Shown here: piece after piece, positions 1 to 52,130 of the stretch | Layout of the letters: every line of letters starts with the position of its first letter | Numbering within the stretch: the first letter of the stretch is position 1 | NCBI GenBank assembly: GCA_016187105.1 | Contig: JACPKK010000001.1 | Coordinates: 1-52,130 of the forward strand | Origin: Candidatus Curtissbacteria bacterium | GTDB taxonomy: Bacteria; Patescibacteriota; Microgenomatia; Curtissbacterales; GWA2-41-24 | Direction: 5' to 3' | Length of the DNA: 52,130 bases | The notes under the pieces: model-generated | Told to the model about the DNA's origin: nothing | Database searches by the model: none | Seen by the model: only the letters and a program-made list of their open reading frames with translations | Position numbers and translations under genes: made by a program

Positions 1-1050
1 CCATGATATGAATGTCGGCATGAGCAAGTACCAATCCTGTTCGGATAAGCGTCGGCCTATCAGATTCTTTGCAACATGAATCCCGAGGAGATCGCAGTAA
101 AGTTCGGAAACTGTTGAATATTGTCCTTTTAGTCTGCTTTCGTCGCCTGGTCTGCGTATTAAAGGATGGCAAGTTTCATGAGCAAAAAGGAAGATTCTTG
201 AAACTCCTTCTAAATGGTCATCTTCAAATTCTTTCGATGCCGGAAGAATCGAGTGAAGAGCGGCTAATCTATTTTGAAAGCGTGCGTGAAAAGATGGTGC
301 GAAAATCGTTACCTTTGAACCGTATTTTTCTCTCCAGTCTGCCTGGCACGGGAGATTATTAGCGCTCCAGCCTATCGAAGCCAGACCTGAAAATATTCTT
401 GTTTTGTCCACCCTTGCTCTTATCGGGCTTCCGTTCCATCCATAAACAGCCAGAAAACTATTTATAAACTGTTGTGCTTCTTGCGTCTGTTCTCTGTCAA
501 TGATTCCTGACCATGATAAATATGCGTATTTGCGGCTAAAAAGCTTATCTATGTATCGATCATAGGGGCCGATAACAATATCTACAGTTGGTTCTGGATT
601 TGCAATCCAGACTTTCTCGCTTTTTTCATAATCGCCATCGAGTAAGGATTGGGACCGTAAGATCAAATAATTTTTAAGATCTTGGTCTTCACAGATTTCT
701 GCTGCTTCAATCAATTTCTCAACCACTGGCACAAGTAATTGATGATATTGATGATGGTAAGGAATTGCGGTTAGCTTGCCATCACCAGCCCTTTTTACTG
801 TTGTATACTCGGATAAAATTTCTGGATTTTGGTTGGCGGCTTCTTCTATTTCTTTAGCGGTGGCATCATGAGGATAAAGATTTGCGCCGGGAAATAAGTC
901 GTTTTGTTGTTCCTCGTAAATTGGTGCGGTACCTACGGCAGCTTCAACAAGTCTTTCTGATAGCTGACGTTCTACTTCGGTTAAACCACTTAGCTGTATT
1001 TCAAATCTTCTGATAAAATTGGGTTCTGATACTGCTGTTCTTTCTACCAT
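1..1050 (-). CDS. Zinc metallopeptidase-like protein (HExxH; DPP-III/M49-like by motif), C-terminus cut by window edge; paralog of 2579..3940
   Basis: Absent from the supplied ORF track. Manual minus-strand translation from ATG 1050..1048 gives 350 open codons down to position 1. Sequence: MVERTAVSEPNFIRRFEIQLSGLTEVERQLSERLVEAAVGTAPIYEEQQNDLFPGANLYPHDATAKEIEEA...IFLFAHETCHPLIRRPGDESRL... It is colinear with ORF 2579..3940 (APIY..Q.N...GAN.YPHDAT..EI; LLDG.YE.S...W; DI.IGP..RY.D.LF; HE..HPL.R). Confidence 0.8.
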   Translation of the reverse strand, partial: MVERTAVSEPNFIRRFEIQLSGLTEVERQLSERLVEAAVGTAPIYEEQQNDLFPGANLYPHDATAKEIEEAANQNPEILSEYTTVKRAGDGKLTAIPYHHQYHQLLVPVVEKLIEAAEICEDQDLKNYLILRSQSLLDGDYEKSEKVWIANPEPTVDIVIGPYDRYIDKLFSRKYAYLSWSGIIDREQTQEAQQFINSFLAVYGWNGSPIRARVDKTRIFSGLASIGWSANNLPCQADWREKYGSKVTIFAPSFHARFQNRLAALHSILPASKEFEDDHLEGVSRIFLFAHETCHPLIRRPGDESRLKGQYSTVSELYCDLLGIHVAKNLIGRRLSEQDWYLLMPTFISW

Positions 1051-1137
1051 GAATCTCTTTGAGAGCGAGTTTATACGGGAAGTTTGCCGACCTCGTTAAT
1101 TAAGTTTTGGTGCAGAGGGATTAAGCAGCGTTTGATC

Positions 1138-2544
1138 TCACCTAGCCAAAAATTGTTCCCATGACTGCGTACTGGCTCTGCCGTACTGACCCCTATGTTC
1201 CGAAGACAGCATATTATTTACAAAATTTAGCTCTTGCTGGGGAGTAACCGGCTGCCGGAATATGAGACGCAAAAGTCTTCTTCTGCCATCATAATTTAGA
1301 CTTTGGGCCATCCATTTATGCATCGCAAATCCGATTCCGTAAGCATAAAGGTACGCTCGGAAAATTGGGTCTTCTGTCCTGTCTTTAATTTGTTTTGCTA
1401 TCTCTTCATCTGTTTCGGCAGGACAATAATGTCGAATATACTCCCTGACCTCTTCTTCGGGTATTGTTTCACCGTCACTAATCCGCTTGTGGATATTGTT
1501 ATAAACCATTTGCCTTAGCCCTTCAGCTTCAAGCTCAAATTTTGCCCCTTCTGTAAGTTTTTCTGATATACCGTCAACAAATAAATGGAGTGTTTGGGCT
1601 ATGCCTTCTGCTGTTATCTGTTCAGGGTCAAAAACTGTAGTTACTCCAAGAATCGGGATTAATCTCGGATTGTTTAACCAGCCAAACATTTGGCCGAAAT
1701 GGGCGGCAATTTCGTGCGGTACCATGGATTCAATTTTACTTATCGTCAGTCTTTGTGCATGTCTTGCGTGGGTGTTTACTCTAAGGCGAAACCTTTCTCT
1801 ATTGCCGTCTGCCCAGTTTATCCAGTATTCGTCTCTATTGTCGGTTTCCGCAACAAAATTCGGAGTAAAATCCCGACCAATAATCCTCGACAATTCTCCA
1901 AGTAAGTCTTGCCCAGACGTCTGCATTAATCCAGGAATTTCTGCAGGGTCTATCAGCTGGGATCTTCGAAAAGCCTCTATAGATTCACGGTCATAACTAC
2001 TCCATCCCAATAAAGCAAACGTTTCTCTCACGTCCTGCAATTGCCCTTCTAATCTTCTTTCCCCAATTAAGACCGGTTCTATGCCCATAAGCTCTCGTAT
2101 GTAATCTGTAGGGGATATTTCTAAGGTATTTGCAAAATTTACACCATAAAATGTTTCAAAAGCTCTTAATTTTGCCTTAAGGAAGTCAATCTGCATCTGT
2201 AAACCTTCATCGTCGGAGGGCGGAAGTGCTTCTACGGTATGTCTATATGATTGCAGTTGATCGATTATTCTTACTGCTCTCTCCTGTGTAATAGGGCTAT
2301 AGATGGCGGTAATTGCTTTACTTGTTCCGTCGTCAAATAATGGTGACGCGAGATCAAAATCTATAATGCCGCCATCTTCCTCTCCAACTATTTTGCTGGA
2401 TGCATGAACGACGCGGAAAAGAGCAACAATATTGGGAGAAGTTACTTCCCTAAGATTTTCTGCCTCTTCTCTAGATAGACCCTGTCCACCATTTAGTACT
2501 GGTCCACCATTTAGTACTGGTTCACCATTTGGTCTCTCTACCAT
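1138..2544 (-). CDS. Putative gluzincin-type metalloprotein (HExxxH), family not recognised
   Basis: 468-aa ORF. It has HEIAAH followed about 35 aa later by AEGIAQ, a possible third zinc-ligand helix. The N-terminus carries an 18-nt tandem repeat (PVLNGG). It sits between two M49-like paralogs. Confidence 0.45.
   Translation of the reverse strand: MVERPNGEPVLNGGPVLNGGQGLSREEAENLREVTSPNIVALFRVVHASSKIVGEEDGGIIDFDLASPLFDDGTSKAITAIYSPITQERAVRIIDQLQSYRHTVEALPPSDDEGLQMQIDFLKAKLRAFETFYGVNFANTLEISPTDYIRELMGIEPVLIGERRLEGQLQDVRETFALLGWSSYDRESIEAFRRSQLIDPAEIPGLMQTSGQDLLGELSRIIGRDFTPNFVAETDNRDEYWINWADGNRERFRLRVNTHARHAQRLTISKIESMVPHEIAAHFGQMFGWLNNPRLIPILGVTTVFDPEQITAEGIAQTLHLFVDGISEKLTEGAKFELEAEGLRQMVYNNIHKRISDGETIPEEEVREYIRHYCPAETDEEIAKQIKDRTEDPIFRAYLYAYGIGFAMHKWMAQSLNYDGRRRLLRLIFRQPVTPQQELNFVNNMLSSEHRGQYGRASTQSWEQFLAR
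2485..2538. repeat. 18-nt tandem repeat (2 perfect copies plus 1 degenerate copy) in the 5' end of ORF 1138..2544
   Basis: TCCACCATTTAGTACTGG occurs twice, followed by TTCACCATTTGGTCTCTC. The repeat encodes (E)PVLNGGPVLNGG. Confidence 0.8.
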
Positions 2545-2578
2545 GTTTTATATTTAAATAGAGGCAAATTATAGCGCT

Positions 2579-3940
2579 TTAGATGAGGTTCTTCAAGTTT
2601 GGTCTGAAGCGTTCGAAGATTTCCAGGGAACCATATTTTTCGACGACGTGCTTGGCTTCGTTATAGCTTCCCATGGAAATTAATGTCTCAAGAGAATCTG
2701 ATAATTCTTCAAGCGCTAGGAACATTTTATTGAAGTTTGGCCATGAAAATCCGCCAGATTCAATGATTGCCCCATTTTCTAAAAAGAAGTTAATGGCAAT
2801 AGCAAAACCTTGAGCATAATGAACGACGCCAGGTTCTTTGAGGTAGGAAATCCACCAGGAAAAAGCCCTGGCGACAAACGTGACCATTATGGCCTCGAGC
2901 TCTTTTTGGCTGATAACATCTTTTAACAGCAACGACCCACATGCTTTGACTCCAAAAACCGAAGCTGCTATTTCGTCAAAGACTGGGAAGTATTCTTTAA
3001 GTCTGTCTTCTGCGTCCCTATATCTTAGAAGCGGATGGCTGATCTCGTGGAGATATGAATTTCGAAGTGAACCCAGCCTTAAAATTTCAGCGGGGTAGCC
3101 TTGCTGAAACTTCTCTTCAAAAATAGCGTGGAAGATGGGACGATGTTCTGTGTCGAATTTTTTATTGAACGACTCTTTAAAAATGGTTATTTCAGAACCG
3201 TATCTTTCCATCAGCTTGACGTCATTTGGAAGGTTGGAGCTTGTGAACATGAAGTGGGCGATTAAGCCGGAGAAAATTAGAGTATTATCTACCCTAACCT
3301 GAATTTTATTTAAAAAGTCTACTTTCTCGGAGGGGGTTAAAGTTCTTCTCCTTGCACTGACAATAAAATCTTTAAAACGCACAGCATCTTCAGTTTGTTT
3401 TTCATCCATAATTCCGACCCAGGCCTGGTAGGAACATTTGGTAAAAAATAGTTGGTCATTGTATCTTTCAATTGGGCCAATTGCGATATCAATTTTGTAA
3501 GGCTTCATGGTGAGCCAGTAAATGTCGCTAACCTCGTACGTACCATCAAGAAGGGCATTTGCTTGAGTGTGGAGCCTTTTGGCAAAATCCCTATTTTGGG
3601 TAAGATCTGCCGCTTCTTTTAAGAGGTGCGCAACTTTCTCCAGCTGGGTTTTGTATTTTACGTGGTATGGAATAGCTATTAGCTTCCCATCTTTTGACCT
3701 TTCTACTACCGTATATGGAGAAAGGATACTGCGGTCATTTTTGTCGGCGGCGGCGATTTCATCACGTGTTGCATCGTGCGGGTAGAAATTTGCGCCTGAA
3801 TGGGCGACATTTTCCTGCTTTTGGTAAATTGGTGCGATAGCTTTTGCCGCTTCAATTAACTTTTTAACGACTTTTTTTTCAGAAGCAGTTAGCCCATGGT
3901 CGGCCTTTGATTTAAAAATGACAATTGAACCGTTTTTCAT
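2579..3940 (-). CDS. Zinc metallopeptidase-like protein (HExxH; DPP-III/M49-like by motif)
   Basis: 453 aa. Motifs: GANFYPHDATRDEI near the N-terminus, then LHEISHPLLRYRDAEDRL plus downstream FDEIAAS. Its start overlaps the greA stop as ATGA (3937..3940). Confidence 0.5.
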   Translation of the reverse strand: MKNGSIVIFKSKADHGLTASEKKVVKKLIEAAKAIAPIYQKQENVAHSGANFYPHDATRDEIAAADKNDRSILSPYTVVERSKDGKLIAIPYHVKYKTQLEKVAHLLKEAADLTQNRDFAKRLHTQANALLDGTYEVSDIYWLTMKPYKIDIAIGPIERYNDQLFFTKCSYQAWVGIMDEKQTEDAVRFKDFIVSARRRTLTPSEKVDFLNKIQVRVDNTLIFSGLIAHFMFTSSNLPNDVKLMERYGSEITIFKESFNKKFDTEHRPIFHAIFEEKFQQGYPAEILRLGSLRNSYLHEISHPLLRYRDAEDRLKEYFPVFDEIAASVFGVKACGSLLLKDVISQKELEAIMVTFVARAFSWWISYLKEPGVVHYAQGFAIAINFFLENGAIIESGGFSWPNFNKMFLALEELSDSLETLISMGSYNEAKHVVEKYGSLEIFERFRPNLKNLI

Positions 3941-4401
3941 AAAATCTCCAGCACTCTGACCCTACTTTTAACCGGCCCGACAGCAATCTCGATTGTCTCC
4001 CCTACTTTTAAACCCAAAATGGCTTTGCCGACAGGTGATTCGTTGGAAATCTTCTTCTCGGCCGGGTTTGCTTCCATGGAGCCGACTATTTGAAATTTAT
4101 GGACTTCGTCGTTCATCTCCACAACGACGGTGGAGCCAATGACAACGAAATCTGTTTTTGGGGCCGCCTCGATGACTTGGGCGGAGTGAAGAACGTCTTC
4201 GAGTTGAGAGATTCTGGTTTCTATGAGAGATTGATCTTCCTTGGCGGCATCGTATTCGGAGTTTTCGGCAAGGTCCCCGAATTCCCTGGCCCTTTTAATT
4301 CTGGCAACTACGTCCGGCCTTTTCTTTCGTACCAGCTCTTCGTATTCTCTTTTTACTTCTGTAAGACCTTCGCGGGTGAGGCTCCAACCGGAGTTGCGAA
4401 T
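3937..4401 (-). CDS. greA: Transcription elongation factor GreA (full two-domain frame, but no canonical start codon)
   Basis: The track calls only the C-terminal 61 aa (GTG at 4122). The same frame stays open upstream to the TGA at 4405..4407. It encodes the GreA N-terminal coiled coil: (K)IRNSGWSLTREGLTEVKREYEELVRKKRPDVVARIKRAREFGDLAENSEYDAAKEDQSLIETRISQLEDVLHSAQVIE... The only in-frame start candidate is ATT at 4401..4399. An ATG at 4417..4415 lies in another frame. Confidence 0.7.
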   Translation of the reverse strand: MRNSGWSLTREGLTEVKREYEELVRKKRPDVVARIKRAREFGDLAENSEYDAAKEDQSLIETRISQLEDVLHSAQVIEAAPKTDFVVIGSTVVVEMNDEVHKFQIVGSMEANPAEKKISNESPVGKAILGLKVGETIEIAVGPVKSRVRVLEIL

Positions 4402-4429
4402 CTTTCAGATTCCGCATTTTTCTACACTT

Positions 4430-4453
4430 CTACTGAAATCGTTGTTTCAGTAG
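4430..4453 (-). other. Perfect 9-bp hairpin (CTACTGAAA-N6-TTTCAGTAG) between tRNA-Glu and greA
   Basis: The inverted repeat was read directly from the sequence. Its function is unknown; it could be a processing or termination signal after the tRNA. Confidence 0.4.
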
Positions 4454-4529
4454 AGTTCCGAAAAACCGAACCAATGGTCAACTCTTGAGGAAGCACAAAA
4501 TTACTTTGGACTTCACCAAAATAATTTTG

Positions 4530-4602
4530 TGGCTCCAACCGGAGTCGAACCGGTGTTACTAGGATGAGAACCTAGCGTCCTGGGCCACTAGACGATGGAG
4601 CC
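4530..4602 (-). tRNA. tRNA-Glu (anticodon CUC), no encoded CCA
   Basis: Minus strand folds as a cloverleaf: GGCTCCA TC GTCT AGTGGCCCA GGAC G CTAGG TTCTCAT CCTAG TAAC ACCGG TTCGACT CCGGT TGGAGCC A. The acceptor stem is 7 bp, and the anticodon loop TTCTCAT gives CTC. Confidence 0.9.
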
Positions 4603-4655
4603 AAGCCGTGCTGATTATATCAGCCGCCAAGTTTGCGGAGCAAGGCCTTCTGATA

Positions 4656-4661
4656 TATAAT
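4656..4661 (+). promoter_or_regulatory. -10 box TATAAT upstream of ORF 4684
   Basis: CTGATATATAAT lies 22 nt before the ATG. It is part of a cassette shared with the cca promoter (see findings). Confidence 0.35.
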
Positions 4662-4683
4662 CTGCTGGATTCTTTGATCTGAT

Positions 4684-5379
4684 ATGCGAGTAGTTTCAGT
4701 CTGCCTTGTATCATTTTTGCTGTTTTTTTACACTCTCGCTCCCGCTCGTGCTGCTTTTGAAATTGAATTTCCGCAAGTCAGCGATGGGCAGATTAACGAA
4801 GCCTTATTAAAGACCGTGCCCCTTAGGCTTATTCCTTCCAATCCTTTTTATTTTTTGATCAGCGTCAAAGAGGCAATTTTGTGGAGTTTTCAGCCATCGA
4901 GCGCCAAACGGACGGAACTGGATATGGTTCTTGCCGGCAAGAGACTTAAAGAATCTTACCTTTTAGTTAATAGGGGGGATATCAAAAATGCCAGTACCAA
5001 TATGACCCGATACGCCCAAAAAATCGGGAAAATGACGGGAGGACTTGCGAAAGCAAGGCTGCAAAAACAGGATGTCTCCACTTTAGTTTCGGAGATTGCG
5101 GAGGATATGAAAAGCCATGAAGTCTTGTTTTTTGCAATTAAAAAGAGGGCCGAGGGCCTAGGTGATGATTACGGTTTTTCCAAAAACTACAATAGCGCGG
5201 CGGCGGCTTTTGTTGATGCGGTCGCGGCGCTTGATAATTTTCGGCCGGGAATCAAGGACAGGTTTAAAAGCGCCAGCGAATCGGCAGAAGTCCGAAAAAC
5301 TTTATTTGACAGCGCCCCTAAATCTCCAGGTTTTATTGAGGCTTCGCCATCTGTTAAGCCAAGAAAAATTATTTACTAG
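4684..5379 (+). CDS. Secreted or membrane-anchored hypothetical protein
   Basis: 231 aa with an N-terminal signal-like segment (VCLVSFLLFFYTLAPARA/AFE). No motif recognised. Confidence 0.6.
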   Translation: MRVVSVCLVSFLLFFYTLAPARAAFEIEFPQVSDGQINEALLKTVPLRLIPSNPFYFLISVKEAILWSFQPSSAKRTELDMVLAGKRLKESYLLVNRGDIKNASTNMTRYAQKIGKMTGGLAKARLQKQDVSTLVSEIAEDMKSHEVLFFAIKKRAEGLGDDYGFSKNYNSAAAAFVDAVAALDNFRPGIKDRFKSASESAEVRKTLFDSAPKSPGFIEASPSVKPRKIIY

Positions 5380-5385
5380 GAAAAA

Positions 5386-5413
5386 TTTTTAATTTCTAAT
5401 TTTTAATTTCTAA
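5386..5413. repeat. Perfect 14-nt tandem duplication (TTTTTAATTTCTAA x2)
   Basis: Read directly from the sequence, just after the stop of ORF 4684..5379. Confidence 0.8.
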
Positions 5414-5435
5414 ACTTAAAAGAAAATTCTAGGCA

Positions 5436-5509
5436 GATTCTGGACAAGCCCTTCGATTACACTCAGGGCAGTTGAAGGGCAGTGAGTTATATCGAACTGC
5501 CAGAATGAC
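5436..5509 (+). repeat. 74-nt TIR repeat, type A, copy 1 (GATTCTGG...CCAGAATGAC)
   Basis: About 96-99% identical to 28762..28835 and 37139..37212. It has terminal inverted repeats ATTCTGG/CCAGAAT and an inner 7-bp stem GGCAGTT/AACTGCC. It lies in a convergent intergenic spacer. Confidence 0.85.
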
Positions 5510-5585
5510 AAGAGAAAGACTGCTTCGCGGCTTTGTTCATAAAGATTGCCACGCCCCTTGGACTCGCAATGACAGGGTGCTTGGG

Positions 5586-7592
5586 TTAGACCAGGAATGG
5601 GATGAGGAGCAAGGCGACGATGTTTATTATTTTTATCATGGGGTTGATGGCTGGGCCCGCAGTATCTTTATAAGGATCGCCGACTGTGTCGCCCGTTACT
5701 GCGGCTTTGTGAGTTTCTGAACCTTTGCCGCCAAGTTTGCCCGACTCTATATATTTTTTAGCATTGTCCCAAGCCGCGCCTCCGGTTGTCATGGAAATGG
5801 CGACAAAAATTCCGGAAACTATCGCGCCTATTAAAAGCCCGCCGAGAGCCTTTGGCCCTAAAGTCAGGCCGACAATAAGGGGGGAAATGACGGGAATCAT
5901 GGCGGGAACAACCATCAGCCTTAAGGCTTTTTGGGTAACAATATCAACTGCTTTGTCGTACTGGGGTTTTTGGGTTCCTTTTAAGATACCGGGGATCTCC
6001 TTAAACTGTCGCCTGACCTCGTCTACGACTGCGCCGCCTGCTTTGCCGACTGCACTAAGGGCATAGGAAGCGAATAAAAACGGCAAGGAAGCACCAATTA
6101 ATAGGCCGATTAGGACTCTAGGGTCAGAAAGCGAAAATTCAACGCCAGCACTTTGTAATGCCAGCTCTTGGGAATAGGCGGCAAAAAGGACTAAGGAGGC
6201 GAGAGCGGCAGAGGCAATGGCATAGCCTTTGGTAACAGCTTTGGTGGTATTGCCGACGGCATCGAGCGCATCGGTAACTTTTCTGACTTGAGAGGGAAGG
6301 TTGGCCATTTCGGCGATGCCGCCGGCGTTATCGGTAATGGGGCCGAAGGCATCGATGGCCACGATGATTGCGGTTAAAGAAAGCATGGACGTTGCGGCAA
6401 TCGCTACACCATAGACTCCGGCAAGGGTAAACGAGGCCAGAATGCCGGCACAAATCACAAGAACCGGCCAAAAAGTAGAACGCATGGAGAGGGCAAGGCC
6501 GGCGATAATATTGGTGGCGTGCCCGGTTTGTGAGGCGGCGGCAATTGACTGGACCGGCTTATATTTGGTTGCAGTGTAGTACTCTGTAATAAAAACCATA
6601 AAAATGGTAACAGCAATACCAATTATGGAAGTCAGGTAAATATTAAGCGGGTCATAAATACCGTTGGCATTTAACATAATTTGCGTCGCCGGATAAAAGG
6701 CCACGGCGGACAAGGCGGCGGCCACAATTAAACCGATGTAAAGGGCTGCCATGATGTTTTTATTTTTAGGCAACCTGACGAAGAATGTACTGATAATCGT
6801 GGCAAGGAGCGCGATGCTTCCCAAAACAACCGGATAAAGAATTGCCCCCAGTGAATCCTTAAAAACGTGTGAGCCAAGAAGCATGGCGGCGATTATGGTG
6901 ACAGCGTAAGTTTCGAAAAGGTCGGCGGCCATGCCGGCGCAATCGCCGACATTATCACCAACGTTATCAGCAATGACGGCTGGGTTTCTGGGGTCGTCTT
7001 CGGGAATACCGGCTTCGGTTTTGCCGACGAGATCGGCCCCGACATCGGCACCTTTGGTAAAAATGCCTCCACCTAAACGGGCAAAAATGGAAATTAGCGA
7101 CCCGCCAAAACCAAGGCCGATAAGGCCGGCAGTATCACCGGTGGCGCCAAAAAACCCTGCTACGGAAAGAAGGGAAAGGCCAACAACCAAAAGGCCGGTG
7201 ACCGAACCGCCGCTGAAGGCAACATGCAAAGCTTTTGAAAGGCCAGTTTTGGCAGCTTGAGTGGTACGAACATTGGCCCGAACCGAAATATTCATACCAA
7301 TAAAACCGGAAACGGCAGAGGCGACAGCACCGATGGCAAAACCGACGGCGATAGCGGGCGTTAGGAAAAACCAAATGGCAGCAAAGATAACAACTGCCAC
7401 GGCGGCTATTACCATATACTGCCTTTGGAGGTAGGCCGCGGCGCCTTCGGCTATGGCGTCGGAAATTGCCCGCATTTTAGGAGTTCCAGATGGAAGGGAA
7501 ACAATGCGAAAAGCGGTGATGATACCATATAGAATCGCCGCAACAGAAGCGATTAGGGCAAACGGCAGGCCGACTTGTGGATCGAAATTCAT
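5586..7592 (-). CDS. hppA: Membrane-bound H+-translocating pyrophosphatase, K+-independent type
   Basis: 668 aa and polytopic. Signatures: [48 protein letters not shown]. The [10 protein letters not shown] motif (Lys/Thr version) marks K+-independent enzymes. Confidence 0.95.
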
Positions 7593-7646
7593 GCAGAATT
7601 AATTAAAACAGGTTTCTAAAAAAGCTAGCAAGGGGCAAGTGGAGAA

Positions 7647-7675
7647 AGGATAACTTTTAGGAACGGCTATGTCAA
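7647..7675 (-). promoter_or_regulatory. Putative sigma70 promoter of hppA (TTGACA-N17-TATCCT)
   Basis: The minus strand reads ctcTTGACAtagccgttcctaaaagtTATCCT. The extended motif CTCTTGACA recurs upstream of several minus-strand genes. Confidence 0.4.
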
Positions 7676-7729
7676 GAGTTATCAGTTTTCGGTTGTCGGA
7701 TAGTTGTCCGTCAGTTATCAGCTAATCGG

Positions 7730-10150
7730 TTAATTGAGTTGAGTTGTTTGAGGAGCGGCAACTGATTCTTTTTGTTTTCCGGATTTTGGTTCTTCGACTT
7801 TTTCTTTAGGAAGAGATTTGGTGAGGGCTACTTTGAGAACTTCGTCCATGTGTTCGGCTAAAATAAACTGGAGATCGCGCTTAACGTTTTTAGGGATGTC
7901 TTCCAGGTCTTTGGCGTTGTGCTTGGGAAGAATGACGGTCGTCAAGCCTGCCCGGTGAGCGGCCAAAACTTTTTCTTTAACGCCACCAATTTCCAGAACA
8001 CGGCCGCGCAACGTCACTTCCCCGGTCATACCAACTTCACGACGAACGGGGATTCTGGTAAGGGCCGAGACTAGGGCTGTTGTTATGGCAATACCGGCCG
8101 AGGGCCCTTCTTTAGGAACGGCGCCTTCCGGAACATGGATATGGATATCGCTTTTGGCAAAAAGGTTTTCGGCAATACCCAAGATTTTAGCCCGGGAGCG
8201 GATATATGAAAGGGCGGCTTGGGCCGATTCTTTCATGACATCGCCAAGCTGGCCGGTTAAAATAAGTTGGCCTTTGCCCGGCATAGGGGTGACTTCGACA
8301 AAAAGGATTTCGCCGCCGGCGGCTGTCACCGAAAGTCCGGTGGTCATGCCAATTTCGTCTTTCTCTTCGGCAATTGCTTTGGTGTATTTAGTCGGCCCTA
8401 AATAGGAGTGAAGCTGTTTGGAGCCGACGCTAATTTTGGTTTTGGCTTTTTGGGTTGCCAGTTTTTTAGCGATTTTCCTAAAAATTGACGCGGCTTCCCT
8501 TTCAAGTTCCCTGACCCCGGCTTCTCTGGTGTAATGAGAGACGATATCCTTTAAAGCACTATCGGAAATTTCAGCTTTTTGGATGTTAAGACCGTGGGCT
8601 TCAAGCTGTTTGGGGATTAAAAAGCGTTTGGCAATATGGAATTTTTCGTCCTCGGTGTAGCCCGGAAAGCTGATAACTTCCAAGCGGTCGCGAAGAGCCG
8701 GCGGAATGGTATCCAGAATATTGGCAGTGGCAATAAAGAGTACGTCGGAAAGGTCGTAAGCGACTTCCAAGTAATGGTCGGAAAAAGAATTATTTTGCTC
8801 CGGGTCGAGGGCTTCTAAGAGGGCGGATGAAGGGTCACCGCGAAAATCAGTGCCGATTTTATCGATTTCATCAAGCATGAAAACCGGATTTTTGGTGCCG
8901 GCGTTTTTAACGCCCTGAATAATCCTGCCCGGCATGGCGCCAACATAAGTTCGGCGGTGGCCGCGGATTTCGGCCTCATCGTGGATACCGCCCAAAGAAA
9001 CTCTAATGAATTTGCGGCCAAGGGCGCGGGCGATGGATTTGCCGATAGATGTTTTGCCGACGCCGGGCGGGCCGACAAAACAAAGAATCGGGCCTTTGAT
9101 TTTGCCAACCAATTTGTGGACGGCCAGATATTCCAAAATCCTTTCTTTAACTTTTGGCAAACCGTAGTGGTCCTCGTCTAAAATTTTGGCGGCCAAATCT
9201 ACGTCGACTGATTTTTTCTTGTCCTGGACGCGCCAAGGCAAATCGACCAGCCACTCCAGATAGGTGCGGATATAGGAGGATTCCGGGTTGTAAGAGGACA
9301 TTTTGGCAAGGCGGGAAAGTTCGCGGTCGGCCTTTGTCCTAACGTCTGTTGGCATTTGGGCTTCTTTAATTTTCTTCCTGAATTCAGTGACTTCCCGGCC
9401 GTCTTCATCTTCACCGAGTTCTTTTTCAATCGACCTCATCTTTTCGCGAAGGATGGCTTCTTTAGTAACACGGCCAACCCTTTCCTGGGTTTCAGTATCG
9501 ATTTTGGAAGAAATTTCCAAAATCCTGATTTCGCGGGTTAGGAGCTCGGAAAGCCGCTCAAGCCTGGCTTTGGTGTCGACCATTTCCAGGATTTGCTGCT
9601 TGTCTTGCGTTTTGAGGTCGATTGAGGCGGAAACGATGTTGACAAGCTGATTAGGGTCGTCAGTTGAAAAGATGTGAATCGAAGATTCGAGGGTTAAGGT
9701 TCCGCCAAGCTCGCCGAATTTTTTGATTTTGGTAAGGATATTTCTAAAAAGAGCTTCGGCTTCATCGGTTTTTTGGGTAAGCTCGGGAATTTCTTCGACT
9801 TTGACGGCAAGGTAGGGGTCAATTTGGGTAAATTCTTTAAGATATACACGGCTAATGCCTTCAACGGCCAGATTATATTCGTTATCAACTTTCCAAAGAC
9901 GGCGAATTAGCCCGACCGTCCCAACGGAGTAGATATCGCCCGGGGCCGGATTTTCGATTCTGGGATTTTTTTGGGCGACAAAAACGGCCAAGTGGTCACT
10001 CGCCCAAGCACTATCAAGGCCAAGTTTTACTTTTGGGCGGCCGACGGTGATTGGAACCATGGATGAGGGAAAGACGACGGTGTCGCGAAGCGGGACGATC
10101 GGCAGTTCGTTTTTAATTCTGGGTTTTTGCTGATCTAAGAATATAGCCAT
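7730..10150 (-). CDS. lon: ATP-dependent Lon protease (LonA)
   Basis: 806 aa with an N-terminal LON substrate domain. It has Walker A GPPGVGKTS, the catalytic Ser motif PKEGPSAGIA, and a downstream GGVKEK Lys. Confidence 0.95.
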   Translation of the reverse strand: MAIFLDQQKPRIKNELPIVPLRDTVVFPSSMVPITVGRPKVKLGLDSAWASDHLAVFVAQKNPRIENPAPGDIYSVGTVGLIRRLWKVDNEYNLAVEGISRVYLKEFTQIDPYLAVKVEEIPELTQKTDEAEALFRNILTKIKKFGELGGTLTLESSIHIFSTDDPNQLVNIVSASIDLKTQDKQQILEMVDTKARLERLSELLTREIRILEISSKIDTETQERVGRVTKEAILREKMRSIEKELGEDEDGREVTEFRKKIKEAQMPTDVRTKADRELSRLAKMSSYNPESSYIRTYLEWLVDLPWRVQDKKKSVDVDLAAKILDEDHYGLPKVKERILEYLAVHKLVGKIKGPILCFVGPPGVGKTSIGKSIARALGRKFIRVSLGGIHDEAEIRGHRRTYVGAMPGRIIQGVKNAGTKNPVFMLDEIDKIGTDFRGDPSSALLEALDPEQNNSFSDHYLEVAYDLSDVLFIATANILDTIPPALRDRLEVISFPGYTEDEKFHIAKRFLIPKQLEAHGLNIQKAEISDSALKDIVSHYTREAGVRELEREAASIFRKIAKKLATQKAKTKISVGSKQLHSYLGPTKYTKAIAEEKDEIGMTTGLSVTAAGGEILFVEVTPMPGKGQLILTGQLGDVMKESAQAALSYIRSRAKILGIAENLFAKSDIHIHVPEGAVPKEGPSAGIAITTALVSALTRIPVRREVGMTGEVTLRGRVLEIGGVKEKVLAAHRAGLTTVILPKHNAKDLEDIPKNVKRDLQFILAEHMDEVLKVALTKSLPKEKVEEPKSGKQKESVAAPQTTQLN

Positions 10151-10156
10151 GTCACT

Positions 10157-10187
10157 TTAAGGAGACAACCTGCGGTTTTCTCCTTAA
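10157..10187 (-). promoter_or_regulatory. 9-bp hairpin TTAAGGAGA-N13-TCTCCTTAA in the lon 5' leader, ending 6 nt before the ATG
   Basis: Perfect inverted repeat. It holds the only SD-like sequence near the lon start. Confidence 0.45.
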
Positions 10188-10292
10188 TATTCCTCTTTCC
10201 CTAAGTTGAAAAATTTGAACTGGCAAATCCAGATTCAAATTTAATTTTATTAATAGTACCCTTATATTATAACCTAACGTTACTAATATGGG

Positions 10293-10320
10293 TTAGCAGA
10301 GAGCATACCATGAGTGCTAA
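10293..10320 (-). promoter_or_regulatory. CIRCE-like element (TTAGCACTC-N10-CTCTGCTAA on the minus strand)
   Basis: The left half is a perfect match to the CIRCE half-site TTAGCACTC. The right half matches 6/9 and the spacer is 10 nt rather than 9. It overlaps the -10 of the lon promoter. Confidence 0.35.
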
Positions 10321-10330
10321 GTGGTGTCAA
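10302..10330 (-). promoter_or_regulatory. Putative sigma70 promoter of lon (TTGACA-N17-TATGCT)
   Basis: The minus strand reads TTGACAccacttagcactcatggTATGCT, about 150 nt upstream of the lon ATG. Confidence 0.5.
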
Positions 10331-10336
10331 GAGAGT

Positions 10337-10368
10337 TAAATTGCTAAATTGCTCGATTGTTAAATTGT
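10337..10368. repeat. Four tandem 8-mers (TAAATTGC TAAATTGC TCGATTGT TAAATTGT)
   Basis: Read directly from the sequence. This AT-rich tract lies just upstream of the lon -35 box. Confidence 0.7.
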
Positions 10369-10424
10369 TGATCGAAGAGATTGCTTCGTCACTTCGCTTT
10401 GCTCGCAATAAGAGAGCTTATTGC

Positions 10425-11255
10425 TCATTTCTCTCGCAATGACAGAAGGCGGATTCCGATTAGGATCAATAACAACGAGAGCAAATAAGCGACTTTGATG
10501 TCCCCTAATTTGGCCGTATCGATGCGCCAGATTTCGGCGACTCCCCGGCTGGCGCCGTAGAGAATGAGATAAAGGCCGAATACAGAACCCGGTTTATTGT
10601 TCGAGTTTACCCTGAACTTCCCTATTTTGAGGAAACTTCTCGACTCTCCGCCAGCTGGCGGATCGCTCGAAGAATAAAATCTCTTTGCCAATACAATCAG
10701 CAGGAAAAAGGCGATCAGTTCCAAAATCGCTTCGTAGAAAAATGTGGGATGGAAATGCGTCTGGAATAGATATTGGATTGGACGATGGGCGGGATCGATA
10801 TAAACTCCCCATGGCAGATTTGTCGGCGGGCCAAAGGCTTCCTGATTGACAAAGTTGCCGATTCTGCCGATTGCCTGACCGAGGATCAAAGACGGCGATA
10901 CAAGATCGAACAGGGATAAAAAATTGATTTTCTTAAACCTAGCAAAAATCCAAAAGCCAATAAAAACTCCGGCGAGGGCCCCGAAAATTCCCAGCCCCCC
11001 ATTTGTTATAGCTAAAATTTGATCGGGGCTTTGGGAGTAAAAACCCCATTTATCAATTACGTGATAAAGGCGGCCGCCGATAGTTCCAAGAATGAGTGGG
11101 GAAAGAAGTAGCGGATCATCAAATAAGGCGGGGCTGATTTTGTATAAAGGCGCCCGTCTTTTGGCGATGATCCAGCCCAGAAGAACGGCAATGGCGATTA
11201 CAAGGCCGTAGATATGGATGGTAAAGGGACCGAGGGGAAATGAATTAGGAATCAT
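10425..11255 (-). CDS. lgt: Prolipoprotein diacylglyceryl transferase, carrying an in-frame repeat insertion
   Basis: 276 aa. Typical Lgt pattern: IHIYGLVIAIAVLLGW..., GGRLYHV, GGLGIFGALAG, GQAIGRIGNFVNQEAFG, HPTFFYEA, YGASRG. There is an extra segment of about 25 aa, YSSSDPPAGGESRSFLKIGKFRVNSNNK. Confidence 0.85.
   Translation of the reverse strand: MIPNSFPLGPFTIHIYGLVIAIAVLLGWIIAKRRAPLYKISPALFDDPLLLSPLILGTIGGRLYHVIDKWGFYSQSPDQILAITNGGLGIFGALAGVFIGFWIFARFKKINFLSLFDLVSPSLILGQAIGRIGNFVNQEAFGPPTNLPWGVYIDPAHRPIQYLFQTHFHPTFFYEAILELIAFFLLIVLAKRFYSSSDPPAGGESRSFLKIGKFRVNSNNKPGSVFGLYLILYGASRGVAEIWRIDTAKLGDIKVAYLLSLLLILIGIRLLSLREK
10595..10677. repeat. Palindromic element (type B) inserted in frame in lgt
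   Basis: The hairpin CTTCTCGACTCTCCGCCAGCTGGCGGATCGCTCGAAGAA lies at 10636..10674, with ATTGTTCGAG at the other end. The same element and the same reading frame occur at 19152..19308. Confidence 0.75.
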
Positions 11256-11258
11256 TTA

Positions 11259-11909
11259 TTAAGTATTAAGAATATGACTTCTCGACTTCGCTCGAAGGAT
11301 AAAGGTGATGATAGCAATTACGGCTGACGAAATAAAAATATTGATGGCTAGGCGGTTTGCAAATTCCACGAAAAACTGCTCGGGGAAAAGTTTGATTAAA
11401 TTATCGTCGGCGGGAAAGAGCCAGAGGGTATTTGTAAATAAAATTTGATGGAATTTAAGGAAAAAGCTATCAAAAGCAGAAGATATTCCCAGCCCAAGCG
11501 CGGCAATGAAGAAAATGGTGGCGATCGATGAAACAAAGAGCGACCCGAGAATGATTTTTGACTGTCTTTTGAAAATCAGGGAAATGGCGATTACCAAGGC
11601 CGCAATGAGTGAGAGATAAAAAAGTCCATTTGCAAAAACCAGTAAATCGCGGACGTCTTTTAGGTGTGAAACAGCCTGCGTTGAGAAAAAATTGTGATCG
11701 AGTGTATTTTTTCCTCTAAAGTAGCCAAATAAATTATTGGTGGCGTCGTTTACAATTTTTTGATTTTCAAAATTCTGGTAGGTTCCAACTTTTCCATAAA
11801 GCGACTGGTAAAAACTGCGGTTTAAAATTAGATAGTTAAAATTTCCGAGAATAATTGAGGCTGGTATCAGCACAATAAGTAAATAGCCAAGGATTCTTGC
11901 GATGGTCAT
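11259..11909 (-). CDS. DUF1461/TIGR01906-like integral membrane protein (family of the lipoprotein intramolecular transacylase Lit, from memory)
   Basis: 216 aa with about 4 TM segments. It has SHLKDVRDL (H..DV motif) and [28 protein letters not shown], as I remember for DUF1461. It has an ATGA overlap with the copB stop and lies 3 nt upstream of lgt. Confidence 0.5.
11278..11298. repeat. Minimal type-B repeat module encoding the C-terminal tail (RAKSRSH) of the DUF1461 protein
   Basis: CTTCTCGACTTCGCTCGAAGG shares the 14-mer CTCGACTTCGCTCG with 33756..33769 in the gltX 5' end. Confidence 0.6.
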
Positions 11910-14113
11910 AATTTAACTTTGCGAAGAGCGAGGGCGTTTAAAACAACTATAACAGATGAGGCGCTCATGAGAAGTGCAGCCCATTCGGGCCTAAGTAGTA
12001 TTCCAAAAGAAAAAAGGGCTCCGGCGGCAACTGGAATTGCCAAAATATTATAACCGGCAGCCCAAGCGAGGTTCTGCTTCATTTTAGAATTCGTTTTTTT
12101 AGAAAGTCTAATTGCCTTGACTACATCTTTTGGGTTATCTTTCACAAGTACTATTTCGGCCGATTCGACAGCTACATCTGTTCCTGCACCGATTGCAATG
12201 CCTACGTGGGCTTGCGTTAAAGACGCCGCGTCGTTAACACCATCCCCAACCATAGCAACAATCTCTCCTTTGCCCTGAAGCTCTTTAACCTTACTGACCT
12301 TATCTTCCGGTAACACTTGGGCAAAAACGGTATCTATTCCCAGCCTTTTTGCGACTGAATCCGCTACGTCCTGGTTGTCTCCAGTTAACATCGCAGTTTT
12401 AATTTTCATATCCGCAAGCGCCGAAATTACCGCTTTAGATTCACTTCTTATAACATCTTCCAGGCTAATCATTCCTATCAGCTTTTTGGCTTTTGCTACC
12501 CAAATATAGGTATTTGCAGCATCTTGATTCTTGTTAATTTTGTCTTCAAGACTTCCCTTTTCAATACCAAATTGTTTTATTAACGCTTTATTGCCAATAA
12601 TTGTGCTCTCCCCATCAACAGCAGCGCTGGCCCCCTTACCGGGATAAGACTTGAAATTTTTGGCAGGGGAAAAAGTAATTTTTCTTTTTTTGGCTTCTTC
12701 AACTACCCCTTGGGCAATAGAATGCTGTGAATGAAATTCTACGGAAGCCGCAACCTTTAATATGTCATTTTCGGAGATATTATCGGCAGTAATGATTTTA
12801 CTAACCCCAAATTTTCCTTTGGTTAAAGTTCCGGTTTTGTCAAAAACCACGTACGTAAGTCTGCGGGCAATTTCGGCGGCTTTCATGTCCCTTATCAATA
12901 TTCCGTTTTTGGCAGCCAGTGATGTTGTAATAGTTGTAACTGTAGGAATTGCTAGACCCAACGCATGGGGGCAGGCAATAACAATAACCGTTATAGCCAG
13001 AGTACCCGCGAAAACTGCGGGTGCTGCACCTTGAGGAAAAATAAACATCCAAAAGAGAAAAGTTCCAGTGCCAACTATAATTGCCGTGTATGTAAGCCAG
13101 CTGGCGGCACGATCCGCAAGTTTCTGGACTGGCGGTTTTGACTCCTGGGCTTCCCTAATAAGTTCCATTATTTGTGAAATAGCAGTATCTTTTCCAGTCT
13201 TTTCCACTTCCAGCGTTAGTGACCCGTCATTGTTGACTGTTCCGCCAATCACCTCATCGCCTTTCTTTTTGGGGACTGGTTTGGACTCGCCGGTAACCAT
13301 GGACTCGTTGATAGAGCTTTCACCGTCAATTACTACGGAATCGATTGGTATTTTTTCTCCCGGGCGGACTAAAATTTTATTTCCACGAGTCAGCTCTTGC
13401 GTACCAACATCGACAATCTCCTTACCGCGAATTTGATGGGCTGTCGGGGGAATTAATTTGGCGAGTTGGGCCAAAGCGCCGCTTGCACCCCGCACGGCTC
13501 TCATCTCCATCCAATGGCCGAACAAAAATACTAAAACCAGTGTCGAAATTTCCCAATAAAGGCTTTCGCCTTCAAATAGGAATGTCGCGGCTACACTGAA
13601 GGCATATCCTGCAAGGACGGCAAGACTTACGAGTGTCATCATTGCGGGGTTACGGCCTTTGAGTTCTCCCCTGGCCATCTGGTAGAAGGGCAATCCGGCC
13701 CAAGAAACTATTACTGACGCAACGAAGAAGCTTATAATTCCCGAATAAGGGATATTAAGTGATAGCCCTAACCACCTTTGAATGTTTGGCGAGAGAATAA
13801 CGACCAGGGCGGTTAACGGGAGCGCGATAAAAAATCTTTTTTTGAAGCTTTCTTCCATACCCGCATGACTTGGGCCGTGTTCGTGCTTTTCCAGCTTCAT
13901 GCCGCATTCGGGACAATCTTGCGGCTTGTCTCTTGTTATCTGGGGGTGCATAGGGCAAGAGTAGATAGTGCCAGGCTGATTACGGCTTGTTATTTGTTTG
14001 GTACCTGATACCTGTGATTTAGTATCGATAACCAGGTCCATGCCGCATTTTGGGCATTTGCCGGGTTTATCGGATGTGACGTCCGGATGCATGGGACAAG
14101 TGTAGGCTGTCAT
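11906..14113 (-). CDS. copB: Copper-transporting P1B-type ATPase, CPH (CopB-like, P1B-3) subtype
   Basis: Motifs: TGES, CPH in TM6 ([13 protein letters not shown]), DKTGTLT, GDGVNDA. The N-terminus has two CPMHP...CP(K/E)CGM metal-binding motifs. The start was moved to ATG 14113 ([12 protein letters not shown]), which forms an ATGA overlap with the upstream ORF stop. The track start at 14200 is probably an over-extension. Confidence 0.9.
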
Positions 14114-14607
14114 CGTTTGTTCCCTTTTACCAAGTACAAAATTGAGGCGGCAATGATAAGCAAGGAAATACTGATGGGAGCAATGACCGGACCGACCCAA
14201 GGTGTAGGAAGCAAGAAAAACGTGTCGAGATCCAGCAATGATTTGGGCCAGCCGATTGTGAGTTTTAGGAAAATATAATAGAAAATATCCCAGACCCCAA
14301 ACATCAGGAGGAAAAAGGCGATTTTTTGTTTTAAATTTTTAGCGGCAAGCGCGGCGACAGAAGCCAGCATAATAAGTGTGGCAGCTTCGCGTAATCTTTC
14401 GATGTTCAAAATAGCCGTATCGGTTATGATCTTGACAGCGAACCTTGGCTCTAAAAAAGCAATGCCAGGAATCAAAAATAGGATTTGATCTTGGCTGACA
14501 CTCGCTTGATTTAAAGCGAAAAGACGGCGCAGATAGATAACAACAGCTGCCTCAACAAAGGCAAAAGCAACGGCAAAGACAACTACTTTGATAATTGATT
14601 GTTTCAT
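14110..14607 (-). CDS. Integral membrane protein, unknown function (copper operon member)
   Basis: 165 aa with 4-5 hydrophobic helices. It is translationally coupled to copB. Confidence 0.6.
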
Positions 14608-14622
14608 CTGGGCTACTCCATT

Positions 14623-15300
14623 TTACAGCAACGGCTGAATAAGCCAGAGGAGCAATGTCACGGACATGGCGATTGTGACCAAACCCATCACAAGCTTAAT
14701 TTTAGTGTGCGCTACTCCCTGAAATTTTTGAATTAGCTTGACCGTTTGCGGGCGGGTTGAAACTAAGAAAATAAGTGCCGTCGGCAAGATGAACATGAGG
14801 TTGTAAATTAATAGATAAAAAATGCCGTTTATAAATGTTTCCTTCGAGGAAAGCAGGGCAACGGTGCCAAGATAGATCGCTCCGGAACAGGGGAATTCAC
14901 AAAGACCAACAAAAAAGCCGAGGGCTAGCGCTGAAAGAACGGTGATTTTCCGATCCCATTTGGGGATGCGGCAAGCGCCAAAGAAAGGAGACAAGATCGG
15001 CACATAGAGCCTTGGTAAAAAATATTCTTTTAGGTAAAAAGCGCCAATCATAAAAAGGACAGCAGCAGCTACCCAGCCGAAAAAGTTATGGATGCCAAAG
15101 AGGTGAAAAACGTGAAGAATTCCAAGACCAATCAAGAAGTAGGTAATATACATTGACGCCAAATAAAAAATGCCGAAGTTTATGAGCTGGCGGCGGCTGC
15201 CTCCTAGGGTCAGGATGAGGGAAATATAAAGAAGTAAAACCCCGATGGCGCAGGGGTTGAACGAATCGATAAGTCCATTTAGCAAAACTAGGGGAAGCAT
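14623..15300 (-). CDS. CcdA/DsbD-family transmembrane thiol-disulfide (or metal) transfer protein
   Basis: 225 aa with 6 TM segments. It has paired Cys motifs: SFNPCAIGVLLLY and GLCEFPCSGAIY. Confidence 0.6.
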   Translation of the reverse strand: MLPLVLLNGLIDSFNPCAIGVLLLYISLILTLGGSRRQLINFGIFYLASMYITYFLIGLGILHVFHLFGIHNFFGWVAAAVLFMIGAFYLKEYFLPRLYVPILSPFFGACRIPKWDRKITVLSALALGFFVGLCEFPCSGAIYLGTVALLSSKETFINGIFYLLIYNLMFILPTALIFLVSTRPQTVKLIQKFQGVAHTKIKLVMGLVTIAMSVTLLLWLIQPLL

Positions 15301-15301
15301 A

Positions 15302-15799
15302 TTAATTGACTTCGGCTACAAGAGTCAGAACGATATCGGGCTTTTGGGGATCATTGGTTCTTATGTAAACACTCCTTTCGACTTTTCCCTTGACGGGCAT
15401 TCTGGCCGGTTCGTAGGAGGCTGTTACTTTTGCTTCTCGGCCGGGTTCAATTTGCCCCATCCAGTTCGGGTTCTGGTGCATGGAGAAACGCGGACTTATC
15501 TTATCGCCAATGGTGATTTGGGCAAAAGTACAATCACAGGAAGTGCTGATGTTGTTTATCTCTAAATTTTGATTACCCGTGTTTTTGAGAAAAAAATCAA
15601 GTGTTTTGATTTCCGAAACCTTCATTTGACCCAAGTCTGCAAAGCTGGCTGAAAGTTCGGCTTTAGGCCGATCGGGGCTTTCGGCGGAATAAGTCTTTGG
15701 CGTCTTATCAGCAGTTGTATAGGCAAAGACAATGCCGCCGACAATCACCAAAACTAAAAAAATGATAATTCCCAAGATAAATGGGTTGATTTTGCTCAT
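15302..15799 (-). CDS. DUF1573-like membrane-anchored protein
   Basis: 165 aa with an N-terminal TM segment. The pattern FLKNTGNQNLEINNISTSCDCTFAQI (..v.tSCgCT..) is typical of DUF1573. Confidence 0.6.
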   Translation of the reverse strand: MSKINPFILGIIIFLVLVIVGGIVFAYTTADKTPKTYSAESPDRPKAELSASFADLGQMKVSEIKTLDFFLKNTGNQNLEINNISTSCDCTFAQITIGDKISPRFSMHQNPNWMGQIEPGREAKVTASYEPARMPVKGKVERSVYIRTNDPQKPDIVLTLVAEVN

Positions 15800-15810
15800 T
15801 TAGGATTTTT

Positions 15811-16083
15811 TTATTTTTTGGCAAACCGGTTGTAAAGCCAAGCAAAAGCCCAGCCTGTCAACCACATTCCAATGACTGCCGTAATAAACCCTAGGAAGAA
15901 ATTTCCTCTGGGGCTTCCGGTCCAAATAAGACTAATGTCCATCCCATGAAACCAGCTCTGACCAACCGCTTTGGAAGCCTGCGGGAAAAGGGCAACTGCC
16001 AGAGAACAAACCACATAAACAACTGCGGTTATGGCGGCTGACGCATTAGCAAACCCAAGTTCGTTTAACTTCATTTTTGTCAC
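15811..16083 (-). CDS. Small membrane protein (2-3 TM), copper operon member
   Basis: 90 aa, preceded by a strong SD (AAAAGGAGGTGAcaaaaATG). Confidence 0.6.
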   Translation of the reverse strand: MTKMKLNELGFANASAAITAVVYVVCSLAVALFPQASKAVGQSWFHGMDISLIWTGSPRGNFFLGFITAVIGMWLTGWAFAWLYNRFAKK

Positions 16084-16102
16084 CTCCTTTTATGACTTTT
16101 CT

Positions 16103-16312
16103 TTATCCCCCTTTTTTCCATAGCCATCTCAAAAGGGCAACCAAAACGGCGATAACGAGAAACCAGGTGACAAGCCAAAGAACGCCATAAACCCAGAAAG
16201 GTTGAGTTGTCCCGAACATCATCGGGTGATTACCCCAGTACCTTAGGGAATCAATGTCTTTGCCGGAAGTTGCTTCGGTAAAACGCATCATGTTATTAAA
16301 CATTAATTTCAC
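16103..16312 (-). CDS. Small single-TM membrane protein
   Basis: 69 aa, preceded by the SD TAGGAGGTGAaattaATG. It overlaps the csoR stop by 4 nt. Confidence 0.55.
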   Translation of the reverse strand: MKLMFNNMMRFTEATSGKDIDSLRYWGNHPMMFGTTQPFWVYGVLWLVTWFLVIAVLVALLRWLWKKGG

Positions 16313-16575
16313 CTCCTAGCCTTAGAGAAAACCTCTATAATTTCATTAATCGATTTTTCTTTGTTTTTGCCATGCATGGCATGGGCTACGTGTTCTTCCA
16401 GATGGCCCTTGAGAATGGTACTGTCGACTGCGCGCAGGGCAGACTGCACCGCTAATGACTGCTGCAGGATATCGATGCAATATCTTCCGGCGGTGACCAT
16501 GCGAATTACGTGATCCAGATGGCCGCGGGCTGTGGTTAATCTTTTGAGGGCATCTTCCTTAACAGTATCTTGCAT
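16309..16575 (-). CDS. csoR: CsoR/RcnR-family metal-sensing transcriptional repressor
   Basis: 88 aa. LKRLTTARGHLDHVIRMVTAGRYCIDILQQSLAVQSALRAVDSTILKGHLEEHV is typical of DUF156. The ligand positions are C33, H58 and H62 (x-C-H-H). Confidence 0.8.
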   Translation of the reverse strand: MQDTVKEDALKRLTTARGHLDHVIRMVTAGRYCIDILQQSLAVQSALRAVDSTILKGHLEEHVAHAMHGKNKEKSINEIIEVFSKARR

Positions 16576-16584
16576 GACAATACT

Positions 16585-16613
16585 ATCCTACCCTAGTGGG
16601 GAGGGTATGTCAA
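16585..16613 (-). promoter_or_regulatory. Putative csoR-operon promoter (TTGACA-N17-TAGGAT), with the ATG only 9 nt after the -10
   Basis: The minus strand reads TTGACAtaccctccccactagggTAGGATagtattgtcATG. Confidence 0.45.
16589..16607. promoter_or_regulatory. CsoR-type operator (TACCCT-N7-AGGGTA around a G/C tract)
   Basis: TACCCTAGTGGGGAGGGTA sits exactly in the -35/-10 spacer. It resembles known CsoR operators (TACCC...GGGTA pseudo-palindromes). Confidence 0.55.
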
Positions 16614-16626
16614 GGGAAAGTGATTT

Positions 16627-18918
16627 TTATGGAGAGTAATCGGCCTTTAGCTTTTCAACGAAGGTTAAAGCTGTTTCCTCTTTTAAAATCGGAGACTTGG
16701 TCAATTTTTGCCTCATGAGAAAGTATTCATTCCTCGGATAATAATCTGTTATTGGCGGGCTTTTTATGAATTCTTTAAGGAGACTTTGGCGATCGCCAAT
16801 TATTTCAACGGTGATTGCATCTTTTAGATCCGTCCCAGGGGCAAGACTCATAATTTCTTTAAGGTCGGCGGCGACGATTTCATCGGATAACATCCCATCC
16901 AGTCTTTCTTTGGCAAAAGGGCCAGAAGAACCCTCTAAAAAAATGCCCCCGACGCTGCCGGTTTTTTGGATCGCCAAAACATAAGGGAAAACATCGAGGA
17001 AACTTTTAATGGCCATGGCGATTTCGTCTTTGCGGGAACCGTGATAGTAAATCCATTGGCTGACGATCCCGCCTGCGTTTAGGTGTTTGGATAAATCTTG
17101 ATAAAATTCTTTGGAGTGCAGAACCGAGGTACCGGCCGCGTTAAACGGCGGCGGCGGGTCTATAGTAACGATATCGTATTTATTACGGGTTAAGAAAGCG
17201 AAATTTCGGCCGTCGTTTACAATTATTTTCCCTTTGGGGTTATTTAATACCTCTTCGGCGTCCGGATGAAACAGGTACGTAAAGCCCGGAATAGACGGGA
17301 CAAGTTCAATGGCATCAGTTTCCAGATCATGTTTTAAGCTTGAGCGGAAAGTGGTGCCCATGCCAAAAGCAATTACCAGGACTTTCTTGGGATTTTCATG
17401 AAGCGTTATCGGGATATGGGCCATTAACCTTGTTTCGGAAACTCTGGAGGTAGTTGCAACTCCGTCAATAAACAAGCCGAGGTCATCATTTTTGTAATCG
17501 CGATAGCCAAAAACGGAAGCGACTTCGTCTTCTTGAAATTTATAGTCAAAACCGTTTATTTGCGCGGCCCCAATATTGAAATCGTTAGTCTTCCCGTAGA
17601 GACGGTGGTTTTTATAAACAACCAAATAAAAATTGGCACCTATTAAAAATAAGGCGGTTATGAGGGCGGCAGACTTTATAGAAACCAGGCTTCCTTTTTC
17701 ATAAAAAATGAAGGCCAGGGCGAGGGCGAAGTTTGCCAGGGACAAAACGGCAATTGATTGGGACGAGCCGAAAGTCGGGATTAAGAAAAAGCTGGCAATA
17801 AAGCCGCCGGCAATAGCGCCGATGGTATTGCCGAAATAACTCAAGCCGACTACTTTGCCCAGCGACTTTTCCTTGGCGAGCTGGGAGACGACAATGGGGA
17901 AAGTCAGACCCATGACGATAGTTGCCGGAAGAATCATGAAAGCAACGCGGTCGTAGGTATCGATGACAAACTTATGGGCAATTAAAACAGATAACAGGGC
18001 GAAAAAACCGATGGCAAGCTGGCAAAGGCCAAAGGCGAAACTCTGGGATTTTATGTAGCGGGAGATCTTTTCGTACAAAAGACTGCCCACGCCAATTCCG
18101 AAAATATAAATTGCCAAAACGGCGGCGAACGCATAAATAAAAGTGCCGAGAGTAGGCGTTAAGATTCTTGCCCAAAGGACTTCATAAGAGATGGCAACGA
18201 GACCGGATAAAGAAAAGGCAAGAATGACAAAAATGGTTTTTCTGGTTAGAACTTGCGAAAAATCAATTGCTAATTCTTTTTTAACTTTCGCCTTTTGATT
18301 TTTTGCCCCGACTAAATTTGCGGCAAAACCGATCATGACATTGGTGGCGACGGCGACAAGAAGAGTGTTTCGTAAGCCTAAAAATTCAATTAAAACAAAG
18401 GCGGCAATAATAACGCCGAAAACGCCGCCAAGCGTGTTTATTGCATAAAGCAAACTGACGCTTTTGGCAATTGACCTATTATGGTACTGGGCAAACTTAA
18501 TGAGGACCGGAAGGGTGGCGCCCATTAATACGGTCGGAATCAAAATAATTAGAATGGCAAGCGTGAATTTTATAAGAAGCAGGTTGAGGGTAACGGCAGA
18601 CCCGTCGGAGAAGTTAGCATAGAGATTCCTGACCGCCGGAAGAAGTATTAAGGTAGAAGCGGCAGTCAACCCGACAGCTAATTCTAAAAATGAATAAGTT
18701 TTAATGAGCTTTTTGGGAGAAAATTTGTCGGCAAATCTGCCGGCAATCAAGCTGCCAATCGCCAACCCACCCAAGAAAGCAGAGATAACAGCAACAAGCG
18801 AATTGGTAGTACTGCCAAAAATTAAAACTAGAAGCCTTGCCCAGATTATTTCATAAATCAGGCCGGCAGTACCGGAAAAGAAAAACAGGAGATAAATTAT
18901 TTTTGGCGGCAATTTCAT
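16627..18918 (-). CDS. Fused polytopic membrane domain plus spermidine-synthase-like methyltransferase-fold protein
   Basis: 763 aa. The N-terminal SGTAGLIYEIIWARLL motif starts about 12 TM segments. The C-terminal part has VLVIAFGMGTT and YDIVTIDPPPP, typical of the aminopropyltransferase fold. Confidence 0.65.
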   Translation of the reverse strand: MKLPPKIIYLLFFFSGTAGLIYEIIWARLLVLIFGSTTNSLVAVISAFLGGLAIGSLIAGRFADKFSPKKLIKTYSFLELAVGLTAASTLILLPAVRNLYANFSDGSAVTLNLLLIKFTLAILIILIPTVLMGATLPVLIKFAQYHNRSIAKSVSLLYAINTLGGVFGVIIAAFVLIEFLGLRNTLLVAVATNVMIGFAANLVGAKNQKAKVKKELAIDFSQVLTRKTIFVILAFSLSGLVAISYEVLWARILTPTLGTFIYAFAAVLAIYIFGIGVGSLLYEKISRYIKSQSFAFGLCQLAIGFFALLSVLIAHKFVIDTYDRVAFMILPATIVMGLTFPIVVSQLAKEKSLGKVVGLSYFGNTIGAIAGGFIASFFLIPTFGSSQSIAVLSLANFALALAFIFYEKGSLVSIKSAALITALFLIGANFYLVVYKNHRLYGKTNDFNIGAAQINGFDYKFQEDEVASVFGYRDYKNDDLGLFIDGVATTSRVSETRLMAHIPITLHENPKKVLVIAFGMGTTFRSSLKHDLETDAIELVPSIPGFTYLFHPDAEEVLNNPKGKIIVNDGRNFAFLTRNKYDIVTIDPPPPFNAAGTSVLHSKEFYQDLSKHLNAGGIVSQWIYYHGSRKDEIAMAIKSFLDVFPYVLAIQKTGSVGGIFLEGSSGPFAKERLDGMLSDEIVAADLKEIMSLAPGTDLKDAITVEIIGDRQSLLKEFIKSPPITDYYPRNEYFLMRQKLTKSPILKEETALTFVEKLKADYSP

Positions 18919-19005
18919 CTGGACTCGTGGAAAGAATAATAGCCGATTGGGGTAAACTGGTGCAACTCGTAAAAGAATTATTTGCCTGCTATACTCTCTC
19001 TCGTT

Positions 19006-19710
19006 ATGATTTACACAAAAGGCGGAGACGGCGGTAAAACTTCTCTTTTTGGCGGAGAGAGGGTAGATAAAAATTCCGCGAGGATTGCGGCTTACGGAAC
19101 TGTTGATGAATTGAATTCACTCGTTGGAGTAATTATTGCAGAGTCAAATGATTATTCTTCGAGCGATCCGGCGAACGGCGGAGAGTCGAGAAGGAGTTCT
19201 CGACCACGTCCGAGATCGCAAGACGAAGTCGTTTTCGGCGGACAAGCTCGAACAATATGCAACGCATGTTGTTCTCGTCCTGAGCTACGTCGAAGGGCTC
19301 GAACAATAACAGACAAACTTCTCCGTATTCAAGCCGAGCTTTTTGTGTTGGGGTCGAGCCTGGCGGTAACTGGGAATATGAAGGTAAGGATGCCAAAAAT
19401 TTCCAAAGCGTGTGTCACTCGCCTGGAGAAAGAGATTGATATTTGGGAAAAGGGCTTAACTCCTCTTAAAAATTTTATTCTGCCTGGGGGCGGGAAAACT
19501 GGAGCGAAACTTCATTTAGCGCGGGCTGTTTGCCGTCGAGCGGAAAGATTGATAGTAGATTTAGACCGCTTGGACAAGCTAAATCCGAACGTATTAGTTT
19601 ATATTAATCGCCTTTCGGACTGGTTTTTTGTGGCGGCAAGATATGCCAATAAGCTGGAAAATATTCCTGAATGGGTTTGGAAAGGGCGTAAGCAAAAGGC
19701 GAAAATCTAA
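19006..19710 (+). CDS. PduO-type ATP:cob(I)alamin adenosyltransferase, with a ~50-aa in-frame repeat insertion
   Basis: MIYTKGGDGGKTSLFGGERVDKNSARIAAYGTVDELNSLVG...LLRIQAELFVLGSSLA...FILPGG...LHLARAVCRRAER...YINRLSDWFF. I use the ATG at 19006; the track start at 18982 is a TTG. Confidence 0.85.
   Translation: MIYTKGGDGGKTSLFGGERVDKNSARIAAYGTVDELNSLVGVIIAESNDYSSSDPANGGESRRSSRPRPRSQDEVVFGGQARTICNACCSRPELRRRARTITDKLLRIQAELFVLGSSLAVTGNMKVRMPKISKACVTRLEKEIDIWEKGLTPLKNFILPGGGKTGAKLHLARAVCRRAERLIVDLDRLDKLNPNVLVYINRLSDWFFVAARYANKLENIPEWVWKGRKQKAKI
19152..19308. repeat. Composite palindromic element (type B plus PFD-type module) inserted in frame in the adenosyltransferase gene
   Basis: The hairpin TTCTTCGAGCGATCCGGCGAACGGCGGAGAGTCGAGAAG lies at 19155..19193. 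GCTCGAACAATA occurs twice. The minus strand of 19271..19300 reads GAGCCCTTCGACGTAGCTCAGGAC. Confidence 0.75.
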
Positions 19711-20390
19711 AAAGTTAGGGAGTCGATCATTTTCTGGTGGATTGCGTTGAATTTTTGTTCGTCTTTGGTTTTAGCGTAAGATAAAAGCTTTAACACTACT
19801 CCGTCTTTTAAAATTGCAAAAACGTGCTGGTATTCGGTTTTTGGCCCTTCGAGAGCTGAAAAATGGCGGTCTATCGTATACTCCACCCCCCTACTACCTC
19901 CAATTTCTAAATTTTTGATTTTGGTTACTACCGATTTAACATCCAAAGGTTCCAGAATCTCTTTGCCTGCTTGCAGATTGTAAATTTTTTCAAATTCATT
20001 TTGGTCTACTTTTTCTTTGAGAGCCGAAAACTTAATGAGGATGGCACCGGGCGTCGCCTCTTTTACTTTTGGATCGGTGGTTTGGAAATTGGCGGCGTAG
20101 TCCCCATACTCGCGGACGAACCATTCACTCGGGTATTTGACGGAGAAACCGTAAGTTTTGTTCTCGTAAGTTTTCCACTCGGGCAGAACGTTTTCTACGT
20201 CCGATTTGGGTGATTGTACGTTGGAGAACCATTTTTGCAGCGAATCGCTGTTTAAAATAACAAGTACTAGGATGGCGAGGAGAATAAGCAGTATTAGCGG
20301 TTGGGCAAATCCCCCTTTCGATAGACGGTGCCATGCGATTCTTTCGAATCTAAGACTCAAGGTCTCGATGACTCGACTTTTGGCAGGCAT
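19707..20390 (-). CDS. Membrane-anchored hypothetical protein
   Basis: 227 aa with a TM segment at about residues 30-47. The first 15 codons are repeat-derived (SRVIETLS module). Confidence 0.55.
   Translation of the reverse strand: MPAKSRVIETLSLRFERIAWHRLSKGGFAQPLILLILLAILVLVILNSDSLQKWFSNVQSPKSDVENVLPEWKTYENKTYGFSVKYPSEWFVREYGDYAANFQTTDPKVKEATPGAILIKFSALKEKVDQNEFEKIYNLQAGKEILEPLDVKSVVTKIKNLEIGGSRGVEYTIDRHFSALEGPKTEYQHVFAILKDGVVLKLLSYAKTKDEQKFNAIHQKMIDSLTF
20356..20379. repeat. 24-nt module CTCAAGGTCTCGATGACTCGACTT (encodes SRVIETLS)
   Basis: 23/24 identical to 33740..33763 in the gltX 5' end. Confidence 0.75.
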
Positions 20391-20411
20391 AACTTTATTT
20401 TAGCACAGGAA

Positions 20412-20663
20412 TTATCTATAGACATCTTTTCTGTGATCGATTGTCAAAATCCAAATAATCTTTTTTCCATAATCAAATTCATAGATTATTCTGTATCTTG
20501 AAACCCTTAATTTGTATTTACCTTTAAGCTCCCGACGCAGCGGGGCACCGGCCTTAGGATTCTGGGCAAGCCTTTTGAGTCCTTGGGCGATTGCTTTTTG
20601 ATACCGATGATCCAGCGATTTTAATTGTTTTTCGCCCTCATTTGTGAGGAGGACTTTGTACAT
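20412..20663 (-). CDS. RelE/ParE-family type II toxin
   Basis: 83 aa. KYKLRVSRYRIIYEFDYGKKIIWILTIDHRKDVY is a typical RelE/ParE C-terminus. It abuts the antitoxin stop. Confidence 0.75.
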   Translation of the reverse strand: MYKVLLTNEGEKQLKSLDHRYQKAIAQGLKRLAQNPKAGAPLRRELKGKYKLRVSRYRIIYEFDYGKKIIWILTIDHRKDVYR

Positions 20664-20935
20664 TAGGAGAGCTTGAGATCTTTCAGGACATCTTCAAGCG
20701 GTTTGACTTTACCTGCTTTAATATCTTTTTCCCCGCGGCGGATAGAGGCCATAGTGACAGGGTTGGAAAGAATTTCCAAAGTATCAATCAGGGCATCATA
20801 TTCTTCCTTACTCATGAGAACCGCCTCCGGTTTACCGTTGCGGGTGATTGTAAAGCGAGAAAACATTTTGCTTGCATCATCAATGAGCTCGGCAAACTTA
20901 TTTCTTGCTTCGGTTAAAGGAAGAACAGTATTCAT
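20663..20935 (-). CDS. Phd/YefM-family antitoxin
   Basis: MNTVLPLTEARNKFAELIDDASKMFSRFTITRNGKPEAVLMSKEEYDALIDTLEIL. The start was trimmed to ATG 20935. Confidence 0.75.
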   Translation of the reverse strand: MNTVLPLTEARNKFAELIDDASKMFSRFTITRNGKPEAVLMSKEEYDALIDTLEILSNPVTMASIRRGEKDIKAGKVKPLEDVLKDLKLS

Positions 20936-21045
20936 AATGATTAAATTGTACAGAATTCTGGCTTTTATGTCAAATGGGAGGCTATGGTAAATCCCCTTTT
21001 CATAATTTAAGTTTAGCACAGAAATTATGGCGTGTAGCGGAAGGG

Positions 21046-21699
21046 TCAAAATTGTTTTAAGGCTTCTAAATGAAAATCATTGAGCGAGGTAATGACCATG
21101 TCGGCAATTAAAAGCCTTTTATCGTCTTTCATTTTTATGTCCGGAACTGCAACACATTTCATCCTTGCCGCTTTTGCAGCCAAGACACCATTTGGCGAAT
21201 CTTCAAATGCAAGACAATTCTGGGGAGGGATGCCGAGTTTTACAGCAGTCGTGATATAGACACCCGGATGCGGTTTCCCGTATGTTTCATGTTCGGCAGA
21301 GTGTATAACCTTAAAATAATCTTTTATACCGAGCTTATCTAATACAGCGTTTATTATTTCTGTTTGAGAGGATGATGCAATTGCCATTGGCAAGCCTGCT
21401 TTTTTAAATGTTTTGACGATTGCTTCTACTCCATCTTTGGCTATGCCTTTCTCATTTACCAGCTCAATTACTTTTTCTACGATTGTTGCTTCAACTTCTT
21501 TTTGGGTAGGTGTTTTCCATGGATAGCGAGAAAACCAGTGTTGTACTACCTCGTCTACCCGCAAGCCCATGGTCTCTTTTGTCATTTCCTCTGTTAAGGG
21601 GACGCCAACCGCGCTGAAAGTAGCGAGTTCCGCTTCTTCCCAGAGAGGCTCGCTATCTATGAGAAGGCCATCCATATCAAAAATAATTGCTTTAATCAT
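21046..21699 (-). CDS. HAD-IA family sugar-phosphate phosphatase
   Basis: IIFDMDGLLIDSEPLW is motif I (DxD). Downstream S/T, K and ED motifs are present. Confidence 0.8.
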   Translation of the reverse strand: MIKAIIFDMDGLLIDSEPLWEEAELATFSAVGVPLTEEMTKETMGLRVDEVVQHWFSRYPWKTPTQKEVEATIVEKVIELVNEKGIAKDGVEAIVKTFKKAGLPMAIASSSQTEIINAVLDKLGIKDYFKVIHSAEHETYGKPHPGVYITTAVKLGIPPQNCLAFEDSPNGVLAAKAARMKCVAVPDIKMKDDKRLLIADMVITSLNDFHLEALKQF

Positions 21700-22361
21700 T
21701 TGGAGTTAAGGATTAAATATTTGCCTTCACCGACTACTTCTACTTTACTGCCCACGATTTTTATGGCCATGTTGTCGTCAAGGGCATAAATTGGCTCTTT
21801 AATGTTTTTGGCAACTTGAGCAAAGTAAGCATTGTTTGCATTTGGGAAAAAGCGCGAATTCAAGTGCGGACGAACATAGAAATTTACCAGACCTAGACCT
21901 TCGTCGCTTCCGTAGCCAAACCATTTTTCGTAATAGATTTTTTTGTCTTTGTTGCCAAGTGCGATTGTCGGATTTGTTACCATACTTCCTGCGCTTATCC
22001 CTGCGTATACTCGGGTTTTAAGTAGTTTGGGTAGAAGATCAGCAAGCCCTGACTTCTTGAGCCAATACATAAGGTGAGGAGTGACGCCGCCGGAGAAGAA
22101 GAGAATATCTACCGCTTCGAGTCTTGGTAGCCACATTTCTTTTGGAAGCGCAGAAATATCTACAATGTCGATAGACTTAAGTTTGAGCTTTTTGATATTA
22201 GAAAGATCTTCGATAAGCCAGCTTTTATCTCCTTCTTCCACATTTGCGGCTGTTGGGATGAAGGCAAGAGAGGTTTTATTAAATGGTTTGCCGACAAGAT
22301 CGGCGAGGGCTTTTTTAATGGTTTTATTGGTGATTCCGCCGGAAGTTAAAAGTAGTTTCAC
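21696..22361 (-). CDS. Peptidase E-like (S51 / class I glutamine amidotransferase-like) protein
   Basis: 221 aa. ILFFSGG and YAGISAGSMV form the nucleophile-elbow pattern. Confidence 0.55.
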   Translation of the reverse strand: MKLLLTSGGITNKTIKKALADLVGKPFNKTSLAFIPTAANVEEGDKSWLIEDLSNIKKLKLKSIDIVDISALPKEMWLPRLEAVDILFFSGGVTPHLMYWLKKSGLADLLPKLLKTRVYAGISAGSMVTNPTIALGNKDKKIYYEKWFGYGSDEGLGLVNFYVRPHLNSRFFPNANNAYFAQVAKNIKEPIYALDDNMAIKIVGSKVEVVGEGKYLILNSK

Positions 22362-22377
22362 AAGGGAAATTGTAGCA

Positions 22378-22430
22378 GATTCTGGATATACAGAGCCATG
22401 CGGCCCGAACGGGTCTAAAGCCAGAATGAC
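22378..22430 (+). repeat. TIR repeat variant (GATTCTGG-N38-CCAGAATGAC), with a core different from type A
   Basis: It has the same termini and flanks (gcaG|ATTCTGG ... CCAGAAT|GACaa) as the type A copies. Confidence 0.65.
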
Positions 22431-22491
22431 AAAGAGGAAACCCTTCGACTATGCCAAGTCTTACTTGGCTTTGCTCAGGGTGAACTAAAGT

Positions 22492-25362
22492 TCAGCTACA
22501 TTTGCTCCAGCCGCAGATGACGTTTACGCATTTTTTGCAGCCTTCGGCGTAGATTAGGGGACTGCCGCAATCGGGGCAAGATGTAAATTTGGCTTCCAGC
22601 ATTTTTTCTTCTTCGTGGATGGAGGTAATAATTAAGCCGCTTGGGTCTTGCTTGTCAACGACTGCGGGAACTTGTGTGGAAATTAAGCTGTTTAAAGTCA
22701 TCTGGGCGGTTTTACCGTTGCCTGTGTGACCATTAGTGTAGCCATTGCCCTGCCTGCCGGCAGACAGGCTATAGCCGTTGGTGTGGCCATTTGTCTCTAA
22801 ATTGACTGACGTTTGGCCATTATCGGGGGACACTGGCTCCTCGCTAATTGGCAGCTGCAGCTGTTTGGCCTTGGCGATTTCCAGGAGTGATTTACCAACA
22901 GCATCAAATGCGCTAAGGACGCTGTCCGGGCCGAGGCCATAAGGGGTTCCGCAAGAAATACCAACCAAGTCGGAAGCCACTTCTTCAAGCGTCGCGCCGT
23001 ATTTAAGGGCGCGGGAGATTAGCCTGCCGGTGACTTCGGCAGATGCGGAGATATAACCGCCGGGTTTGCCGATATTGATAAACACTTCCACCGGAACACC
23101 ATCAACATCCCGATAAACCGCCGTGTAGACCCAGCCGACGTCGGCCCTTTTTCTGACGCGCATACCCCACGCCTCGTGCGGAGTGCGGCGTTTTCCGGGA
23201 AGCTGTGGTCCGCCCGGCGGCGAGACAGACAGTCCGCTAGCTGATTCGTCCAGGCGTTTGGCGGCCAGCCCCGCACCTTGCGGGGCAAGCTGATCGTAGT
23301 ACGATTTGTCTTTTTTAACTTCCAGGACTTGTTTGACGCGGGAACCGTCGCGGTAAATGGTAATCATGTGGCCGCCTAACTCGTAAGTTAACCAGTAAGC
23401 CTCGCGGACGTCTTCAACCGTGGCTTCACTGGGGAAGTTAATGGTTTTCGAGATGCCGTTGTCGGTAAACTTTTGGAAGGCTGCTTCCATGCGCACGTGG
23501 TCGGCAGGGGCAATATCACCGGCCACGACAAAGACTTTTTTGAGCTCGGGGGGGCAAGCGGCAAGATTCTGGATCGACCCTTTGTTTTCCCCGATCTGGG
23601 CAAGAAGCTCTTCGGAATATAATTCCTGATCTTCAAGGGCCTTTGTGAAATAGGGATTGGTATTAAAAAGCCTTTTACCTTCAATGGTGTTTTTGGCAAA
23701 GGTAAGGGCAAAATGCGGCTCGATGCCGCTGGAACAATCGGCAAGAAGCGAGATCGTGCCGGTTGGGGCAATGGTGGTGCGGGCACCGTTTCTGGGGCGG
23801 ATGCCGACTTTCCCACCTTCGCCCTTTCGACTTAGCTCAAGGCTTCGGCGGGCAGGTTTGTCGTAAATTGAGCCTTTGAATGCCGGGAAGACGCCGCGGA
23901 TTTTGGCGAGGCCCTCGCTGGCACTATCCGCCTCTTCCTGCACAAACTTCATGACTTTTTCGGCTAAATCAAAGCCTTCCTTCGTGTTATAGCCGATTCC
24001 CAGCTTGACGAGCATGTCGGCCCAACCCATAACCCCAAGGCCGACGCGGCGGATTTTGGCAGTCATCTCGTCGATTTGGTAAACCGGATACTCGTTCATA
24101 TCCAGAACGTTATCCAGAAAATGAATGGCGCAATGGATTGTTTTTTTCATCGCCTGCCAATCGATTGCTTCTTCGACCCTTCGACTTTCAGCCGCGGGGT
24201 AAACAAACTTGGAAAGATTGATTGAACCTAAGGTGCAGGCGTCATACGGGTGCAGGGGCTGTTCGGCGCAAGGGTTGGTGGCCTCGATTGGCCCAAATTT
24301 AGGGACGGGATTGGCGCGGGATTTGTTGACCCGATCAATTAAGATCAGACCCGGATCGCCGTATTGCCAGGCGAGCTTGGTGATTAAATCAAAAACTCTT
24401 TTGGCATTAAGTTTGTCCATGGTCTTGCCGGTCCTGGGATTAATGAGGTCGTAACCTTCACCTTCTTCTTTGGCCCGGCAAAGTTCGTAAAGCCTGGCCA
24501 CCCCTTCGTCGACCCGGACGTTTTTGAGATCGAGGTCGCGAATAGCATAGGCTTCTTTGATTTCTGCGACAATCGGGTCAAAATCCACCTCTAGTTGAGC
24601 ATACTGGGCATCTTTGTGAACCTGCTCCATAAACCCTTCGGTAACGGTAACGGAAATATTAAAGTTTGTCAGCGAAAATTCATCGATTTTGTGGACGGCA
24701 AAACGCAGGACATCAGGATGGTTATAATGGAGAATTCCCATGTTGGCACCACGCCTGACACCGCCCTGGCGGATTTGACTGCAGACGTCGTTATAGGCCT
24801 GCATAAAGGCTACAGGGCCGGTAGATTTGCCTTTGGAAGTGCCGATCATATCATCTTTGGGGCGAAGGTGGGAGAAAGAAAAACCGGTACCGCCAGCCAT
24901 TTTGTGGATCATGGCCATGTCGGACATGGTTTTTAGGATAGAACGCATATCGTCTTCGACCGGCAGAACGAAGCAGGCCGAAAGCGATTGGCCGATTTTG
25001 CCGGAGTTGACGAGAGTGGGCGTATTAGGAATAAAGCTTTGGGTAGCCATGAGTTCATAAAACTCGCGGGCGGCTACCTGGTGAACTTTTTTTGCGCGAC
25101 TTGACTCGCGGCGAGGCAGGTAGATGGTATCGGCGGCGGCAATATAATAAGCAACGCGCCAGAAGAGATCCTTGGGAGTTTCTATGGGATTACCCTTATC
25201 ATCCCGGAAAGCATACCGCGTTTTGGCAATATAGGCGGCATTTTCGGAAAGAGCAGGCTCAAACAAATCCTTGGGGGCTTGGGGGATTTTGCGGCCGAGC
25301 TTGCGAGCCGCTTCCCGTTCATGCTGTCTTAAATCGACTTTAATTTGGTTCAACTTTTTCAT
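22492..25362 (-). CDS. nrdJ: Class II (adenosylcobalamin-dependent) ribonucleotide reductase with a C-terminal Cys4 zinc ribbon
   Basis: 956 aa. Motifs: NPCAEQPL, TIAPTGTISLLADCSSGIEP, GISKTINFP. The C-terminus reads CPDCG...CKKC. Low-complexity linker: NGHTNGYSLSAGRQGNGYTNGHTGNG. Confidence 0.9.
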   Translation of the reverse strand: MKKLNQIKVDLRQHEREAARKLGRKIPQAPKDLFEPALSENAAYIAKTRYAFRDDKGNPIETPKDLFWRVAYYIAAADTIYLPRRESSRAKKVHQVAAREFYELMATQSFIPNTPTLVNSGKIGQSLSACFVLPVEDDMRSILKTMSDMAMIHKMAGGTGFSFSHLRPKDDMIGTSKGKSTGPVAFMQAYNDVCSQIRQGGVRRGANMGILHYNHPDVLRFAVHKIDEFSLTNFNISVTVTEGFMEQVHKDAQYAQLEVDFDPIVAEIKEAYAIRDLDLKNVRVDEGVARLYELCRAKEEGEGYDLINPRTGKTMDKLNAKRVFDLITKLAWQYGDPGLILIDRVNKSRANPVPKFGPIEATNPCAEQPLHPYDACTLGSINLSKFVYPAAESRRVEEAIDWQAMKKTIHCAIHFLDNVLDMNEYPVYQIDEMTAKIRRVGLGVMGWADMLVKLGIGYNTKEGFDLAEKVMKFVQEEADSASEGLAKIRGVFPAFKGSIYDKPARRSLELSRKGEGGKVGIRPRNGARTTIAPTGTISLLADCSSGIEPHFALTFAKNTIEGKRLFNTNPYFTKALEDQELYSEELLAQIGENKGSIQNLAACPPELKKVFVVAGDIAPADHVRMEAAFQKFTDNGISKTINFPSEATVEDVREAYWLTYELGGHMITIYRDGSRVKQVLEVKKDKSYYDQLAPQGAGLAAKRLDESASGLSVSPPGGPQLPGKRRTPHEAWGMRVRKRADVGWVYTAVYRDVDGVPVEVFINIGKPGGYISASAEVTGRLISRALKYGATLEEVASDLVGISCGTPYGLGPDSVLSAFDAVGKSLLEIAKAKQLQLPISEEPVSPDNGQTSVNLETNGHTNGYSLSAGRQGNGYTNGHTGNGKTAQMTLNSLISTQVPAVVDKQDPSGLIITSIHEEEKMLEAKFTSCPDCGSPLIYAEGCKKCVNVICGWSKCS
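22748..22768. repeat. 21-bp palindrome CCCTGCCTGCCGGCAGACAGG inside nrdJ (encodes SLSAGRQG)
   Basis: One of four copies; see 25371, 41724 and 50184. Confidence 0.8.
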
Positions 25363-25840
25363 GCTTTAGGCCCTGTCTGCCGGCAGGCAGGCTCTTTGAT
25401 AATTTTGCCAGTTCTTTTTCAAAATCCGAAAGGTCGGCAAATTGTCTATAAACAGACGCGAACCTGATGTAGGCAACTTCGTCCAGCTTTTTCAGTTTAC
25501 GGATTACGAGTTCGCCGATCCTTTTTGACAAAACTTCGTCTTTGCCGTCTTTTCTTAAATCCCCTTCTACCTCATCGATAATCTTTTCAATATCGTCGGC
25601 CGAAACCGGCCGCTTCTCGCACGATTTGATAATACCGCTTCGCAATTTGCTTCTATCAAAAATTTCCCTCTTGCCGTCCTTTTTAATAACTAAAAGATCA
25701 AGCGTTTCAACCCTCTCGAAGGTTGTAAACCGGCGGCTACATTTTTGGCACTGGCGCCTGCGCCTAGTTGTTTTACCGTCGGTGCCTTCTCTTTTATCGA
25801 TAACCGCAGTCTTATCGAAGCTACAAAACGGACAAATCAC
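25340..25840 (-). CDS. nrdR: Transcriptional repressor NrdR
   Basis: MICPFCSFDKTAVIDKRE...CQKCSRRFTTFE is the zinc ribbon, followed by an ATP-cone. It has a GTG start with the SD AAGAGGAAG. It overlaps the nrdJ start by 23 nt. Confidence 0.9.
   Translation of the reverse strand: MICPFCSFDKTAVIDKREGTDGKTTRRRRQCQKCSRRFTTFERVETLDLLVIKKDGKREIFDRSKLRSGIIKSCEKRPVSADDIEKIIDEVEGDLRKDGKDEVLSKRIGELVIRKLKKLDEVAYIRFASVYRQFADLSDFEKELAKLSKSLPAGRQGLKHEKVEPN
25371..25391. repeat. 21-bp palindrome CCCTGTCTGCCGGCAGGCAGG in the nrdR 3' tail (encodes SLPAGRQG)
   Basis: Read directly from the sequence. Confidence 0.8.
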
Positions 25841-25951
25841 GTAAGCTTCCTCTTACACATTAATTTATACTGCCCTTTTTATGAAAACGTGGCGTTTGGC
25901 AAGCAGACTTGTTTTACCGAACCTGACTCGGTTTCACGAATTTGCCAAAAG

Positions 25952-25965
25952 CACAATATATTGTG
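25952..25965. promoter_or_regulatory. NrdR box 1 (CACAATATATTGTG)
   Basis: A perfect 14-bp palindrome matching the NrdR-box consensus acaCwAtATaTwGtgt. Confidence 0.7.
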
Positions 25966-25975
25966 GTCTAATTTC

Positions 25976-26005
25976 AGCTTAGACACTAGATCTAGTTCTT
26001 GTCAA
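25976..26005 (-). promoter_or_regulatory. Putative nrdR-nrdJ promoter (TTGACA-N18-TAAGCT)
   Basis: The minus strand reads ctcTTGACAagaactagatctagtgtcTAAGCT. Confidence 0.4.
25983..25996. promoter_or_regulatory. NrdR box 2 (ACACTAGATCTAGT)
   Basis: A palindrome 31 bp centre-to-centre from box 1, the typical tandem spacing. It lies in the -35/-10 spacer. Confidence 0.6.
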
Positions 26006-26090
26006 GAGGGCAAAGTTTACTCCAAACCGGTAAAGGCTGGATGATTATAACCCAAAGAAAACCCGAAAGTCAATATCCAAAAAGGCAGAT

Positions 26091-26393
26091 TTAATTAACA
26101 AAACCTAGAAGATCTTTAGATTCGTCGGACATCTTGTTTGGGCTCCAGGGTGGGTCAAAAGTAAGTTCGACGGAGACGTCGGAGACGCCTTTTAGGGATT
26201 TGAGCTTGCCGGTAATGTCTTGAACAAAATAGGAATCCAGTGGGCAACCGGGGGTAGTAAGGGTCATAAGGACATTAATTTTAGAACCTTCAATGTTTAC
26301 TCCGTAGACAAGGCCTAAATCGATAATATTGACTCCAAGCTCCGGATCGAGGCAGTGTTTTAGCTTTTCGATAATCTCTTCCTGTGAAACCAT
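26091..26393 (-). CDS. DUF59 (SufT/MIP18-like) Fe-S assembly domain protein
   Basis: 100 aa. Motifs: LKHCLDPELGVNIIDLGLVYGV and TLTTPGCPL. Confidence 0.75.
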   Translation of the reverse strand: MVSQEEIIEKLKHCLDPELGVNIIDLGLVYGVNIEGSKINVLMTLTTPGCPLDSYFVQDITGKLKSLKGVSDVSVELTFDPPWSPNKMSDESKDLLGFVN

Positions 26394-26435
26394 GTGACAA
26401 GCTAACTATAGCAGTCGCATGTACAAAGAGTCAAT

Positions 26436-26464
26436 TTGACTTAGGTGTTCTATTTGACTAACCT
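26436..26464 (+). promoter_or_regulatory. Putative promoter (TTGACT-N17-TAACCT) for ORF 26496
   Basis: Read directly from the sequence. It is followed by the strong SD AAAGGAGGTGAT. Confidence 0.4.
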
Positions 26465-26495
26465 GAAGTTAGATAGTCTAAAAGGAGGTGATTTT

Positions 26496-26900
26496 GTGAC
26501 AAACGAAAAACTGATTAGTTTCTTTGGCTTCTGGCTTGCCAATGCTTTAGCAGTTTTGGCGGCGGCCTTGGTCTTCAAGGGCAATATTGTGCTGGGGACT
26601 GACAAGGTTTCGATGCCGATGGCGGCAGTTATTGCCGGGTTTACCGTAACGGTACTAACGACACTGGTTGCACCGGCCGTAGACAGAACCGGCTATAAGG
26701 TAAAAGACAAAAGGCTTTGGGTTGTTATCTACCTCTTGGCCAATTTGTTAATTCTTTGGATCATAAAAAGATTTGCGCTTGTGTTGGGGCTGGGGATCTC
26801 GGGCATTATTTATGTGGTAATTTTAGGTGTTATCCTAACCGCAGTGCAGTGGGGCGTGGTAGCGGCGACGGGATCGATGATTAAGGCGAAAAAAGGGTAA
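26496..26900 (+). CDS. Small 4-TM membrane protein (holin-family-4/DUF360-like, low confidence)
   Basis: I chose the GTG at 26496 because AAAGGAGGTGATttt precedes it. The track start at 26445 has no SD. Confidence 0.55.
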   Translation: MTNEKLISFFGFWLANALAVLAAALVFKGNIVLGTDKVSMPMAAVIAGFTVTVLTTLVAPAVDRTGYKVKDKRLWVVIYLLANLLILWIIKRFALVLGLGISGIIYVVILGVILTAVQWGVVAATGSMIKAKKG

Positions 26901-26911
26901 GTAGAGACCAA

Positions 26912-27979
26912 TTACTTGATAAGGGGCGCTACCTTTTCGAAAAGCTTTTCGGCGGCAAGCTGGTGGACGTATTCATTGGGGTGAAAATCAAATTTACTGG
27001 CGATTAAATCCCGGCTCTTTTGATTTTTTAGATCATCAAGTAAATCAATAACTTCTGCCCCCCCGCTTTTAAAAACCTCGGCCATCAGCTGGTGAGCGCC
27101 GGCGGCTGGATAGTCAGGCAATAGATTGACAAAGGGAAAGATAATAACTACAACTTTTTCCCTATCGCTTTTTAGATCGTTTAAAAATGCGGTTATTATT
27201 TTTTCATGCCTTTGGAGAGTTTGCTCTTCCTGATATCTATCCAAATCCGCAGTCCCTAACTGCTGGAATGTTTTCTCGTATCTTGCCGAAAGTTTCCAAT
27301 AAAGATAATCAAAAAAGTATGAATAATTGGAGAAAAAGCTTATAACTTTTGCGGTCTGGCTGGCGCGAGCAATTATGGGGGCGCCAGTTGTGGTGTCTTC
27401 CGGCTGAATGTCGTTTAAAAAATACTCCCAGACAATAATGTCGCACTTGAGGAATTCTGTCTCTTTATAAACTCTGATTTCTGCCTCGGTATCGTAACCG
27501 GACCTGCCAAGATTATAAACTTCGACACTACGACCTGAATCGCGAAGTTTCTTCTGGAGAAGATTTGAGAACCTATCTTCAACTCTTTTTATACCGCCGC
27601 CAAAGGTTATAGAGTCGCCGAGCGCGCAAATTCTGGCAGTACCATCTTTTTTATTCTCAAAATTCCTATCTCTCATGAAATCGCTGTTGAAGACAACGTG
27701 CCTTGCATGCCACCTTTGGTTAACTTTCAAAAACCCCAAGCCGTCCGACTCATCGTATTGATAACGAAAATAAGCTTCAAAGGCGCAAAGGGCCAGAATC
27801 AAAGAAAAAACTGTAAACAATAAGGAAATAAGCAGTTTTTTCCGATTTTGAGAAAGCCCAGATTTATAAATTTTATAAGAACTAAACGGCAAGACGATCA
27901 AGGAAAGGATGATGAGAAGCAGGTAAAAAGCAAAGTCCGTTAAAAAGTATGAGAGACGGGCCCAAGCGGTAAAAAGCAT
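26912..27979 (-). CDS. Membrane-anchored SGNH/GDSL-family hydrolase
   Basis: 355 aa with 2 N-terminal TM segments. ICALGDSITFGGG is GDS block I. Confidence 0.6.
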   Translation of the reverse strand: MLFTAWARLSYFLTDFAFYLLLIILSLIVLPFSSYKIYKSGLSQNRKKLLISLLFTVFSLILALCAFEAYFRYQYDESDGLGFLKVNQRWHARHVVFNSDFMRDRNFENKKDGTARICALGDSITFGGGIKRVEDRFSNLLQKKLRDSGRSVEVYNLGRSGYDTEAEIRVYKETEFLKCDIIVWEYFLNDIQPEDTTTGAPIIARASQTAKVISFFSNYSYFFDYLYWKLSARYEKTFQQLGTADLDRYQEEQTLQRHEKIITAFLNDLKSDREKVVVIIFPFVNLLPDYPAAGAHQLMAEVFKSGGAEVIDLLDDLKNQKSRDLIASKFDFHPNEYVHQLAAEKLFEKVAPLIK

Positions 27980-28025
27980 TGTCTTATTCTTAGAAAGCTT
28001 TAGCTTTCGCAGAACGGCTTAGGCT

Positions 28026-28054
28026 ATTCTATTTTTTAACTGGGGGTTTGGCAA
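28026..28054 (-). promoter_or_regulatory. Putative promoter (TTGCCA-N17-TAGAAT) for ORF 26912..27979
   Basis: The minus strand reads tctcTTGCCAaacccccagttaaaaaaTAGAAT. Confidence 0.4.
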
Positions 28055-28131
28055 GAGATAAGACCTTGAGTTTAAAATTTGCTCGAGATGAAATATTTTA
28101 CTCATTTGAAGCTAAATTATTGTTGTCGGTA

Positions 28132-28137
28132 TATAAT
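28132..28137 (+). promoter_or_regulatory. -10 box TATAAT 6 nt before the MTHFS ATG (leaderless candidate)
   Basis: The sequence reads ggTATATAATtgctttATG, with no SD. Confidence 0.4.
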
Positions 28138-28143
28138 TGCTTT

Positions 28144-28758
28144 ATGGAAATTTCTAAAAGTGAGTTAAGAAAAAGCTTAATTGCAAAAAGATCTGGTCTT
28201 TCCACAAAAAGTGTTGAAGAAAAAAGTAGACAGATTGCAAAAAAGATGATGGAAAGCGATCTTTTTTTAAAAACAAAAATTGTTTCGGCATATTTACCAA
28301 TCCGCGGCGAGGTCAGCACAAAACCAATTATTAATTTTTTAATAGAGGCAGGTGTCGAGGTCTATCTGCCAAAATCTTTTGGCGAGGAATATAAGCTGGT
28401 GAGGTTTAAATCGTGGAATGATCTGGAAAAAGGACCTTATGGAATTTTAGAACCTCTTTCTCCTAGTCATCCTGAATTTAGTTCAGGATCTAAAAAGATG
28501 CTGAAACAAGTTCAGCATGACAAAGTGGATATAGATTTAGCATTTATTCCTGGCGTGGCTTTTGATAAAAATGGCGTAAGACTTGGATACGGCAAAGGAG
28601 TTTTTGACAGGCTTTTTGCAAAAAGCGAAGCGACTTTGGTGGGGCTGGCTTATGAATTTCAGATTGTTGACGAGCTTCCCCGAGAAGAACATGATTTGGT
28701 AATGGATTATGTTGTAACCCCATCCTCTGTCATCCTGAGCGGAGCGAAGGATCTATAA
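28144..28758 (+). CDS. 5-formyltetrahydrofolate cyclo-ligase (MTHFS), with an internal and a C-terminal repeat-derived segment
   Basis: LRKSLIAKR..., YLPIRGEV, GPYGILEP, DLAFIPGVAFDKNGVRLGYGKGVFDR. The start was trimmed to ATG 28144. Confidence 0.8.
   Translation: MEISKSELRKSLIAKRSGLSTKSVEEKSRQIAKKMMESDLFLKTKIVSAYLPIRGEVSTKPIINFLIEAGVEVYLPKSFGEEYKLVRFKSWNDLEKGPYGILEPLSPSHPEFSSGSKKMLKQVQHDKVDIDLAFIPGVAFDKNGVRLGYGKGVFDRLFAKSEATLVGLAYEFQIVDELPREEHDLVMDYVVTPSSVILSGAKDL
28466..28521. repeat. Twin-hairpin element inserted in frame in MTHFS
   Basis: Two 8-bp stems: ATCCTGAA-N5-TTCAGGAT (28469..28489) and ATGCTGAA-N5-TTCAGCAT (28498..28518). Together they encode SHPEFSSGSKKMLKQVQHD. Confidence 0.7.
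28729..28753. repeat. Type E-like module GTCATCCTGAGCGGAGCGAAGGATC forming the MTHFS C-terminus (VILSGAKDL)
   Basis: Related to 37090..37127 and 38926..38957. Confidence 0.65.
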
Positions 28759-28761
28759 CCT

Positions 28762-28835
28762 GATTCTGGGCGAGCCCTTCGATTACACTCTGGGCAGTTG
28801 AAGGGCAGTGAGTTATATCGAACTGCCAGAATGAC
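28762..28835 (+). repeat. 74-nt TIR repeat, type A, copy 2
   Basis: See 5436..5509. It lies in the convergent spacer between MTHFS and PCD. Confidence 0.85.
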
Positions 28836-28876
28836 AGTTTAATCGAGGAGTTTGTCAATTTTAGCAGCCACGATAG

Positions 28877-29236
28877 TTACTTCGCTTCGCTCCGTTCCTG
28901 TTCTTGCTGCAATTTATTTATTTTCGCAGCAAGAATGAAATCATTTGTCGAGAGGCCGCCGATGGCGTGGGTAGAAAGTTCGACCTTTACCCTACCCCAA
29001 CCTAATTTGATATCCGGATGATGACCTTCTTCTTCGGCGATCTCCCCTATTTTATTAACAAATGCCAGCGCTTCTTTAAAATCTTTAAATTTAAACTCGC
29101 GGCTAATTGTGTCTGCCCCGTTTTGATTTACGACCTTCCAATCTTTGACCTCTTCAAGATAAGGCTCGATCTCACCTGTGGCCATTGGCTTGGTGCCGCC
29201 TTCGCAGGGAACACATTTTTGATGAGCGAGATTCAT
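28877..29236 (-). CDS. Pterin-4a-carbinolamine dehydratase
   Basis: 119 aa. Motifs: FKDFKEALAFVNKIGEIAEEEGHHPDI and V.ELSTHAIGGLS.NDFILAAKI. Confidence 0.85.
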   Translation of the reverse strand: MNLAHQKCVPCEGGTKPMATGEIEPYLEEVKDWKVVNQNGADTISREFKFKDFKEALAFVNKIGEIAEEEGHHPDIKLGWGRVKVELSTHAIGGLSTNDFILAAKINKLQQEQERSEAK

Positions 29237-29263
29237 ATTGAAATTATATCAGACAAGGGGTGC

Positions 29264-29337
29264 TGGCTGCGGAGCAGGGATTCGAACCCCAATACCATCC
29301 TCCAGAGGGATGTGTCCTACCGTTAGACGACTCCGCA
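29264..29337 (-). tRNA. tRNA-Gln (anticodon CUG), CCA encoded
   Basis: Minus strand folds as TGCGGAG TC GTCT AACGGTA GGAC A CATCC CTCTGGA GGATG GTAT TGGGG TTCGAAT CCCTG CTCCGCA G CCA. It has the U1:A72 pair typical of bacterial tRNA-Gln. Confidence 0.9.
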
Positions 29338-29393
29338 ATGCCCACAATTTTATCATTTTTGGGCTTTTCTAGGAAGCACTAAGGTAAAGATTT

Positions 29394-30521
29394 TTAGATA
29401 TTTTTAATTTTTTCCCAAGGGAACTGGTCCCTTCCGAAATGACCGTAGGCGGCAGTTTCCAGGTAAATCGGTCTTCTTAAATCCAACTCTTCGATTATGC
29501 CCCTGACAGAAGTATCGATTAATTTTTCAATAAAGCTTATAAGCACTTTTTGGGAAACACGGGCAGTGCCGAATGTTTCTACTTCCTGCATCAGAGGCTT
29601 TTTGGCGCCAATAAAATAGGCCAGACTAACTTCGGCTCGGGAGGCAAGTTTATGGGCGACAATGTTTTTGGCAATAAACCTTGCGGCGTACGCGCCGGAT
29701 CTATCTACTTTGGTCGGATCTTTACCGCTGAAACATCCGCCGCCAACCCGGGCGTAACCGCCGTATGTGTCAACGACGATCTTCCTGCCGGTCAGCCCGG
29801 AATCAGAAGCCGGACCGCCAATATGCCAAACCCCAGTCCCGTTAACAATGACCTTGTCTTTAGGAACTTCCAGCCCATAAGTTTCCAAGACTTTGCTGAC
29901 AACATATTTATATAAATCGGCTTTGACTTGCGTGAGCCTTACTTTTTGATCGTGAGGAACAGCAATGACGACTGTCGAAACGCCAACAGGCTTACCGTTT
30001 TTATACTCAACCGTTACCAGTGATTTGCCATCCGGCCTAAGATAGGGAATTGATTTACTTTTTCTCGCATCGTCGATTGCTTTGGTAATTTCGTGAGCGA
30101 GCGTTATCGGTAAAGGCATTAATGACTTAGTTTCGGTGCAAGCAAAACCGAACATGATTCCCTGATCACCGGCTCCGTCATTGTCAACGCCAGCGGCAAT
30201 TTGGGGTGATTGTCCAGATACATAAATTTCTATTGGTGACTGGTAAGTAAAATTAAAGCGCTTTTTAGTGTAGCCTAGGCTTTTAATTTGATTCCTGGAG
30301 ATATCTTCAAGGCTGATGCGGGCGCTGGTTGTCAGTTCGCCGACAATAATGAGTCTGTTTTTAGCAGCCATCGTCTCTATGGCCACACGGCCCTGCTGAT
30401 CTTGGGCCAACACTTCATCCAATATAGCGTCGCTTATCTGGTCACAAATTTTATCCGGATGACCGGCACAAACAGATTCGGAAGTAAAACTTGAGGATAA
30501 TTTTTGTCTTTTTGCGACCAT
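29394..30521 (-). CDS. metK: S-adenosylmethionine synthetase
   Basis: 375 aa. Motifs: GHPDKICDQISDA, GAGDQGIMFGFA, GGGCFSGKDPTKVDRSGAY. Confidence 0.95.
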   Translation of the reverse strand: MVAKRQKLSSSFTSESVCAGHPDKICDQISDAILDEVLAQDQQGRVAIETMAAKNRLIIVGELTTSARISLEDISRNQIKSLGYTKKRFNFTYQSPIEIYVSGQSPQIAAGVDNDGAGDQGIMFGFACTETKSLMPLPITLAHEITKAIDDARKSKSIPYLRPDGKSLVTVEYKNGKPVGVSTVVIAVPHDQKVRLTQVKADLYKYVVSKVLETYGLEVPKDKVIVNGTGVWHIGGPASDSGLTGRKIVVDTYGGYARVGGGCFSGKDPTKVDRSGAYAARFIAKNIVAHKLASRAEVSLAYFIGAKKPLMQEVETFGTARVSQKVLISFIEKLIDTSVRGIIEELDLRRPIYLETAAYGHFGRDQFPWEKIKNI

Positions 30522-30602
30522 ATCTACCTTTTAGGTACAGGCACCGTGGCTAAATTAGGCTCGGTTGCCGGTCCGCCGATGACGGACTCTCTTGATACAA
30601 CA
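30522..30602 (-). ncRNA. Candidate SAM-I-clan riboswitch (SAM-I / SAM-IV / SAM-I/IV-like) in the metK leader
   Basis: The minus strand reads UUGUAUCAAGAGAGUCCGUCAUCGGCGGACCGGCAACCGAGCCUAAUUUAGCCACGGUGCCUGUACCUAAAAGGUAGAU-AUG. Core strings AUCAAGAG, GGCAACC and GGUGCC occur in the SAM-I order. A possible P1 (GUAUC/GAUAU) overlaps the start codon. Confidence 0.45.
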
Positions 30603-30607
30603 AAAAG

Positions 30608-30636
30608 ATTAAAGCATACGGATGAGATTAATTCAA
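30608..30636 (-). promoter_or_regulatory. Putative metK promoter (TTGAAT-N17-TTTAAT)
   Basis: The minus strand reads TTGAATtaatctcatccgtatgcTTTAAT. The predicted TSS gives a leader of about 80 nt that begins at the riboswitch-like sequence. Confidence 0.4.
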
Positions 30637-30655
30637 GACAAAATAGGGAAGCAGA

Positions 30656-31831
30656 TTAAAGCTTGAGCCCTAGAATTTGAGAACATTTGGAGATTAGCTC
30701 GCCGGAGCGGGGCTTTTTCGATTTTACCATTTTGGAAAGTGCCTCAATGGCCGCGGGAGTATTTAAATCATCGTCCATGGCTTTGAAAAAATCGGGGGCA
30801 AGTTTTTTCAGTTCGTTAATTTGCAAATTACCTCCCGCAGATTCCGACTCGAAAGTTTGGGCTAAGAGTTTGGCTCTTTCCAGCTCCTGCTCCTGATAAT
30901 CCCAAGGAGTGCGATAGTGATGCGAAAGGAGAAAAATCCTAATGGCATTTGGGGAATATTTTTTGAGAAGATCGCTAATAAATATCATGTTGCCCAATGA
31001 TTTACTCATTTTCTTGCCCTTACAATAAACCATGGCAGTATGCATCCAAACTTTTACAAATTTTTTGCCGGTTGCGTTTTCGCTTTGGGCAATTTCCGCT
31101 TCATGGTGGGGAAAAATTAAATCTTCTCCCCCGCCATGGATTGTTATGGTCGGGCCCAGATATTTCATGGACATAGCCGAACATTCAATATGCCAACCCG
31201 GTCTACCTTGGCCCCAAGGCGAATCCCAAGCCGGTTCAGCGGGTTTTTCTTTCTGCCAGAGGACAAAATCCAAAGGATCTTTTTTATTGGGGTCAAGGGG
31301 GAAATTACCGCGTTCATTGGCAATTTGCAGCATGGCGTTGTAATCGTATTTAGAAAGTTTGCCAAAGTTTTTATCGCTTGCTACTCTAAAATATACCGAA
31401 CCATTTTTCTCGTAAGATAGACCCTTTTTCAAAAGCACTCCAATGATTCGAATCATTGGAGTAATGTTTTTGGTAGCTTTGGGGAGGTAATCGGGACGAA
31501 GAAAATTGAGAGCGTCCAGATTGCGCAGATGGTTTTGTGTTTCGAGACGACCTAATTTTTGCCAATTAACTTTGAGCGATTTAGCTTTTATTAAAATATC
31601 GTCATCAATATCGGTAACGTTTTGGACATAGGTAACTTTGGCACCTAAAAACCTTAAATATCTCGTTAAAACATCGTAAGTTATAAACGTAAAAGCATGC
31701 CCGAGATGAGTTGTATCGTACGGCGTGATTCCGCAGACATAAATGCCCACGGGTTTTGCAAGGTCAATAATATCTTTCTTGCCACTTAAGGTATTTGTAA
31801 TTTTCACCGGTGATTTATTTTTTAAGGACAA
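30656..31831 (-). CDS. CysRS/MshC-family cysteine ligase (class I catalytic core, no C-terminal anticodon-binding domain)
   Basis: 391 aa. Motifs: YVCGITPYDTTHLGHA (HIGH), YVQNVTDIDDD, GRPGWHIECSAMS, FPHHEAEIAQ, KMSKSLGN, DDDLNTP, after which the protein ends. Confidence 0.75.
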   Translation of the reverse strand: MSLKNKSPVKITNTLSGKKDIIDLAKPVGIYVCGITPYDTTHLGHAFTFITYDVLTRYLRFLGAKVTYVQNVTDIDDDILIKAKSLKVNWQKLGRLETQNHLRNLDALNFLRPDYLPKATKNITPMIRIIGVLLKKGLSYEKNGSVYFRVASDKNFGKLSKYDYNAMLQIANERGNFPLDPNKKDPLDFVLWQKEKPAEPAWDSPWGQGRPGWHIECSAMSMKYLGPTITIHGGGEDLIFPHHEAEIAQSENATGKKFVKVWMHTAMVYCKGKKMSKSLGNMIFISDLLKKYSPNAIRIFLLSHHYRTPWDYQEQELERAKLLAQTFESESAGGNLQINELKKLAPDFFKAMDDDLNTPAAIEALSKMVKSKKPRSGELISKCSQILGLKL

Positions 31832-32492
31832 GGAAATATTCTTCTTTGGGAAATTTTTGACGCATTGCGAGGATTCTTTTGGCGTCTTGAATTTGCGATT
31901 TGTGGGCCATCATCGCCTTGATTTTCGTTTCCCAAACGTCGGTAACTTTGACAATTTTAGCAATTTCGCTTCTTTTGTAGCCCGGCGGAAAATAGATGAA
32001 ATAATTATCGCTTATTGTGTTTCTCATTTTGTCGGTGATGCAGTGATAAAGAATTGTTTTAACAAACGGCAACTTTTGGCAGACGAAGCTTGTGGCCATA
32101 GAGACAGTAATATGGTCGATATGGCCGGAAACGCCCCTTGGCTCAAAGGTGATGACGGTTTGCGGTTTTAAGCGCTTGAGGTGAACTTCGATTTTTGCGG
32201 CAAGCTCGTGATAAAGAGAATTTGAGAGCGTACCGTCGACAAAGGCTAGAAAATAGACTTTTTTAACGCCCAATATTTTGGCAGACGGCCTTAATTCCCT
32301 TTCCCTGGTTTTGCCTAAATTTTTGTGATTGCCGGAATTTTTCCCAGCTTCTCCCTTAGTGGCACAGAGGAGATAAACGTCGTGAGTCTTGGTAAATTTA
32401 TGGATGGTTCCAGAAGGACCAAAGGCTTCATCGTCGGGATGGGCGAGGACGGCAACGACTGTTTTTCTACTTTTTCTTTTTTGCAAGCTCAC
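31815..32492 (-). CDS. PIG-L/LmbE-family N-acetylglucosaminyl deacetylase (MshB/BshB-like)
   Basis: 225 aa. Motifs: VVAVLAHPDDEAFG and GHIDHITV (HxDH). It overlaps both neighbouring genes. Confidence 0.8.
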   Translation of the reverse strand: MSLQKRKSRKTVVAVLAHPDDEAFGPSGTIHKFTKTHDVYLLCATKGEAGKNSGNHKNLGKTRERELRPSAKILGVKKVYFLAFVDGTLSNSLYHELAAKIEVHLKRLKPQTVITFEPRGVSGHIDHITVSMATSFVCQKLPFVKTILYHCITDKMRNTISDNYFIYFPPGYKRSEIAKIVKVTDVWETKIKAMMAHKSQIQDAKRILAMRQKFPKEEYFLVLKK

Positions 32493-33789
32493 TTACCCTT
32501 TCTAATGTTTCCTCTTTTCCGATAATGCTCACTGACTCTGGTAACGGCGGAGTAACAAGATTTCCAAATGTAGCAACACCTAAACTCCTGTATAGATCTT
32601 TTGTTTCTACGCTATGCACTCTTGCGAATTCTGCTGTTCCTGCCCGTATCATGTCAGGATTCCAATCAATCTTTTCTAAGTCTTTTGCATATTGACTAAT
32701 AGTCGCTCCAGAGAGGGGGGCGGCTTTGATTACAGGATTGGTCAAGGGTGGCTTTTTATAGAATGAATCAGCCAATTTGGGAAAATCAGCTATTGATCCT
32801 ATTCGTCCTTGTACCAGCGGTATCACGCTCAACGTTACTTTCGAAGCATATGCATGAGGGAATTTGTCATTCAGTTTTTTATAAAAATCGTTTGGCGATA
32901 GTTTTTTCAACCACTGTTGATTGAACCATTGCAGTTTTTCCAAGTTAAAAATCGGGCTGTTTTTGTTGAGGCGGTCGAGCGAGAATTCACTGACCAGCTC
33001 ATCCAGAGTAAACAGCTCCCTGTCGCCTTTCGGGGCCCAGCCCAAAAGCGCTAAAAAGTTAACGATCGCTTCCGGCAGATATCCTTCTTCGACGTACTCG
33101 ATGACGGATTTTGCGCCGCCTCTCTTGGAAAGTTTTGTGTGGCCTGACCCGAGAATCGGCGGGAGGTGGACGAAATGGGGATGCTTCCATCCAAACGCTT
33201 CGTAAAGAAGAAGGTGTTTCGGTGTTGAAGAAATCCATTCATCACCGCGCATGACGTGGGAAATTTCTAAATCGTGGTCATCGACGACAGAAGCAAAATG
33301 ATAAGTGGGGAAACCGTCGGATTTTACGATTACAAAATCTTCGATAACGTCTGAAGAAAACTTAACCGGCCCATGAACAACATCATTCCAAGTAAGATTT
33401 TTACCTTTTTCGACTTTGAAGCGCCAGGCGCCTTGATCTTCGTAAGCAAGTTTCTTAACTTTGAGAATCTCGAGGTGCTTATTGTAGATGTCGAGCCGTT
33501 TTGATTGGTGTTCTTCTTCATCCCATTTTAGATTAAGCAGAATAAGGCTTTCTTTTATTTTGTCTACGGATTCGGGAACGAGACGGGCACGATCGGTATC
33601 CTCGATACGCAGCAAAAACTCTCCGCCTTGGTTTTTAGCAAAAAGGTAGTTAAAAAGGGCGGTACGAATATTGCCAATATGGGGAATTCCGGTTGGCGAA
33701 GGGGCGTATCGAACACGAATCCCTCGACCCTTCGACGAACTCAGGGTCTCGATGACTCGACTTCGCTCGGAACCAATGGCTTTAGACAT
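32467..33789 (-). CDS. gltX: Glutamyl-tRNA synthetase with a repeat-derived N-terminal extension
   Basis: IRVRYAPSPTGIPHIGNIRTALFNYLFAK..GGEFLLRIEDTDRAR and KLSKRGG. The first ~20 codons (MSKAIGSERSRVIETLSSSKGRG) are built from repeat modules. Confidence 0.9.
   Translation of the reverse strand: MSKAIGSERSRVIETLSSSKGRGIRVRYAPSPTGIPHIGNIRTALFNYLFAKNQGGEFLLRIEDTDRARLVPESVDKIKESLILLNLKWDEEEHQSKRLDIYNKHLEILKVKKLAYEDQGAWRFKVEKGKNLTWNDVVHGPVKFSSDVIEDFVIVKSDGFPTYHFASVVDDHDLEISHVMRGDEWISSTPKHLLLYEAFGWKHPHFVHLPPILGSGHTKLSKRGGAKSVIEYVEEGYLPEAIVNFLALLGWAPKGDRELFTLDELVSEFSLDRLNKNSPIFNLEKLQWFNQQWLKKLSPNDFYKKLNDKFPHAYASKVTLSVIPLVQGRIGSIADFPKLADSFYKKPPLTNPVIKAAPLSGATISQYAKDLEKIDWNPDMIRAGTAEFARVHSVETKDLYRSLGVATFGNLVTPPLPESVSIIGKEETLERVSELAKKKK
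33740..33770. repeat. Repeat modules in the gltX 5' end (CTCAGGGTCTCGATGACTCGACTT plus CTCGACTTCGCTCGG)
   Basis: It shares 23/24 nt with 20356..20379 and a 14-mer with 11281..11294. Confidence 0.75.
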
Positions 33790-34807
33790 GTTAGAATTGT
33801 ATCACTGGATGGTTACTCTAACCAAGTTTGCTTATTTTTTCAAAAAAGGATCAGTTTGGGCCGCTTTGGGGCTGGCGATTATAGCGCTTCTTTTGATAAT
33901 AGCGGCGTTTGGCAAAAATATTAGGACTCTGGTCTTTGAGCCAAAGGCGCTTCCTGCATCGGTAGCATTCGGGAAATTGCCAAAGATCGATTTTTCGGAA
34001 GGGGTTAAACCGCAAGGAAGGATAACTTACAAGCTTGAAACAATTAGCGGCGATTTGCCAAAATTGCCCGGAACGGCAAAAGTTTTTGCAATTAGGTCGG
34101 AAGGTTTATCTTTTGGCCGGATTGAAGATATTAAAAGGAGGGCACAACAACTCGGTTTTAACAATCAGCCAAATATTACACCCGGCGGATTTTTAAGTTT
34201 TGTTGACCCTAATGACAATAAAAGGTTTCTTAGCATGTACGATACGAACGGCAGTATCTCGTACGTCATAATTCTAAATAATCAAGAGATGGCGGCGGTT
34301 CAAAAGCCAAAAAACAGTCAGGATGCGCTTCGGCTTGCCTTAGATTTCCTATCCAAATTAAATTTAAACCGCAATGAGTTTCCTAATAGTAAAGATGTAA
34401 ATTCGCAGGCGGACGCGAATTTGGTGAGAGTGAATTTTTATAGAGCAGATTTAGATAAATTACCCGTTTTGCCAATGCTTCAAGATCCAGCAAAGGGTAA
34501 GGTCTGGGTATTGATTGGGAATGATAAAGTCCTTGCAGCAAAGATGGAAATCTATAATCTTGAAAGGTTTACGTTTGCCACCTATCCGCTGAAGGGAGTT
34601 GCTAAAGCATATGAAGAGCTGCAAAATGGCCAAGGGGTGTTTAACACGAGTCCCGACTTGGACACTATGGAAATAACGAGCGTTGGCTTGGGTTACGTTG
34701 AAAGCAGTAAAACAGATGGTTTTTTAGAACCGGTTTATATTTTCGGCACCTTGGGAAATCTGAAAGCGTTTGTTAGTGCGGTTGATGATTCCTGGATTTC
34801 TAAGTAG
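33788..34807 (+). CDS. Membrane-anchored hypothetical protein
   Basis: The start was chosen at ATG 33788 (MLELYHWMVTLTKF...); 33809 is also possible. The track start at 33671 would run antisense through gltX. One TM segment, then a soluble domain. Confidence 0.5.
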   Translation: MLELYHWMVTLTKFAYFFKKGSVWAALGLAIIALLLIIAAFGKNIRTLVFEPKALPASVAFGKLPKIDFSEGVKPQGRITYKLETISGDLPKLPGTAKVFAIRSEGLSFGRIEDIKRRAQQLGFNNQPNITPGGFLSFVDPNDNKRFLSMYDTNGSISYVIILNNQEMAAVQKPKNSQDALRLALDFLSKLNLNRNEFPNSKDVNSQADANLVRVNFYRADLDKLPVLPMLQDPAKGKVWVLIGNDKVLAAKMEIYNLERFTFATYPLKGVAKAYEELQNGQGVFNTSPDLDTMEITSVGLGYVESSKTDGFLEPVYIFGTLGNLKAFVSAVDDSWISK

Positions 34808-34813
34808 GCCTCG

Positions 34814-35725
34814 CTAGGGTGAAATCCAATTGTGATTTTCGAAAGCCCAATCGATAAGCAAGCGGGTTTCGCCGAAGCGATCTTGAGACCCCAGTACGAC
34901 TATAATAATTGTGTTGCCGCTACGGGTGACTTTCGTGACTAGATTTTCAAGCGACCCTTCGGTTTGGCCTGTTTTAACTCCTTCAACGCCGGGGACTGTT
35001 CCCAGAAGCTCGTTAATATTCTCAAGATAATAGGGTTTGGTAGCGGTAGCGTCGGTTACAACAATACTTCTGGTGGCCACGATTTTGGAAATTAGAGGAT
35101 TGGCAACTGCGGCACGAGATAATTTTGTGAGATCGCGGGCAGTTGAGTATTGGAATTTGCTGTCAAAACCGGCGGGGTTTTCAAAATGGGTACTTAGCAT
35201 GCCAAGATTTTTGGCCTTTTTATTCATCTGGGCGATAAAATCCCGATACGAATCGGTGCATGAATAAGCCAGTACGAAAGCGGCGTCATTGGCGGAAGGA
35301 ACCAAAAGTCCGTAAAGTAAACTTTCGATAGTCAGAGTGTCGCCCGCGACAAGGCCCATTTTTGTCCCTTCCGGTTCAACATAGCCTACCTGAACTACCT
35401 GTTGAGGAAGACAATGTTCTAGGGAAACTAGGGCCGTCATGAGTTTTGTGGTTGATGCAGGCAGGTGCTTAAGATCCGGATTTTTTTCAAAAAGAATCAC
35501 GCCGGTTTTATTATCGATAACTGTAGCTGCCTGGGCGGTGAGGTCGGGAGCATTTTTAAAGCTTGAAACAGCAACCGGGTAAGGTTCAAGCTGCGAGGAA
35601 TCGGAGACATCAATTTTTTGAATCGTTTTTGTAAAGGGAAAAGTACGGGAATATTGCGGCAGGATAAAAAAAGAGGCCGCGATAGCCAGAATTAAGGCCG
35701 CAATAAAAATTTGGGGCAGTTTCAC
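34814..35725 (-). CDS. D-alanyl-D-alanine carboxypeptidase (serine peptidase S11, PBP5-like)
   Basis: It has SxxK (PASTTKLMT), SxN (PSANDAA) and KTG (VKTGQT), with an N-terminal anchor. Confidence 0.8.
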   Translation of the reverse strand: MKLPQIFIAALILAIAASFFILPQYSRTFPFTKTIQKIDVSDSSQLEPYPVAVSSFKNAPDLTAQAATVIDNKTGVILFEKNPDLKHLPASTTKLMTALVSLEHCLPQQVVQVGYVEPEGTKMGLVAGDTLTIESLLYGLLVPSANDAAFVLAYSCTDSYRDFIAQMNKKAKNLGMLSTHFENPAGFDSKFQYSTARDLTKLSRAAVANPLISKIVATRSIVVTDATATKPYYLENINELLGTVPGVEGVKTGQTEGSLENLVTKVTRSGNTIIIVVLGSQDRFGETRLLIDWAFENHNWISP

Positions 35726-37059
35726 TTTGGTTTTTCAACTTTGGACAGGCGAATATCTACCCTATCCATATCCCTTGGGAACAGTGACGCTTCGCGGATA
35801 TTGGAAAGACCTAAAATATTCATGGTTATTCTTTCTGCGCCGAATGAAAATCCGCCTTCCGGCGGCATACCGTATTTAAAGGCCATAAGATACATCTCAA
35901 AATCACCAGGGTTCATTCCCCGACTTTTTATACTTGCTAACAACTCTCCATAATCATTAATTCTTTGACTACCGCTTGCGACTTCAACACCCCTGAAAAG
36001 GAGATCGTAACTTAAAGATAACTTAGGATTTTCGGAATCCGGCTCGGTGTAAAACGGTTTGGCGGCAGTTGGAAAATGGGTAACGGTGACAAAATCGCTT
36101 TTGTGAATTCCTGCTGCCCACCTGCAAAGATCGGTCTCGTCTTGCGGCGTCAGATCTTTTTCCTTGGTGTTGTCCCTTTTAAATTCTTTTTTAATGATTT
36201 CTTGAGCTTCGCGCAGTGTAAGTCTGGGGATTTTGCCAAATGCTATCTTTTTATGACCTAATGAATCTAGATCTTCTTTCGACTCGCTTTCGGCGTACTT
36301 TATTGTTTGGCAGGCAACTTTTTCCAAAAGATCCAAAAGGTCGTTAAAATCTACAAAACCAATCTCGCAATCCATTTGGGTGACTTCTGACAAATGTCTT
36401 GTGGTCACCGAAGGCTCGGCACGATATGCTTTGGTCACGGTAAAGACTCTTTCAAAAACGGGGATAAGCATCTGTTTGTAAAGCTGGGGGCTTTGGGTAA
36501 GGTATGCACTGCGGCCGTAGTAATCGACTTTAAAAACTTCTGCCCCGCCTTCGGTTGCGGAGACGGCGATGGTGGGGATAACTATTTCGGTGCAACCTAT
36601 TTCTTGTGCGGCAATTCTGAAGCCTTCTAAAACTTTCGCCTGGACTTTAAAGATTGCTTTAACTTTGGGGTGCCGCAGTGTCAGAGACCGAAAATCCAGA
36701 AGGGTCGGCAGTTCCAGGCCGAGAGTTTCTGCGCCCATATCAAAAGGCAGCTCTTGAGATTTTGCTAACACTTCCAGTTTGTGACTTTTTATCTCTATCT
36801 CGCCTGTTTTAATCTTTTTGTTAACCATTTGCGGCGGACGTTTTTGCACGGTGCCTTCAACCTTGACGACGTATTGGGGCTTGAGCGATGCGATTGCTTC
36901 CCCGGCGCCTACGATCTGGACTGTACCAGTGTAGTCATGAACGTCTATAAAAGTTATTTTTCCATGATCACGTTTGGTATCCACCCAGCCCGAGATTTCG
37001 ACTTTCTCCCCAATCTTTTTGGAAGTGTCAGCGATTAAAGTCCTTTGCATAGTTTGCAT
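35722..37059 (-). CDS. aspS: Aspartyl-tRNA synthetase, archaeal/eukaryal-type (short form)
   Basis: 445 aa with an OB-fold N-terminus. Motifs: YLTQSPQLYKQML, FRAEPS.T.RHL.E, GSQRIN, GGFSFGAERI. Confidence 0.85.
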   Translation of the reverse strand: MQTMQRTLIADTSKKIGEKVEISGWVDTKRDHGKITFIDVHDYTGTVQIVGAGEAIASLKPQYVVKVEGTVQKRPPQMVNKKIKTGEIEIKSHKLEVLAKSQELPFDMGAETLGLELPTLLDFRSLTLRHPKVKAIFKVQAKVLEGFRIAAQEIGCTEIVIPTIAVSATEGGAEVFKVDYYGRSAYLTQSPQLYKQMLIPVFERVFTVTKAYRAEPSVTTRHLSEVTQMDCEIGFVDFNDLLDLLEKVACQTIKYAESESKEDLDSLGHKKIAFGKIPRLTLREAQEIIKKEFKRDNTKEKDLTPQDETDLCRWAAGIHKSDFVTVTHFPTAAKPFYTEPDSENPKLSLSYDLLFRGVEVASGSQRINDYGELLASIKSRGMNPGDFEMYLMAFKYGMPPEGGFSFGAERITMNILGLSNIREASLFPRDMDRVDIRLSKVEKPK

Positions 37060-37089
37060 AGCTTGATTCTAACTTATTGATTCTTCGTT

Positions 37090-37127
37090 GTCATTCTGGG
37101 GACGAGCGGAGCGAGGACTCCAGAATC
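37090..37127 (+). repeat. Type E hairpin repeat GTCATTCTGGGGACGAGCGGAGCGAGGACTCCAGAATC
   Basis: Its termini (GTCATTCTGG...CCAGAATC) match those of the reverse-complemented type A element. Confidence 0.75.
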
Positions 37128-37138
37128 AAATCTATTCA

Positions 37139-37212
37139 GATTCTGGACGAGCCCTTCGATTACACTCAGGGCAGTTGAAGGGCAGTGAGTTATATCGAAC
37201 TGCCAGAATGAC
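37139..37212 (+). repeat. 74-nt TIR repeat, type A, copy 3
   Basis: See 5436..5509. It lies between the recJ stop and the aspS start. Confidence 0.85.
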
Positions 37213-37244
37213 GGAAAGGTTTTCGATACTTTTTCATTGTAGTC

Positions 37245-38876
37245 CTAATTTTTAATTTTTAGGTCTTTGAGTTTCAGCTGAAGGCCGCCATTTCCTGCGT
37301 ATCTATCCTCGGCGATATTGTAAACCAGGTCGACTAAATAGCCGGGGCGAAGATTGGCGCCGAGTGCGCCCATATTAAAACCGATTGCCGAGAAGCCGTT
37401 TGCCTGAAGCTTGAGGTGGTCGTTTGCGGCACCAACAGTGCGTACATCTTCAAGGAGCATATTTTTTGTTAGAAAAATTGGATGGGGATTAGCTACTCCG
37501 AAGGGCTCGAATAATTTGATTTGTTTAAGCGCGTGGTTATTGATGTCGGCTGTTTCGAGTTGACATTCGATCTCAACTTGCGGCGTCAAAAGTTCTTCGG
37601 TAATTAAGCTTCTCGAATGCTTATTAATTTTTGCGGAGAACGCTTCGATATGCCTTGTCTCGATGGTAAAACCGGCCGCCATCGGATGGCCGCCGGCATC
37701 GACTAAAAATTCGCTGGAGGCGCGGATGGCTTCGACGATGTTAAAGCCAGGAATGGAACGGGCAGAGCCTTTGGAATAAACTTCTCCTTTGGCTATGACA
37801 ATCATCGGCTTTTTGTACGTTTCGACCAGCCGCGATGCCACAAGACCGATAATGCCTTCGTGCCAATCGACGCTGGCTATGACGCCGACGACATGATCTT
37901 CGTGAATAAAGGTCAGCGCATGGGAAATTGCCTTGGTTGTCAGGTCTTGCCTTTTGGTGTTGGTTTTGGAAAGCAGCTGGGCAAGCGTGTCTGCTTGGGA
38001 TTGACTTTTAGCACAAAGAAGGCGCAAAGAATCTAAGCCGTGTTCGATTCGGCCCATGGCGTTAATGCGCGGAGCCAGAATGTGGCCGATTTCGTAAGTA
38101 CCAACTGAACCGTTAATATGAGATGCGCGAATTAGGGCTTTGATACCGGGCCTTTTGGTTTTAGCCATTTTTTCAAGGCCGATTTTGACAATAGCCCGAC
38201 TGCCACCTGAAAGCGGGACAAGATCGGCAATGGTGGCAAGGGCAGCCAGTTCTAATTTTTCCAGAAGTTTTTCGTGATAATCCTTTTTTAGCTTTTTTAC
38301 TATCTCCCAAGCAAAACGCCAAGAAACGCCGGCGCCGCAGAGATCGAGTGAGTGGACAAGGGCATAAGGTTTTGGAGGTTTTTGGGGCAAAGTGTGATGA
38401 TCGGTTATAACAACATCGACGCCCAGGCTTTTGGCGTGCTCTACCTGCTCGAGCGCGGTAACACCATGATCAACGGTGATGATTAGCGTGACTCCATCTT
38501 TGGCAAGATTTGAAATAGCCGGTTTGGACAAGCCGTAACCTTCTTTAATCCTGTGAGGAACATACGGCATGACGTCGGCACCCAGGTCGTAGAGTGTTTC
38601 CCAGAGGATTGCTGTTGCAGAAATGCCATCGGCATCGTAATCGGAATAGACAATAATTTTCTCTTTGTTAATTATGGCGTCGATAACCCTTTTGACGCCT
38701 TTTTCTGTTTGAGAAAGTTTGACGGTTAGGATTTGGTCGAGCGTCGGATTTAAGAAATCGTGCAGTTTTTGTGGCGTTACAAGTCCCCTATTTTTGGCCA
38801 GGGTTTTTGTTAACCATACGCTTCCAGTTTTGTTAGGATTTTTCTCTTTGACCTTCCAAACCGTATCGTTCATCAA
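37245..38876 (-). CDS. recJ: Single-stranded-DNA-specific exonuclease RecJ
   Basis: 543 aa. DHH motifs: YSDYDADGISA, TVDHG, VVITDHH. It also has the DHHA1 motif GGHPMAAG. Confidence 0.9.
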   Translation of the reverse strand: MMNDTVWKVKEKNPNKTGSVWLTKTLAKNRGLVTPQKLHDFLNPTLDQILTVKLSQTEKGVKRVIDAIINKEKIIVYSDYDADGISATAILWETLYDLGADVMPYVPHRIKEGYGLSKPAISNLAKDGVTLIITVDHGVTALEQVEHAKSLGVDVVITDHHTLPQKPPKPYALVHSLDLCGAGVSWRFAWEIVKKLKKDYHEKLLEKLELAALATIADLVPLSGGSRAIVKIGLEKMAKTKRPGIKALIRASHINGSVGTYEIGHILAPRINAMGRIEHGLDSLRLLCAKSQSQADTLAQLLSKTNTKRQDLTTKAISHALTFIHEDHVVGVIASVDWHEGIIGLVASRLVETYKKPMIVIAKGEVYSKGSARSIPGFNIVEAIRASSEFLVDAGGHPMAAGFTIETRHIEAFSAKINKHSRSLITEELLTPQVEIECQLETADINNHALKQIKLFEPFGVANPHPIFLTKNMLLEDVRTVGAANDHLKLQANGFSAIGFNMGALGANLRPGYLVDLVYNIAEDRYAGNGGLQLKLKDLKIKN

Positions 38877-38889
38877 GCCATTTTAGCAA

Positions 38890-38911
38890 ATTCTGGACGA
38901 GCCAGAATGAC
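38890..38911 (+). repeat. Minimal TIR repeat (ATTCTGGACGAGCCAGAATGAC; type A termini without the core)
   Basis: Read directly from the sequence. Confidence 0.65.
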
Positions 38912-38925
38912 CGGTTTCTTACTTT

Positions 38926-38957
38926 GTCATTCTGGGGAGCGGAGCGACTCCGGAATC
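38926..38957 (+). repeat. Type E hairpin repeat GTCATTCTGGGGAGCGGAGCGACTCCGGAATC
   Basis: Related to 37090..37127. Confidence 0.7.
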
Positions 38958-38960
38958 TGT

Positions 38961-39015
38961 ATATCAGCAGGTCGCCTTGACACACTTCGTCGTGTCAATG
39001 GCGCTCCTCTGATAT
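38961..39015. repeat. Nested long hairpin (ATATCAG...TTGACAC-N8-GTGTCAA...CTGATAT)
   Basis: It has two perfect 7-bp stems nested inside one another. Confidence 0.6.
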
Positions 39016-39040
39016 ATCAGATTCGCCGAAAGGCGAAGGC

Positions 39041-39049
39041 TGATATAAT
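39041..39049 (+). promoter_or_regulatory. Extended -10 (TGATATAAT) 6 nt before the cca GTG start (leaderless candidate)
   Basis: The sequence reads gcTGaTATAATttagatGTG. Confidence 0.45.
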
Positions 39050-39055
39050 TTAGAT

Positions 39056-40396
39056 GTGATTGATAAAGATATTAAGCACATTCTTGATAAAATTGATAAG
39101 GCCGGGTTTGAGGCGGCTTTGGTTGGCGGCGGGGTACGTGATGTCTTGGCGGGTAAAAATATTTCCGACTGGGATTTGACGACAAACGCGAAACCGGAAG
39201 AGATTTTAAAGTTATTCCCAGAGGCTTTTTACAACAACCGCTTTGGGACGGTGGGAATTGCCAAGGACGGCAAAACGATTGTTGAGATCACGACTTGGCG
39301 AACGGAGGGGAAATATACAGATCTTCGCCATCCAGAGAAAGTTTCTTGGGGCAGGAGCCTTGAAGAAGATTTAAGACGAAGGGACTTTACAATTAACGCC
39401 GTGGCCCTTCGCTACGCTCAAGGTAAACTTAGCGAAGCGCCGGTTGATCCGTTTGGCGGACAAGATGATTTTAAAAATAAAATCATTAGAACTGTCGGGG
39501 ATCCCGACGAGCGGTTCGGCGAAGACGCTCTGCGGCTGCTTCGAGCGATCCGCTTTGCCGCGACACTCGGGTTTAAGATTGACAAGAATACCCTCAAGTC
39601 AATTAAGAAAAACGCAAAGTTGATTTCCAAAATCTCGGGCGAGCGGATCCGTGATGAGCTATTTAAAATCATCGAGAGTGAGGGAGCAGCGGATGGGGTT
39701 TTTCTGGCAAGAGAAGGCGGGATCCTTCCTGTAATTTTGCCGGAGCTGGACGTGTGTTTTGACGTACCGCAAAAAAGCCCGAAGAGGCACCACGTGTATG
39801 ACGTGGGAACTCACTGCGTGATGAGCATGCAGGAATGCCCTTCAAAAGATGTCATGACTCGTTTTGCGACGCTACTCCATGATGTTGGAAAAGCAAAAGT
39901 TGCCAAAACGATAGATGGCGTGCGGACTTTTTATAATCATGAAGTGGTTGGATCTCGACAAGCCAGTCAGATAGCTAGCCGACTCCATTTGTCGCGAGAG
40001 CAGAAAGATAAACTTTTTAAATTGGTGCGCTGGCATCAGTTCAGTGTCAACGAGAATCAGACAGACGCAGCAATTCGCAGATTTATTAGAAATGTAGGGC
40101 TGGAATATGTTGAGGATATGATGGATCTTCGGGTTGGCGACCGGCTGGGCGGCGGTTTGCAGCAGCCGGAATCTTGGAGGCTTAAACTCTTTAGACAGAA
40201 GATAAAAGATGTTTTGAAACAGCCGTTTACGGTAAAAGATTTAAAGATTGACGGAAATGACGTGATGCGCGAGCTTAACCTAAAACCCGGGCCAAAAGTT
40301 GGAGGGATTTTGAATAAACTTTTTGAAGAAGTACAGGAAGACCCAAAGAAGAATAAAAAAAAATATTTACTAACGGCGATTAGGTCCTTGTTGTGA
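39056..40396 (+). CDS. cca: CCA-adding tRNA nucleotidyltransferase with an HD domain
   Basis: 446 aa. Motifs: ALVGGGVRDVLAGK...DWDLTT, RDFTINA, LRAIRFAA, HDVGK. Confidence 0.85.
   Translation: MIDKDIKHILDKIDKAGFEAALVGGGVRDVLAGKNISDWDLTTNAKPEEILKLFPEAFYNNRFGTVGIAKDGKTIVEITTWRTEGKYTDLRHPEKVSWGRSLEEDLRRRDFTINAVALRYAQGKLSEAPVDPFGGQDDFKNKIIRTVGDPDERFGEDALRLLRAIRFAATLGFKIDKNTLKSIKKNAKLISKISGERIRDELFKIIESEGAADGVFLAREGGILPVILPELDVCFDVPQKSPKRHHVYDVGTHCVMSMQECPSKDVMTRFATLLHDVGKAKVAKTIDGVRTFYNHEVVGSRQASQIASRLHLSREQKDKLFKLVRWHQFSVNENQTDAAIRRFIRNVGLEYVEDMMDLRVGDRLGGGLQQPESWRLKLFRQKIKDVLKQPFTVKDLKIDGNDVMRELNLKPGPKVGGILNKLFEEVQEDPKKNKKKYLLTAIRSLL
39407..39437. repeat. PFD-type repeat-like hairpin inside cca (CTTCGCT-N17-AGCGAAG; encodes LRYAQGKLSEA)
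   Basis: GCCCTTCGCTACGCTCAAGG resembles the GAGCCCTTCGAyNAC.CTCAGG core of the intergenic repeats. Confidence 0.4.
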
Positions 40397-40783
40397 TTTC
40401 CAAACTTCAAGCCTGGCTCGCAAGCGGTCTTCTCTTGCCGTTTCTTCTAGATTCTTTAAATAGTTCCCATAACTATCTCTACTTGGGCTTAACATATTCA
40501 ACCTGTATGCATCCAGAATAGCTTGGCGTTGATGAGGCAAAGTGAGGTCTGGAAACCACGGGCGTTCTCTTAGAATTCTAAAAGCTCCGTTAACAGTTGG
40601 TATACGGAGACTACCATCTTCGCTTCTTAGGTTTAATAATTTCTCACCGATTTGACTGCCAACTTTAGCATACGCATCTCTAAGGTTATTTGCGTCAAAA
40701 ATTCTAACAAACTCTTCCTGCTCTTCCGGGGTAAGCTCCTGCCTTGGAGGAGGGTTTTTTTCGGCTTTGCTTTGGTCAGCCAT
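40370..40783 (-). CDS. Hypothetical protein
   Basis: 137 aa, hydrophilic, with no motif recognised. Its 3' end overlaps the cca 3' end by 27 nt (convergent). Confidence 0.4.
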   Translation of the reverse strand: MADQSKAEKNPPPRQELTPEEQEEFVRIFDANNLRDAYAKVGSQIGEKLLNLRSEDGSLRIPTVNGAFRILRERPWFPDLTLPHQRQAILDAYRLNMLSPSRDSYGNYLKNLEETAREDRLRARLEVWKSQQGPNRR

Positions 40784-40820
40784 AATAAAATTATATCAAA
40801 GAACTATTTTTTTTCTCAAA

Positions 40821-41627
40821 TTATGCCAGACGACGAGGAGCGGGGCGGCGTTGAAAATGGAAGAGTAAGTGCCGGAGATGACACCGATTAAAAGGGCAAG
40901 AACGAAGGCCTTGATCGACTGGCCGCCGAATAAAAGCAGTGCAATGGTTAACGATTTGGTCAAATGAAAAATCGCTGTGTTTTTTCAGATTCTCGCGGAT
41001 CCTGTCGAAAACGACAATGGTGTCGTGAACCGAAAACCCGATAACCGTTAGAAGGGCTGTAATAAAAAGGGAATCAACTTCCAGACCGAAAAAGTGTCCA
41101 AGAACGGCAAAGACACCAACAACGACAATAACGTCGTGGATGAGGGCAATAATGGTCGTGACGCCAAAAGCAATTGGGGATGCCGGTTTGGCAACTTTCC
41201 TGAAGGCCCAAGTGATATAGGTGACGATAGCAAGAATTGAGAGCCCCACGGCAATAGCCGCTTTGCGGGTTAGCTCCTTGGAAATAACCGGGCCGACTGT
41301 TTCCAAACGGATTTCTTCGTACTTTCCAAAATTGGCACCAACCTTATCTTTTATTTCCTTGATTTTCGATTCGTCGGTTGCCTTTAGACGAAGAAGGATC
41401 GTGTCCTGATTGGTTTTGGCGGCTTGAGAAATCTCCAAGCCGCCTTTGGTTATGAGGTCTTTTACGGCTTGTGGATTTTTTTGATCTGCAAGTTTAATCT
41501 CCCAAAGAGTACCTCCTTCAAAATCGATGCCGAGTTTGAGATGCCAGGCGAAAAGCGCAATAATGCCGGGAATAATAATTGTCAAAGAAAGTGCAAAGAA
41601 CCAGTTGCGGTATTTGATTATGTTCAT
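40821..41627 (-). CDS. secF: Protein translocase subunit SecF; the last ~40 codons of this frame are non-homologous and the conserved C-terminus lies in another frame (to 40796)
   Basis: The frame is homologous through ...SVHDTIVVFDRIRENLKKHSDFSFDQIVN. The +1 frame from about 40948 to the TGA at 40796 encodes TIALLLFGGQSIKAFVLALLIGVISGTYSSIFNAAPLLVVW. Confidence 0.8.
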   Translation of the reverse strand: MNIIKYRNWFFALSLTIIIPGIIALFAWHLKLGIDFEGGTLWEIKLADQKNPQAVKDLITKGGLEISQAAKTNQDTILLRLKATDESKIKEIKDKVGANFGKYEEIRLETVGPVISKELTRKAAIAVGLSILAIVTYITWAFRKVAKPASPIAFGVTTIIALIHDVIVVVGVFAVLGHFFGLEVDSLFITALLTVIGFSVHDTIVVFDRIRENLKKHSDFSFDQIVNHCTAFIRRPVDQGLRSCPFNRCHLRHLLFHFQRRPAPRRLA

Positions 41628-41723
41628 TTTATTTTGCGGGTCCTGTCACGACTTTCCTTCCCGCCAGTGATCATTTTCCTGATTCGATTTTGTTGTTGTC
41701 CTCATTGCTTCCATTGCGCGCTA

Positions 41724-41744
41724 CCTTGCCTGCCGGCAGGCAGG
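41724..41744. repeat. 21-bp palindrome CCTTGCCTGCCGGCAGGCAGG in the secD-secF spacer
   Basis: Read directly from the sequence. Confidence 0.8.
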
Positions 41745-41776
41745 TCGGGAACCCTTCCTGTCGTGCCACCCGCTTC

Positions 41777-43060
41777 TCACATATTATGTCTGACCCAAAA
41801 AAGTCTCAAGAGTGTTCTGGTGACGGTAATGGCGCTAAACATGGAAACTAAAATGCCGATGGCCAGGGTTAAGGCAAAACCGCGAATGGGGCCGGTTCCA
41901 AAGTAAAATAGAATTGCGGTGGTGATTAAAGAGGATACATTGGAATCGCGGATAGATGACCAGGCCCTTTCAAAACCGCTGTAAAGCGCTTCTAATTTTT
42001 CTTTACCCCAACGGCGTTCTTCTTTAATTCTTTCGAAAATTAGAATGTTGGCGTCGACTGCCATGCCGATAGAAAGCACAAAGCCGGCGATGCCGGCAAG
42101 CGTTAAGGTGACGGGGATTAATTTAAAAACTGCAAAAACAAGGGCGGTATAGATCAAAAGGGCAAAAGTGGCGAAGATTCCTAAAAGGCGGTAATACGCA
42201 ACCATAAAGATGATGACAGAGGCGATGCCAACTGCCGCGGCAAGGATACTTTTTTGAATTGAGTCTTGACCAAGGGTTGGGCCAATCCGAGTTTGGCTTT
42301 CGATTGTGAGCGGCACCGGCAGTGCGCCGGCATTAAGCTGAATCGCCAGCTGCCTGGCAGAATTTGAATCGAAGTTGCCGGTGATTTGGGCGTTGCCGTC
42401 TGTAATTATCGATTGAACCCGCGGACTGGAAATAATGACCCCATCGAGAAAAATCGTTACCTCTTTGCCCAAATTTTCTTGTGTAATTTTTTCAAATCTC
42501 TTAGCTCCCTCTTGAGTGAATTGTAAATTAATTATGTATCCCGGGTTCTTTGGATCCTGGCTTGGCTCGGCGATTGATCTTTTAAGGTCTTTGCCTGTCA
42601 GTCCAGTACTTTCGAAGATATCACCCGGGCTGGCTGACAGTGTTGCCTCTGGGGGAAGGTCTTTTTTAATGGTTTTAAACTCCAAGTGGGCGGTTTTTTT
42701 AACTGTTGCCACGGCTTGGTCAATATCGGAAATGCCGGCAATTTCGACAATTAAACGATACTGGCCGCCGGTTTTGGCTGTCTGGATAACTGGTTCGGCT
42801 ACACCTAAAGCGTTGATTCTGTCTTCGATAATATTTTTGGCACTTTCCAGGGCACTGTCGCGATCGGTTTGGGCAAGCTGTGACATATCGGCGGACATTG
42901 TCAGTTGAACTCCGCCTGAAAGATCCAGCCCAAACTTGGGGTTGAGGTCTCTTTGAATAAAATTTGTGACGGCAGGATTATGGAAGGGCAAGTCGATATA
43001 GAGGGCGGCAATGACTAATAAAATAATGAGAAACAAGACGCGGCGCGGGTGTTTGGACAT
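41777..43060 (-). CDS. secD: Protein translocase subunit SecD
   Basis: 427 aa. Motifs: GLDLSGGVQL, a periplasmic domain, and GIAGFVLSIGMAVDANILIFERIKEE. Confidence 0.9.
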   Translation of the reverse strand: MSKHPRRVLFLIILLVIAALYIDLPFHNPAVTNFIQRDLNPKFGLDLSGGVQLTMSADMSQLAQTDRDSALESAKNIIEDRINALGVAEPVIQTAKTGGQYRLIVEIAGISDIDQAVATVKKTAHLEFKTIKKDLPPEATLSASPGDIFESTGLTGKDLKRSIAEPSQDPKNPGYIINLQFTQEGAKRFEKITQENLGKEVTIFLDGVIISSPRVQSIITDGNAQITGNFDSNSARQLAIQLNAGALPVPLTIESQTRIGPTLGQDSIQKSILAAAVGIASVIIFMVAYYRLLGIFATFALLIYTALVFAVFKLIPVTLTLAGIAGFVLSIGMAVDANILIFERIKEERRWGKEKLEALYSGFERAWSSIRDSNVSSLITTAILFYFGTGPIRGFALTLAIGILVSMFSAITVTRTLLRLFWVRHNM

Positions 43061-43123
43061 CCTTTCGATTTTAACAGAGAGATTGTCTTAGGAGAAGATT
43101 AGAGTTCTTCAACAAGTTCAGAA

Positions 43124-43702
43124 TTATAATTTGACCATCTCTTCTTCGTCGCCGATTAGCATAACGCGAGGCTTGGAAAGGATACCGATGACAAACGGGT
43201 CACGCCTGCTTTTGCGGAAGTTAAATTCCTCTTCGGTCATTGGCGTAAAATTAATTTCCCTGTTTCTTCTGGTTTCTTCTTCGCGGACTAAGTTACCAAG
43301 TTCCGGCAGAATAATAGTACCAACTATAAAAAGGTCAACCTCATTTTGGCTATATGGCTTGCCGCGGACAAAAGAGCCGGAAAGCATAGCGTATTTTATT
43401 TTGCCGAGTCTGCCTTTCCCCTTAATTATCTGGCCGCCGAGGCCAATTTCTTTGTTAATAATTGATAACAATTCGGGGAAGAAAATAAAATCCTTTTTGA
43501 GTGAATAGAATCTTCTATTGGCGCGCCATTCGCTTCCCAGAAAACCAGTTTTTTCAAGCCGGGCTAATTCCCGGCGGACGGCATTTATTTCTTCTTCTAC
43601 ACGACGGACTATTTCGCGGACATGATAGGACTCCTGGGGACTGCCCAGGAAGAGTTCCAGAATTTTGACCCTAACTTTAGAAATTAAAATGTCGATTAGC
43701 AT
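43124..43702 (-). CDS. Winged-helix (ArsR-like) regulator fused to a nucleotidyltransferase-like C-terminal domain
   Basis: 192 aa. VRVKILELFL....YHVREIVRRVEEEINAVRRELARLEKTGFL is the wHTH. LSGSFVRGK...DLFIVG follows in the C-terminal part. Confidence 0.45.
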   Translation of the reverse strand: MLIDILISKVRVKILELFLGSPQESYHVREIVRRVEEEINAVRRELARLEKTGFLGSEWRANRRFYSLKKDFIFFPELLSIINKEIGLGGQIIKGKGRLGKIKYAMLSGSFVRGKPYSQNEVDLFIVGTIILPELGNLVREEETRRNREINFTPMTEEEFNFRKSRRDPFVIGILSKPRVMLIGDEEEMVKL

Positions 43703-43711
43703 AAGATTACT

Positions 43712-43739
43712 CTAAGGGGACACCAAGGTTTCCCCTTAG
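43712..43739 (-). promoter_or_regulatory. 9-bp hairpin CTAAGGGGA-N10-TCCCCTTAG ending 9 nt before the ATG of ORF 43124..43702
   Basis: It has the same architecture as the lon leader hairpin at 10157..10187. Confidence 0.4.
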
Positions 43740-43775
43740 TATTCCTCTTCCTTTAAGGCAGGCTGTAGGCAGAAG

Positions 43776-44903
43776 TTAATATGTTACCGTGTTTCCAACC
43801 GGTACAGTTTGAATCCAAATTTGTCCCCTATTAAAAGTAATTTCCTTTCCTTTTGCATCTTTATAGATTGTGCGATCTTCCCTTGTCTTTTTATTCCAAG
43901 TGCCTTTAGTGACCTTGCCATCCATAAAGATTAGCGCGTTGCCAGTGCCGGTTGTTTTATAGAGAAGATGGCCATCCGGGTAACCGTCGTTGGCCGTGCT
44001 TTCGACTTGAAACTGGACGATGACATTTTTGGGTGACATTTGTTCTGTGGTCACGGGGTCGATTTGGGCAACGCCGGCAATAAACCTTTGGTAGACATTG
44101 GTATTTTTGTCGTACTGCCAAGTAACCGTGTAATCGGGTGCTTGTTCCCAGAACGGAGTAGTAATAGGTTTTTGGTCGCCGCGGGCCTCCAGTGCCGCGT
44201 CGTCTTTAAATTTCCACTTAATGAAGCCGTCATCCCATTTTTCGCCGTCTTTATTTTCCGGGCCGAAACCCCGCTCCTGGGCCGCTTCCCAAAGTTTTTT
44301 GGTGGTGGAGTGGACGTTATGGGGAGCAAGTTTATCAGTACCGCGCCAATAAGTGGGGAATCCTAGGCCGAATTGGTCCATATCTAAAATGCCATAATCG
44401 CGGATTTGGCCGAGCGCGTTCGCCGGCCCCGGAGTATTGGCGCCGCCGACGTGGGCGTAGGCGGCGTTATATTCCAAAACCCAATCCAAAAAATAGGTAC
44501 GGGCGCTTCTGATCGGGGCTAAATCCCCAACGTCTTGGCAAAAGAAAATGTCTAGGGTTCTGGTGATGCCGCCTTCGGCAACAACTTCATAAACTATATC
44601 GGCTCTTGAAAGACCGATAATGGGCCGGGCGTCCGCGTGGTTTTCGATCATGACGGCCAGCGGTCTTCTTTTCTTCCACTGATCTTCACGGGTTTTTGAA
44701 TACATTGCACCGTTTATGGGGCACTGGCGGTCTTTTTGGCCTTCATCGCCATCAGAAGTGACATCGGTAAGACTGCCGAATGGTGTTGAAATGTTGACAG
44801 GACTGTTTAAAAGACTCGCGAAAACCAGATAGGAAACGCCTGCGGAGGCAGCATATAAGATTAATGCACCAATAAAAATCAATAGAAGCTTTTTATTTAA
44901 CAT
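43776..44903 (-). CDS. DUF3048 (YerB-like) secreted or anchored protein
   Basis: 375 aa. RPLAVMIENHADARPIIGLSRADIVYEVVAEGGITRTL is typical of DUF3048. Confidence 0.65.
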   Translation of the reverse strand: MLNKKLLLIFIGALILYAASAGVSYLVFASLLNSPVNISTPFGSLTDVTSDGDEGQKDRQCPINGAMYSKTREDQWKKRRPLAVMIENHADARPIIGLSRADIVYEVVAEGGITRTLDIFFCQDVGDLAPIRSARTYFLDWVLEYNAAYAHVGGANTPGPANALGQIRDYGILDMDQFGLGFPTYWRGTDKLAPHNVHSTTKKLWEAAQERGFGPENKDGEKWDDGFIKWKFKDDAALEARGDQKPITTPFWEQAPDYTVTWQYDKNTNVYQRFIAGVAQIDPVTTEQMSPKNVIVQFQVESTANDGYPDGHLLYKTTGTGNALIFMDGKVTKGTWNKKTREDRTIYKDAKGKEITFNRGQIWIQTVPVGNTVTY

Positions 44904-45366
44904 TTTTAGCTATCGCTTTTTCGACTACTTCTTTCTCTTCTTTTGAGAATTCATGGTCTACCGCCTTTGAGTTCTCAATTCGCTTAGCATAAACCCTTGT
45001 ACCGCTTCTCGAATGAAGAGACGAAATTACAAAACCGTTATTGGCACCATTTAAAAGGGCAATAACGAAACTTTGGTCTCCGCCCGTATCCTCAAAAGGA
45101 TTAAAACGTACCAGCGCGTGCTTTTGAAAAAAATCTTTGCTTTCTTGCCCAAGCTTCTTTACCTCTTCTTCTGTGTTTTTGATCTTTGTCTCCAGCTGAC
45201 CCTGCTGTTTTATGATATTTTCCAGGATCTGGGCAAGATTAAGATTTTTGCCACTTTTGGTTAATTTACTCCAGGCCCCCAGAACTTTCAGGAAATAAAA
45301 AGTCAGGACCGCAAGCCAAATAAAAACTGCTGATAGGATATAGTCGACCAATTGAAGTTTTTCCAT
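44893..45366 (-). CDS. DUF4446-like membrane-anchored protein
   Basis: 157 aa. Motif: RFNPFEDTGGDQSFVIALLNGANNGFVISSLHSRSGTRVYAK. Confidence 0.6.
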   Translation of the reverse strand: MEKLQLVDYILSAVFIWLAVLTFYFLKVLGAWSKLTKSGKNLNLAQILENIIKQQGQLETKIKNTEEEVKKLGQESKDFFQKHALVRFNPFEDTGGDQSFVIALLNGANNGFVISSLHSRSGTRVYAKRIENSKAVDHEFSKEEKEVVEKAIAKNVK

Positions 45367-45404
45367 TCATTAACTTTGGATATTGGATAAATCTGGTACC
45401 CACT

Positions 45405-45433
45405 CTTTTACCACTCGCCTTTGCGCTTGTCAA
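45405..45433 (-). promoter_or_regulatory. Putative promoter (TTGACA-N17-TAAAAG) for ORF 44893..45366
   Basis: The minus strand reads ctcTTGACAagcgcaaaggcgagtggTAAAAG. Confidence 0.35.
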
Positions 45434-45486
45434 GAGAATTTGTGTTAAGATCCCTTTAGTTATATTCTACATTACTTGGGAGATAA

Positions 45487-45729
45487 ATGCCTTTTAAGAC
45501 TAAGAAGAAAAAATTAAAAGCAGCAGGCAGGCGGTTTGCATTTGATGAGGGAGTTGTCAAAATCATCGATGAGGGAAGGAAGAAGCTTATCGAGGTTGAG
45601 GTAAAAAAAGAACCGCAGGTGGCGGCCGAAAATCTTTCTTATATTAGGGGCGACCTTCTAAAAATTATCATCACGAGCGTATTTATCGGCGGGGCCCAAA
45701 TTCTGCTACGCTTGACACTCTCCAAGTAG
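45487..45729 (+). CDS. Small hypothetical protein with a basic N-terminus and a C-terminal TM segment
   Basis: 80 aa with no motif recognised. Confidence 0.4.
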   Translation: MPFKTKKKKLKAAGRRFAFDEGVVKIIDEGRKKLIEVEVKKEPQVAAENLSYIRGDLLKIIITSVFIGGAQILLRLTLSK

Positions 45730-45824
45730 CTGTGCTATGGTTGAGGCTAATTGAAGCTAGTTAGCTTTGACGCTGGCGAGACTTCTTTAAAATCTTCACT
45801 GCCAAAAGGAGGTGATTAACTAAA

Positions 45825-45965
45825 ATGACTACAATGTATTGTGTTAAGTGCCGAGCAAAGAGAGACGATCCCAACGCCCAAAAAGTGACTATGAAAAACG
45901 GCAAGCCAGCTTCAAAAGGTAAGTGCCCGGTTTGCGGTACTACCATGTTTAAGATTGGCGGCTAG
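45825..45965 (+). CDS. 46-aa Cys4 zinc-ribbon protein (DUF5679-like)
   Basis: Absent from the track because it is shorter than 60 aa. Sequence: MTTMYCVKCRAKRDDPNAQKVTMKNGKPASKGKCPVCGTTMFKIGG. It has a perfect SD (AAGGAGGTGAT, 45806..45816) and a terminator hairpin follows. Confidence 0.7.
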   Translation: MTTMYCVKCRAKRDDPNAQKVTMKNGKPASKGKCPVCGTTMFKIGG

Positions 45966-45973
45966 TCGAAGTT

Positions 45974-46007
45974 AGCCTACCACGTATGACGTGGTGGCTG
46001 ATTTTCA
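45974..46007 (+). terminator. Intrinsic terminator candidate after the zinc-ribbon ORF
   Basis: The stem AGCCTACCACGT / ACGTGGTGGCT (one bulge) has a 3-nt loop and is followed by GATTTTC. Confidence 0.5.
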
Positions 46008-46060
46008 AGAAAGTAAGAGCTCGTAATCCTCTTTGAAAAATTTGGATTGCGCGCAAAAGA

Positions 46061-46108
46061 AAAAACCCCAGGCAATTTTGGTTTTAAGGTTGTCTTTGGG
46101 GGTTTTTT
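46061..46108. terminator. Possible bidirectional terminator (AAAAACCCC...GGGGGTTTTTT)
   Basis: An A-run/C-run and a G-run/T-run flank a long loop. It lies between convergent genes. Confidence 0.35.
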
Positions 46109-46114
46109 CTCGAG

Positions 46115-46732
46115 TTAACCGTTTAAGAGGCCAATAACAAGACCCGGTACGCCAAAAAGGAATTGCAAAACAGAATCGGGGTATTTATCTAAATCCCCAT
46201 ATAAATTTTTTAGCTTCGGGGACAAATTCTTCTTTTCAAATTCCCAGATGATTTGTGTAGTTTGCCCGTTGACATTGATGGCGAGTTTAATTGAGCTGAA
46301 AAGGGATTGATCGTTTGCGCCAAGATTGGCTTTGGCAGGGTCTTGGGCGGCAAAAAGCGACTGACTGTCGACAATAATCGCCGGCAGAACTTTATTGAAA
46401 ATGCTCGGGTCGGAGTTCTCGGGCATTTCCAAAGTGGCAATGATGCGGTCATTTTTGGAGGAGAAAGCTGGAGTGAATTTATAACGAACCGCAACAGTCT
46501 CTTTGGCGAGAGTTTCCATTTCCCAATAGTAAATGGTTTCATCAAAACCGTAGATTGGCCTTGGAATTCCCTCGGGAATTCTTACTACTCTTGAAAGATC
46601 TTTTTCGATGTTTTTATTAATGGCTTGGGTCGCTGGTTTGATAACTTTGAACCCCAGATAGATGGAAAAGGAAATTAAAGCCGCAGAGAGAATGGCGAGT
46701 AAAATTAACGAGAAAAGAATTATTTTCTTCAC
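46115..46732 (-). CDS. Membrane-anchored hypothetical protein
   Basis: 205 aa with an N-terminal TM segment. Confidence 0.5.
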   Translation of the reverse strand: MKKIILFSLILLAILSAALISFSIYLGFKVIKPATQAINKNIEKDLSRVVRIPEGIPRPIYGFDETIYYWEMETLAKETVAVRYKFTPAFSSKNDRIIATLEMPENSDPSIFNKVLPAIIVDSQSLFAAQDPAKANLGANDQSLFSSIKLAINVNGQTTQIIWEFEKKNLSPKLKNLYGDLDKYPDSVLQFLFGVPGLVIGLLNG

Positions 46733-46827
46733 TTATACAATTGTATCAGACCCAGCTTTAACTATCGCTCGGCCTGTACTGAAGTGCTTCCGCGACCATT
46801 CAACTTCGCTCATGGTCTTGAAGCGTT

Positions 46828-48372
46828 TTAAGTATCAGTACTTGGGCGATATTGCAACGCTTCTGCGACGTGGTTTGATTTGATCTTGACTGATCCTTCA
46901 AGGTCGGCGATGGTCCTTCCTATTTTGATGACGCGGTGAAAGGCCCGGGCAGAAAGGTTGAGTTTTTGGATGGCCTGTTTAAGGAGTAAAATTGACTGAT
47001 CGTCTAAATTACAAAAAGTTTTGAGCTGTTTATTGTTCATTTCAGCATTGGATGTTATTTTTAGACTCCTAAATCTTTTAAGCTGAATGTCCCTTGCCTT
47101 TTGGACCCGTTTTTGAATCTTGGATGATGATTCGGATTGGTAATTTTCTGTTAGCTTTCCGGGCGGAACAACGGGGACGGTTATGTGCATGTCAATTCTA
47201 TCCAAAATCGGCCCCGAGATTCTTTTCTGGTAGCGGGTAATCATGTGAGGCATACAGGTACAGTTTCTGGTTTCGTCGCCAAAGTAGCCGCACGGACAAG
47301 GGTTGGCGGCGGCAATTAATGTGAATCTCGCGGGAAACTTTACTGAACCGGCCGCTCGAGAAATAGTTACGTGACCATCTTCCATTGGCTGCCTCAAAGC
47401 CTCTAAAACCTGACGCGGAAATTCGGGAAATTCATCCAAGAACAAGACTCCGCGGTGAGCAAGGGAAATTTCGCCGGGGTGAGGATTTGCACCGCCACCG
47501 ATTAAGCCTATGTGGCTGGTGGTGTGATGGGGACTACGAATTGGACGCGAAGTTATAATCGGCTGATCAGCGGACAGGAGATTGGCAACAGAATAAATTT
47601 TGGTAACTTCTAAGCTTTCTTCAAATGTTAATCTAGGTAAAACGGTTGCAAAACTTCTGGCCATTAAGGTTTTGCCTGCACCCGGCGGTCCTTTCATAAG
47701 CAGGTTGTGGCCGCCGGCCGCTGCAATCTCTAAAGCGCGTTTAGCGCTTTCCTGACCTTTAATATTTTCAAAATCATACTCGAGATCGAAGAGGCGGGCG
47801 TATTTTAGCTTTTTGTAAGCTGCCGGAGGAATTGTTTTGCGGCTTAATTGGGGCAAGTGCGCGGTGGCAAAATGATCGAAGACTTGCTTAAGGGTTGCAA
47901 CGGGGTAAATTGTGAGTTTGTCGACGATTTGGGCTTCCGGCATGTTATCTTGGGGTATGAAAATGTCATTGATGTTTTTGTCCCTGGCCATAAGGGCGCA
48001 AGGTAAAACTCCCCAAATACGGCGCAGGGATCCGTCAAGTGAAAGTTCACCTAAAAAAACAGCGTCGGAGAGATCGCGGGGCGATAGCTGTTCTGAAGCA
48101 ATTAGTATGCCGAGGGCAATTGGCAAATCATAAGCAGGGCCTTCTTTGGGAAGGTCGGCTGGGGCAAGGTTAACAGTGATCCTTTTTGGGGGCATATCCG
48201 CCCCGCTGTTTTTAAGGGCGGCCCTGACTCTTTCCTTGGATTCTTCGACGGCTTTATCGGGAAGGCCGACTATGGTAAAAGAGGGCAAGCCTTGGGAAGC
48301 GATATCAACTTCGACAATAACAGGGACAGCGTCAAGACCGACAACGGCGGCGGAAGTGATTTTGGCGAGCAT
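46828..48372 (-). CDS. comM: Mg-chelatase-like AAA+ ATPase ComM/YifB
   Basis: 514 aa. It has an N-terminal Lon-protease-like fold, Walker A GPPGAGKT, Walker B FLDEFPEF, and a CPCGY zinc motif. Confidence 0.9.
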   Translation of the reverse strand: MLAKITSAAVVGLDAVPVIVEVDIASQGLPSFTIVGLPDKAVEESKERVRAALKNSGADMPPKRITVNLAPADLPKEGPAYDLPIALGILIASEQLSPRDLSDAVFLGELSLDGSLRRIWGVLPCALMARDKNINDIFIPQDNMPEAQIVDKLTIYPVATLKQVFDHFATAHLPQLSRKTIPPAAYKKLKYARLFDLEYDFENIKGQESAKRALEIAAAGGHNLLMKGPPGAGKTLMARSFATVLPRLTFEESLEVTKIYSVANLLSADQPIITSRPIRSPHHTTSHIGLIGGGANPHPGEISLAHRGVLFLDEFPEFPRQVLEALRQPMEDGHVTISRAAGSVKFPARFTLIAAANPCPCGYFGDETRNCTCMPHMITRYQKRISGPILDRIDMHITVPVVPPGKLTENYQSESSSKIQKRVQKARDIQLKRFRSLKITSNAEMNNKQLKTFCNLDDQSILLLKQAIQKLNLSARAFHRVIKIGRTIADLEGSVKIKSNHVAEALQYRPSTDT

Positions 48373-48376
48373 ATTG

Positions 48377-49822
48377 CTACTTACCCCTACTTTCCCTTCT
48401 AAGGATCCATAAATTATCTTTGTCCTTATAGCTTAACTCTTGATACTGCCGAAAATTACCGCTGGCGACCAATTCATCCTTAAAGAGCGGATTTGCCAGT
48501 AAAACCGTATCAACAGTATCTAGCTCGAAAAACGGCCAGAGCTCGACACCGCTTCTAATATCCATCATCGGGACATTTCGATCGCCGTTTTTTATCCAAA
48601 GAACCTTAGGGCTTTCTGGTAGATTATTAATCGCTTTTACGGCATCTCTGTAGGTTGTTTGTCCATAGCGGAAATTGGAATCGTTAAACATGGTTGTCTG
48701 GGCCCATGGGCCGATATTAATTCGTAAACCATTGAGTATTAATAGAGGGGTAAAGAAAATCAGCACAGTGAAAATATAAATTTTCCTAAGTGGCGAGTGA
48801 AGGCGAGAGAGTGCCAGAGCAGCAAATAAGGAAAAGTAGGGGTTTAAAGTTACGTACCCGTATTCGCCGCTGTGGCCGACGTGAGTTATAAAAATATGCG
48901 AATAAACAAGGAAGAGGCTTAATAGAAATAGATGCTGCGGTTTTCTATGTTTTAAAGAAACGTAAATGCCAAAGGGAACTAAAAGAGCAAACGGGAAAGA
49001 ATAAAGATGCGGAATCAGCCTTTGGAACATAAAAGAATAGAAATCGCTCACGAACTGCGAAAGAACCTTGTTAATACCGGCTATATCGGGGTCGGCCGGG
49101 TTAGCGAGTGCATCAAAATAGGCATTTGGCGAAACCAGTAGGTAAAAGATTATTACAAAGGAGACGGATGCGATGATTAGTTGCTGCCAATGGTTTTTTG
49201 CCCAGAGCGGAAAATTTTTGATTCTTGTAAAGGCGGCTAGCGCCAGACCGTAAAAAACGAACAGGAAAGGACCGTTAATTTTGGTGGCCCAGACCAGAGC
49301 CGACGCCGCGCCAAGCCAAAGCCCCAGAATCAGTTTTTGGGAATTTAGCACTTTCCAAAAAGAAATCGCTGCAAACAATAAGGTGGCTTCCAGAAGAGGG
49401 TCAAGGTGGGCATCCCGGCCGTATCTTACGTCGTGAGGGAGGAAAACGAGCAAAAGGAGAGCCGTCAGTGCGACTCTTGGACCAAATAGGATTTTCCCAA
49501 GAATATAGGTTCCCAAGACGGCAATCAAGTTTGACAGCGCCATCACGAGCCTGCCGGTTGTGACCGAAGGTCCAAAAACCTTAAACATGATGATCATTAA
49601 ATCGCCGCCAAGGAAAGGATGACCTACAAAGGGAACTCCGTGACGAAACGGGTGGTGTCTGGGAACAACATACGGGTCACCGGTGACGAACCGGTAAGCT
49701 TCATGAATAAAATGGTGTTCATCGGGGCTGATGTCGAAATTGCCCAAACCCCAAAGCCTTAAAAAAGCGGCTGCTGTAAAAAGGAAGATGACAAAAAGCC
49801 GCGATTTCTTAGTGGCAAGCAT
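48377..49822 (-). CDS. GT-C fold glycosyltransferase (family 39/ArnT/PMT-like)
   Basis: 481 aa and polytopic. It has a DE motif in the first loop (ISPDEHHF). Confidence 0.55.
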   Translation of the reverse strand: MLATKKSRLFVIFLFTAAAFLRLWGLGNFDISPDEHHFIHEAYRFVTGDPYVVPRHHPFRHGVPFVGHPFLGGDLMIIMFKVFGPSVTTGRLVMALSNLIAVLGTYILGKILFGPRVALTALLLLVFLPHDVRYGRDAHLDPLLEATLLFAAISFWKVLNSQKLILGLWLGAASALVWATKINGPFLFVFYGLALAAFTRIKNFPLWAKNHWQQLIIASVSFVIIFYLLVSPNAYFDALANPADPDIAGINKVLSQFVSDFYSFMFQRLIPHLYSFPFALLVPFGIYVSLKHRKPQHLFLLSLFLVYSHIFITHVGHSGEYGYVTLNPYFSLFAALALSRLHSPLRKIYIFTVLIFFTPLLILNGLRINIGPWAQTTMFNDSNFRYGQTTYRDAVKAINNLPESPKVLWIKNGDRNVPMMDIRSGVELWPFFELDTVDTVLLANPLFKDELVASGNFRQYQELSYKDKDNLWILRRESRGK

Positions 49823-49838
49823 TGTGTTTTAGTTTAGA

Positions 49839-50615
49839 TCAAAGTTTAGATTTTCGCCATCCAGAATCTTGGGCTTCCCCTTCTGTGCAAAACCATTTTT
49901 CGCCTTTAGACTCGTCGACTACTGTTTTATCGTAATATCTTTGCCCGGGCAGATGATAAATTTTTTCGCCGGAGGTTGAGATGTTTCCTTTAATAAGGCA
50001 AGCTTCTTCTTGACTGGTCGTCTTATCATCTGATTTACATACTGACCACAAACCTTTGCCTTGTTCCTGCGCTCTCTGTTGGGATTGTAGAAGACGGTCT
50101 TGGTACTTAATATCCGGCGGAAAAGCCGAGCTTTGCGCGAAACCTTCTTTGACAAGATAATCATTGACGAAAATATCATCTACACCTGCCTCGCCGGCAG
50201 GCAGGTAAACGTACCTTAATAATCTTCCATACTTATCGGTCTGGCTCACATCTTTTTCTAGACTAATTGATTTACCTTCAACCAGTTCCTTGTTTTTTGC
50301 GGCCGATTCTTGACCGAAACATTGGACAGGTTTCCTAGGATCCACAGTTTCCGGGGTATCGATACCAATGTAACGGACTCTCTGGCCATTTTCGAGTTCA
50401 ATGGTGTCACCATCAATAACTTTGGAAACTTTGGCAGTCGTGAGGTTGTTAATTTCAGGTAATAATTGACTCGAATCGCTTGCGGAGATAACTTGAGGAT
50501 AGTTCTCAACCGTAGTTGACTCACGGCCAGCTTGATTTTTCCCAAAGGAAAGAATGAATAAGACTAAGGCGAATATAAAAAATAATCCAGAAAAAAGTAG
50601 GGGTAACTTCTTCAA
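49839..50615 (-). CDS. Membrane-anchored thermonuclease (SNase-like) with a C-terminal Cys-containing domain
   Basis: VIDGDTIELENGQRVRYIGIDTPE and GRLLRYVYL...NDYLVKEGFA. The C-terminus reads GNISTSGEKIYHLPGQRYY...WFCTEGEAQDSGWR. Confidence 0.8.
   Translation of the reverse strand: MKKLPLLFSGLFFIFALVLFILSFGKNQAGRESTTVENYPQVISASDSSQLLPEINNLTTAKVSKVIDGDTIELENGQRVRYIGIDTPETVDPRKPVQCFGQESAAKNKELVEGKSISLEKDVSQTDKYGRLLRYVYLPAGEAGVDDIFVNDYLVKEGFAQSSAFPPDIKYQDRLLQSQQRAQEQGKGLWSVCKSDDKTTSQEEACLIKGNISTSGEKIYHLPGQRYYDKTVVDESKGEKWFCTEGEAQDSGWRKSKL
50184..50204. repeat. 21-bp palindrome CCTGCCTCGCCGGCAGGCAGG inside the nuclease gene (encodes LPAGEAG)
   Basis: Read directly from the sequence. Confidence 0.75.
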
Positions 50616-50630
50616 AGTGAGTCGATTATA

Positions 50631-51185
50631 TCACCGACTTAAATACTTCTTGAGTTTTTTGAGGGCGAGGGCGCGGTGGGAAATTTTGTTTTTTTCTACC
50701 GGGGACATTTGGGCATAAGTTTTTTTAAAGCCGTTTGGAACAAAAACTACGTCAAAGCCAAAGCCTTGATTTCCTTTTGCTTTGGGAACTAAATGACCAT
50801 GGATCATTCCTTTAAATATTTTTAAAGTTCTGCCGTCGTAAATGGCAAGGGCATCAGTAACCTTGGTCCTAGTGTTTTTACTTTTAATGAGGCTGACGGT
50901 TTTTTCGGCACCTAAAGTTTTTAGGAAATACTTAACAAATGGCCCGGGCAAGCCATCTAGCGATTCGATCTGGAGACTTACGTCTGTGACTAAAACCGGT
51001 TTTTTGATTTTTTCGTAAGCTGCTTTGGCCTTGGCAGTAATAACTTCATCTAAGTCTAGTGACTGAATTTCTGGAACGTCGATTTTTGAAACTTTATGGT
51101 TTGTGCCCAGAATTTCGTTAATCTCTTGTAGTTTATGGCTATTGGATGTAACTACGACTAAGTCTTTAAGTTTAAACTTACTCAT
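50631..51185 (-). CDS. rdgB: Non-canonical purine NTP pyrophosphatase (RdgB/HAM1 family)
   Basis: 184 aa. Motifs: VVVTSNSHKLQEI, GLPGPFVK, GFGFDVVFVP, KNKISHRALA. Confidence 0.85.
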   Translation of the reverse strand: MSKFKLKDLVVVTSNSHKLQEINEILGTNHKVSKIDVPEIQSLDLDEVITAKAKAAYEKIKKPVLVTDVSLQIESLDGLPGPFVKYFLKTLGAEKTVSLIKSKNTRTKVTDALAIYDGRTLKIFKGMIHGHLVPKAKGNQGFGFDVVFVPNGFKKTYAQMSPVEKNKISHRALALKKLKKYLSR

Positions 51186-52130
51186 ACTCTATCGTTGCCG
51201 GGGGTTTTTGGGTGATGTCGTAAACGACGCGGTTGACGCCGCGGACTTCGTTGACGATGCGAGAGGAAACTTTTTCTAGCAAATCATAGGGAAGTTTAGT
51301 CCAGTCTGCTGTCATAAAATCGACAGTGTCAACGCATCTTAGAGAAACAATGTAGGAGTATGTACGGCTATCCCCCATGACCCCCACAGATTTGACAGGA
51401 AATAGGGCGGCGAGGGCTTGGCCTACCTTTAGATCCGAACTCTGTGAGGATCGCAAGGAAGTTTTGTTAGAAACTTCCTTATTATATAGACCCGATGATT
51501 TAAGTTCCTCAATAAAAATCTCGTCGACCGATTTTAAAATGTTGAGTCTTTCTTCTGTCACTTCTCCAAGGATTCTTATAGCGAGACCCGGTCCGGGAAA
51601 CGGATGGCGGTTTAAAAAATCTTGGGGAATCCCTAATGCTTTTCCAATTAGTCTTACTTCATCTTTGTAAAATTCCGCAAGCGGCTCGATAAGTTCAAGT
51701 TTTAGACCCGATGGCAAAGTGACATTGTGATGGCTTTTAATTTTGTCGGCATGCTTTGAAGGCTGGGCTGATTCGATACGGTCGGGGTAGATAGTCCCTT
51801 GGCCAAGGTATCTGATCCGTCTGTCGCCGGACAGGTCTTTTCCAAGTTTTTTTGCTTCTTCCTCTAATATTTTGAAATAAAGTTTTGCGATAGTTTTTCT
51901 TTTTTCTTCGGGATCGGTTATTCCTTTTAAAGCTTTGACGAAAGTTTCACTTTTATCTGCAACCTTAAAATTTTTGAACTTAACTTTTTCAATAACATTT
52001 TTTAAATCAGATAAATCGTAATTTCTCAAAAGACCGGTATCGATAAAGAGAAGATGGAGCTTTGATCCGATTGCTTCTTTTAGAAGCGCCGCAGCAACAA
52101 GCGAATCTACTCCGCCGGAGATTGCCATTA
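51178..52130 (-). CDS. guaA: GMP synthase (glutamine-hydrolysing), ATP-pyrophosphatase and dimerisation domains; N-terminus outside the window; 17-aa in-frame repeat insertion
   Basis: AISGGVDSLVAAALL is the P-loop. Other motifs: LGQGTIYPDRIES, HHN, VGVMGDSRTY, KPPATIEYE. Confidence 0.9.
   Translation of the reverse strand, partial: MAISGGVDSLVAAALLKEAIGSKLHLLFIDTGLLRNYDLSDLKNVIEKVKFKNFKVADKSETFVKALKGITDPEEKRKTIAKLYFKILEEEAKKLGKDLSGDRRIRYLGQGTIYPDRIESAQPSKHADKIKSHHNVTLPSGLKLELIEPLAEFYKDEVRLIGKALGIPQDFLNRHPFPGPGLAIRILGEVTEERLNILKSVDEIFIEELKSSGLYNKEVSNKTSLRSSQSSDLKVGQALAALFPVKSVGVMGDSRTYSYIVSLRCVDTVDFMTADWTKLPYDLLEKVSSRIVNEVRGVNRVVYDITQKPPATIEYE
51427..51477. repeat. 51-nt twin-hairpin element inserted in frame in guaA
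   Basis: The minus strand reads GGAAGTTT-CTAACA-AAACTTCC then GATCC-N11-GGATC. Together they encode EVSNKTSLRSSQSSDLK. The tail TTCGGATCTAAAG resembles TTCAGGATCTAAAAAG in the MTHFS insertion. Confidence 0.7.

What the first reader, a model, noticed from the sequence alone, without database searches (positions are those of the whole stretch)
10595..10677. The same type-B element, in the same reading frame, inserted in lgt
Lgt normally has only a few residues between the helix ending ...LLIVLAKRF and PGSVFGLYLILYG (E. coli has about 4, from memory). Here 28 residues intervene: YSSSDPPAGGESRSFLKIGKFRVNSNNK. The coding-strand DNA TTATTCTTCGAGCGATCCGCCAGCTGGCGGAGAGTCGAGAAG...CTCGAACAATA matches the start and end of the adenosyltransferase insertion. 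It is translated identically (YSSSDP.A.GGESR). Two independent insertions read in the same frame suggest that only frame-compatible, hydrophilic-loop-encoding insertions survive selection.
Basis: partly seen in the sequence, partly recalled or inferred. Interest (0 to 1): 0.7.

Follow-up and report, generated by a model that had tools for sequence, protein, structure and literature searches.

The report
Palindromic repeat translated inside lgt
An 84-base palindromic repeat sits in frame inside the essential lipoprotein gene lgt of a Curtissbacteria (CPR) genome, adds a floppy 28-residue cytoplasmic loop, and belongs to a widespread repeat family that, inside genes, is nearly always read in one harmless serine-rich frame, much like the palindromic elements of Rickettsia.

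Summary
It encodes YSSSDPPAGGESRSFLKIGKFRVNSNNK.

A second copy lies in the cobalamin adenosyltransferase gene (19152-19258). Its first 42 nt are 88% identical and are read in the same frame. The 3' ends are read in different frames.

The closest Lgt orthologues, including a syntenic locus, lack the insert. AlphaFold models it as a low-confidence coil between two confident helices that correspond to E. coli TM5 and TM6. That places it on the cytoplasmic side, away from the active site.

The element belongs to a modular family: box A, hairpin, box B, spacer, box B', hairpin, box A'. I found it in many CPR lineages and in contigs labelled Omnitrophota and other phyla.

About a quarter of complete copies lie inside housekeeping genes. 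Of 33 such copies outside this window, 23 use the same strand and frame (YSSS...). Stop-codon avoidance alone predicts about 19%. That frame is the most hydrophilic of the six.

I conclude it is a translated, tolerated selfish repeat, comparable to Rickettsia palindromic elements. How it moves is unknown: I found no target-site duplication and no transposase. It is a new family of a known kind.

The parts
10425..11255 (-). lgt (prolipoprotein diacylglyceryl transferase), the host gene. It is intact at 276 aa.
   Evidence: Pfam LGT E 6e-64. 100% identical to an NCBI Candidatus Curtissbacteria protein. AlphaFold pLDDT 82.5. Foldseek top hit 5AZB, TM 0.72. The positions invariant across 28 orthologues are present, including the GRIGNFxNQE signature and R237/E241/R244.
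10594..10677 (-). Complete type-B palindromic element, 84 nt = 28 codons. It is read as YSSSDPPAGGESRSFLKIGKFRVNSNNK (Lgt residues 194-221).
   Evidence: It folds as a closed multi-stem structure on either strand (-29.9 and -27.6 kcal/mol, z -4.3 and -3.8). It is absent from the closest orthologues and from the syntenic locus L122.
10664..10677 (-). Box A, the left terminal inverted repeat: TTATTCTTCGAGCG.
   Evidence: Conserved in all family copies. Conservation stops at (T)TAT. It pairs with box A' and carries a fixed C-opposite-C mismatch.
10647..10662 (-). Hairpin 1: TCCGCC AGCT GGCGGA. This is the variable G+C-rich palindromic module.
   Evidence: Other family members carry a different palindrome here, for example CCGCG TCAGA CGCGG in L001.
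10636..10645 (-). Box B: AGTCGAGAAG.
10606..10635 (-). Inner hairpin and spacer, with a degenerate box B'. Only GTTC remains of GTTCTCGAC.
   Evidence: Comparison with L001 and 50 other copies. Folding.
10594..10605 (-). Box A', the right terminal inverted repeat: CTCGAACAATAA.
19006..19710 (+). PduO-type ATP:cob(I)alamin adenosyltransferase gene, host of the second copy.
   Evidence: Pfam PF01923 E 7e-56, in two stretches. PDB 3CI1 aligns to residues 2-44 and 97-229. Orthologues without an insertion are 181-185 aa; this one is 234 aa.
19152..19258 (+). Second complete type-B copy, on the coding strand. Same frame as the lgt copy at the 5' end (YSSSDPANGGESR), different frame at the 3' end (QARTI).
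   Evidence: nhmmer E 8e-14. It folds at -46.7 kcal/mol, z -4.0. AlphaFold gives coil with pLDDT 46-49 for about residues 53-90.
19259..19309 (+). Extra right-half piece (degenerate arm, hairpin, box A') that completes the 156-nt, 52-aa insertion.
   Evidence: nhmmer E 0.014 to the right half of the profile. Its hairpin resembles the reverse complement of the intergenic 'type-A' repeat (pairs I22 and I23).
11274..11302 (-). Half copy (box A joined directly to box B). It forms the last codons of the neighbouring lit gene (…[14 protein letters not shown]; the stop codon lies at 11259-11261, just outside this interval).
   Evidence: nhmmer E 1e-3. Sequence read. It is read in the ILRA frame.

Best explanation
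The segment is a non-autonomous, selfish palindromic DNA repeat that landed inside lgt and is now transcribed and translated as part of the enzyme.

Shown:
- It is an 84-nt unit bounded by 12-nt inverted repeats and built from four conserved boxes and variable hairpins.
- It is one of at least four copies or part-copies in this 52-kb contig, all on the coding strand of their host genes.
- Its family is present in many CPR lineages and in contigs labelled Omnitrophota and other phyla.
- It adds 26 net residues to a loop that is short in relatives.
- The reading frame and every conserved Lgt residue are intact.

Inferred:
- The extra peptide is a disordered, net positively charged loop between TM5 and TM6, on the cytoplasmic face. 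This is opposite the periplasm-facing active site, so the enzyme tolerates it.
- The family persists in genes because one of its six frames (TAT TCT TCG AGC... = YSSS[D/E]...ESRS...SSR...) is stop-free and strongly hydrophilic. Insertions in other frames or orientations, or into structured parts of proteins, are removed by selection.
- The copy has no function of its own in Lgt.

Most uncertain: how it spreads. The unit is two inverted copies of a module of roughly 30-50 nt with no target-site duplication. That looks more like REP doublets (REPINs), moved in trans as hairpin DNA, than like a cut-and-paste MITE. No mobilising enzyme was found.
For: Insertion, not ancestral loop:
- Closest orthologues and the syntenic locus lack it.
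- 78 of 104 relatives have the short loop.

Repeat family:
- 135 distinct complete copies share boxes and boundaries.
- The window holds two complete and two partial copies.

Palindromic structure:
- z about -4 on both strands.
- No strand asymmetry in 52 copies (21 against 30, p = 0.39). This fits a DNA palindrome rather than a strand-specific RNA.

Translated and tolerated:
- The ORF is intact and the invariant residues are kept.
- AlphaFold gives coil at pLDDT about 53 for the insert, between confident helices 171-194 and 224-243. The fold matches 5AZB.
- The E. coli structure paper places the TM4-5 head and the TM6-7 loop in the periplasm and the active site facing the periplasm (PMC4728403). 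The TM5-6 loop is therefore cytoplasmic.

Frame bias:
- 23 of 33 intragenic copies elsewhere are in this strand and frame, against about 19% expected (p = 3e-10).
- This frame is the most hydrophilic.

Real host genes:
- 17 of 18 tested hosts have Pfam families, including Mur ligases, class I aminoacyl-tRNA synthetases (one valyl), RecJ, PriA, ThyX, HMG-CoA reductase and NAD synthase. Several domains are split into two stretches by the insert.

Long-term persistence as coding sequence:
- Two adenosyltransferases 72% identical to each other share one orthologous insertion. Its boxes are decaying while the frame is kept.
Against: - There is no direct evidence of translation. No proteome or transcript data are available.
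- Lengths of intragenic copies fall in all three classes modulo 3. No single insertion rule explains how the frame is preserved, so some copies must have gained or lost bases at or after insertion.
- No empty-site allele of this very lgt was found, so the exact junctions and the recency of the event are unknown.
- A codon-phase preference of the insertion machinery could add to the frame bias.
- Only one 52-kb contig of the genome was available.
- Phylum labels of the other genomes are taken from record titles of metagenome bins.
Confidence: 0.8

Rival explanations
1. The 28 residues are a lineage-specific, functional Lgt loop that only resembles the adenosyltransferase segment by chance or by convergence.
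For: Many Curtissbacteria Lgt proteins have extra residues in this same loop. The insert is net positively charged, as a cytoplasmic loop should be.
Against: The closest orthologues and the syntenic locus lack it. The DNA matches a repeat family with conserved boxes at E 2.5e-11. The inserts in other Lgt proteins are unrelated palindromes. AlphaFold gives no structure for it.
Confidence: 0.03
2. The element is removed before the protein is made, like a mini-intron, a processed intervening sequence or an intein. In that case the in-frame reading would be irrelevant.
For: The two ends pair and bring the flanks together. CPR bacteria are known for intervening sequences in rRNA genes (from my own knowledge).
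Against: No Rfam family matches, even at E 10. At 28 aa it is far too short for an intein. If it were excised there would be no reason for intragenic copies to avoid stop codons or to favour one frame, yet 23 of 33 do. Folding shows no strand preference. Old copies lose their pairing but keep their frame.
Confidence: 0.05
3. The copy has been co-opted. The hairpin in the mRNA or DNA, or the peptide itself, regulates lgt expression, membrane insertion or an interaction.
For: The structure is strong. The family sits directly upstream of ribosome-binding sites in Omnitrophota contigs, which suggests some effect on expression there.
Against: The same loop takes unrelated repeats in other species, and most species have none. 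Orthologous old copies decay in sequence and in pairing. Nothing ties the peptide to any known motif.
Confidence: 0.1
4. It is an assembly artefact, or the gene is dead.
For: The sequence comes from a metagenome-assembled contig. Repeats can confuse assemblers. This Lgt sequence is on record from one contig only.
Against: At 84 nt the element is shorter than ordinary reads (from my own knowledge), and both of its flanks lie within one gene, in frame. The adenosyltransferase protein with its insertion is on record on 5 contigs from several sources. Comparable insertions recur in dozens of independent assemblies. There is no frameshift or stop, and all invariant residues are present.
Confidence: 0.02

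Closest known systems
Rickettsia palindromic elements (RPEs)
   Same: Both are short palindromic repeats present in many copies. Both are frequently inserted in frame into unrelated housekeeping genes and read through as extra peptide segments that are compatible with the protein fold (review PMC10969869). No coding capacity for a transposase is evident here.
   Different: - Host range: CPR (Microgenomates) and contigs labelled Omnitrophota, Gammaproteobacteria and others, not Rickettsia.
- Size: 58-111 nt here, against about 150 bp for RPEs.
- Architecture: a modular four-box design with swappable hairpins.
- Sequence relationship to RPE consensus sequences was not tested.
REP doublets (REPINs) and BIMEs of proteobacteria
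   Same: The complete element is two inverted copies of a module of roughly 30-50 nt (conserved arms around a G+C-rich hairpin) separated by a short spacer. The two module types differ at fixed positions. Single modules and permuted pairs also occur, and no target-site duplication is detectable.
   Different: REPs are extragenic by definition, whereas about a quarter of complete copies here are inside genes. There is no conserved GTAG or CGTC head. No RAYT transposase could be linked to the family.
Bacterial MITEs that create in-frame fusions (intragenic ERIC, Correia/NEMIS, cyanobacterial MITEs)
   Same: Small size, terminal inverted repeats, many copies, no transposase gene, and occasional in-frame reading inside host ORFs (PMC10969869).
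   Different: No target-site duplication was found. No parent insertion sequence with the same ends was found. The strand and frame bias is much stronger and more consistent.

Membership tests
RPE-like in-frame palindromic repeats (the kind, not the Rickettsia sequence families) | Short palindromic repeat present in many copies | tested here: met
   84 nt, folding z about -4.
RPE-like in-frame palindromic repeats (the kind, not the Rickettsia sequence families) | Inserted inside protein-coding genes without breaking the frame | tested here: met
   lgt and the adenosyltransferase gene in the window. A further 33 copies in long ORFs elsewhere. 17 of 18 tested hosts have Pfam families.
RPE-like in-frame palindromic repeats (the kind, not the Rickettsia sequence families) | The insert lies in a loop or on the surface and is compatible with the fold | tested here: met
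   AlphaFold models of Lgt and the adenosyltransferase show a low-confidence coil between confident helices. The Lgt model matches 5AZB.
Rickettsia RPE-1 to RPE-10 sequence families | Sequence similarity to an RPE consensus, and a Rickettsia host | not tested
   No RPE consensus was available to compare. The host is a Curtissbacteria, so membership is not claimed.
MITE | Terminal inverted repeats | tested here: met
   TTATTCTTCGAG / CTCGAACAATAA. The conserved ends are (T)TAT...ATA(A).
MITE | Target-site duplication flanking the element | tested here: not met
   Across 135 copies no flanking direct repeat of 2-6 nt exceeds the permutation expectation by more than about 11 copies. The best case is explained by the palindromic ends themselves.
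MITE | A parent insertion sequence with the same ends that encodes a transposase | tested here: inconclusive
   Box A to box A' pairs 0.5-3.5 kb apart in the first 122 fetched loci enclose ordinary genes (PilB-like ATPase, MraY, FtsA, TrpRS and others), as judged by reading the translations. Whole genomes were not searched.
REP / REPIN / BIME | Imperfect palindromic units of about 20-40 nt occurring as inverted doublets | tested here: met
   Module B'-hairpin-A' is nearly the reverse complement of module A-hairpin-B. Doublets, permuted doublets and single modules were all seen.
REP / REPIN / BIME | Extragenic location | tested here: not met
   All four copies in the window, and 25-29% of complete copies elsewhere, lie in ORFs.
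REP / REPIN / BIME | Conserved GTAG or CGTC head, and an associated RAYT transposase | tested here: inconclusive
   No such conserved tetranucleotide appears in the boxes (sequences). RAYT genes could not be searched genome-wide with these tools.
Self-splicing intron, intein or known structured RNA | Match to a described RNA family, or intein splice motifs and size | tested here: not met
   No Rfam match at E 10 or at gathering thresholds. The insert is 28 aa.

The most novel reading that the evidence does not exclude
The element may represent a family of REPIN-like selfish palindromes shared across phyla, among the ultra-small, gene-dense bacteria of groundwater and sediments (CPR, Omnitrophota and others).

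On this reading its conserved boxes have been shaped so that one frame encodes an innocuous Ser/Arg/Glu-rich linker. That would let the family colonise essential genes where intergenic space is scarce. Permissive loops, such as Lgt TM5-TM6 or the first inter-helix loop of the adenosyltransferase, would then become recurrent landing pads and a steady source of new protein segments.

It would also imply horizontal spread between phyla and an unidentified mobilising enzyme that recognises the boxes.
Probability: 0.35. Interest if true: 0.75.

Novelty: new member of a known kind. Interest (0 to 1): 0.55.

Why it matters
In-frame palindromic repeats have so far been treated as a peculiarity of Rickettsia. 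This finding shows the same phenomenon, with a different and much more widely distributed repeat family, in candidate-phyla-radiation bacteria, and in genes as central as lgt, Mur ligases and aminoacyl-tRNA synthetases.

- Annotation: many odd 'low-complexity' segments in CPR proteins are likely to be repeats of this type.
- Protein evolution: the inserts act as natural insertion scans that mark permissive loops. For example, they indicate that the TM5-TM6 loop of Lgt, an antibiotic target, can accept 13-48 extra residues.
- Mobile DNA: the family offers a case with clear statistics for asking how selection filters selfish elements by reading frame.

Tried and rejected
- TA target-site duplication (IS630/mariner-like). 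I considered this because tandem junctions read CTCGAACAA-TA-TTCTTCGAG. I rejected it because the four flanking bases are inverted rather than direct repeats, so they belong to the terminal repeat. No direct-repeat excess exists, and intragenic copy lengths fit no single duplication rule.
- Empty-site allele of this lgt. A metagenome scan with both flanks 0-30 nt apart found nothing.
- Parent element or transposase between distant box pairs. Only ordinary genes were found.
- Known RNA family. None matched.
- Strand-specific RNA structure. There is no folding asymmetry.
- Phage carriage. There were no matches in viral contigs.
- Literature. Searches for the box sequences returned only primers. 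No listed paper combined MITEs with CPR or Omnitrophota.
- A 15-nt match at 39539-39553. It lies in an unrelated coding context with nothing else of the element, so it is chance.
- Pattern matches in high-G+C genomes that lack a right end (for example L012, L032, L041). I treated these as chance matches and excluded them from the census.
- A miscount. My first count of 13 of 16 for the genome set was wrong; the correct figure is 12 of 16.
Full report
**What is in the window**

The window is a whole 52,130-bp contig of a Candidatus Curtissbacteria genome (CPR, Microgenomates). The Lgt protein is 100% identical to an NCBI Curtissbacteria entry whose longest contig is 52,130 bp.

The ORF at 10425-11255 on the minus strand is Lgt. 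The evidence is Pfam PF01790 at E 6e-64 and a sequence match to E. coli Lgt 5AZB. It sits in a conserved ATPase-Lit-Lgt-Lon arrangement that is also found in the nearest related genome.

On the coding strand the DNA from 10677 down to 10594 (84 nt) is:

TTATTCTTCGAGCG-A-TCCGCCAGCTGGCGGA-G-AGTCGAGAAG-TTTCCTCAAAATAGGGAAGTTCAGGGTAAA-CTCGAACAATAA

**The second copy**

- The first 42 nt recur at 19152-19193 at 88% identity (pair I1; blastn E 2.6e-7).
- This copy lies inside a PduO-type cobalamin adenosyltransferase gene (PF01923, matched in two stretches).
- The terminal CTCGAACAATA recurs at 19247-19257 and again at 19298-19309.
- Both copies read TAT TCT TCG AGC GAT CCG (YSSSDP), then two differing residues, then GGESR. 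The shared frame at the 5' end is real.
- The 3' end is read in different frames: SNN in lgt and ARTI in the adenosyltransferase.
- The adenosyltransferase insertion (19153-19308, 52 aa) is composite: a complete copy plus a second right-half piece.

A profile built from 52 family members finds four things in the window:
- the two complete copies, at E 8e-14 and 2.5e-11 (the profile includes these two copies);
- a box A + box B half copy at 11274-11302;
- the right-half piece at 19267-19309.

The half copy supplies the last codons of the neighbouring lit gene (...[14 protein letters not shown]). All four lie on the coding strand of their host genes.

**It is an insertion**

In an alignment of 28 Lgt orthologues, the closest relatives (60-74% identity, 250-257 aa) have three or four residues where this protein has 28.

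The syntenic locus of the nearest genome reads ...ATT AAA ATG TCG AGT AAA CTA AAA CTT CCC GGC CAA (IKMSSKLKLPGQ). The window protein is a net 26 residues longer.

Loop lengths in 104 related Lgt sequences:

| Loop state | Number of sequences |
|---|---|
| Short loop | 78 |
| 8-9 extra residues | 13 |
| 13-48 extra residues | 13 |

Only one other Lgt (P0025, 55% identical) carries a type-B element. Its DNA shows a different family member, with hairpin CCGCG TCAGA CGCGG instead of CCGCC AGCT GGCGG. It has the same orientation and frame but is offset by a few residues within the loop. That points to an independent insertion.

The other long inserts in this loop are unrelated palindromes. One is a perfect 16-bp hairpin with z -7.8.

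The adenosyltransferase shows the same picture. Empty orthologues are 181-185 aa. The first inter-helix loop carries YSSS-type inserts in seven of the 29 other orthologues aligned, and other repeat-derived inserts in about ten more.

**Where it sits in the protein**

AlphaFold with the orthologue alignment gives a mean pLDDT of 82.5. Residues 195-223 are coil with pLDDT about 53, falling below 50 at 207-214. They lie between confident helices 171-194 and 224-243. The only significant structural match is E. coli Lgt 5AZB (E 1.8e-9, TM 0.72).

The E. coli structure paper places three features on the periplasmic side: the head domain between TM4 and TM5, the TM6-TM7 loop, and the active site. It describes the cytoplasmic face as positively charged (PMC4728403). 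The TM5-TM6 loop is therefore cytoplasmic and far from catalysis (inference from topology).

Read from the sequence, the inserted peptide has a net charge of about +3. All positions invariant across the orthologues are present, including the GRIGNFxNQE signature and R237/E241/R244 in TM6.

The adenosyltransferase insert is likewise modelled as coil with pLDDT 46-49, between helices 25-52 and 91-120. The L. reuteri PduO structure 3CI1 aligns to residues 2-44 and 97-229.

**What the element is**

A scan of one genome per species for TCTTCGAGCG-N6-30-AGTCGAGAAG stopped at its 120-locus limit. A metagenome scan for the complete form did the same. Viral contigs gave nothing.

Complete copies are 58-111 nt (a few are about 200 nt) and share one plan:

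(T)TAT TCTTCGAGCG [box A] - variable G+C-rich hairpin, often of the GCGAAGC type - AGTCGAGAAG [box B] - spacer of 0-25 nt - GTTCTCGAC [box B'] - optional second hairpin - CGCTCGAACAATA(A) [box A']

Features of this plan:
- A pairs with A', with a fixed C-opposite-C mismatch. B pairs with B'.
- The predicted shape is a three- or four-way junction.
- The right module is nearly the reverse complement of the left one, so the unit is an inverted doublet of a module of roughly 30-50 nt.
- Single modules occur, as do permuted doublets (B'-A' followed by A-B). In Omnitrophota contigs these often lie between ordinary genes, just upstream of ribosome-binding sites.

Further properties across copies:
- In 135 distinct copies, sequence conservation ends at (T)TAT and ATA(A).
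- No flanking direct repeat is in excess, so there is no detectable target-site duplication.
- Folding energy shows no strand preference (21 against 30 copies, p = 0.39). This fits a DNA palindrome rather than a strand-specific RNA.
- No Rfam family matches.
- No transposase lies between distant box pairs.

Record titles place copies in:
- Curtiss-, Levy-, Roizman-, Gottesman-, Doudna-, Portnoy-, Uhr- and Berkelbacteria and Saccharibacteria;
- many Omnitrophota;
- uncultured Gammaproteobacteria and Pseudomonadales;
- Stahlbacteria, WOR-3, Elusimicrobia, Auribacterota and an Actinomycetota bin.

These are labels of metagenome bins and I did not verify them.

**The frame test**

I tested this on complete copies that lie in an open frame extending at least 50 codons on both sides.

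| Set | Copies in ORFs | Same strand, YSSS frame | Same strand, ILRA frame | Same strand, third frame | Opposite strand |
|---|---|---|---|---|---|
| Genome scan (excluding the two window copies and L001) | 13 | 9 | 2 | 0 | 2 |
| Metagenome scan | 22 of 87 distinct copies | 16 | 2 | 0 | 4 |
| Pooled, two duplicates removed | 33 | 23 | 4 | 0 | 6 |

I estimated the null expectation from copies not in ORFs. There the YSSS frame is stop-free about as often as the other five frames (19 of 39 and 34 of 65). If stop-freeness were the only filter, it would take 18-20% of surviving insertions.

- The excess of the YSSS frame gives p = 3e-10.
- The orientation bias alone gives p = 3e-4.
- The split among the three same-strand frames gives p = 4e-6.

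The favoured frame is also the most hydrophilic and the least hydrophobic of the six. Its GRAVY is -0.93, against -0.31 to -0.53 for the others. Its hydrophobic fraction is 18%, against 26-33%.

The hosts are real and diverse. Seventeen of 18 tested have Pfam families, and several domains are split into two stretches by the insert. They include:
- Mur ligases and class I aminoacyl-tRNA synthetases (one with the valyl-tRNA synthetase C-terminal arm);
- MgsA, RecJ and PriA;
- FemAB and a DegT aminotransferase;
- HMG-CoA reductase and mevalonate diphosphate decarboxylase;
- ThyX, a pseudouridine synthase, NAD synthase and methionine aminopeptidase.

What the data cannot do is separate selection on the peptide from a possible codon-phase preference at insertion.

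**Persistence**

Two adenosyltransferases that are 72% identical to each other (P0129 and P0155) share one orthologous type-B insertion with an identical left junction.

In P0155 the boxes have picked up point changes (GTCAAGAAG, GCTCAAACAATAA) that weaken the pairing, while the reading frame is kept.

This is what a translated passenger would look like if its DNA structure were no longer needed. It argues against excision and against a structural role for old copies.

**What remains unexplained**

Measured from TAT to ATA, the lengths of intragenic copies fall in all three residue classes modulo 3. Correspondingly, the 3' box is read as SNN in some hosts and as ARTI in others.

No fixed insertion rule can therefore account for frame preservation. 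Either the junctions are imprecise and selection picks the in-frame outcomes, or copies gain and lose bases after insertion. The lgt copy itself has lost most of box B'. I found no empty-site allele of this lgt that would settle the junctions.

**Comparison with what is known**

In behaviour the closest match is the Rickettsia palindromic elements. These are short palindromic repeats inserted in frame into many unrelated genes, with predicted compatibility with the protein fold (PMC10969869).

In architecture the closest match is REP doublets (REPINs/BIMEs): inverted pairs of small palindromic units without target duplications. Those are extragenic and tied to a RAYT transposase, which I could not look for genome-wide.

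It fails the MITE test for a target-site duplication, and the search for a parent insertion sequence with the same ends found none but was inconclusive.

I found no paper that describes this family, or MITE-like repeats in CPR or Omnitrophota, in the library I could search.

I file it as a new family of a known kind of element.

**Verdict**

- The lgt case is one clear example of a general habit of these genomes.
- Interest is moderate. The principle has been known from Rickettsia since 2000 (date from my own knowledge). The breadth of the family, the strength of the frame bias and the recurrent use of particular loops are new and easy to test further.

Noticed in passing
window 11274-11302 (minus strand), 3' end of the lit gene (11259-11909): A half element (box A joined directly to box B) provides the last codons of the Lit protein, ...[14 protein letters not shown]. 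In the nearest genome (L122) the Lit C-terminus is instead built from a different repeat (...VIPNLFRDLQLKMLKRVQHDKKGMT). Repeat-derived C-terminal tails therefore seem common in these genomes.
   Followed up: partly
window 22747-22769, 25370-25392, 41723-41745, 50184-50206: A 20-23-nt palindrome, CCTGCCTGCCGGCAGGCAGG, occurs four times. Three copies lie inside mechanically listed ORFs, where they read SLSAGRQG, SLPAGRQG and YLPAGEAG. The same palindrome serves as the second hairpin of a type-B copy in another genome (L049). The hairpin modules therefore appear to be shared between repeat families.
   Followed up: partly
This contrasts with the type-B copies, which are all inside genes. The extra hairpin in the adenosyltransferase insertion (19279-19312) resembles the reverse complement of part of this repeat.
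   Followed up: partly
loci L003, L009, L010, L018, L040, L051, L065, L083 (contigs labelled Omnitrophota): Here the modules lie between ordinary genes. B'-hairpin-A' follows one gene. A-hairpin-B then ends a few bases before the ribosome-binding site and start codon of the next gene. Whole genes are thus bracketed by arms that can pair. This hints at a role in transcript ends or processing in that phylum.
   Followed up: no
window 10425-14200, and loci L122, L243, L244, L246: lgt is preceded by lit (lipoprotein intramolecular transacylase, PF07314), directly in the window, L122 and L243 and with overlapping coordinates in L244. A heavy-metal P-type ATPase gene lies upstream in the window, L122, L243 and L244 (not always adjacent to lit), and Lon follows lgt in the window, L122 and L243. 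The gene order suggests that these CPR bacteria make lyso-form lipoproteins.
   Followed up: no
alignments A2 (Lgt, columns 38-51) and A3 (adenosyltransferase, columns 165-185): Other loops also carry occasional inserts. One is YQLGPQSEGRGPHGT in the TM1-TM2 loop of Lgt P0008. Another is PAKGRSASGG in a later loop of two adenosyltransferases. Together these inserts map several permissive sites in each protein.
   Followed up: no
window 30490-30603 (minus strand): A SAM-I/IV riboswitch (RF01725, 54 bits) lies next to the start of the ORF at 29394-30521. Two tRNA genes are at 4530-4602 and 29267-29337.
   Followed up: no
window 10151-10424: The 274-nt spacer between lon and lgt contains further short repeats (...CGTCACTTCGCTTTGCTCGCAATAAGAGAGCTTATTGCT...). 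The related genome L122 has a called 111-aa gene on the opposite strand at this position.
   Followed up: no

Follow-up and report, generated by a model that had tools for sequence, protein, structure and literature searches.

A probable copy of a non-autonomous palindromic element, in frame in the PduO-type adenosyltransferase gene of a Candidatus Curtissbacteria bacterium

REP doublets (REPINs) and BIMEs of proteobacteria are inverted doublets of imperfect palindromes that form a long hairpin and are built of mosaic units and linkers. They are mostly intergenic and non-autonomous and leave no target-site duplication, and the REP and BIME copies that we know of are extragenic. Palindromic repeats of a different kind, the Rickettsia palindromic elements (RPEs), measure ~100–150 bp and lie in frame in unrelated housekeeping genes (Ogata et al., 2000, summarised in PMC10969869). 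Within the host protein their conserved peptide falls where the fold can accommodate it, and further copies lie between genes (PMC10969869). Correia/NEMIS, RUP and intragenic ERIC represent the classical bacterial MITEs (review PMC10969869, citing Delihas, 2007).

The locus described here lies in a stretch of 52,130 nt (the window) from Candidatus Curtissbacteria, a tiny groundwater bacterium. An earlier note on this DNA had proposed that a PduO-type adenosyltransferase gene is colonised by palindromic repeats in the manner of RPEs. This proposal is supported, since DNA of one repeat family is found in frame in unrelated genes and here forms a predicted disordered loop on an intact fold. The 156-nt segment is very probably a copy of a non-autonomous, multi-copy palindromic element, MITE- or REPIN-like, that is tolerated in a permissive loop of the enzyme. 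The RPE-like kind is already known and the palindromic family is new, the comparison with RPEs having been made by description. In common with RPEs, a palindromic repeat occupies fold-compatible sites in unrelated housekeeping genes in frame, and has intergenic copies too. The family differs from RPEs in its sequence, which is apparently unrelated, and in its hosts, which are CPR, Omnitrophota and others but not Rickettsia (all family hosts from the genome scan are non-rickettsial). It differs further in having four boxes with exchangeable hairpin cassettes, in boxes that are near-identical across deeply diverged orthologues, in the presence of several families in one loop, and in recent cassette turnover. 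The earlier note was aware of no systematic description for CPR-like genomes; literature searches likewise found no account of palindromic in-frame elements in CPR, of these boxes, or of MITEs in Patescibacteria or Omnitrophica, and returned only primer coincidences and general reviews.

The host gene (19006..19710, plus strand) encodes a PduO-type ATP:cob(I)alamin adenosyltransferase of 234 aa, identical to NCBI protein P0001 of Candidatus Curtissbacteria; ORF, sequence and peptide are exactly as first noted. The protein matches the Pfam profile PF01923 (E = 7.3e-56, 189 bits, cut-off 24) in two stretches, one on each side of the insert. In a 32-sequence alignment it keeps 46 of the 46 invariant columns (e.g., Y3, G7, D8, G10 and T12), and the conserved N-terminal nucleotide-binding segment is intact. 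The AF2 model has helices at residues 25–48, 92–120, 134–149, 164–189 and 194–217, giving a predicted five-helix bundle that Foldseek matches to the solved PduO-type structures 3CI1, 2NT8, 3KE4, 1RTY and 2IDX with TMt of 0.83–0.93. By sequence and predicted fold, the enzyme thus belongs to the same family as L. reuteri PduO (3CI1), B. subtilis YvqK (1RTY) and human MMAB (2IDX).

Alignment places the indel boundaries at 19153..19308 (plus strand), a whole in-frame insert of 156 nt or 52 codons with the peptide YSSSDPANGGESRRSSRPRPRSQDEVVFGGQARTICNACCSRPELRRRARTI. Its terminal inverted repeat spans 19152–19309 (TTATTCTTCGAGC / GCTCGAACAATAA, 12 of 13 positions complementary). That the gene holds an in-frame insert with no stop codon was confirmed from the ORF, the Pfam match and the alignment to 3CI1, in which query residues 2–44 correspond to chain residues 9–51 and residues 97–229 to 57–190, with 52 residues against 5 between them. 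The insert position is the loop between helix 1 and helix 2, which is 52 residues long in the window protein and ~5 in the L. reuteri enzyme. Baseline orthologues are 181–182 aa long with a loop of 9 residues, the form found in 66 of 115 close homologues; insert-free relatives carry this short loop and not a segment of the same length, and the insert is lineage-specific. A metagenome scan for Curtissbacteria PduO loci recovered mostly distant insert-free homologues and served as a negative control: in 80 of 80 the matched region was 447–579 nt, against ~675 nt in the window gene.

The insert stands out in composition (GC 0.54–0.57, flanks ~0.43–0.47) and in folding (z-score −3.3 to −3.6). In the AF2 model, residues 49–91 are coil with pLDDT of ~47–53, and the core blocks mostly exceed 90. 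The structure prediction thus puts the segment, as a probable surface loop, between two helices of a confident model, where it would form a disordered loop and leave the PduO fold otherwise intact. Loop length is naturally variable in the PduO family, which would suit a native lineage-specific low-complexity linker unrelated to repeat DNA; an assembly artefact would be the other way to do without repeats. Both readings are scarcely credible in view of the dispersed DNA family described below and of the assemblies: five independent runs each yielded the identical 234-aa protein, which also counters the earlier worry about a chimera. The insert consists of repeat DNA rather than a native linker, because it belongs to a multi-copy family that is also in frame in lgt, in the tail of Lit and in housekeeping genes elsewhere, and because it is absent from insert-free orthologues.

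The insert comprises a four-box palindromic element (105 nt) and an extra right half-unit (51 nt). The order within the element is TATTCTTCGAGCG, hairpin, GTCGAGAAG, spacer, TTCTCGAC, hairpin, GCTCGAACAATA. Box A (TATTCTTCGAGCG; 19153..19165, plus strand) is the left terminus and reads as YSSS; it is identical in the orthologues L001, L004 and L131, and other genomes have it at 118 loci or more. It is followed by variable hairpin 1 (ATCCGGCGAACGGCGGAGA; 19166..19184, plus strand), to which a copy in lgt has a near-identical cassette (TCCGCC-AGCT-GGCGGA), and by box A' (GTCGAGAAG; 19185..19193, plus strand), identified by pattern scan and family anatomy. Box B (TTCTCGAC; 19197..19204, plus strand) folds with A' into an inner stem of 8 bp that encloses the loop GGAG. 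Variable segment 2, hairpin-rich and 41 nt long (19205..19245, plus strand; fold and family anatomy), leads to box B' (GCTCGAACAATA; 19246..19257, plus strand), the right terminus of the 105-nt core, which pairs with box A in the A:B' outer stem of the family. Boxes A and B' form the outer pair and A' and B the inner pair, with two variable hairpin cassettes between them, and the A-hairpin-A' half is the reverse complement of the B-hairpin-B' half. The extra half-unit (19258..19308, plus strand) consists of a linker, a B-like box (GTTCTCGTC; 19271–19279, plus strand), a hairpin cassette (GTCCTGAGCTACGTCGAAGGGC; 19277–19298, plus strand) matching the cassettes of the D1 repeat and of L119, and a second B' box (GCTCGAACAATA; 19297–19308, plus strand) that repeats the first (19246–57) as a 12-nt direct repeat.

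Recurrence of hairpin modules elsewhere in the window had been noticed before and holds, with the refinement that the modules belong, as boxes and cassettes, to a single four-box element and an extra half-unit. A copy of the first hairpin module is found at 10636–10677 (minus strand; 88% over 42 nt, E = 5e-7), and the opposite-strand module at 19278–19298 corresponds to the cassette of D1, an intergenic repeat. In the window, 2 matches to the pattern TTCTTCGAGC-N(8-34)-TCGAGAAG were found, against 0.00 expected from shuffles. The 52-kb window holds three copies of the family, namely two full copies and a half-unit in Lit. The second full copy (10594..10677, minus strand; 84 nt or 28 codons) is in frame in lgt (10425–11255, minus strand), encodes YSSSDPPAGGESRS...NSNNK, agrees with the PduO copy in orientation and frame relative to the host gene, and is missing from the LGT of L002, L004 and L005. 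The half-unit (11278..11302, minus strand), an A box with one mismatch followed directly by A', forms the C-terminal tail ILRAKSRS of Lit/DUF1461 (11259–11909, minus strand).

The window also contains other repeats. D1 occurs three times between genes on the plus strand: at 5425..5509, with a cassette (CCCTTCGA..CTCAGGG) that is also in the PduO insert, at 28751..28835, and at 37128..37212, with a partner end GTCATTCTGG at 37090–37099. The first D1 copy is homologous to an element inside the PduO gene of P0004. A hairpin element of the form GTCAT...ATGAC (28466..28521, plus strand) belongs to a different palindromic family (fold z = −4.5) and is a window-specific insert in frame in MTHFS (28048–28758, plus strand; peptide SHPEFSSGSKKMLKQVQHD). 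The nrdJ gene has a window-specific insert with the cassette CCCTTTCGACTTAGCTCAAGG (23822..23842, plus strand; peptide PARRSLELSRKGEGG) and the palindrome CTGCCTGCCGGCAGACAG (22750..22767), translated SLSAGRQG; a sister copy of the palindrome at 25373–25390 gives SLPAGRQG in the tail of nrdR, and a third, at 41726–41743, is intergenic. The N-terminal extension of gltX contains a 25-nt repeat module (33739..33763, minus strand) that is 96% identical to the N-terminus of ORF 19707 (20355–20379).

The earlier estimate that 12 of 53 CDS contain repeat-derived codons holds only in part. Eleven of the 12 were examined, and such codons were verified in eight genes: lgt, Lit/DUF1461, PduO, ORF 19707, nrdJ, nrdR, MTHFS and gltX. 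The product of the PCD gene, with 93 residues for 90 profile positions, shows no obvious insertion. In cca, the 14-mer at 39539 was rejected as a repeat copy; it sits just past the Pfam head-domain match (residues 22–145), which has no extra length, and encodes LLRAIRFA, which we take to be a conserved motif of CCA enzymes. RecJ, "the nuclease" of that count, was likewise rejected, having no internal repeat-derived segment and palindromes only outside the ORF. Spikes in GC content were too noisy to detect inserts; the strongest (44375–44488) falls within a DUF3048 gene whose product contains no repeat-like peptide.

Beyond the window, the scan for modules showed a dispersed family. At least 118 loci in MAGs of CPR, Omnitrophota and other groups contain it, against ~7 by chance (a rough estimate); its true phylogenetic breadth is uncertain because some MAG labels, e.g., 'uncultured Gammaproteobacteria', may be unreliable. 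The family is not CPR-specific and is abundant in Omnitrophota and other MAGs too. Unique full four-box units (n = 66) are 54–126 nt long. The variable segments of these units form hairpins (mean MFE −5.0 against −1.6 when shuffled, and −3.9 against −1.8) and the spacer is unstructured, and the A:B' outer stem folds in 60 of 63 family members. The scan for phage carriage gave 0 matches on viral contigs.

About a quarter of the 70 oriented full units lie in long ORFs (19 ORF-spanning rows, 18 distinct positions). In-frame copies with no stops are present in PduO, lgt and Lit in the window and in ten further enzyme families in other genomes, where in-gene hosts are Mur ligases, GltX, PfkB, NAD synthase, RecJ, LeuRS, TsaD and pseudouridine synthases. 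One frame, with the peptide YSSS(E/D)...ESRS...ARTI, is used in 13 of the 19 rows. All six frames are open at similar rates (30–47 of 70); the one in use gives the most hydrophilic peptide (−1.02). Its frame and lack of stop codons suggest that the PduO insert is translated. It could also be an intron- or intein-like intervening sequence, removed from RNA or protein to leave a mature enzyme with no loop. The strong secondary structure of the segment would fit, and rRNA insertions are known in CPR genomes (PMC10221324). This reading is nevertheless very improbable because the in-gene copies are all frame-keeping, stop-free and strongly biased to one frame, which would be needless if the segment were spliced out. 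Rfam searches gave no match, including to self-splicing introns, in 19100–19360 even at a permissive E = 10, and at the gathering threshold found only two tRNAs and a SAM-I/IV riboswitch in the whole window. At 52 aa, the product is also much too short for any intein known to us.

The content of this loop varies between orthologues. The element occupies the same site in L001, L004 and L131, L129 is empty, and L002 and L130 carry other palindromic families there. Among close homologues the loop is expanded in 49 of 115, and some palindromic family is found in the loop of 43% of close orthologues. A single ancient insertion in the ancestor of a Curtissbacteria subclade, inherited vertically as an immobile element whose boxes are kept by gene conversion or DNA-level constraint, would explain why four orthologues share the codon position and frame of the element and why no transposase was found in 118 loci. 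The distribution of insert types is patchy, however. On a weakly resolved tree of 171 columns, the loop pattern needs at least 25 parsimony steps and the 14 YSSS taxa alone need 10, and P0007, the window's neighbour on that tree, is empty. The variable cassettes differ completely between orthologues, other families sit at the same site, and near-identical strains differ by clean in-frame cassette indels of 51 nt and 33 nt, which mark recent change; the 51-nt one resembles in kind the extra half-unit of the window copy. A single ancient event is therefore unlikely, though it deserves serious consideration. The PduO loop is probably a permissive site that has been repeatedly occupied and remodelled by several palindromic families.

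The boxes, by comparison with the cassettes, are strongly conserved at the nucleotide level. They are identical to the window copy at 40–42 of 42 positions, and at 39–42 of 42 over six orthologue pairs, in orthologues chosen partly for encoding YSSS, that is, box A, a choice that biases the comparison for box A and leaves A', B and B' unaffected. Four-fold synonymous identity among the same orthologues is 0.35–0.43, i.e., saturated. This conservation despite saturation, and across phyla, could mean that the boxes serve a DNA-level host function, e.g., as sites bound by a conserved DNA-binding protein or as an uptake or recombination signal, the in-gene copies being tolerated instances and not selfish ones. 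The symmetry of the two strands agrees with such a role, as do the half-units of Omnitrophota, which lie close upstream of start codons with an orientation bias of 32 against 13. Against it, the genomic context of intergenic full copies equals background, copy number is low (3 in the 52-kb window), no candidate binding protein was found, and mobile repeats typically show such high turnover and nesting, so that a host function appears improbable. A terminator or other RNA-level function was rejected: there is no enrichment between convergent genes, full copies between genes favour neither orientation (16 against 18), and the strands differ neither in G.U pairs (16 and 14) nor in folding energy, which is equal.

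The preferred reading of a MITE- or REPIN-like element implies mobility and a mobilising enzyme, both of which are presumed. No transposase or other linked protein family was found in the 118 loci, where the top family occurred in only 9 and all top families were housekeeping. Within 8 kb at each of these 118 loci, there was no recurring non-housekeeping protein that would point to a parent insertion sequence with the same ends, and no RAYT gene. The MITE features of the family are terminal inverted repeats with 12 of 13 positions complementary, small size (54–126 nt) and absence of its own coding capacity. A terminal TA is present in 58–59 of 59 copies. A simple model of TA target-site duplication, as for IS630/mariner-like elements, does not fit the in-ORF copies, whose lengths fall in the classes 0 and 1 mod 3 but never in 2; the recent cassette indels also misfit, with no duplication >1 nt. 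With classical MITEs the family shares small size, terminal inverted repeats, terminal TA, many copies and occasional in-frame fusion with host ORFs, but it spans several phyla and has neither a demonstrable target-site duplication nor a parent insertion sequence in the 118 loci. With REPINs and BIMEs it shares the inverted doublet of imperfect palindromic units and the long outer-stem hairpin, as well as the mosaic of units and linkers, a mostly intergenic location and a presumably non-autonomous nature. Unlike them, it has no RAYT in the 118 loci and no GTAG-type 5' motif, and a quarter of its copies are inside genes and apparently translated.

On this basis the following course may be proposed. 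The whole element can potentially fold as a four-way junction or cruciform, and copies would land in, or be replaced at, many genomic sites. Those that break genes would be removed by selection, and the in-gene survivors would be found in permissive loops or termini with a frame-keeping length, mostly in the one orientation and frame whose peptide (YSSS...ESRS...ARTI or RSNN) is the most hydrophilic. The window copy would have gained, beside its core, a second half-unit (B-cassette-B') of 51 nt. The insert is most likely transcribed and translated straight through, and its product would be a hydrophilic Ser/Arg/Glu-rich loop, predicted to be disordered, that leaves the fold intact.

In-frame colonisation of essential genes by palindromic DNA occurs beyond Rickettsia, in CPR and Omnitrophota, and is common there. 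The elements inflate and diversify protein loops and mark permissive sites of enzymes, and their recurrent peptides (YSSSE..ESRS..ARTI, HPERSEGS..AQNDQ and SLRG..RRSNLE..) can mislead homology searches and clustering. Because box conservation can be set against saturated synonymous sites and clean cassette indels, it becomes possible to ask what moves and maintains such elements in minimal genomes. A tentative and rather doubtful answer is that the four-box element is shared by several phyla, among them many CPR classes, Omnitrophota and perhaps further groups, and is actively maintained at the DNA level. A conserved candidate enzyme or binding protein would directly constrain its 42 box nucleotides, and the element would grow by hairpin cassettes entering hairpin loops and recolonise the same permissive loops of housekeeping enzymes. 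If true, the proteomes of ultra-small bacteria would owe much of their variation in disordered loops, and of their 'junk peptide' annotation, to an element of this kind, a major source not described before.

In this contig of 52,130 bp, the gene at 19006-19710 (+) encodes a product identical to an NCBI protein entry named Candidatus Curtissbacteria, the source organism, which belongs to the CPR Microgenomates. Pfam PF01923 (cobalamin adenosyltransferase) matches this product with E = 7e-56, split into two stretches. Alignment with 31 homologues, a check proposed in an earlier note, and comparison with solved structures showed that helix 1 and helix 2 are separated by 52 additional residues; against L. 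reuteri PduO (3CI1), query residues 2-44 correspond to residues 9-51 and query residues 97-229 to residues 57-190. The in-frame insert (19153-19308, +; 156 nt) has a GC content of 0.54-0.57 vs about 0.43-0.47 in its surroundings and folds better than shuffles (z = -3.3 to -3.6), and the peptide and hairpin modules listed for it in the earlier note were all found where it had placed them. The segment is absent from 80 of 80 distant PduO homologues retrieved from metagenomes, and 66 of the 115 parsed closest homologues have a baseline 9-residue loop. An assembly chimera is very unlikely because the same 234-aa protein was assembled, identical, in five independent sequencing runs. In some orthologues a second, smaller insertion site lies between helix 2 and helix 3 (columns 198-208 of alignment A1; homologues P0075, P0102 and P0104), with peptides such as PAKGRSASGG. 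Directly downstream of the PduO locus is a ParE-toxin/PhdYeFM-antitoxin pair (20412-21049, -; Pfam families, called genes of locus L124).

Comparison of orthologous genes and a scan of species-representative genomes resolved the modules as parts of one defined element with four boxes. Boxes A (TATTCTTCGAGCG) and A' (GTCGAGAAG) enclose variable hairpin 1, boxes B (TTCTCGAC) and B' (GCTCGAACAATA) enclose variable hairpin 2, and the two halves, in this order, are joined by a short spacer without structure; the termini are W-TA-TTCTTCGAGCG and CTCGAACAR-TA-W. A pairs with B' and A' with B, which allows the unit to adopt a four-way-junction fold; the outer A:B' stem forms on folding in 60 of 63 unique units among the matches listed. 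The variable segments form hairpins whose sequences are unrelated, or consist of minimal GCGAAGC-type mini-hairpins; their mean folding energies among the matches listed are -5.0 vs -1.6 kcal/mol for shuffles, and -3.9 vs -1.8. These cassettes exchange between the two positions from copy to copy. The PduO insert comprises a core unit (19153-19257, +; 105 nt) and an extra right half-unit (19258-19308, +; 51 nt) in which a hairpin cassette lies between a B-like box and a second B' box, which is why GCTCGAACAATA is present twice. The half-unit cassette, GTCCTGAGCTACGTCGAAGGGC, is related to that of D1, an 85-nt intergenic repeat with three copies in the window. One of these copies, which lies downstream of recJ, is flanked by GTCATTCTGG / CCAGAATGAC ends (37090-37212), and such ends also make a perfect inverted repeat of 10 bp immediately 5' of the recJ start (38902-38935); more CCAGAATGAC ends occur at 22421 and 5500.

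The modules recur elsewhere, as claimed. A second full copy is in frame in lgt (10594-10677, -; 84 nt, 28 codons); its orientation and reading frame within the host gene match those of the PduO copy (peptide YSSSDPPAGGESRS vs YSSSDPANGGESRR), and it is not present in the LGT of three syntenic relatives. A half-unit (A plus A') makes up the C-terminal tail of Lit/DUF1461, and the hairpin-module pattern has 2 matches in the window vs 0.00 expected from shuffles. Of 12 genes said to contain repeat-derived codons, eight are supported, since such codons were found in each: lgt, Lit/DUF1461, PduO, ORF 19707 and four genes with codons from other palindromic families, namely nrdJ (the cassette CCCTTCGA..CTCAAGG plus the palindrome CTGCCGGCAG), nrdR (C-terminal tail SLPAGRQG), MTHFS (a GTCAT...ATGAC hairpin, fold z-score -4.5) and gltX (N-terminal extension with a 25-nt module in common with ORF 19707). 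The claim is not supported for cca, where the head-domain match has no extra length and the 14-mer encodes LLRAIRFA, presumably an enzyme motif that is conserved, or for RecJ; PCD has no obvious insertion. In the C-terminal region of nrdJ (22702-23313), GC peaks at 0.75 within a stretch of 612 nt that encodes low-complexity sequence (…NGHTNGYSLSAGRQGNGYTNGHTGNGK…) and several small window-specific inserts. At L004:12781-15522 (GCA_000993165.1) nrdJ is a called fragment of 655 aa followed by a gap, whereas a near-identical ENA contig (L005:12781-15588) has an intact 935-aa nrdJ; an assembly error or an insertion may account for the difference. A SAM-I/IV riboswitch aptamer (30490-30603, -; 54.2 bits vs a gathering score of 41.1) sits upstream of ORF 29394-30521 (-).

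The behaviour of the element inside genes was examined for 70 oriented full units among the matches listed, requiring a long ORF that extends 50 codons or more to either side. There were 19 ORF-spanning rows, representing 18 distinct positions (locus L020 is spanned on both strands), in genes for Mur ligases, GltX, a PfkB kinase, NAD synthase, RecJ, LeuRS, TsaD and pseudouridine synthases. Of the 19, 13 share a single orientation and frame, whose peptide is YSSS(E/D)...ESRS...SSR...(ARTI or RSNNx). Stop avoidance does not explain this bias, because each of the six frames is open in a similar share of the units (30-47 of 70); the favoured frame gives the most hydrophilic peptide (mean hydropathy -1.02 vs -0.27 to -0.66 in the others). 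Among the matches listed, no unit in an ORF has a length of 2 mod 3 (all are 0 or 1), and a unit of length 2 mod 3 would have its terminal TAA read as a stop codon. The frame bias, the six open frames, the hydrophilic frame choice and the length classes all fit translation through the element and subsequent selection, and do not fit its removal from the RNA. The AlphaFold2 model of the window PduO (mean pLDDT 82.5; most 10-residue core blocks > 90) keeps the five-helix bundle, with target-normalised TM-scores of 0.83-0.93 to solved PduO-type enzymes, and residues 49-91 are coil at pLDDT about 47-53. From the length of helix 1 in the model (24 residues), we infer that the loop at its C-terminal end would lie at the opposite bundle pole from the N-terminal nucleotide-binding segment. 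The gene looks functional, as all 46 of 46 invariant alignment columns are kept.

The element occupies one codon position common to the window and the orthologous loci L001, L004 and L131. The site is empty in L129, which encodes the closest core relative (P0007, 69% identity), and in L002 and L130 it holds two other palindromic families, both GTCAT...ATGAC-ended. The loop is expanded in 49 of 115 close homologues (43%; 14 of four-box type, about 17 of GTCAT type, the rest of other types), a pattern that needs at least 25 changes on a loop-masked, weak tree. A recurrent expansion, (E)GVRPLxGVEPLKR (P0019, P0033, P0043, P0077, P0082, P0086 and P0117), looks like a short duplication, not a palindromic element. 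Two pairs of otherwise identical genes differ solely by clean in-frame indels within elements: 51 nt in P0004/P0005, where a cassette was lost or gained in the loop of a simple hairpin in an element homologous to D1, and 33 nt in P0003/P0006. Between the window gene and its element-carrying orthologues, four-fold synonymous identity is 35-43%, near saturation, the cassettes are entirely different, and 40-42 of the 42 box nucleotides are identical (box A was partly pre-selected, as orthologues were chosen via the YSSS peptide; A', B and B' were not). Protein-level selection on a disordered loop cannot yield near-identical boxes beside near-saturated synonymous sites, and the boxes are either under constraint at the DNA level or restored through re-insertion or gene conversion.

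In the genome collection, at least 118 loci match the pattern TATTCTTCGAGCG-N(6-32)-TCGAGAAG vs about 7 by chance (the author's rough estimate, not computed by a tool). Among the matches listed, CPR hosts are Curtiss-, Levyi-, Roizman-, Gottesman-, Doudna-, Portnoy-, Uhr-, Berkel- and Saccharibacteria, Paceibacterota, Moraniibacteriota and CPR2; the others are Omnitrophota, often with several copies per contig, Elusimicrobia, Auribacterota, WOR-3, one Actinomycetota MAG and one Nanoarchaeia MAG. Canonical four-box units, several in frame in housekeeping genes, also occur in MAGs labelled 'uncultured Gammaproteobacteria' or 'Pseudomonadales' (L008, L010, L020, L029, L032, L038, L061, L064 and others); either these labels are possibly incorrect or the family may genuinely reach Proteobacteria. 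A few matches, such as L051 and L090, have none of the remaining boxes and resemble the matches expected by chance. Viral contigs gave zero matches, and no Rfam family matches the insert (window at gathering threshold; permissive scan of 19100-19360). In Omnitrophota (e.g., L057:2354-6630, L014, L019, L054, L110 and L120), a 49-nt A...A' variant often comes directly after a B' box (…GCTCGAACAA|TATTCTTCGAGCG…), with an RBS and start codon following a few bases later, and half-units are biased relative to flanking genes (32 in the same orientation, 13 opposite, among the matches listed).

The hairpins are symmetric Watson-Crick palindromes, with 16 and 14 G.U pairs of about 400 on the two strands and equal folding energies among the matches listed. 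Full units in intergenic positions have no preferred orientation (16 against 18) and a background-like flanking-gene context, again among the matches listed. Strand symmetry, lack of orientation bias and background-like context argue against a strand-specific RNA signal or terminator and for an element that would act at the DNA level. Its TA termini recall TA-targeting transposons; a simple TA duplication is unsupported by the in-frame length classes and indel junctions, and no recurring transposase or other non-housekeeping family was found near the copies among the matches listed. Imperfect palindromic units arranged as an inverted doublet, with cassettes in mosaic combination, make REPIN or BIME logic the closest match in architecture; in behaviour within genes, the closest are Rickettsia palindromic elements (RPEs), which a 2024 review presents as the most extreme in-frame MITE insertion known (PMC10969869). 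The RPE-like interpretation in the earlier note is supported and its observation confirmed. Searches of the literature gave no account of in-frame palindromic elements in CPR, nor of these boxes, and the four-box elements are apparently a new, undescribed family of a kind already known. What the analysis adds is the spread across phyla, the conservation of the boxes at nucleotide level, a hot-spot loop used by several families, and recent cassette turnover.

Follow-up and report, generated by a model that had tools for sequence, protein, structure and literature searches.

The MTHFS gene (5-formyltetrahydrofolate cyclo-ligase) of a Candidatus Curtissbacteria bacterium carries two perfect hairpins within its reading frame, which raises the question of what this DNA is, how it came to lie in a housekeeping gene and whether it matters to the enzyme. 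The gene was analysed within a stretch of 52,130 nucleotides (the window), within the genome to which the window belongs (G000, 88.7% complete), and against a sister genome of the same genus (G001) and other genomes of the taxonomic family. A reading made from the sequence alone had described twin perfect 8-bp hairpins, inserted in frame as palindromic repeat DNA, as well as a repeat-encoded C-terminus and a 74-nt repeat behind the gene; the family of the repeat, its dimeric nature and its nuclease partner had not been identified there.

The MTHFS gene and its internal hairpin pair

28144-28758, plus strand: gene for MTHFS, 204 amino acids, intact as judged from PF01812, 1SOU, the alignment and the AF2 model
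28466-28490, plus strand: unit 1 of the internal dimer; GTC tag, stem 28469-28476/28482-28489, loop TTTAG, then C; fits GTCATNCYGAAN5TTCRGNATC
28491-28496, no strand: spacer TAAAAA between units 1 and 2, from reading of the sequence
28497-28521, minus strand: unit 2 of the internal dimer, inverted; reads GTCATGCTGAACTTGTTTCAGCATC on the minus strand, stem 28498-28505/28511-28518
28466-28521, no strand: whole internal element, GTCAT...ATGAC, a 56-nt two-fold-symmetric heterodimer with the tags outside (HH), supported by contig divergence, depth and low pLDDT

The MTHFS protein matched PF01812 over residues 5-193 in a domain search (E 3.8e-39), and a PDB search gave 1SOU from Aquifex (E 3.6e-28). 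All invariant columns (23/23) of an alignment with 28 homologues were retained, and the gene therefore looks functional at the level of sequence. The same alignment placed ~15 additional residues between GILEP and IDLAFIPGVAF, which is where the sequence-only reading had located the segment. No insert was present at this loop in 25 of the 28 homologues, which bears out an insertion in frame into an intact gene; P0011, P0017 and P0019 had inserts of different sequence. In the MTHFS reading frame the hairpins code for part of SHPEFSSGSKKMLKQVQHD, and 28466-28521 as a whole is translated as (S)HPEFSSGSKKMLKQVQHD (residues ~108-126). The AF2 model (mean pLDDT 88.5, pTM 0.84) was of high confidence throughout except for residues ~105-130 and the final four, with a pLDDT of ~50 for the insert segment. 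The insert would be a disordered surface loop of ~19 residues without a function of its own.

Hairpin 1, ATCCTGAA-TTTAG-TTCAGGAT (28469-28489), and hairpin 2, ATGCTGAA-ACAAG-TTCAGCAT (28498-28518), each have a perfect 8-bp stem and a 5-nt loop. A pattern covering both gave 2 matches in the window against 0.13 expected, and none of 100 shuffles reached 2; the twin hairpins are confirmed. The full segment reads GTC-ATCCTGAA-TTTAG-TTCAGGAT-C, TAAAAA, G-ATGCTGAA-ACAAG-TTCAGCAT-GAC, and hairpins 1 and 2 are a single inverted dimer with the termini GTCAT and ATGAC. The two hairpins are 76% alike and lie 29 nt apart; the stems of units 1 and 2 differ at one pair, a compensatory change of C:G to G:C. 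The start-to-start offset of the dimer was 31 nt, within the 27-50 nt observed for dimers of the sister genome. Folding as single-stranded DNA yielded almost the same energy for one long imperfect hairpin (−14.1 kcal/mol) and for two local hairpins (−13.4 kcal/mol), and the RNA of the segment folded as one long hairpin (−25.7 kcal/mol).

In four groundwater metagenome runs, contigs of other organisms diverged from the MTHFS sequence exactly at 28466 and at 28521/28523, and the borders of the element were thereby fixed independently. The depth over 28477-28534 was 1,200-3,300 compared to 10-30 in the flanks (~100x) in these metagenomes, and no MTHFS allele with an empty site was seen in their assembled contigs.

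The repeat at the 3' end of the gene

28729-28753, plus strand: left unit of the 3' dimer ("type E"), GTCATCCTGAGCGGAGCGAAGGATC; supplies the final residues VILSGAKDL
28762-28835, minus strand: right unit of the 3' dimer ("type A"); 74 nt, GTC tag, 7-bp basal stem ATTCTGG/CCAGAAT, long structured core
28836-28880, plus strand: ancestral C-terminal codons of MTHFS that were displaced and are no longer translated, SLIEEFVNFSSHDSY...

The last residues of MTHFS are indeed repeat-encoded, with the VILSGAKDL codons supplied by the type-E unit, and the 74-nt repeat behind the gene was found in 7 genome copies of 95-97% identity. A plus-oriented GTCAT unit precedes type A in 6 of the 7 copies. The stop codon of MTHFS (TAA, 28756-28758) falls in the spacer between the two units, TATAACCT, and the whole of 28729-28835 forms a further dimer, built like the internal one. 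When these 107 nt (exactly GTCAT...ATGAC) are removed, VVTPSS joins SLIEEFVNFSSHDS (SLIEEFVNFSSHDSY...) in frame; homologues of MTHFS end in VVTEERILDFVNLSSKNEIING. The deletion restores the ancestral tail, and the 3' dimer was therefore inserted cleanly, without target duplication, which makes it a clean example of the border of such an element. The 3' dimer cut ~17 codons off MTHFS and gave the gene a new tail of 9 residues and a stop codon; repeat insertions can also replace gene ends. The sequence-only reading had counted three hits in the gene. The repeats are all present, but the hairpins are one dimer and types E and A are a second, and the gene was thus hit by a pair of dimers, with four units in total, and not three times over.

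The neighbourhood of MTHFS showed some features of its own. The gene for a pterin-4a-carbinolamine dehydratase (PF01329, E 4.2e-33) adjoins MTHFS at 28877-29236 on the minus strand, with 28877-28900 and 28901-28935 as the regions of note. Its last codons (..EQERSEAK) have a GGAGCGAAGCGAAG-like sequence that resembles the type-E loop, and a perfect 10-bp inverted repeat lies just within its 3' end; the tail of this gene may, from its sequence, also be repeat-derived. Upstream of MTHFS a GDSL-type lipase gene is present (26912-27979, minus strand), as it is in a distant relative (L029:400-1470), and the gene order is therefore conserved.

A dispersed GTC-tagged family and its in-frame copies

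The unit of the family can be written as GTC-ATNCYGAA-N5-TTCRGNAT-C, dispersed and, in dimers, inverted. A census of perfect hairpins over the whole of G000 revealed a second pair (contig C55, 440-500, followed by an additional half unit that extends to 522), which sits in frame in a gene for a TatD-family hydrolase (PF01026, E 1.2e-69). Three pairs differ between the TatD and MTHFS stems, each on both sides. The peptide of unit 2 is KMLKQVQHD in MTHFS and RSRNKFGMT in TatD, where another frame is used; the DNA hairpin is therefore conserved and not the peptide. Across copies, together with the compensatory changes in the stems, this is the outcome that the sequence-only reading had proposed to look for, namely hairpins kept in the DNA and not in the protein. 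The insert is missing from the TatD orthologue of the sister genome. A second copy of the first 54 TatD codons, 96% identical, lies at a contig end of G000 (C3:3-161, minus strand) and probably reflects strain variation or an assembly that broke at a repeat.

The pattern GTCATNCYGAANNNNNTTCRGNATC was found in 19 of the 32 genomes of the taxonomic family, with 69 units in G001, 27 in G017 and 18 in G042; a reversed-pattern control gave 0 matches in any of the 32. Stem pair 6:22 was Watson-Crick in 91 of 93 distinct units (C:G 57, T:A 23, G:C 11), where 47% would be expected if the two positions were independent, and pair 8:20 in all 93 (60% expected). The base before GTC was T or C in 86/94 units (T 63, C 23); of the two MTHFS units, the first has A and the second T at this position. 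Behind the palindrome, the family has C-T-R-G as its consensus. In 376 kb of sampled G001 DNA, 16 convergent and 0 divergent dimers were present, and the partners of a dimer shared a stem in none of the 16 (27% expected). For G000, 26 GTCAT-tagged hairpin units were counted versus 3 in a reversed-sequence control, most of them of a TCTGG dialect. All four strict units of G000 are inside genes, compared to ~15% in the sampled G001 DNA. The dialect of the MTHFS units also occurs in Sphingomonadaceae, Pedobacter, Treponema, Gastranaerophilales and several CPR groups. Overall, copies of the family are scattered through Curtissbacteria and numerous other phyla, and the stems are kept by compensatory changes. 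A permissive Rfam scan of 28000-29000 gave chance-level matches only.

Nine of the 62 sampled units of G001 lie inside six verified housekeeping genes, encoding an IscS-like aminotransferase, LepA, TsaE-Sua5, MetRS, phosphoglucomutase (PGM) and RecG, and the orthologues in G000 are without these inserts. Wherever genomes were compared (MTHFS, TatD and the G001 genes), a palindromic repeat in frame in a housekeeping gene was thus missing in the orthologue. Forward units were read as xH(P/S)E(L/F)xS(G/E)S in 9 of 10 cases, with TGA in one of the other two frames. For annotators this means that odd peptides in CPR enzymes such as xHPEFxSGS, RSRNKFGMT and VILSGAKDL are translated repeat DNA and not functional motifs. 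G000 has in-frame inserts of its own that are absent in G001, namely GLPASQDGRRGGQ in LepA (C34:4815-6650), SALRQAQGKRAPEV in MetRS (C3:1236-2711) and several in RecG (C45:4012-6258); judged from these sequences, each genome has its own set of repeat insertions. TatD proteins of other genera (L128 = G017:C4:87548-88564, L126 and L127) have in-frame inserts at different positions, no more than three each; one of them, SHPEFISGTKKK, is near-identical to the MTHFS peptide.

How the reading frame was kept was assessed from the lengths of the inserts. The 56 nt of the internal element of MTHFS are not divisible by 3, and the net gain over the orthologues is ~45 nt; exact removal of the 56 nt shifts the frame, and a simple clean insertion therefore fails to explain the intact frame. 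The same mismatch was observed in four other in-frame copies. The net gains were +78 to +81 for TatD (83-nt element), +48 for the IscS-like gene (52-nt) and +60 for LepA (59-nt), the differences from the respective element lengths being −5 to +1 nt in these other in-frame copies. These lengths gave no simple rule for the borders of the in-frame copies. The in-frame copies reflect either imprecise insertions or small indels afterwards.

The loop of MTHFS was then compared over a wider set of homologues. Among 106 with recognisable anchors, 78 had a loop of length 16 and 10 carried inserts of 7-21 residues. The DNA of the insert was read at four loci:

This MTHFS gene: GTC-tagged dimer, 28466-28521
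L028: CAAACCCGGTTTG twice, inverted
L029: 13-bp inverted repeat CACTCCCGATGTG / CACATCGGGAGTG
G022: degenerate type-E-like unit

The other inserts, like that of this gene, are palindromic, and all four are of different families. No related MTHFS was found with a loop of the same length and sequence encoded by DNA that lacks palindromes. The loop is, on these sequences, a recurrent insertion site for at least four unrelated repeat families, which encode unrelated peptides. Since families with different likely mechanisms converge on it, tolerance is a simpler explanation than targeting. One small loop, hit independently by at least four repeat families, therefore provides a natural map of the insertion tolerance of MTHFS.

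Proposed mobility of the dimers and comparison with known systems

A candidate partner gene was found in the sister genome. Between inverted units, G001 has two copies of a 338-nt block with a 98-aa GIY-YIG gene (PF01541, E 3.7e-15), whose start codon lies inside GTCAT (ATGAC on the gene strand) and whose stop codon and last residues lie inside the flanking unit. GTCAT-tagged hairpins are present within ~110 nt in 12 of 16 close homologues of this gene from other genomes, each with its own stem dialect, and one of the flanking units is GTCATTCCCGCGAAGGCGGGAATC, the Neisseria NTS core. A PDB search with the 98-aa protein gave no relative at E < 0.01, and an NCBIfam search only a weak match below threshold. 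A close homologue was not found in G000 (88.7% complete), where a GIY-YIG search returned a distant small gene beside a tRNA and a UvrC-like match. The former, the sole small GIY-YIG gene of G000 (C32:3100-3800), adjoins the tRNA gene, and two copies of another hairpin repeat, CCACGTTCA-TGTAAAC-TGAACGTGG, lie in front of it.

Very probably, the twin hairpins of MTHFS are one HH heterodimer of a GTC-tagged repeat, of the CGTC-REP/dRS3/NTS/Ssn-related-motif kind, that was inserted in the gene. The dimers would spread as single-stranded DNA hairpins, and an Ssn-type nuclease would make one cut immediately beyond each GTC tag, the two cuts being on opposite strands. Insertions would land anywhere; to survive, an insertion would have to leave the reading frame intact, be read in a frame free of stops and lie at a gene end or in a loop that tolerates it. 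The MTHFS copy itself is probably an inert relic, because no cognate nuclease gene was found in the assembled part of G000. It is conceivable, though we consider it rather doubtful as a whole, that the minimal mobile form of the Ssn-associated repeats is the tags-outside dimer and not the single hairpin. Ssn would then cut outside the GTC tags and the GTCAT...ATGAC block would move without target duplication, as is suggested by the clean 107-nt insertion at the 3' end of MTHFS; partners that never share a stem would leave the local hairpins competitive with the long hairpin; and CPR genomes would continuously gain and lose short disordered loops in essential enzymes, each with its own set.

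Template switching can create perfect inverted repeats, and the two hairpins are similar (76%) and close together, so a local origin by template switching or in-gene duplication, rather than from a mobile repeat, has to be considered. However, near-identical dimers are present in TatD of the same genome, the sister genome has 69 units and the controls none, units are found across many phyla, and in the same groundwater samples they are present on many contigs besides this one. A local origin is extremely improbable, and we judge it to be already refuted by the dispersed copies. Classical REPs or REPINs mobilised by a RAYT (a Y1/HUH tyrosine transposase) are also very unlikely. Y1_Tnp (RAYT-like) genes do occur in 26 of the 32 family genomes (1-9 per genome) and are flanked by short palindromes, which the L028 loop insert, with CAAACCCGGTTTG twice and inverted, resembles. 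Yet none of the ~33 Y1 genes inspected (including L060-L072 and L090-L109) was flanked by GTCAT units; most had their own short palindrome on one or both sides, for example CAAGGCCAGGCCTTG or CACACCTGGTGTG. The GTCAT units flank GIY-YIG genes instead, and no transposase was found beside CGTC-tagged REPs (Di Nocera 2013, PMC3733652). At one of the Y1 loci (L070:7060-7728, G001:C7:481059-481727) the Y1 palindrome GGGTCSGACCC is found three times in frame inside the transposase gene (KIGSDP, DTGSDP, KIGSDP).

In principle, the hairpins could be kept by selection, either for what they do in the mRNA or for what they encode. A role as RNase site or stabiliser, or as a translation pause that helps the two halves of MTHFS to fold, would agree with the perfect stems and with the strong folding of the RNA into the long hairpin described above, and REPs serve as RNA elements in some bacteria (PMC3733652). 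This explanation is nevertheless very unlikely, given that the insert is missing in 25 of the 28 aligned homologues, that the same element occurs in unrelated genes and intergenic DNA in both orientations, and that SsnA does not bind RNA (PMC11893778). A new function of the MTHFS protein, for example as an interaction loop, would fit with the intact gene, with an insert that is fixed in four samples from two studies and with the 10 of 106 homologues that carry some insert at the loop. We consider it very unlikely, as these inserts derive from no fewer than four repeat families that are unrelated and encode unrelated peptides, the segment has a pLDDT of ~50 and TatD uses a different reading frame for the same DNA. 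The insertion of a GTC-tagged dimer is thus preferred as the explanation of the locus.

The closest described repeats are the CGTC-tagged REPs of Di Nocera, De Gregorio and Rocco (2013), families CGTC-1 to -4, which have stems of 8-9 bp, loops of 4-5 nt and a 3-nt tail with the consensus CCA (PMC3733652). The Curtissbacteria units share with them the unpaired GTC tag at one end, which lies at 28466-28468 in unit 1 and at 28521-28519 on the minus strand in unit 2, and the 8-bp stems and 5-nt loops in MTHFS fit the published lengths. HH dimers (tags outside), both homo- and heterodimers, predominate among the CGTC REPs, and more than half of the intragenic ones are dimers or groups that encode 20-30 residues (PMC3733652). 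Likewise, the Curtissbacteria units are dispersed in multiple copies, mostly as HH dimers including heterodimers with different stems, and are in part intragenic and encode residues; in both cases there is no adjacent transposase. The base before GTC is C in the CGTC REPs, whereas T prevails here and unit 1 has A; the AT-rich stem (ATCCTGAA) is a further difference from the CGTC REPs. The tails are CTA (unit 1) and CTT (unit 2) versus CCA, with the first C kept and C-T-R as family consensus. The phyla of the CGTC survey did not include CPR, to which the present host belongs. The CGTC REPs include dRS3 of Neisseria, and CGTC-1 and CGTC-4 correspond to RPE-6 and RPE-4 of Rickettsia conorii, respectively (PMC3733652); a kinship of the present units to RPE-4/6 would follow from this literature equivalence.

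The longer form of the Neisseria NTS, CGTCATTCCCGCGMAVGCGGGAATCYRG, is bound as single-stranded DNA by SsnA, a 94-aa GIY-YIG nuclease that cuts a few nucleotides upstream of it (Chenal et al. 2025, PMC11893778). The nucleases of this system are placed in CDD family cd10448. The NTS and the Curtissbacteria units have the GTCAT...ATC frame in common, and the C-T-R-G consensus fits CYRG. Cutting depends on the three conserved nucleotides in front of the NTS palindrome, and binding on the C behind it (PMC11893778); GTC and the trailing C are present in both MTHFS units. The ssn genes are typically bracketed by SRM-type motifs (PMC11893778), and an arrangement like that of NTS-ssnA-NTS, with inverted units around a nuclease gene of ~95-98 aa, is found twice in G001, while none was found in G000. 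The published SRM pattern, HGTCWYN(0-2)YYVSBRHN(0-5)WNVSBRGN(0-2)RNCYNB, matches an NTS-like unit in L141 but neither of the MTHFS units, with 3 matches in the whole of G000. The pattern misses AT-rich stems, and a survey that uses it would therefore miss this dialect. The intragenic share also differs, being 2% for the NTS of N. meningitidis (PMC11893778) versus 4/4 for the strict units of G000 and ~15% for the sampled part of G001.

Rickettsia palindromic elements are, as summarised in PMC10969869 (after Ogata et al. 2000), in-frame palindromic repeats in unrelated housekeeping genes that encode fold-compatible surface peptides. The Curtissbacteria dimers are similarly palindromic and in frame in housekeeping genes, and the MTHFS dimer is 56 nt compared to ~150 bp for the classical RPE-1 in that summary. 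REPINs and BIMEs (Pseudomonas, E. coli) are also inverted doublets of hairpins that fold singly or as one long hairpin, and their cognate enzyme gene is likewise bracketed by repeats. Their tag is GTAG versus GTC here, however, and the bracketed gene encodes a Y1 transposase versus a GIY-YIG nuclease here; the RAYTs in genomes of the Curtissbacteria family have palindromes other than the GTCAT units. Overall, this kind of element has already been described, and the known picture is unchanged in kind; the family of GTC-tagged REPs and Ssn-related motifs is extended to Curtissbacteria, and the new details are the host clade, an AT-rich dialect missed by the published search pattern and the hot-spot loop in MTHFS.

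What the first reader, a model, noticed from the sequence alone, without database searches (positions are those of the whole stretch)
30656..32492. MshC-like cysteine ligase without an anticodon-binding domain, overlapped with a PIG-L/LmbE deacetylase: thiol-cofactor module or minimal CysRS?
ORF 30656..31831 (391 aa) has the complete class-I CysRS catalytic core: THLGHA, GRPGWHIECSAM, FPHHEAEIAQ and KMSKS. It ends right after the DDLNTP helix. That is about 70 aa shorter than bacterial CysRS (about 460 aa in E. coli, from memory) and close to mycothiol ligase MshC (about 410 aa). Its YVCGITPYD.THLGHA and YVQNVTD.DD strings match what I remember of MshC rather than CysRS (CGPTVYD; N.TD.DDKI). 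Its start overlaps by 17 nt the end of a PIG-L/LmbE deacetylase (AHPDDE, HxDH), the family of MshB and BshB. That gene in turn overlaps gltX by 26 nt. Deacetylation of a GlcNAc conjugate followed by ATP-dependent cysteine ligation are consecutive steps of mycothiol synthesis. Such a pair in a CPR-like genome would point to an undescribed low-molecular-weight thiol. The alternative is also interesting: this could be the cell's only CysRS, stripped of anticodon recognition. The gltX-X-cysS layout would then echo the B. subtilis gltX-cysE-cysS operon.
Basis: partly seen in the sequence, partly recalled or inferred. Interest (0 to 1): 0.65.

Follow-up and report, generated by a model that had tools for sequence, protein, structure and literature searches.

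The report
Cysteine ligase paired with sugar deacetylase
A gene annotated as the cysteine tRNA-charging enzyme in a tiny-genome (CPR) bacterium belongs to a separate branch shared with the mycothiol ligase MshC and is always next to, or in relatives fused to, a sugar deacetylase, so it most likely builds a cysteine–amino-sugar compound such as an unknown protective thiol.

Summary
On the minus strand, gltX (32467-33789), a PIG-L/LmbE deacetylase (31815-32492) and a 383-391-aa CysRS-like gene (30656-31831) are packed together. [quoted passage not shown] The "17-nt overlap" comes from taking the longest ORF; the real start is probably GTG 31807.

The protein passes NCBI's cysS cutoff and fails the MshC cutoff. 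In trees, however, all ABD-less forms plus MshC form one clade (200/200 bootstraps), apart from 76 full-length CysRSs. The clade shares a remodelled CP1 hairpin, the element that reads the tRNA acceptor stem in CysRS, and replaces CysRS-invariant K73, Y152, K185 and N237.

In the CPR group the ligase and a PIG-L gene stay adjacent in three orientations with different flanking genes. Two divergent proteins (634 and 648 aa) fuse the two enzymes, with the PIG-L domain where CysRS carries its ABD.

Best reading (about 0.6): a deacetylase followed by an ATP-dependent cysteine ligase, making a Cys-GlcN-type conjugate.

Unresolved: I could not scan a whole genome for a second, canonical cysS, so a sole or dual-function CysRS is not excluded.

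The parts
30656..31807 (-). ABD-less CysRS/MshC-like cysteine ligase. 383 aa from GTG 31807, or 391 aa if the longest-ORF TTG 31831 is used.
   Evidence: ORF. Start inferred from homologs P0001 and P0003. Pfam tRNA-synt_1e 374 bits. NCBIfam cysS 403.7 (cutoff 340) against MshC 362.2 (cutoff 485.1). Member of the short clade that includes MshC, 200/200. AF2 model pLDDT 93.2.
31253..31324 (-). Remodelled CP1 hairpin and LWQ: IANERGNFPLDPNKKDPLDFVLWQ (residues 170-193 of the 391-aa ORF). This is the clade signature shared with MshC.
   Evidence: Alignment blocks and coordinates. In canonical CysRS this site is LQAGA--RVEV..K.DP.DF.LWK. The corresponding MSGA motif recognises the 1:72 base pair of tRNA-Cys (PMC5389517).
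30998..31012 (-). KMSKS loop. With HLGH at 31697-31708, these are the class I adenylation motifs.
   Evidence: Invariant across 33 short-clade proteins.
31085..31114 (-). FPHHEAEIAQ, carrying zinc ligands H242 and E246. With C33 and C217 this gives the full four-ligand CysRS-type zinc site for cysteine selection.
   Evidence: MshC has HHEYS at this position, with only three protein ligands (PMC9736012).
30659..30676 (-). C-terminal ILGLKL. The protein ends at the close of the helical bundle, and the roughly 67-aa alpha/beta anticodon-binding domain is absent.
   Evidence: Alignment. ABD HMM negative for the window. The E. coli anticodon contacts R427, W432, D436 and R439 lie in the missing part (PMC13449415).
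31815..32492 (-). PIG-L/LmbE-family metal-dependent deacetylase (223-225 aa; start TTG 32486 or GTG 32492). HPDD at 32427-32444 and HIDH at 32112-32123.
   Evidence: Pfam PF02585 106 bits. Best NCBIfam match BshB2, 86 bits, below its cutoff of 195. Closest solved structure is diacetylchitobiose deacetylase, 57 bits. The HXDD+H motif and ligand spacing fit the family definition (PMC4101496).
32467..33789 (-). gltX (glutamate--tRNA ligase), first gene of the co-directional unit. It overlaps the PIG-L start by 20-26 nt.
   Evidence: NCBIfam gltX_bact 418.9 bits against a cutoff of 290. The same gltX>PIG-L>ligase order is found in L081-84, L089, L090, L091 and L093.
30490..30603 (-). SAM-I/IV riboswitch in front of metK. 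It marks the 3' boundary of the [14 protein letters not shown] unit and is not part of the module.
   Evidence: Rfam RF01725, 54.2 bits against a gathering score of 41.1.

Best explanation
The 383-aa protein is not a conventional cysteinyl-tRNA synthetase. It belongs to a large, uncharacterised, ABD-less branch of the CysRS superfamily whose only studied member is the mycothiol ligase MshC. It keeps everything needed to select cysteine on zinc and to make Cys-AMP. In Curtissbacteria-type CPR bacteria it works as a pair with the adjacent LmbE/PIG-L enzyme. Proposed mechanism: the PIG-L enzyme removes the N-acetyl group from a GlcNAc-containing compound (GlcNAc-X, with X unknown), exposing the 2-amino group. 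The ligase then transfers cysteine from Cys-AMP onto that amine, giving Cys-GlcN-X. This is the same chemistry as MshB then MshC in mycothiol synthesis, and formally the same steps as BshB then BshC in bacillithiol synthesis. Shown here: the domain content, the catalytic motifs, the clade membership, the class-specific substitutions, the conserved adjacency and the gene fusion. Inferred: the non-tRNA acceptor, the order of the two steps, the amino-sugar nature of the acceptor, and that the product serves as a low-molecular-weight thiol.
For: (1) Phylogeny. All short forms plus M. smegmatis MshC form one clade in 100/100 and 200/200 NJ bootstraps on 331 catalytic-core columns, separate from 76 full-length CysRSs from bacteria and archaea. 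(2) Class-specific changes lie where CysRS handles tRNA. The ABD that reads all three anticodon bases is absent. The CP1 hairpin that reads the 1:72 pair is replaced by an insert shared with MshC. K73, Y152, G166, R168, K185 and N237, which are 95-100% conserved in the 76 full-length enzymes, are replaced in every short form. Among 150 library representatives, LWQ never occurs with an ABD (0 cases), against 97 cases of LWK with an ABD. (3) A short form lies in tandem with a full-length CysRS in an Acidimicrobiales genome (L009), so in at least one lineage the clade is a paralog and not the housekeeping enzyme. That paralog also passes the cysS cutoff (343.4 against 340), so the window protein passing it proves little. 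(4) Gene linkage. PIG-L is immediately adjacent in every CPR-group locus examined: co-directional after gltX (window, L081-84, L089, L090, L091, L093), divergent (L088, L095) and convergent (L094), each with different flanking genes. A further 26 contig-length matches between the two homolog lists add support. Across 1.6 Mb of loci, PIG-L occurs nowhere near any full-length cysS. (5) Rosetta-stone fusion. P0250 (634 aa) and P0395 (648 aa), 56% identical over their full length, join a short-clade ligase to a PIG-L domain (Pfam PF01406 + PF02585). P0395 is a single ORF on contig L096. Their PIG-L domain is 44-49% identical to the stand-alone PIG-L of L088 and L094. (6) All characterised LmbE enzymes act on N-acetyl- or N-acyl-glucosamine cores (PMC4101496). 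(7) Both genes are under strong constraint: mean identity across five syntenic genomes is 61% for PIG-L and 63% for the ligase, against 59% for GluRS and 47% for AspRS.
Against: The protein passes the curated cysS cutoff (403.7 against 340) and fails the MshC cutoff (362.2 against 485.1). It keeps 102 of 116 CysRS-consensus residues, as many as a divergent genuine CysRS (L009b, 100) and more than MshC (81 of 114), including the fourth zinc ligand that MshC has lost. In the core group it is co-transcribed with gltX inside a translation-rich cluster (AspRS, CCA-adding enzyme, RecJ), a position that full-length cysS occupies in eight unrelated lineages. No second CysRS, SepRS, GT4 or GNAT gene lies in the 52-kb window, and none of the roughly 20-kb relatives' loci shows a second CysRS. 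CPR genomes are small and poor in biosynthesis. An engineered ABD-less CysRS can still charge tRNA. The predicted fold matches CysRS and MshC equally well. Short forms outside the CPR group, and the Levybacteria one, have no PIG-L neighbour. The trees are neighbour-joining only, and only one experimentally characterised MshC was included.
Confidence: 0.6

Rival explanations
1. Minimal housekeeping CysRS. The protein is the cell's only cysteinyl-tRNA synthetase and recognises tRNA-Cys through U73 and the acceptor end without reading the anticodon. The PIG-L neighbour serves something else, for example an Mca/Bca-like amidase that frees cysteine from host mycothiol or bacillithiol conjugates to feed tRNA charging.
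For: Passes the cysS equivalog cutoff. Keeps 88% of CysRS-consensus sites and the four-ligand zinc site. Lies downstream of gltX, as canonical cysS does in eight unrelated lineages. No other cysS in the window or in the relatives' flanks. Public annotation calls it cysteine--tRNA ligase. An engineered deltaABD CysRS is active (PMC5389517). The LmbE family includes Cys-GlcN amidases, and the best NCBIfam match of the window's PIG-L is BshB2.
Against: It does not group with any full-length CysRS (200/200 for the short+MshC clade). The CP1 acceptor-stem reader and six invariant CysRS residues are replaced. A short-clade member coexists with a canonical CysRS in L009. Fusing a tRNA synthetase to a GlcNAc deacetylase exactly where the ABD should be is hard to explain. 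The gltX position is absent from the deepest CPR branches. No T-box or other tRNA-Cys-responsive leader was found. Loss of G34 recognition alone costs more than 1000-fold in E. coli.
Confidence: 0.15
2. Dual-function enzyme. The same ABD-less protein charges tRNA-Cys for translation and also ligates cysteine to the amino sugar produced by PIG-L, so one gene covers two jobs in a reduced genome.
For: This reading reconciles the CysRS-like conservation and the lack of a visible second cysS with the PIG-L linkage and the fusion. Both reactions share the Cys-AMP intermediate (PMC9736012).
Against: No precedent is known to me. The remodelled CP1 hairpin and the lost invariant residues argue against efficient tRNA binding. 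It requires more assumptions than either single-function model.
Confidence: 0.15
3. CysRS*-like specialised synthetase. An ABD-less CysRS dedicated to an unusual tRNA, such as a selC*-type tRNA-Cys(UCA), used for recoding.
For: Same architecture (no ABD, altered CP1) as CysRS* of Desulfobacterales (PMC5389517).
Against: No selB*, selC* or any unusual tRNA lies near the gene in the window or in 16 related loci. Only tRNA-Gln, Glu, Ile and Arg were found. CysRS* changes four CP1 residues without an insertion, whereas this clade has a longer, MshC-like insert. This model does not explain the PIG-L linkage or the fusion.
Confidence: 0.04
4. Chance neighbourhood. PIG-L and the ligase are unrelated genes that stayed together only through inherited synteny.
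For: Most adjacent cases (arrangement 1) share ancestry and so count as a single event.
Against: The pair persists through two further rearrangements with new flanking genes and with a PIG-L only 35% identical to the window's. It also occurs as a fusion in two divergent proteins. PIG-L is absent from about 1.3 Mb around the other cysS genes.
Confidence: 0.02

Closest known systems
MshC (L-cysteine:GlcN-Ins ligase, mycothiol synthesis; PDB 3C8Z, 8HFM) acting after MshB
   Same: ABD-less CysRS-derived architecture. Same clade (200/200). Shares the ITPYD loop, YVQNVTD, and a CP1 insert of the ERGxxPxxPxK type. HIGH and KMSKS are present, and cysteine is selected on zinc. A deacetylase of the LmbE family precedes it in the pathway.
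   Different: Scores 362 against the MshC cutoff of 485. Keeps the fourth zinc ligand (Glu) and H224, Q241 and W254, which MshC has changed. Branches outside the actinobacterial MshC subgroup. Occurs in CPR bacteria. Its deacetylase is not an MshB ortholog (55 bits against a cutoff of 224), and is adjacent or fused, whereas the M. tuberculosis msh genes are dispersed (from memory). The acceptor is unknown, and there is no evidence for inositol.
BshB then BshC steps of bacillithiol synthesis
   Same: The logic is the same: an LmbE deacetylase makes GlcN-X and cysteine is then added. The best curated matches of the PIG-L partners are BshB2 (window type, 86 bits) and BshB1 (L088/L094 type, 99-103 bits).
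   Different: All PIG-L scores are far below the BshB cutoffs (182-195). BshC is not related to CysRS (from memory). No BshA-like GT4 gene was seen nearby.
Canonical bacterial CysRS (E. coli, PDB 1LI5/1U0B; TIGR00435)
   Same: Catalytic core at 40-41% identity, the four zinc ligands, HIGH and KMSKS, and the helical bundle up to the LGL motif. Passes the TIGR00435 cutoff. Foldseek TM-score 0.90.
   Different: Lacks the C-terminal alpha/beta anticodon-binding domain. CP1 hairpin remodelled. K73, Y152, K185 and N237 replaced. Separate clade.
CysRS* of Desulfobacterales (Mukai et al. 2016, PMC5389517)
   Same: A natural ABD-less CysRS paralog with altered CP1.
   Different: CysRS* is linked to selB* and selC* and changes four CP1 residues (PTVS in place of MSGA). 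The clade here has an MshC-like insertion and is linked to PIG-L, not to tRNA or elongation-factor genes.
GluQRS/YadB (truncated GluRS paralog)
   Same: A precedent for a class I synthetase that lost its anticodon-binding domain and gained a new acceptor.
   Different: Different family, and its acceptor is still a tRNA nucleoside (queuosine in tRNA-Asp).

Membership tests
Canonical cysteinyl-tRNA synthetase (CysRS, TIGR00435) | Class I catalytic core with HIGH and KMSKS | tested here: met
   HLGH at 31697-31708 and KMSKS at 30998-31012. Pfam tRNA-synt_1e 374 bits.
Canonical cysteinyl-tRNA synthetase (CysRS, TIGR00435) | Zinc site Cys28/Cys209/His234/Glu238 (E. coli numbering) | tested here: met
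   C33, C217, H242 and E246 are present and invariant or nearly so across 33 relatives.
Canonical cysteinyl-tRNA synthetase (CysRS, TIGR00435) | C-terminal alpha/beta anticodon-binding domain (CysS_C; R427, W432, D436, R439) | tested here: not met
   Profile match ends at 375 of 466. ABD HMM negative in the window and in the relatives' loci. The protein ends at ILGLKL.
Canonical cysteinyl-tRNA synthetase (CysRS, TIGR00435) | CP1 hairpin (QAGA/MSGA type) and invariant K73, Y152, K185, N237 | tested here: not met
   Replaced by IANERGNFPLDP, D78, F156, Q193 and A245 in the window and in all short forms.
Canonical cysteinyl-tRNA synthetase (CysRS, TIGR00435) | Curated HMM score at or above the cutoff | tested here: met
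   403.7 against 340. The L009a paralog, which lies next to a full-length CysRS, also passes at 343.4, so this criterion does not discriminate here.
Canonical cysteinyl-tRNA synthetase (CysRS, TIGR00435) | Groups with full-length CysRS in phylogeny | tested here: not met
   Short forms plus MshC form a clade in 200/200, with no full-length sequence inside it.
Canonical cysteinyl-tRNA synthetase (CysRS, TIGR00435) | Charges tRNA-Cys; only CysRS in the genome | not testable with these tools
   No whole CPR genome could be scanned and no tRNA-Cys gene lies in the held loci. This needs biochemistry.
MshC (mycothiol cysteine ligase, TIGR03447) | ABD-less CysRS-like architecture with the ITPYD loop and CP1 insert | tested here: met
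MshC (mycothiol cysteine ligase, TIGR03447) | Curated HMM score at or above the cutoff | tested here: not met
   362.2 against 485.1. All non-actinobacterial short forms score 353-395.
MshC (mycothiol cysteine ligase, TIGR03447) | Three-ligand zinc site (HHEYS) and other MshC-specific substitutions | tested here: not met
   The window has HHEAE, with the Glu retained. It keeps 102 of 116 CysRS-consensus sites, against 81 of 114 for MshC.
MshC (mycothiol cysteine ligase, TIGR03447) | Genome also encodes MshA, MshB, MshD and inositol-phosphate synthesis; acceptor is GlcN-Ins | not testable with these tools
   Only 52 kb were seen, with no GT4 or GNAT gene. The PIG-L is not an MshB equivalog (54.7 against 224).
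LmbE/PIG-L metallo-deacetylase superfamily (PF02585) | PIG-L domain with the HXDD + H metal motif, 97-148 residues between ligands 2 and 3 | tested here: met
   Pfam 106 bits against 28.2. H18-P-D-D21, then H124/H127, giving a spacing of 103-106 residues. Family definition from PMC4101496.
BshB1/BshB2/MshB/Mca equivalogs | Curated HMM cutoffs | tested here: not met
   Window PIG-L: 86, 62, 55 and 45 bits against cutoffs of 195, 182, 224 and 277. L088/L094 type: BshB1 99-103 bits.
CysRS* (selC*-dedicated ABD-less CysRS) | Linked to selB*/selC*; CP1 PTVS substitution | tested here: not met
   No such genes or tRNAs in the window or related loci. The CP1 here is an insertion of a different type.

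The most novel reading that the evidence does not exclude
The ABD-less enzyme is the only CysRS-family protein in these roughly 1-Mb genomes and does both jobs. It charges tRNA-Cys without reading the anticodon, and with its PIG-L partner it also builds a Cys-GlcN-type thiol. That would make it a living intermediate between a tRNA synthetase and a cofactor ligase. A broader, compatible reading is that CPR bacteria and many Chloroflexota make an undescribed low-molecular-weight thiol by a hybrid route combining a BshB-like deacetylase and an MshC-like ligase.
Probability: 0.15. Interest if true: 0.9.

Novelty: new variant of a known kind. Interest (0 to 1): 0.68.

Why it matters
Which protective thiol, if any, CPR/Patescibacteria and most Chloroflexota use is unknown. 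I found no paper on the subject. A conserved and sometimes fused deacetylase-cysteine ligase pair gives a concrete, clonable two-enzyme system for answering that question. It also exposes a systematic annotation problem. Hundreds of ABD-less proteins in CPR, Chloroflexota and Acidobacteriota are named 'cysteine--tRNA ligase' by one pipeline and 'MshC' by another, and they may count as the cysS marker in genome-completeness and phylogenomic sets. For aaRS evolution, the clade shows that MshC is not an isolated actinobacterial oddity. It is the derived tip of a broad family that kept an almost intact CysRS active site while losing the parts that touch tRNA. If there is no second cysS, this would be the first natural housekeeping CysRS without anticodon recognition.

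Tried and rejected
(1) Split gene or frameshift: rejected. The 134 nt downstream are a SAM riboswitch for metK, and the ABD HMM finds nothing in the window or in the relatives' flanks.

(2) Searching for a second cysS in whole genomes: not achievable. The metagenome scan with PIG-L found only three loci. Context look-ups are limited to 10 kb on each side. Cluster look-ups gave no organism names and no contig-length matches for canonical CysRS representatives.

(3) Co-variation of the tRNA-Cys acceptor end with CP1: no tRNA-Cys gene lies in any held locus.

(4) T-box or other Cys-responsive leader as a marker of a housekeeping cysS: none found.

(5) Structure as a discriminator: the AF2 model is excellent, but Foldseek scores CysRS (TM 0.90) and MshC (TM 0.91) alike.

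(6) Thiol-pathway neighbours (GT4, GNAT, disulfide reductase): none in the window. A generic GNAT lies 1.5 kb upstream in L094 only, and I did not treat it as evidence.

(7) Neighbourhoods of the non-CPR short forms (L001, L003, L004, L085-87, L097) and of Levybacteria L002: unrelated to each other and uninformative.

(8) Literature on ABD-less CysRS or mycothiol genes in CPR: nothing found. Two structure papers (PMC2628295, PMC126036) are not held, so the roles of K185, Y152 and N237 in CysRS remain unassigned.

(9) gltX-X-cysS as positional orthology with cysS: weakened, because the deepest CPR branches and the fusions lack gltX.
Full report
THE OBSERVATION.
On the minus strand the window carries gltX (32467-33789, 440 aa), a PIG-L/LmbE ORF (31815-32492, 225 aa) and a CysRS-like ORF (30656-31831, 391 aa). 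Pfam and NCBIfam confirm the families: tRNA-synt_1e 374 bits, PIG-L 106 bits, gltX_bact 419 bits.

The CysRS-like protein really lacks its C-terminus. The cysS profile match stops at position 375 of 466, and the protein ends at ILGLKL, aligned to about residue 392-394 of E. coli CysRS. An HMM built from the last 95 residues of 60 full-length CysRSs recovers every full-length enzyme but nothing in the window. The 134 nt before metK are a SAM-I/IV riboswitch. The missing piece is the alpha/beta domain that holds the E. coli anticodon contacts R427, W432, D436 and R439 (PMC13449415).

One correction: homologs start at MKITN, which corresponds to GTG 31807, 7 nt after the PIG-L stop codon. The 17-nt overlap is therefore a longest-ORF artefact. 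Relatives have 1-4-nt overlaps at this junction and 23-26-nt overlaps at the gltX/PIG-L junction.

WHERE IT COMES FROM.
The closest proteins (52-99% identity, 366-416 aa) come from Candidatus Curtissbacteria and other Patescibacteria. They are named 'cysteine--tRNA ligase' by NCBI and, in several cases, 'MshC' by JGI. The rest of the window is typical CPR housekeeping: H+-PPase, Lon, Lgt, RNR/NrdR, AspRS, RecJ, CCA-adding enzyme, SecDF and ComM. It holds no second CysRS-family gene, SepRS, GT4 or GNAT.

CysRS OR MshC?
The curated models give a split answer. The window's protein scores 403.7 on cysS (cutoff 340) and 362.2 on MshC (cutoff 485.1). I scored a calibration set, in bits on cysS / MshC:
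- Curtissbacteria relatives: 400-413 / 353-356
- Short forms from Dehalococcoidia, Acidobacteriota and Chloroflexia: 378-401 / 366-395
- Full-length CysRSs: 430-663 / 273-323
- L009a, an Acidimicrobiales short form: 343 / 407

L009a lies immediately upstream of a full-length, ABD-bearing CysRS in the same locus. It is a paralog there, yet it still passes the cysS cutoff. Passing that cutoff is therefore not proof of CysRS function.

PHYLOGENY.
I ran neighbour-joining with bootstrap on 331 catalytic-core columns.
- With 104 sequences, the clade {all short forms + M. smegmatis MshC} is recovered in 100/100 and 200/200 replicates, with no full-length CysRS inside it.
- With 122 sequences the result is the same, 200/200.
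- The CPR group that contains the window is monophyletic in 188-192 of 200 replicates.
- Levybacteria does not join the CPR group (15/200).
- The nearest neighbours of the CPR group are Chloroflexota short forms.

ABD loss therefore looks like a single event on the stem of a clade whose one characterised member does not use tRNA.

RESIDUE-LEVEL SIGNATURE.
Of the 116 alignment sites that are at least 85% conserved in 76 full-length CysRSs, the window keeps 102. A divergent genuine CysRS (L009b) keeps 100, L009a keeps 90, and MshC keeps 81 of 114. The cysteine-activation machinery is thus intact, including the fourth zinc ligand (HHEAE, where MshC has HHEYS).

Six positions that are 95-100% conserved in full-length enzymes are replaced in every short form:
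- K73 to D
- Y152 to F
- G166 to I or L
- R168 to N
- K185 to Q
- N237 to A or C

G166 and R168 lie in the CP1 hairpin (E. coli QAGAR, D. tiedjei MSGA), which recognises the first base pair of tRNA-Cys (PMC5389517). In all short forms this hairpin is replaced by a longer insert, IANERGNxPxDPxK, which resembles MshC's FAERGGDPDRPGK.

In an exhaustive search of 1.84 billion representatives (19,543 hits at E up to 0.001; top 150 examined), LWQ never co-occurs with an ABD (0 cases), against 97 cases of LWK with an ABD.

The predicted structure is confident (pLDDT 93.2), but it matches CysRS (1u0b, TM 0.90) and MshC (8hfn, TM 0.91; 3c8z, rmsd 2.2 A) equally well.

THE PIG-L PARTNER.
It has the family's HXDD + H metal motif with the correct spacing. 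Its closest solved relatives are archaeal diacetylchitobiose deacetylases (57 bits), ahead of MshB (30) and BshB1 (28). Its best curated match is BshB2, at 86 bits against a cutoff of 195. All characterised LmbE enzymes hydrolyse N-acetyl- or N-acyl-glucosamine compounds (PMC4101496).

LINKAGE.
In the CPR group the two genes are always neighbours, in three arrangements with different surroundings:
1. gltX>PIG-L>ligase, co-directional and overlapping: window, L081/82, L083/84, L089, L093. L090 and L091, which were retrieved independently with the PIG-L protein as query, show the same order.
2. Divergent, with a 42-nt gap, between FBP aldolase and an MIP channel: L088 and L095.
3. Convergent, with a 4-nt overlap of the 3' ends, among YbeY, S21, HIT and PHP genes: L094.

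In arrangements 2 and 3 the PIG-L is only about 35% identical to the window's PIG-L, though the two are 53% identical to each other. The ligases are 58-61% identical to the window's. Twenty-six identical 'longest contig' values link the two homolog lists, and 15 of these contigs are shorter than 10 kb.

A PIG-L HMM run over all 98 loci (1.6 Mb) hits only these sites, the fusion described below, and one distant PIG-L in L092. It hits nothing near any of the 76 full-length cysS genes. In contrast, gltX directly precedes full-length cysS in eight unrelated lineages. Since the deepest CPR branches lack gltX next to the pair, the gltX position in the core group is probably secondary.

THE FUSION.
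P0250 (634 aa) is a short-clade ligase with every signature, running straight from its EVLGL end into a PIG-L domain. Pfam places PF01406 at residues 14-305 and PF02585 at 402-535. P0395 (648 aa) is 56% identical to it over the full length and is a single ORF on an 8,984-bp contig (L096).

The two fusions pair in 200/200 replicates and sit beside the CPR and Chloroflexota short forms, not with actinobacterial MshC. Their PIG-L domain is 44-49% identical to the stand-alone PIG-L of L088 and L094. The deacetylase occupies the place where CysRS carries its anticodon-binding domain.

Adjacency that survives rearrangement, together with an evolutionarily maintained fusion, is the standard genomic signature of two enzymes acting in one pathway.

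INTERPRETATION.
The best-supported model is a two-step module. PIG-L deacetylates a GlcNAc-containing compound. The ligase then makes Cys-AMP on its zinc site and transfers cysteine to the freed amine, giving Cys-GlcN-X. This is the MshB-then-MshC logic, with BshB-like deacetylases (confidence about 0.6). The acceptor, the product and its role as a thiol are inferred.

The main rivals are that the protein is the cell's only CysRS (0.15) or that it serves both roles (0.15). Supporting them: the strong CysRS-like conservation, the translation-gene context, the lack of a visible second cysS, and the fact that an engineered ABD-less CysRS still works. Against them: the phylogeny, the altered tRNA-contacting elements, the L009 tandem and the fusion.

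I could not test the decisive point, a second canonical cysS in a closed genome.

COMPARISON AND NOVELTY.
The protein is not a member of TIGR03447 MshC: it fails the cutoff, has different zinc-site and other residues, and falls outside the actinobacterial subgroup. It is not a canonical CysRS either: it has no ABD, its CP1 and invariant residues are changed, and it belongs to a separate clade. It is not CysRS*, because it has no selB*/selC* linkage and a different CP1 change.

It works most like MshC. I found no publication describing this clade, its PIG-L linkage or the fusion. I rate it a new variant of a known kind: a mycothiol/bacillithiol-style deacetylase-ligase pair in CPR bacteria, and probably in Chloroflexota, where 398-aa short forms are very abundant.

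LIMITS.
- The trees are distance-based.
- Only one experimentally characterised MshC was included.
- The roles of K185, Y152 and N237 in CysRS could not be taken from the literature, because the relevant papers are not held.
- The taxonomy of several contigs is unknown.
- Statements about the dispersed msh genes in M. tuberculosis and about BshC being unrelated to CysRS rest on my own knowledge.

Noticed in passing
window 30490-30603 (-): SAM-I/IV riboswitch (Rfam RF01725, 54.2 bits) directly upstream of metK (29394-30521). It fills the gap after the ligase gene.
   Followed up: partly
L009 9827-11125 and 11062-12609 (Acidimicrobiales chromosome OZ224042.1): An ABD-less short form (MshC HMM 407, cysS HMM 343) lies in tandem with, and slightly overlaps, a full-length CysRS that has a low-complexity SGD/TAG-rich insert before its anticodon-binding domain.
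   Followed up: partly
P0308 (711 aa): A canonical ABD-bearing CysRS with an N-terminal extension of about 220 aa that contains a hexapeptide-repeat (Hexapep) domain. This may be a CysE-like acetyltransferase fused to CysS, recalling the B. subtilis gltX-cysE-cysS operon.
   Followed up: no
window 29264-29337 (-); L083/L084 12373-12444; L091 7060-7131: A tRNA-Gln(CTG) gene recurs a short distance downstream of the [14 protein letters not shown] unit in several Curtissbacteria loci. This could relate to a non-discriminating GluRS.
   Followed up: no
L001 11639-12100 (-) and L085 2711-3982 (+): DUF3179 genes lie near the short-form ligase in two non-CPR loci of the same subclade. This may be lineage synteny or a weak association.
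   Followed up: no
window 16627-18918 (-): A 763-aa protein combining an MFS-transporter-like N-terminal region with a spermidine/spermine synthase domain, an unusual fusion.
   Followed up: no
window 22492-25362 (-) and 25340-25840 (-): A ribonucleotide reductase large subunit carrying a C-terminal TSCPD domain is preceded by NrdR, and the two ORFs overlap.
   Followed up: no
L094 5687-6223 (+): A generic GNAT acetyltransferase lies 1.5 kb upstream of the convergent ligase/PIG-L pair. Its MshD match is only 21 bits, so it is not evidence for an MshD-like step.
   Followed up: partly
L088 1108-2061 and 5458-6855; L095 3377-4855: Pyridine-nucleotide disulfide oxidoreductase genes, together with SufS/NifU and ferredoxin genes, lie 3-8 kb upstream of the divergent PIG-L/ligase pair. 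These are candidate disulfide reductases for a thiol system, but the distance is too great to count as linkage.
   Followed up: no
one search hit list (P0396-P0513): More than 100 clusters of nearly uniform 398-aa short forms come from Thermomicrobiales and Chloroflexia. NCBI names them cysteine--tRNA ligase and JGI names them MshC. One (L097) lies near a trehalose-phosphatase-family gene.
   Followed up: partly
L088 14999-15071 (+): tRNA-Ile with anticodon TAT (UAU) in a CPR-like contig.
   Followed up: no
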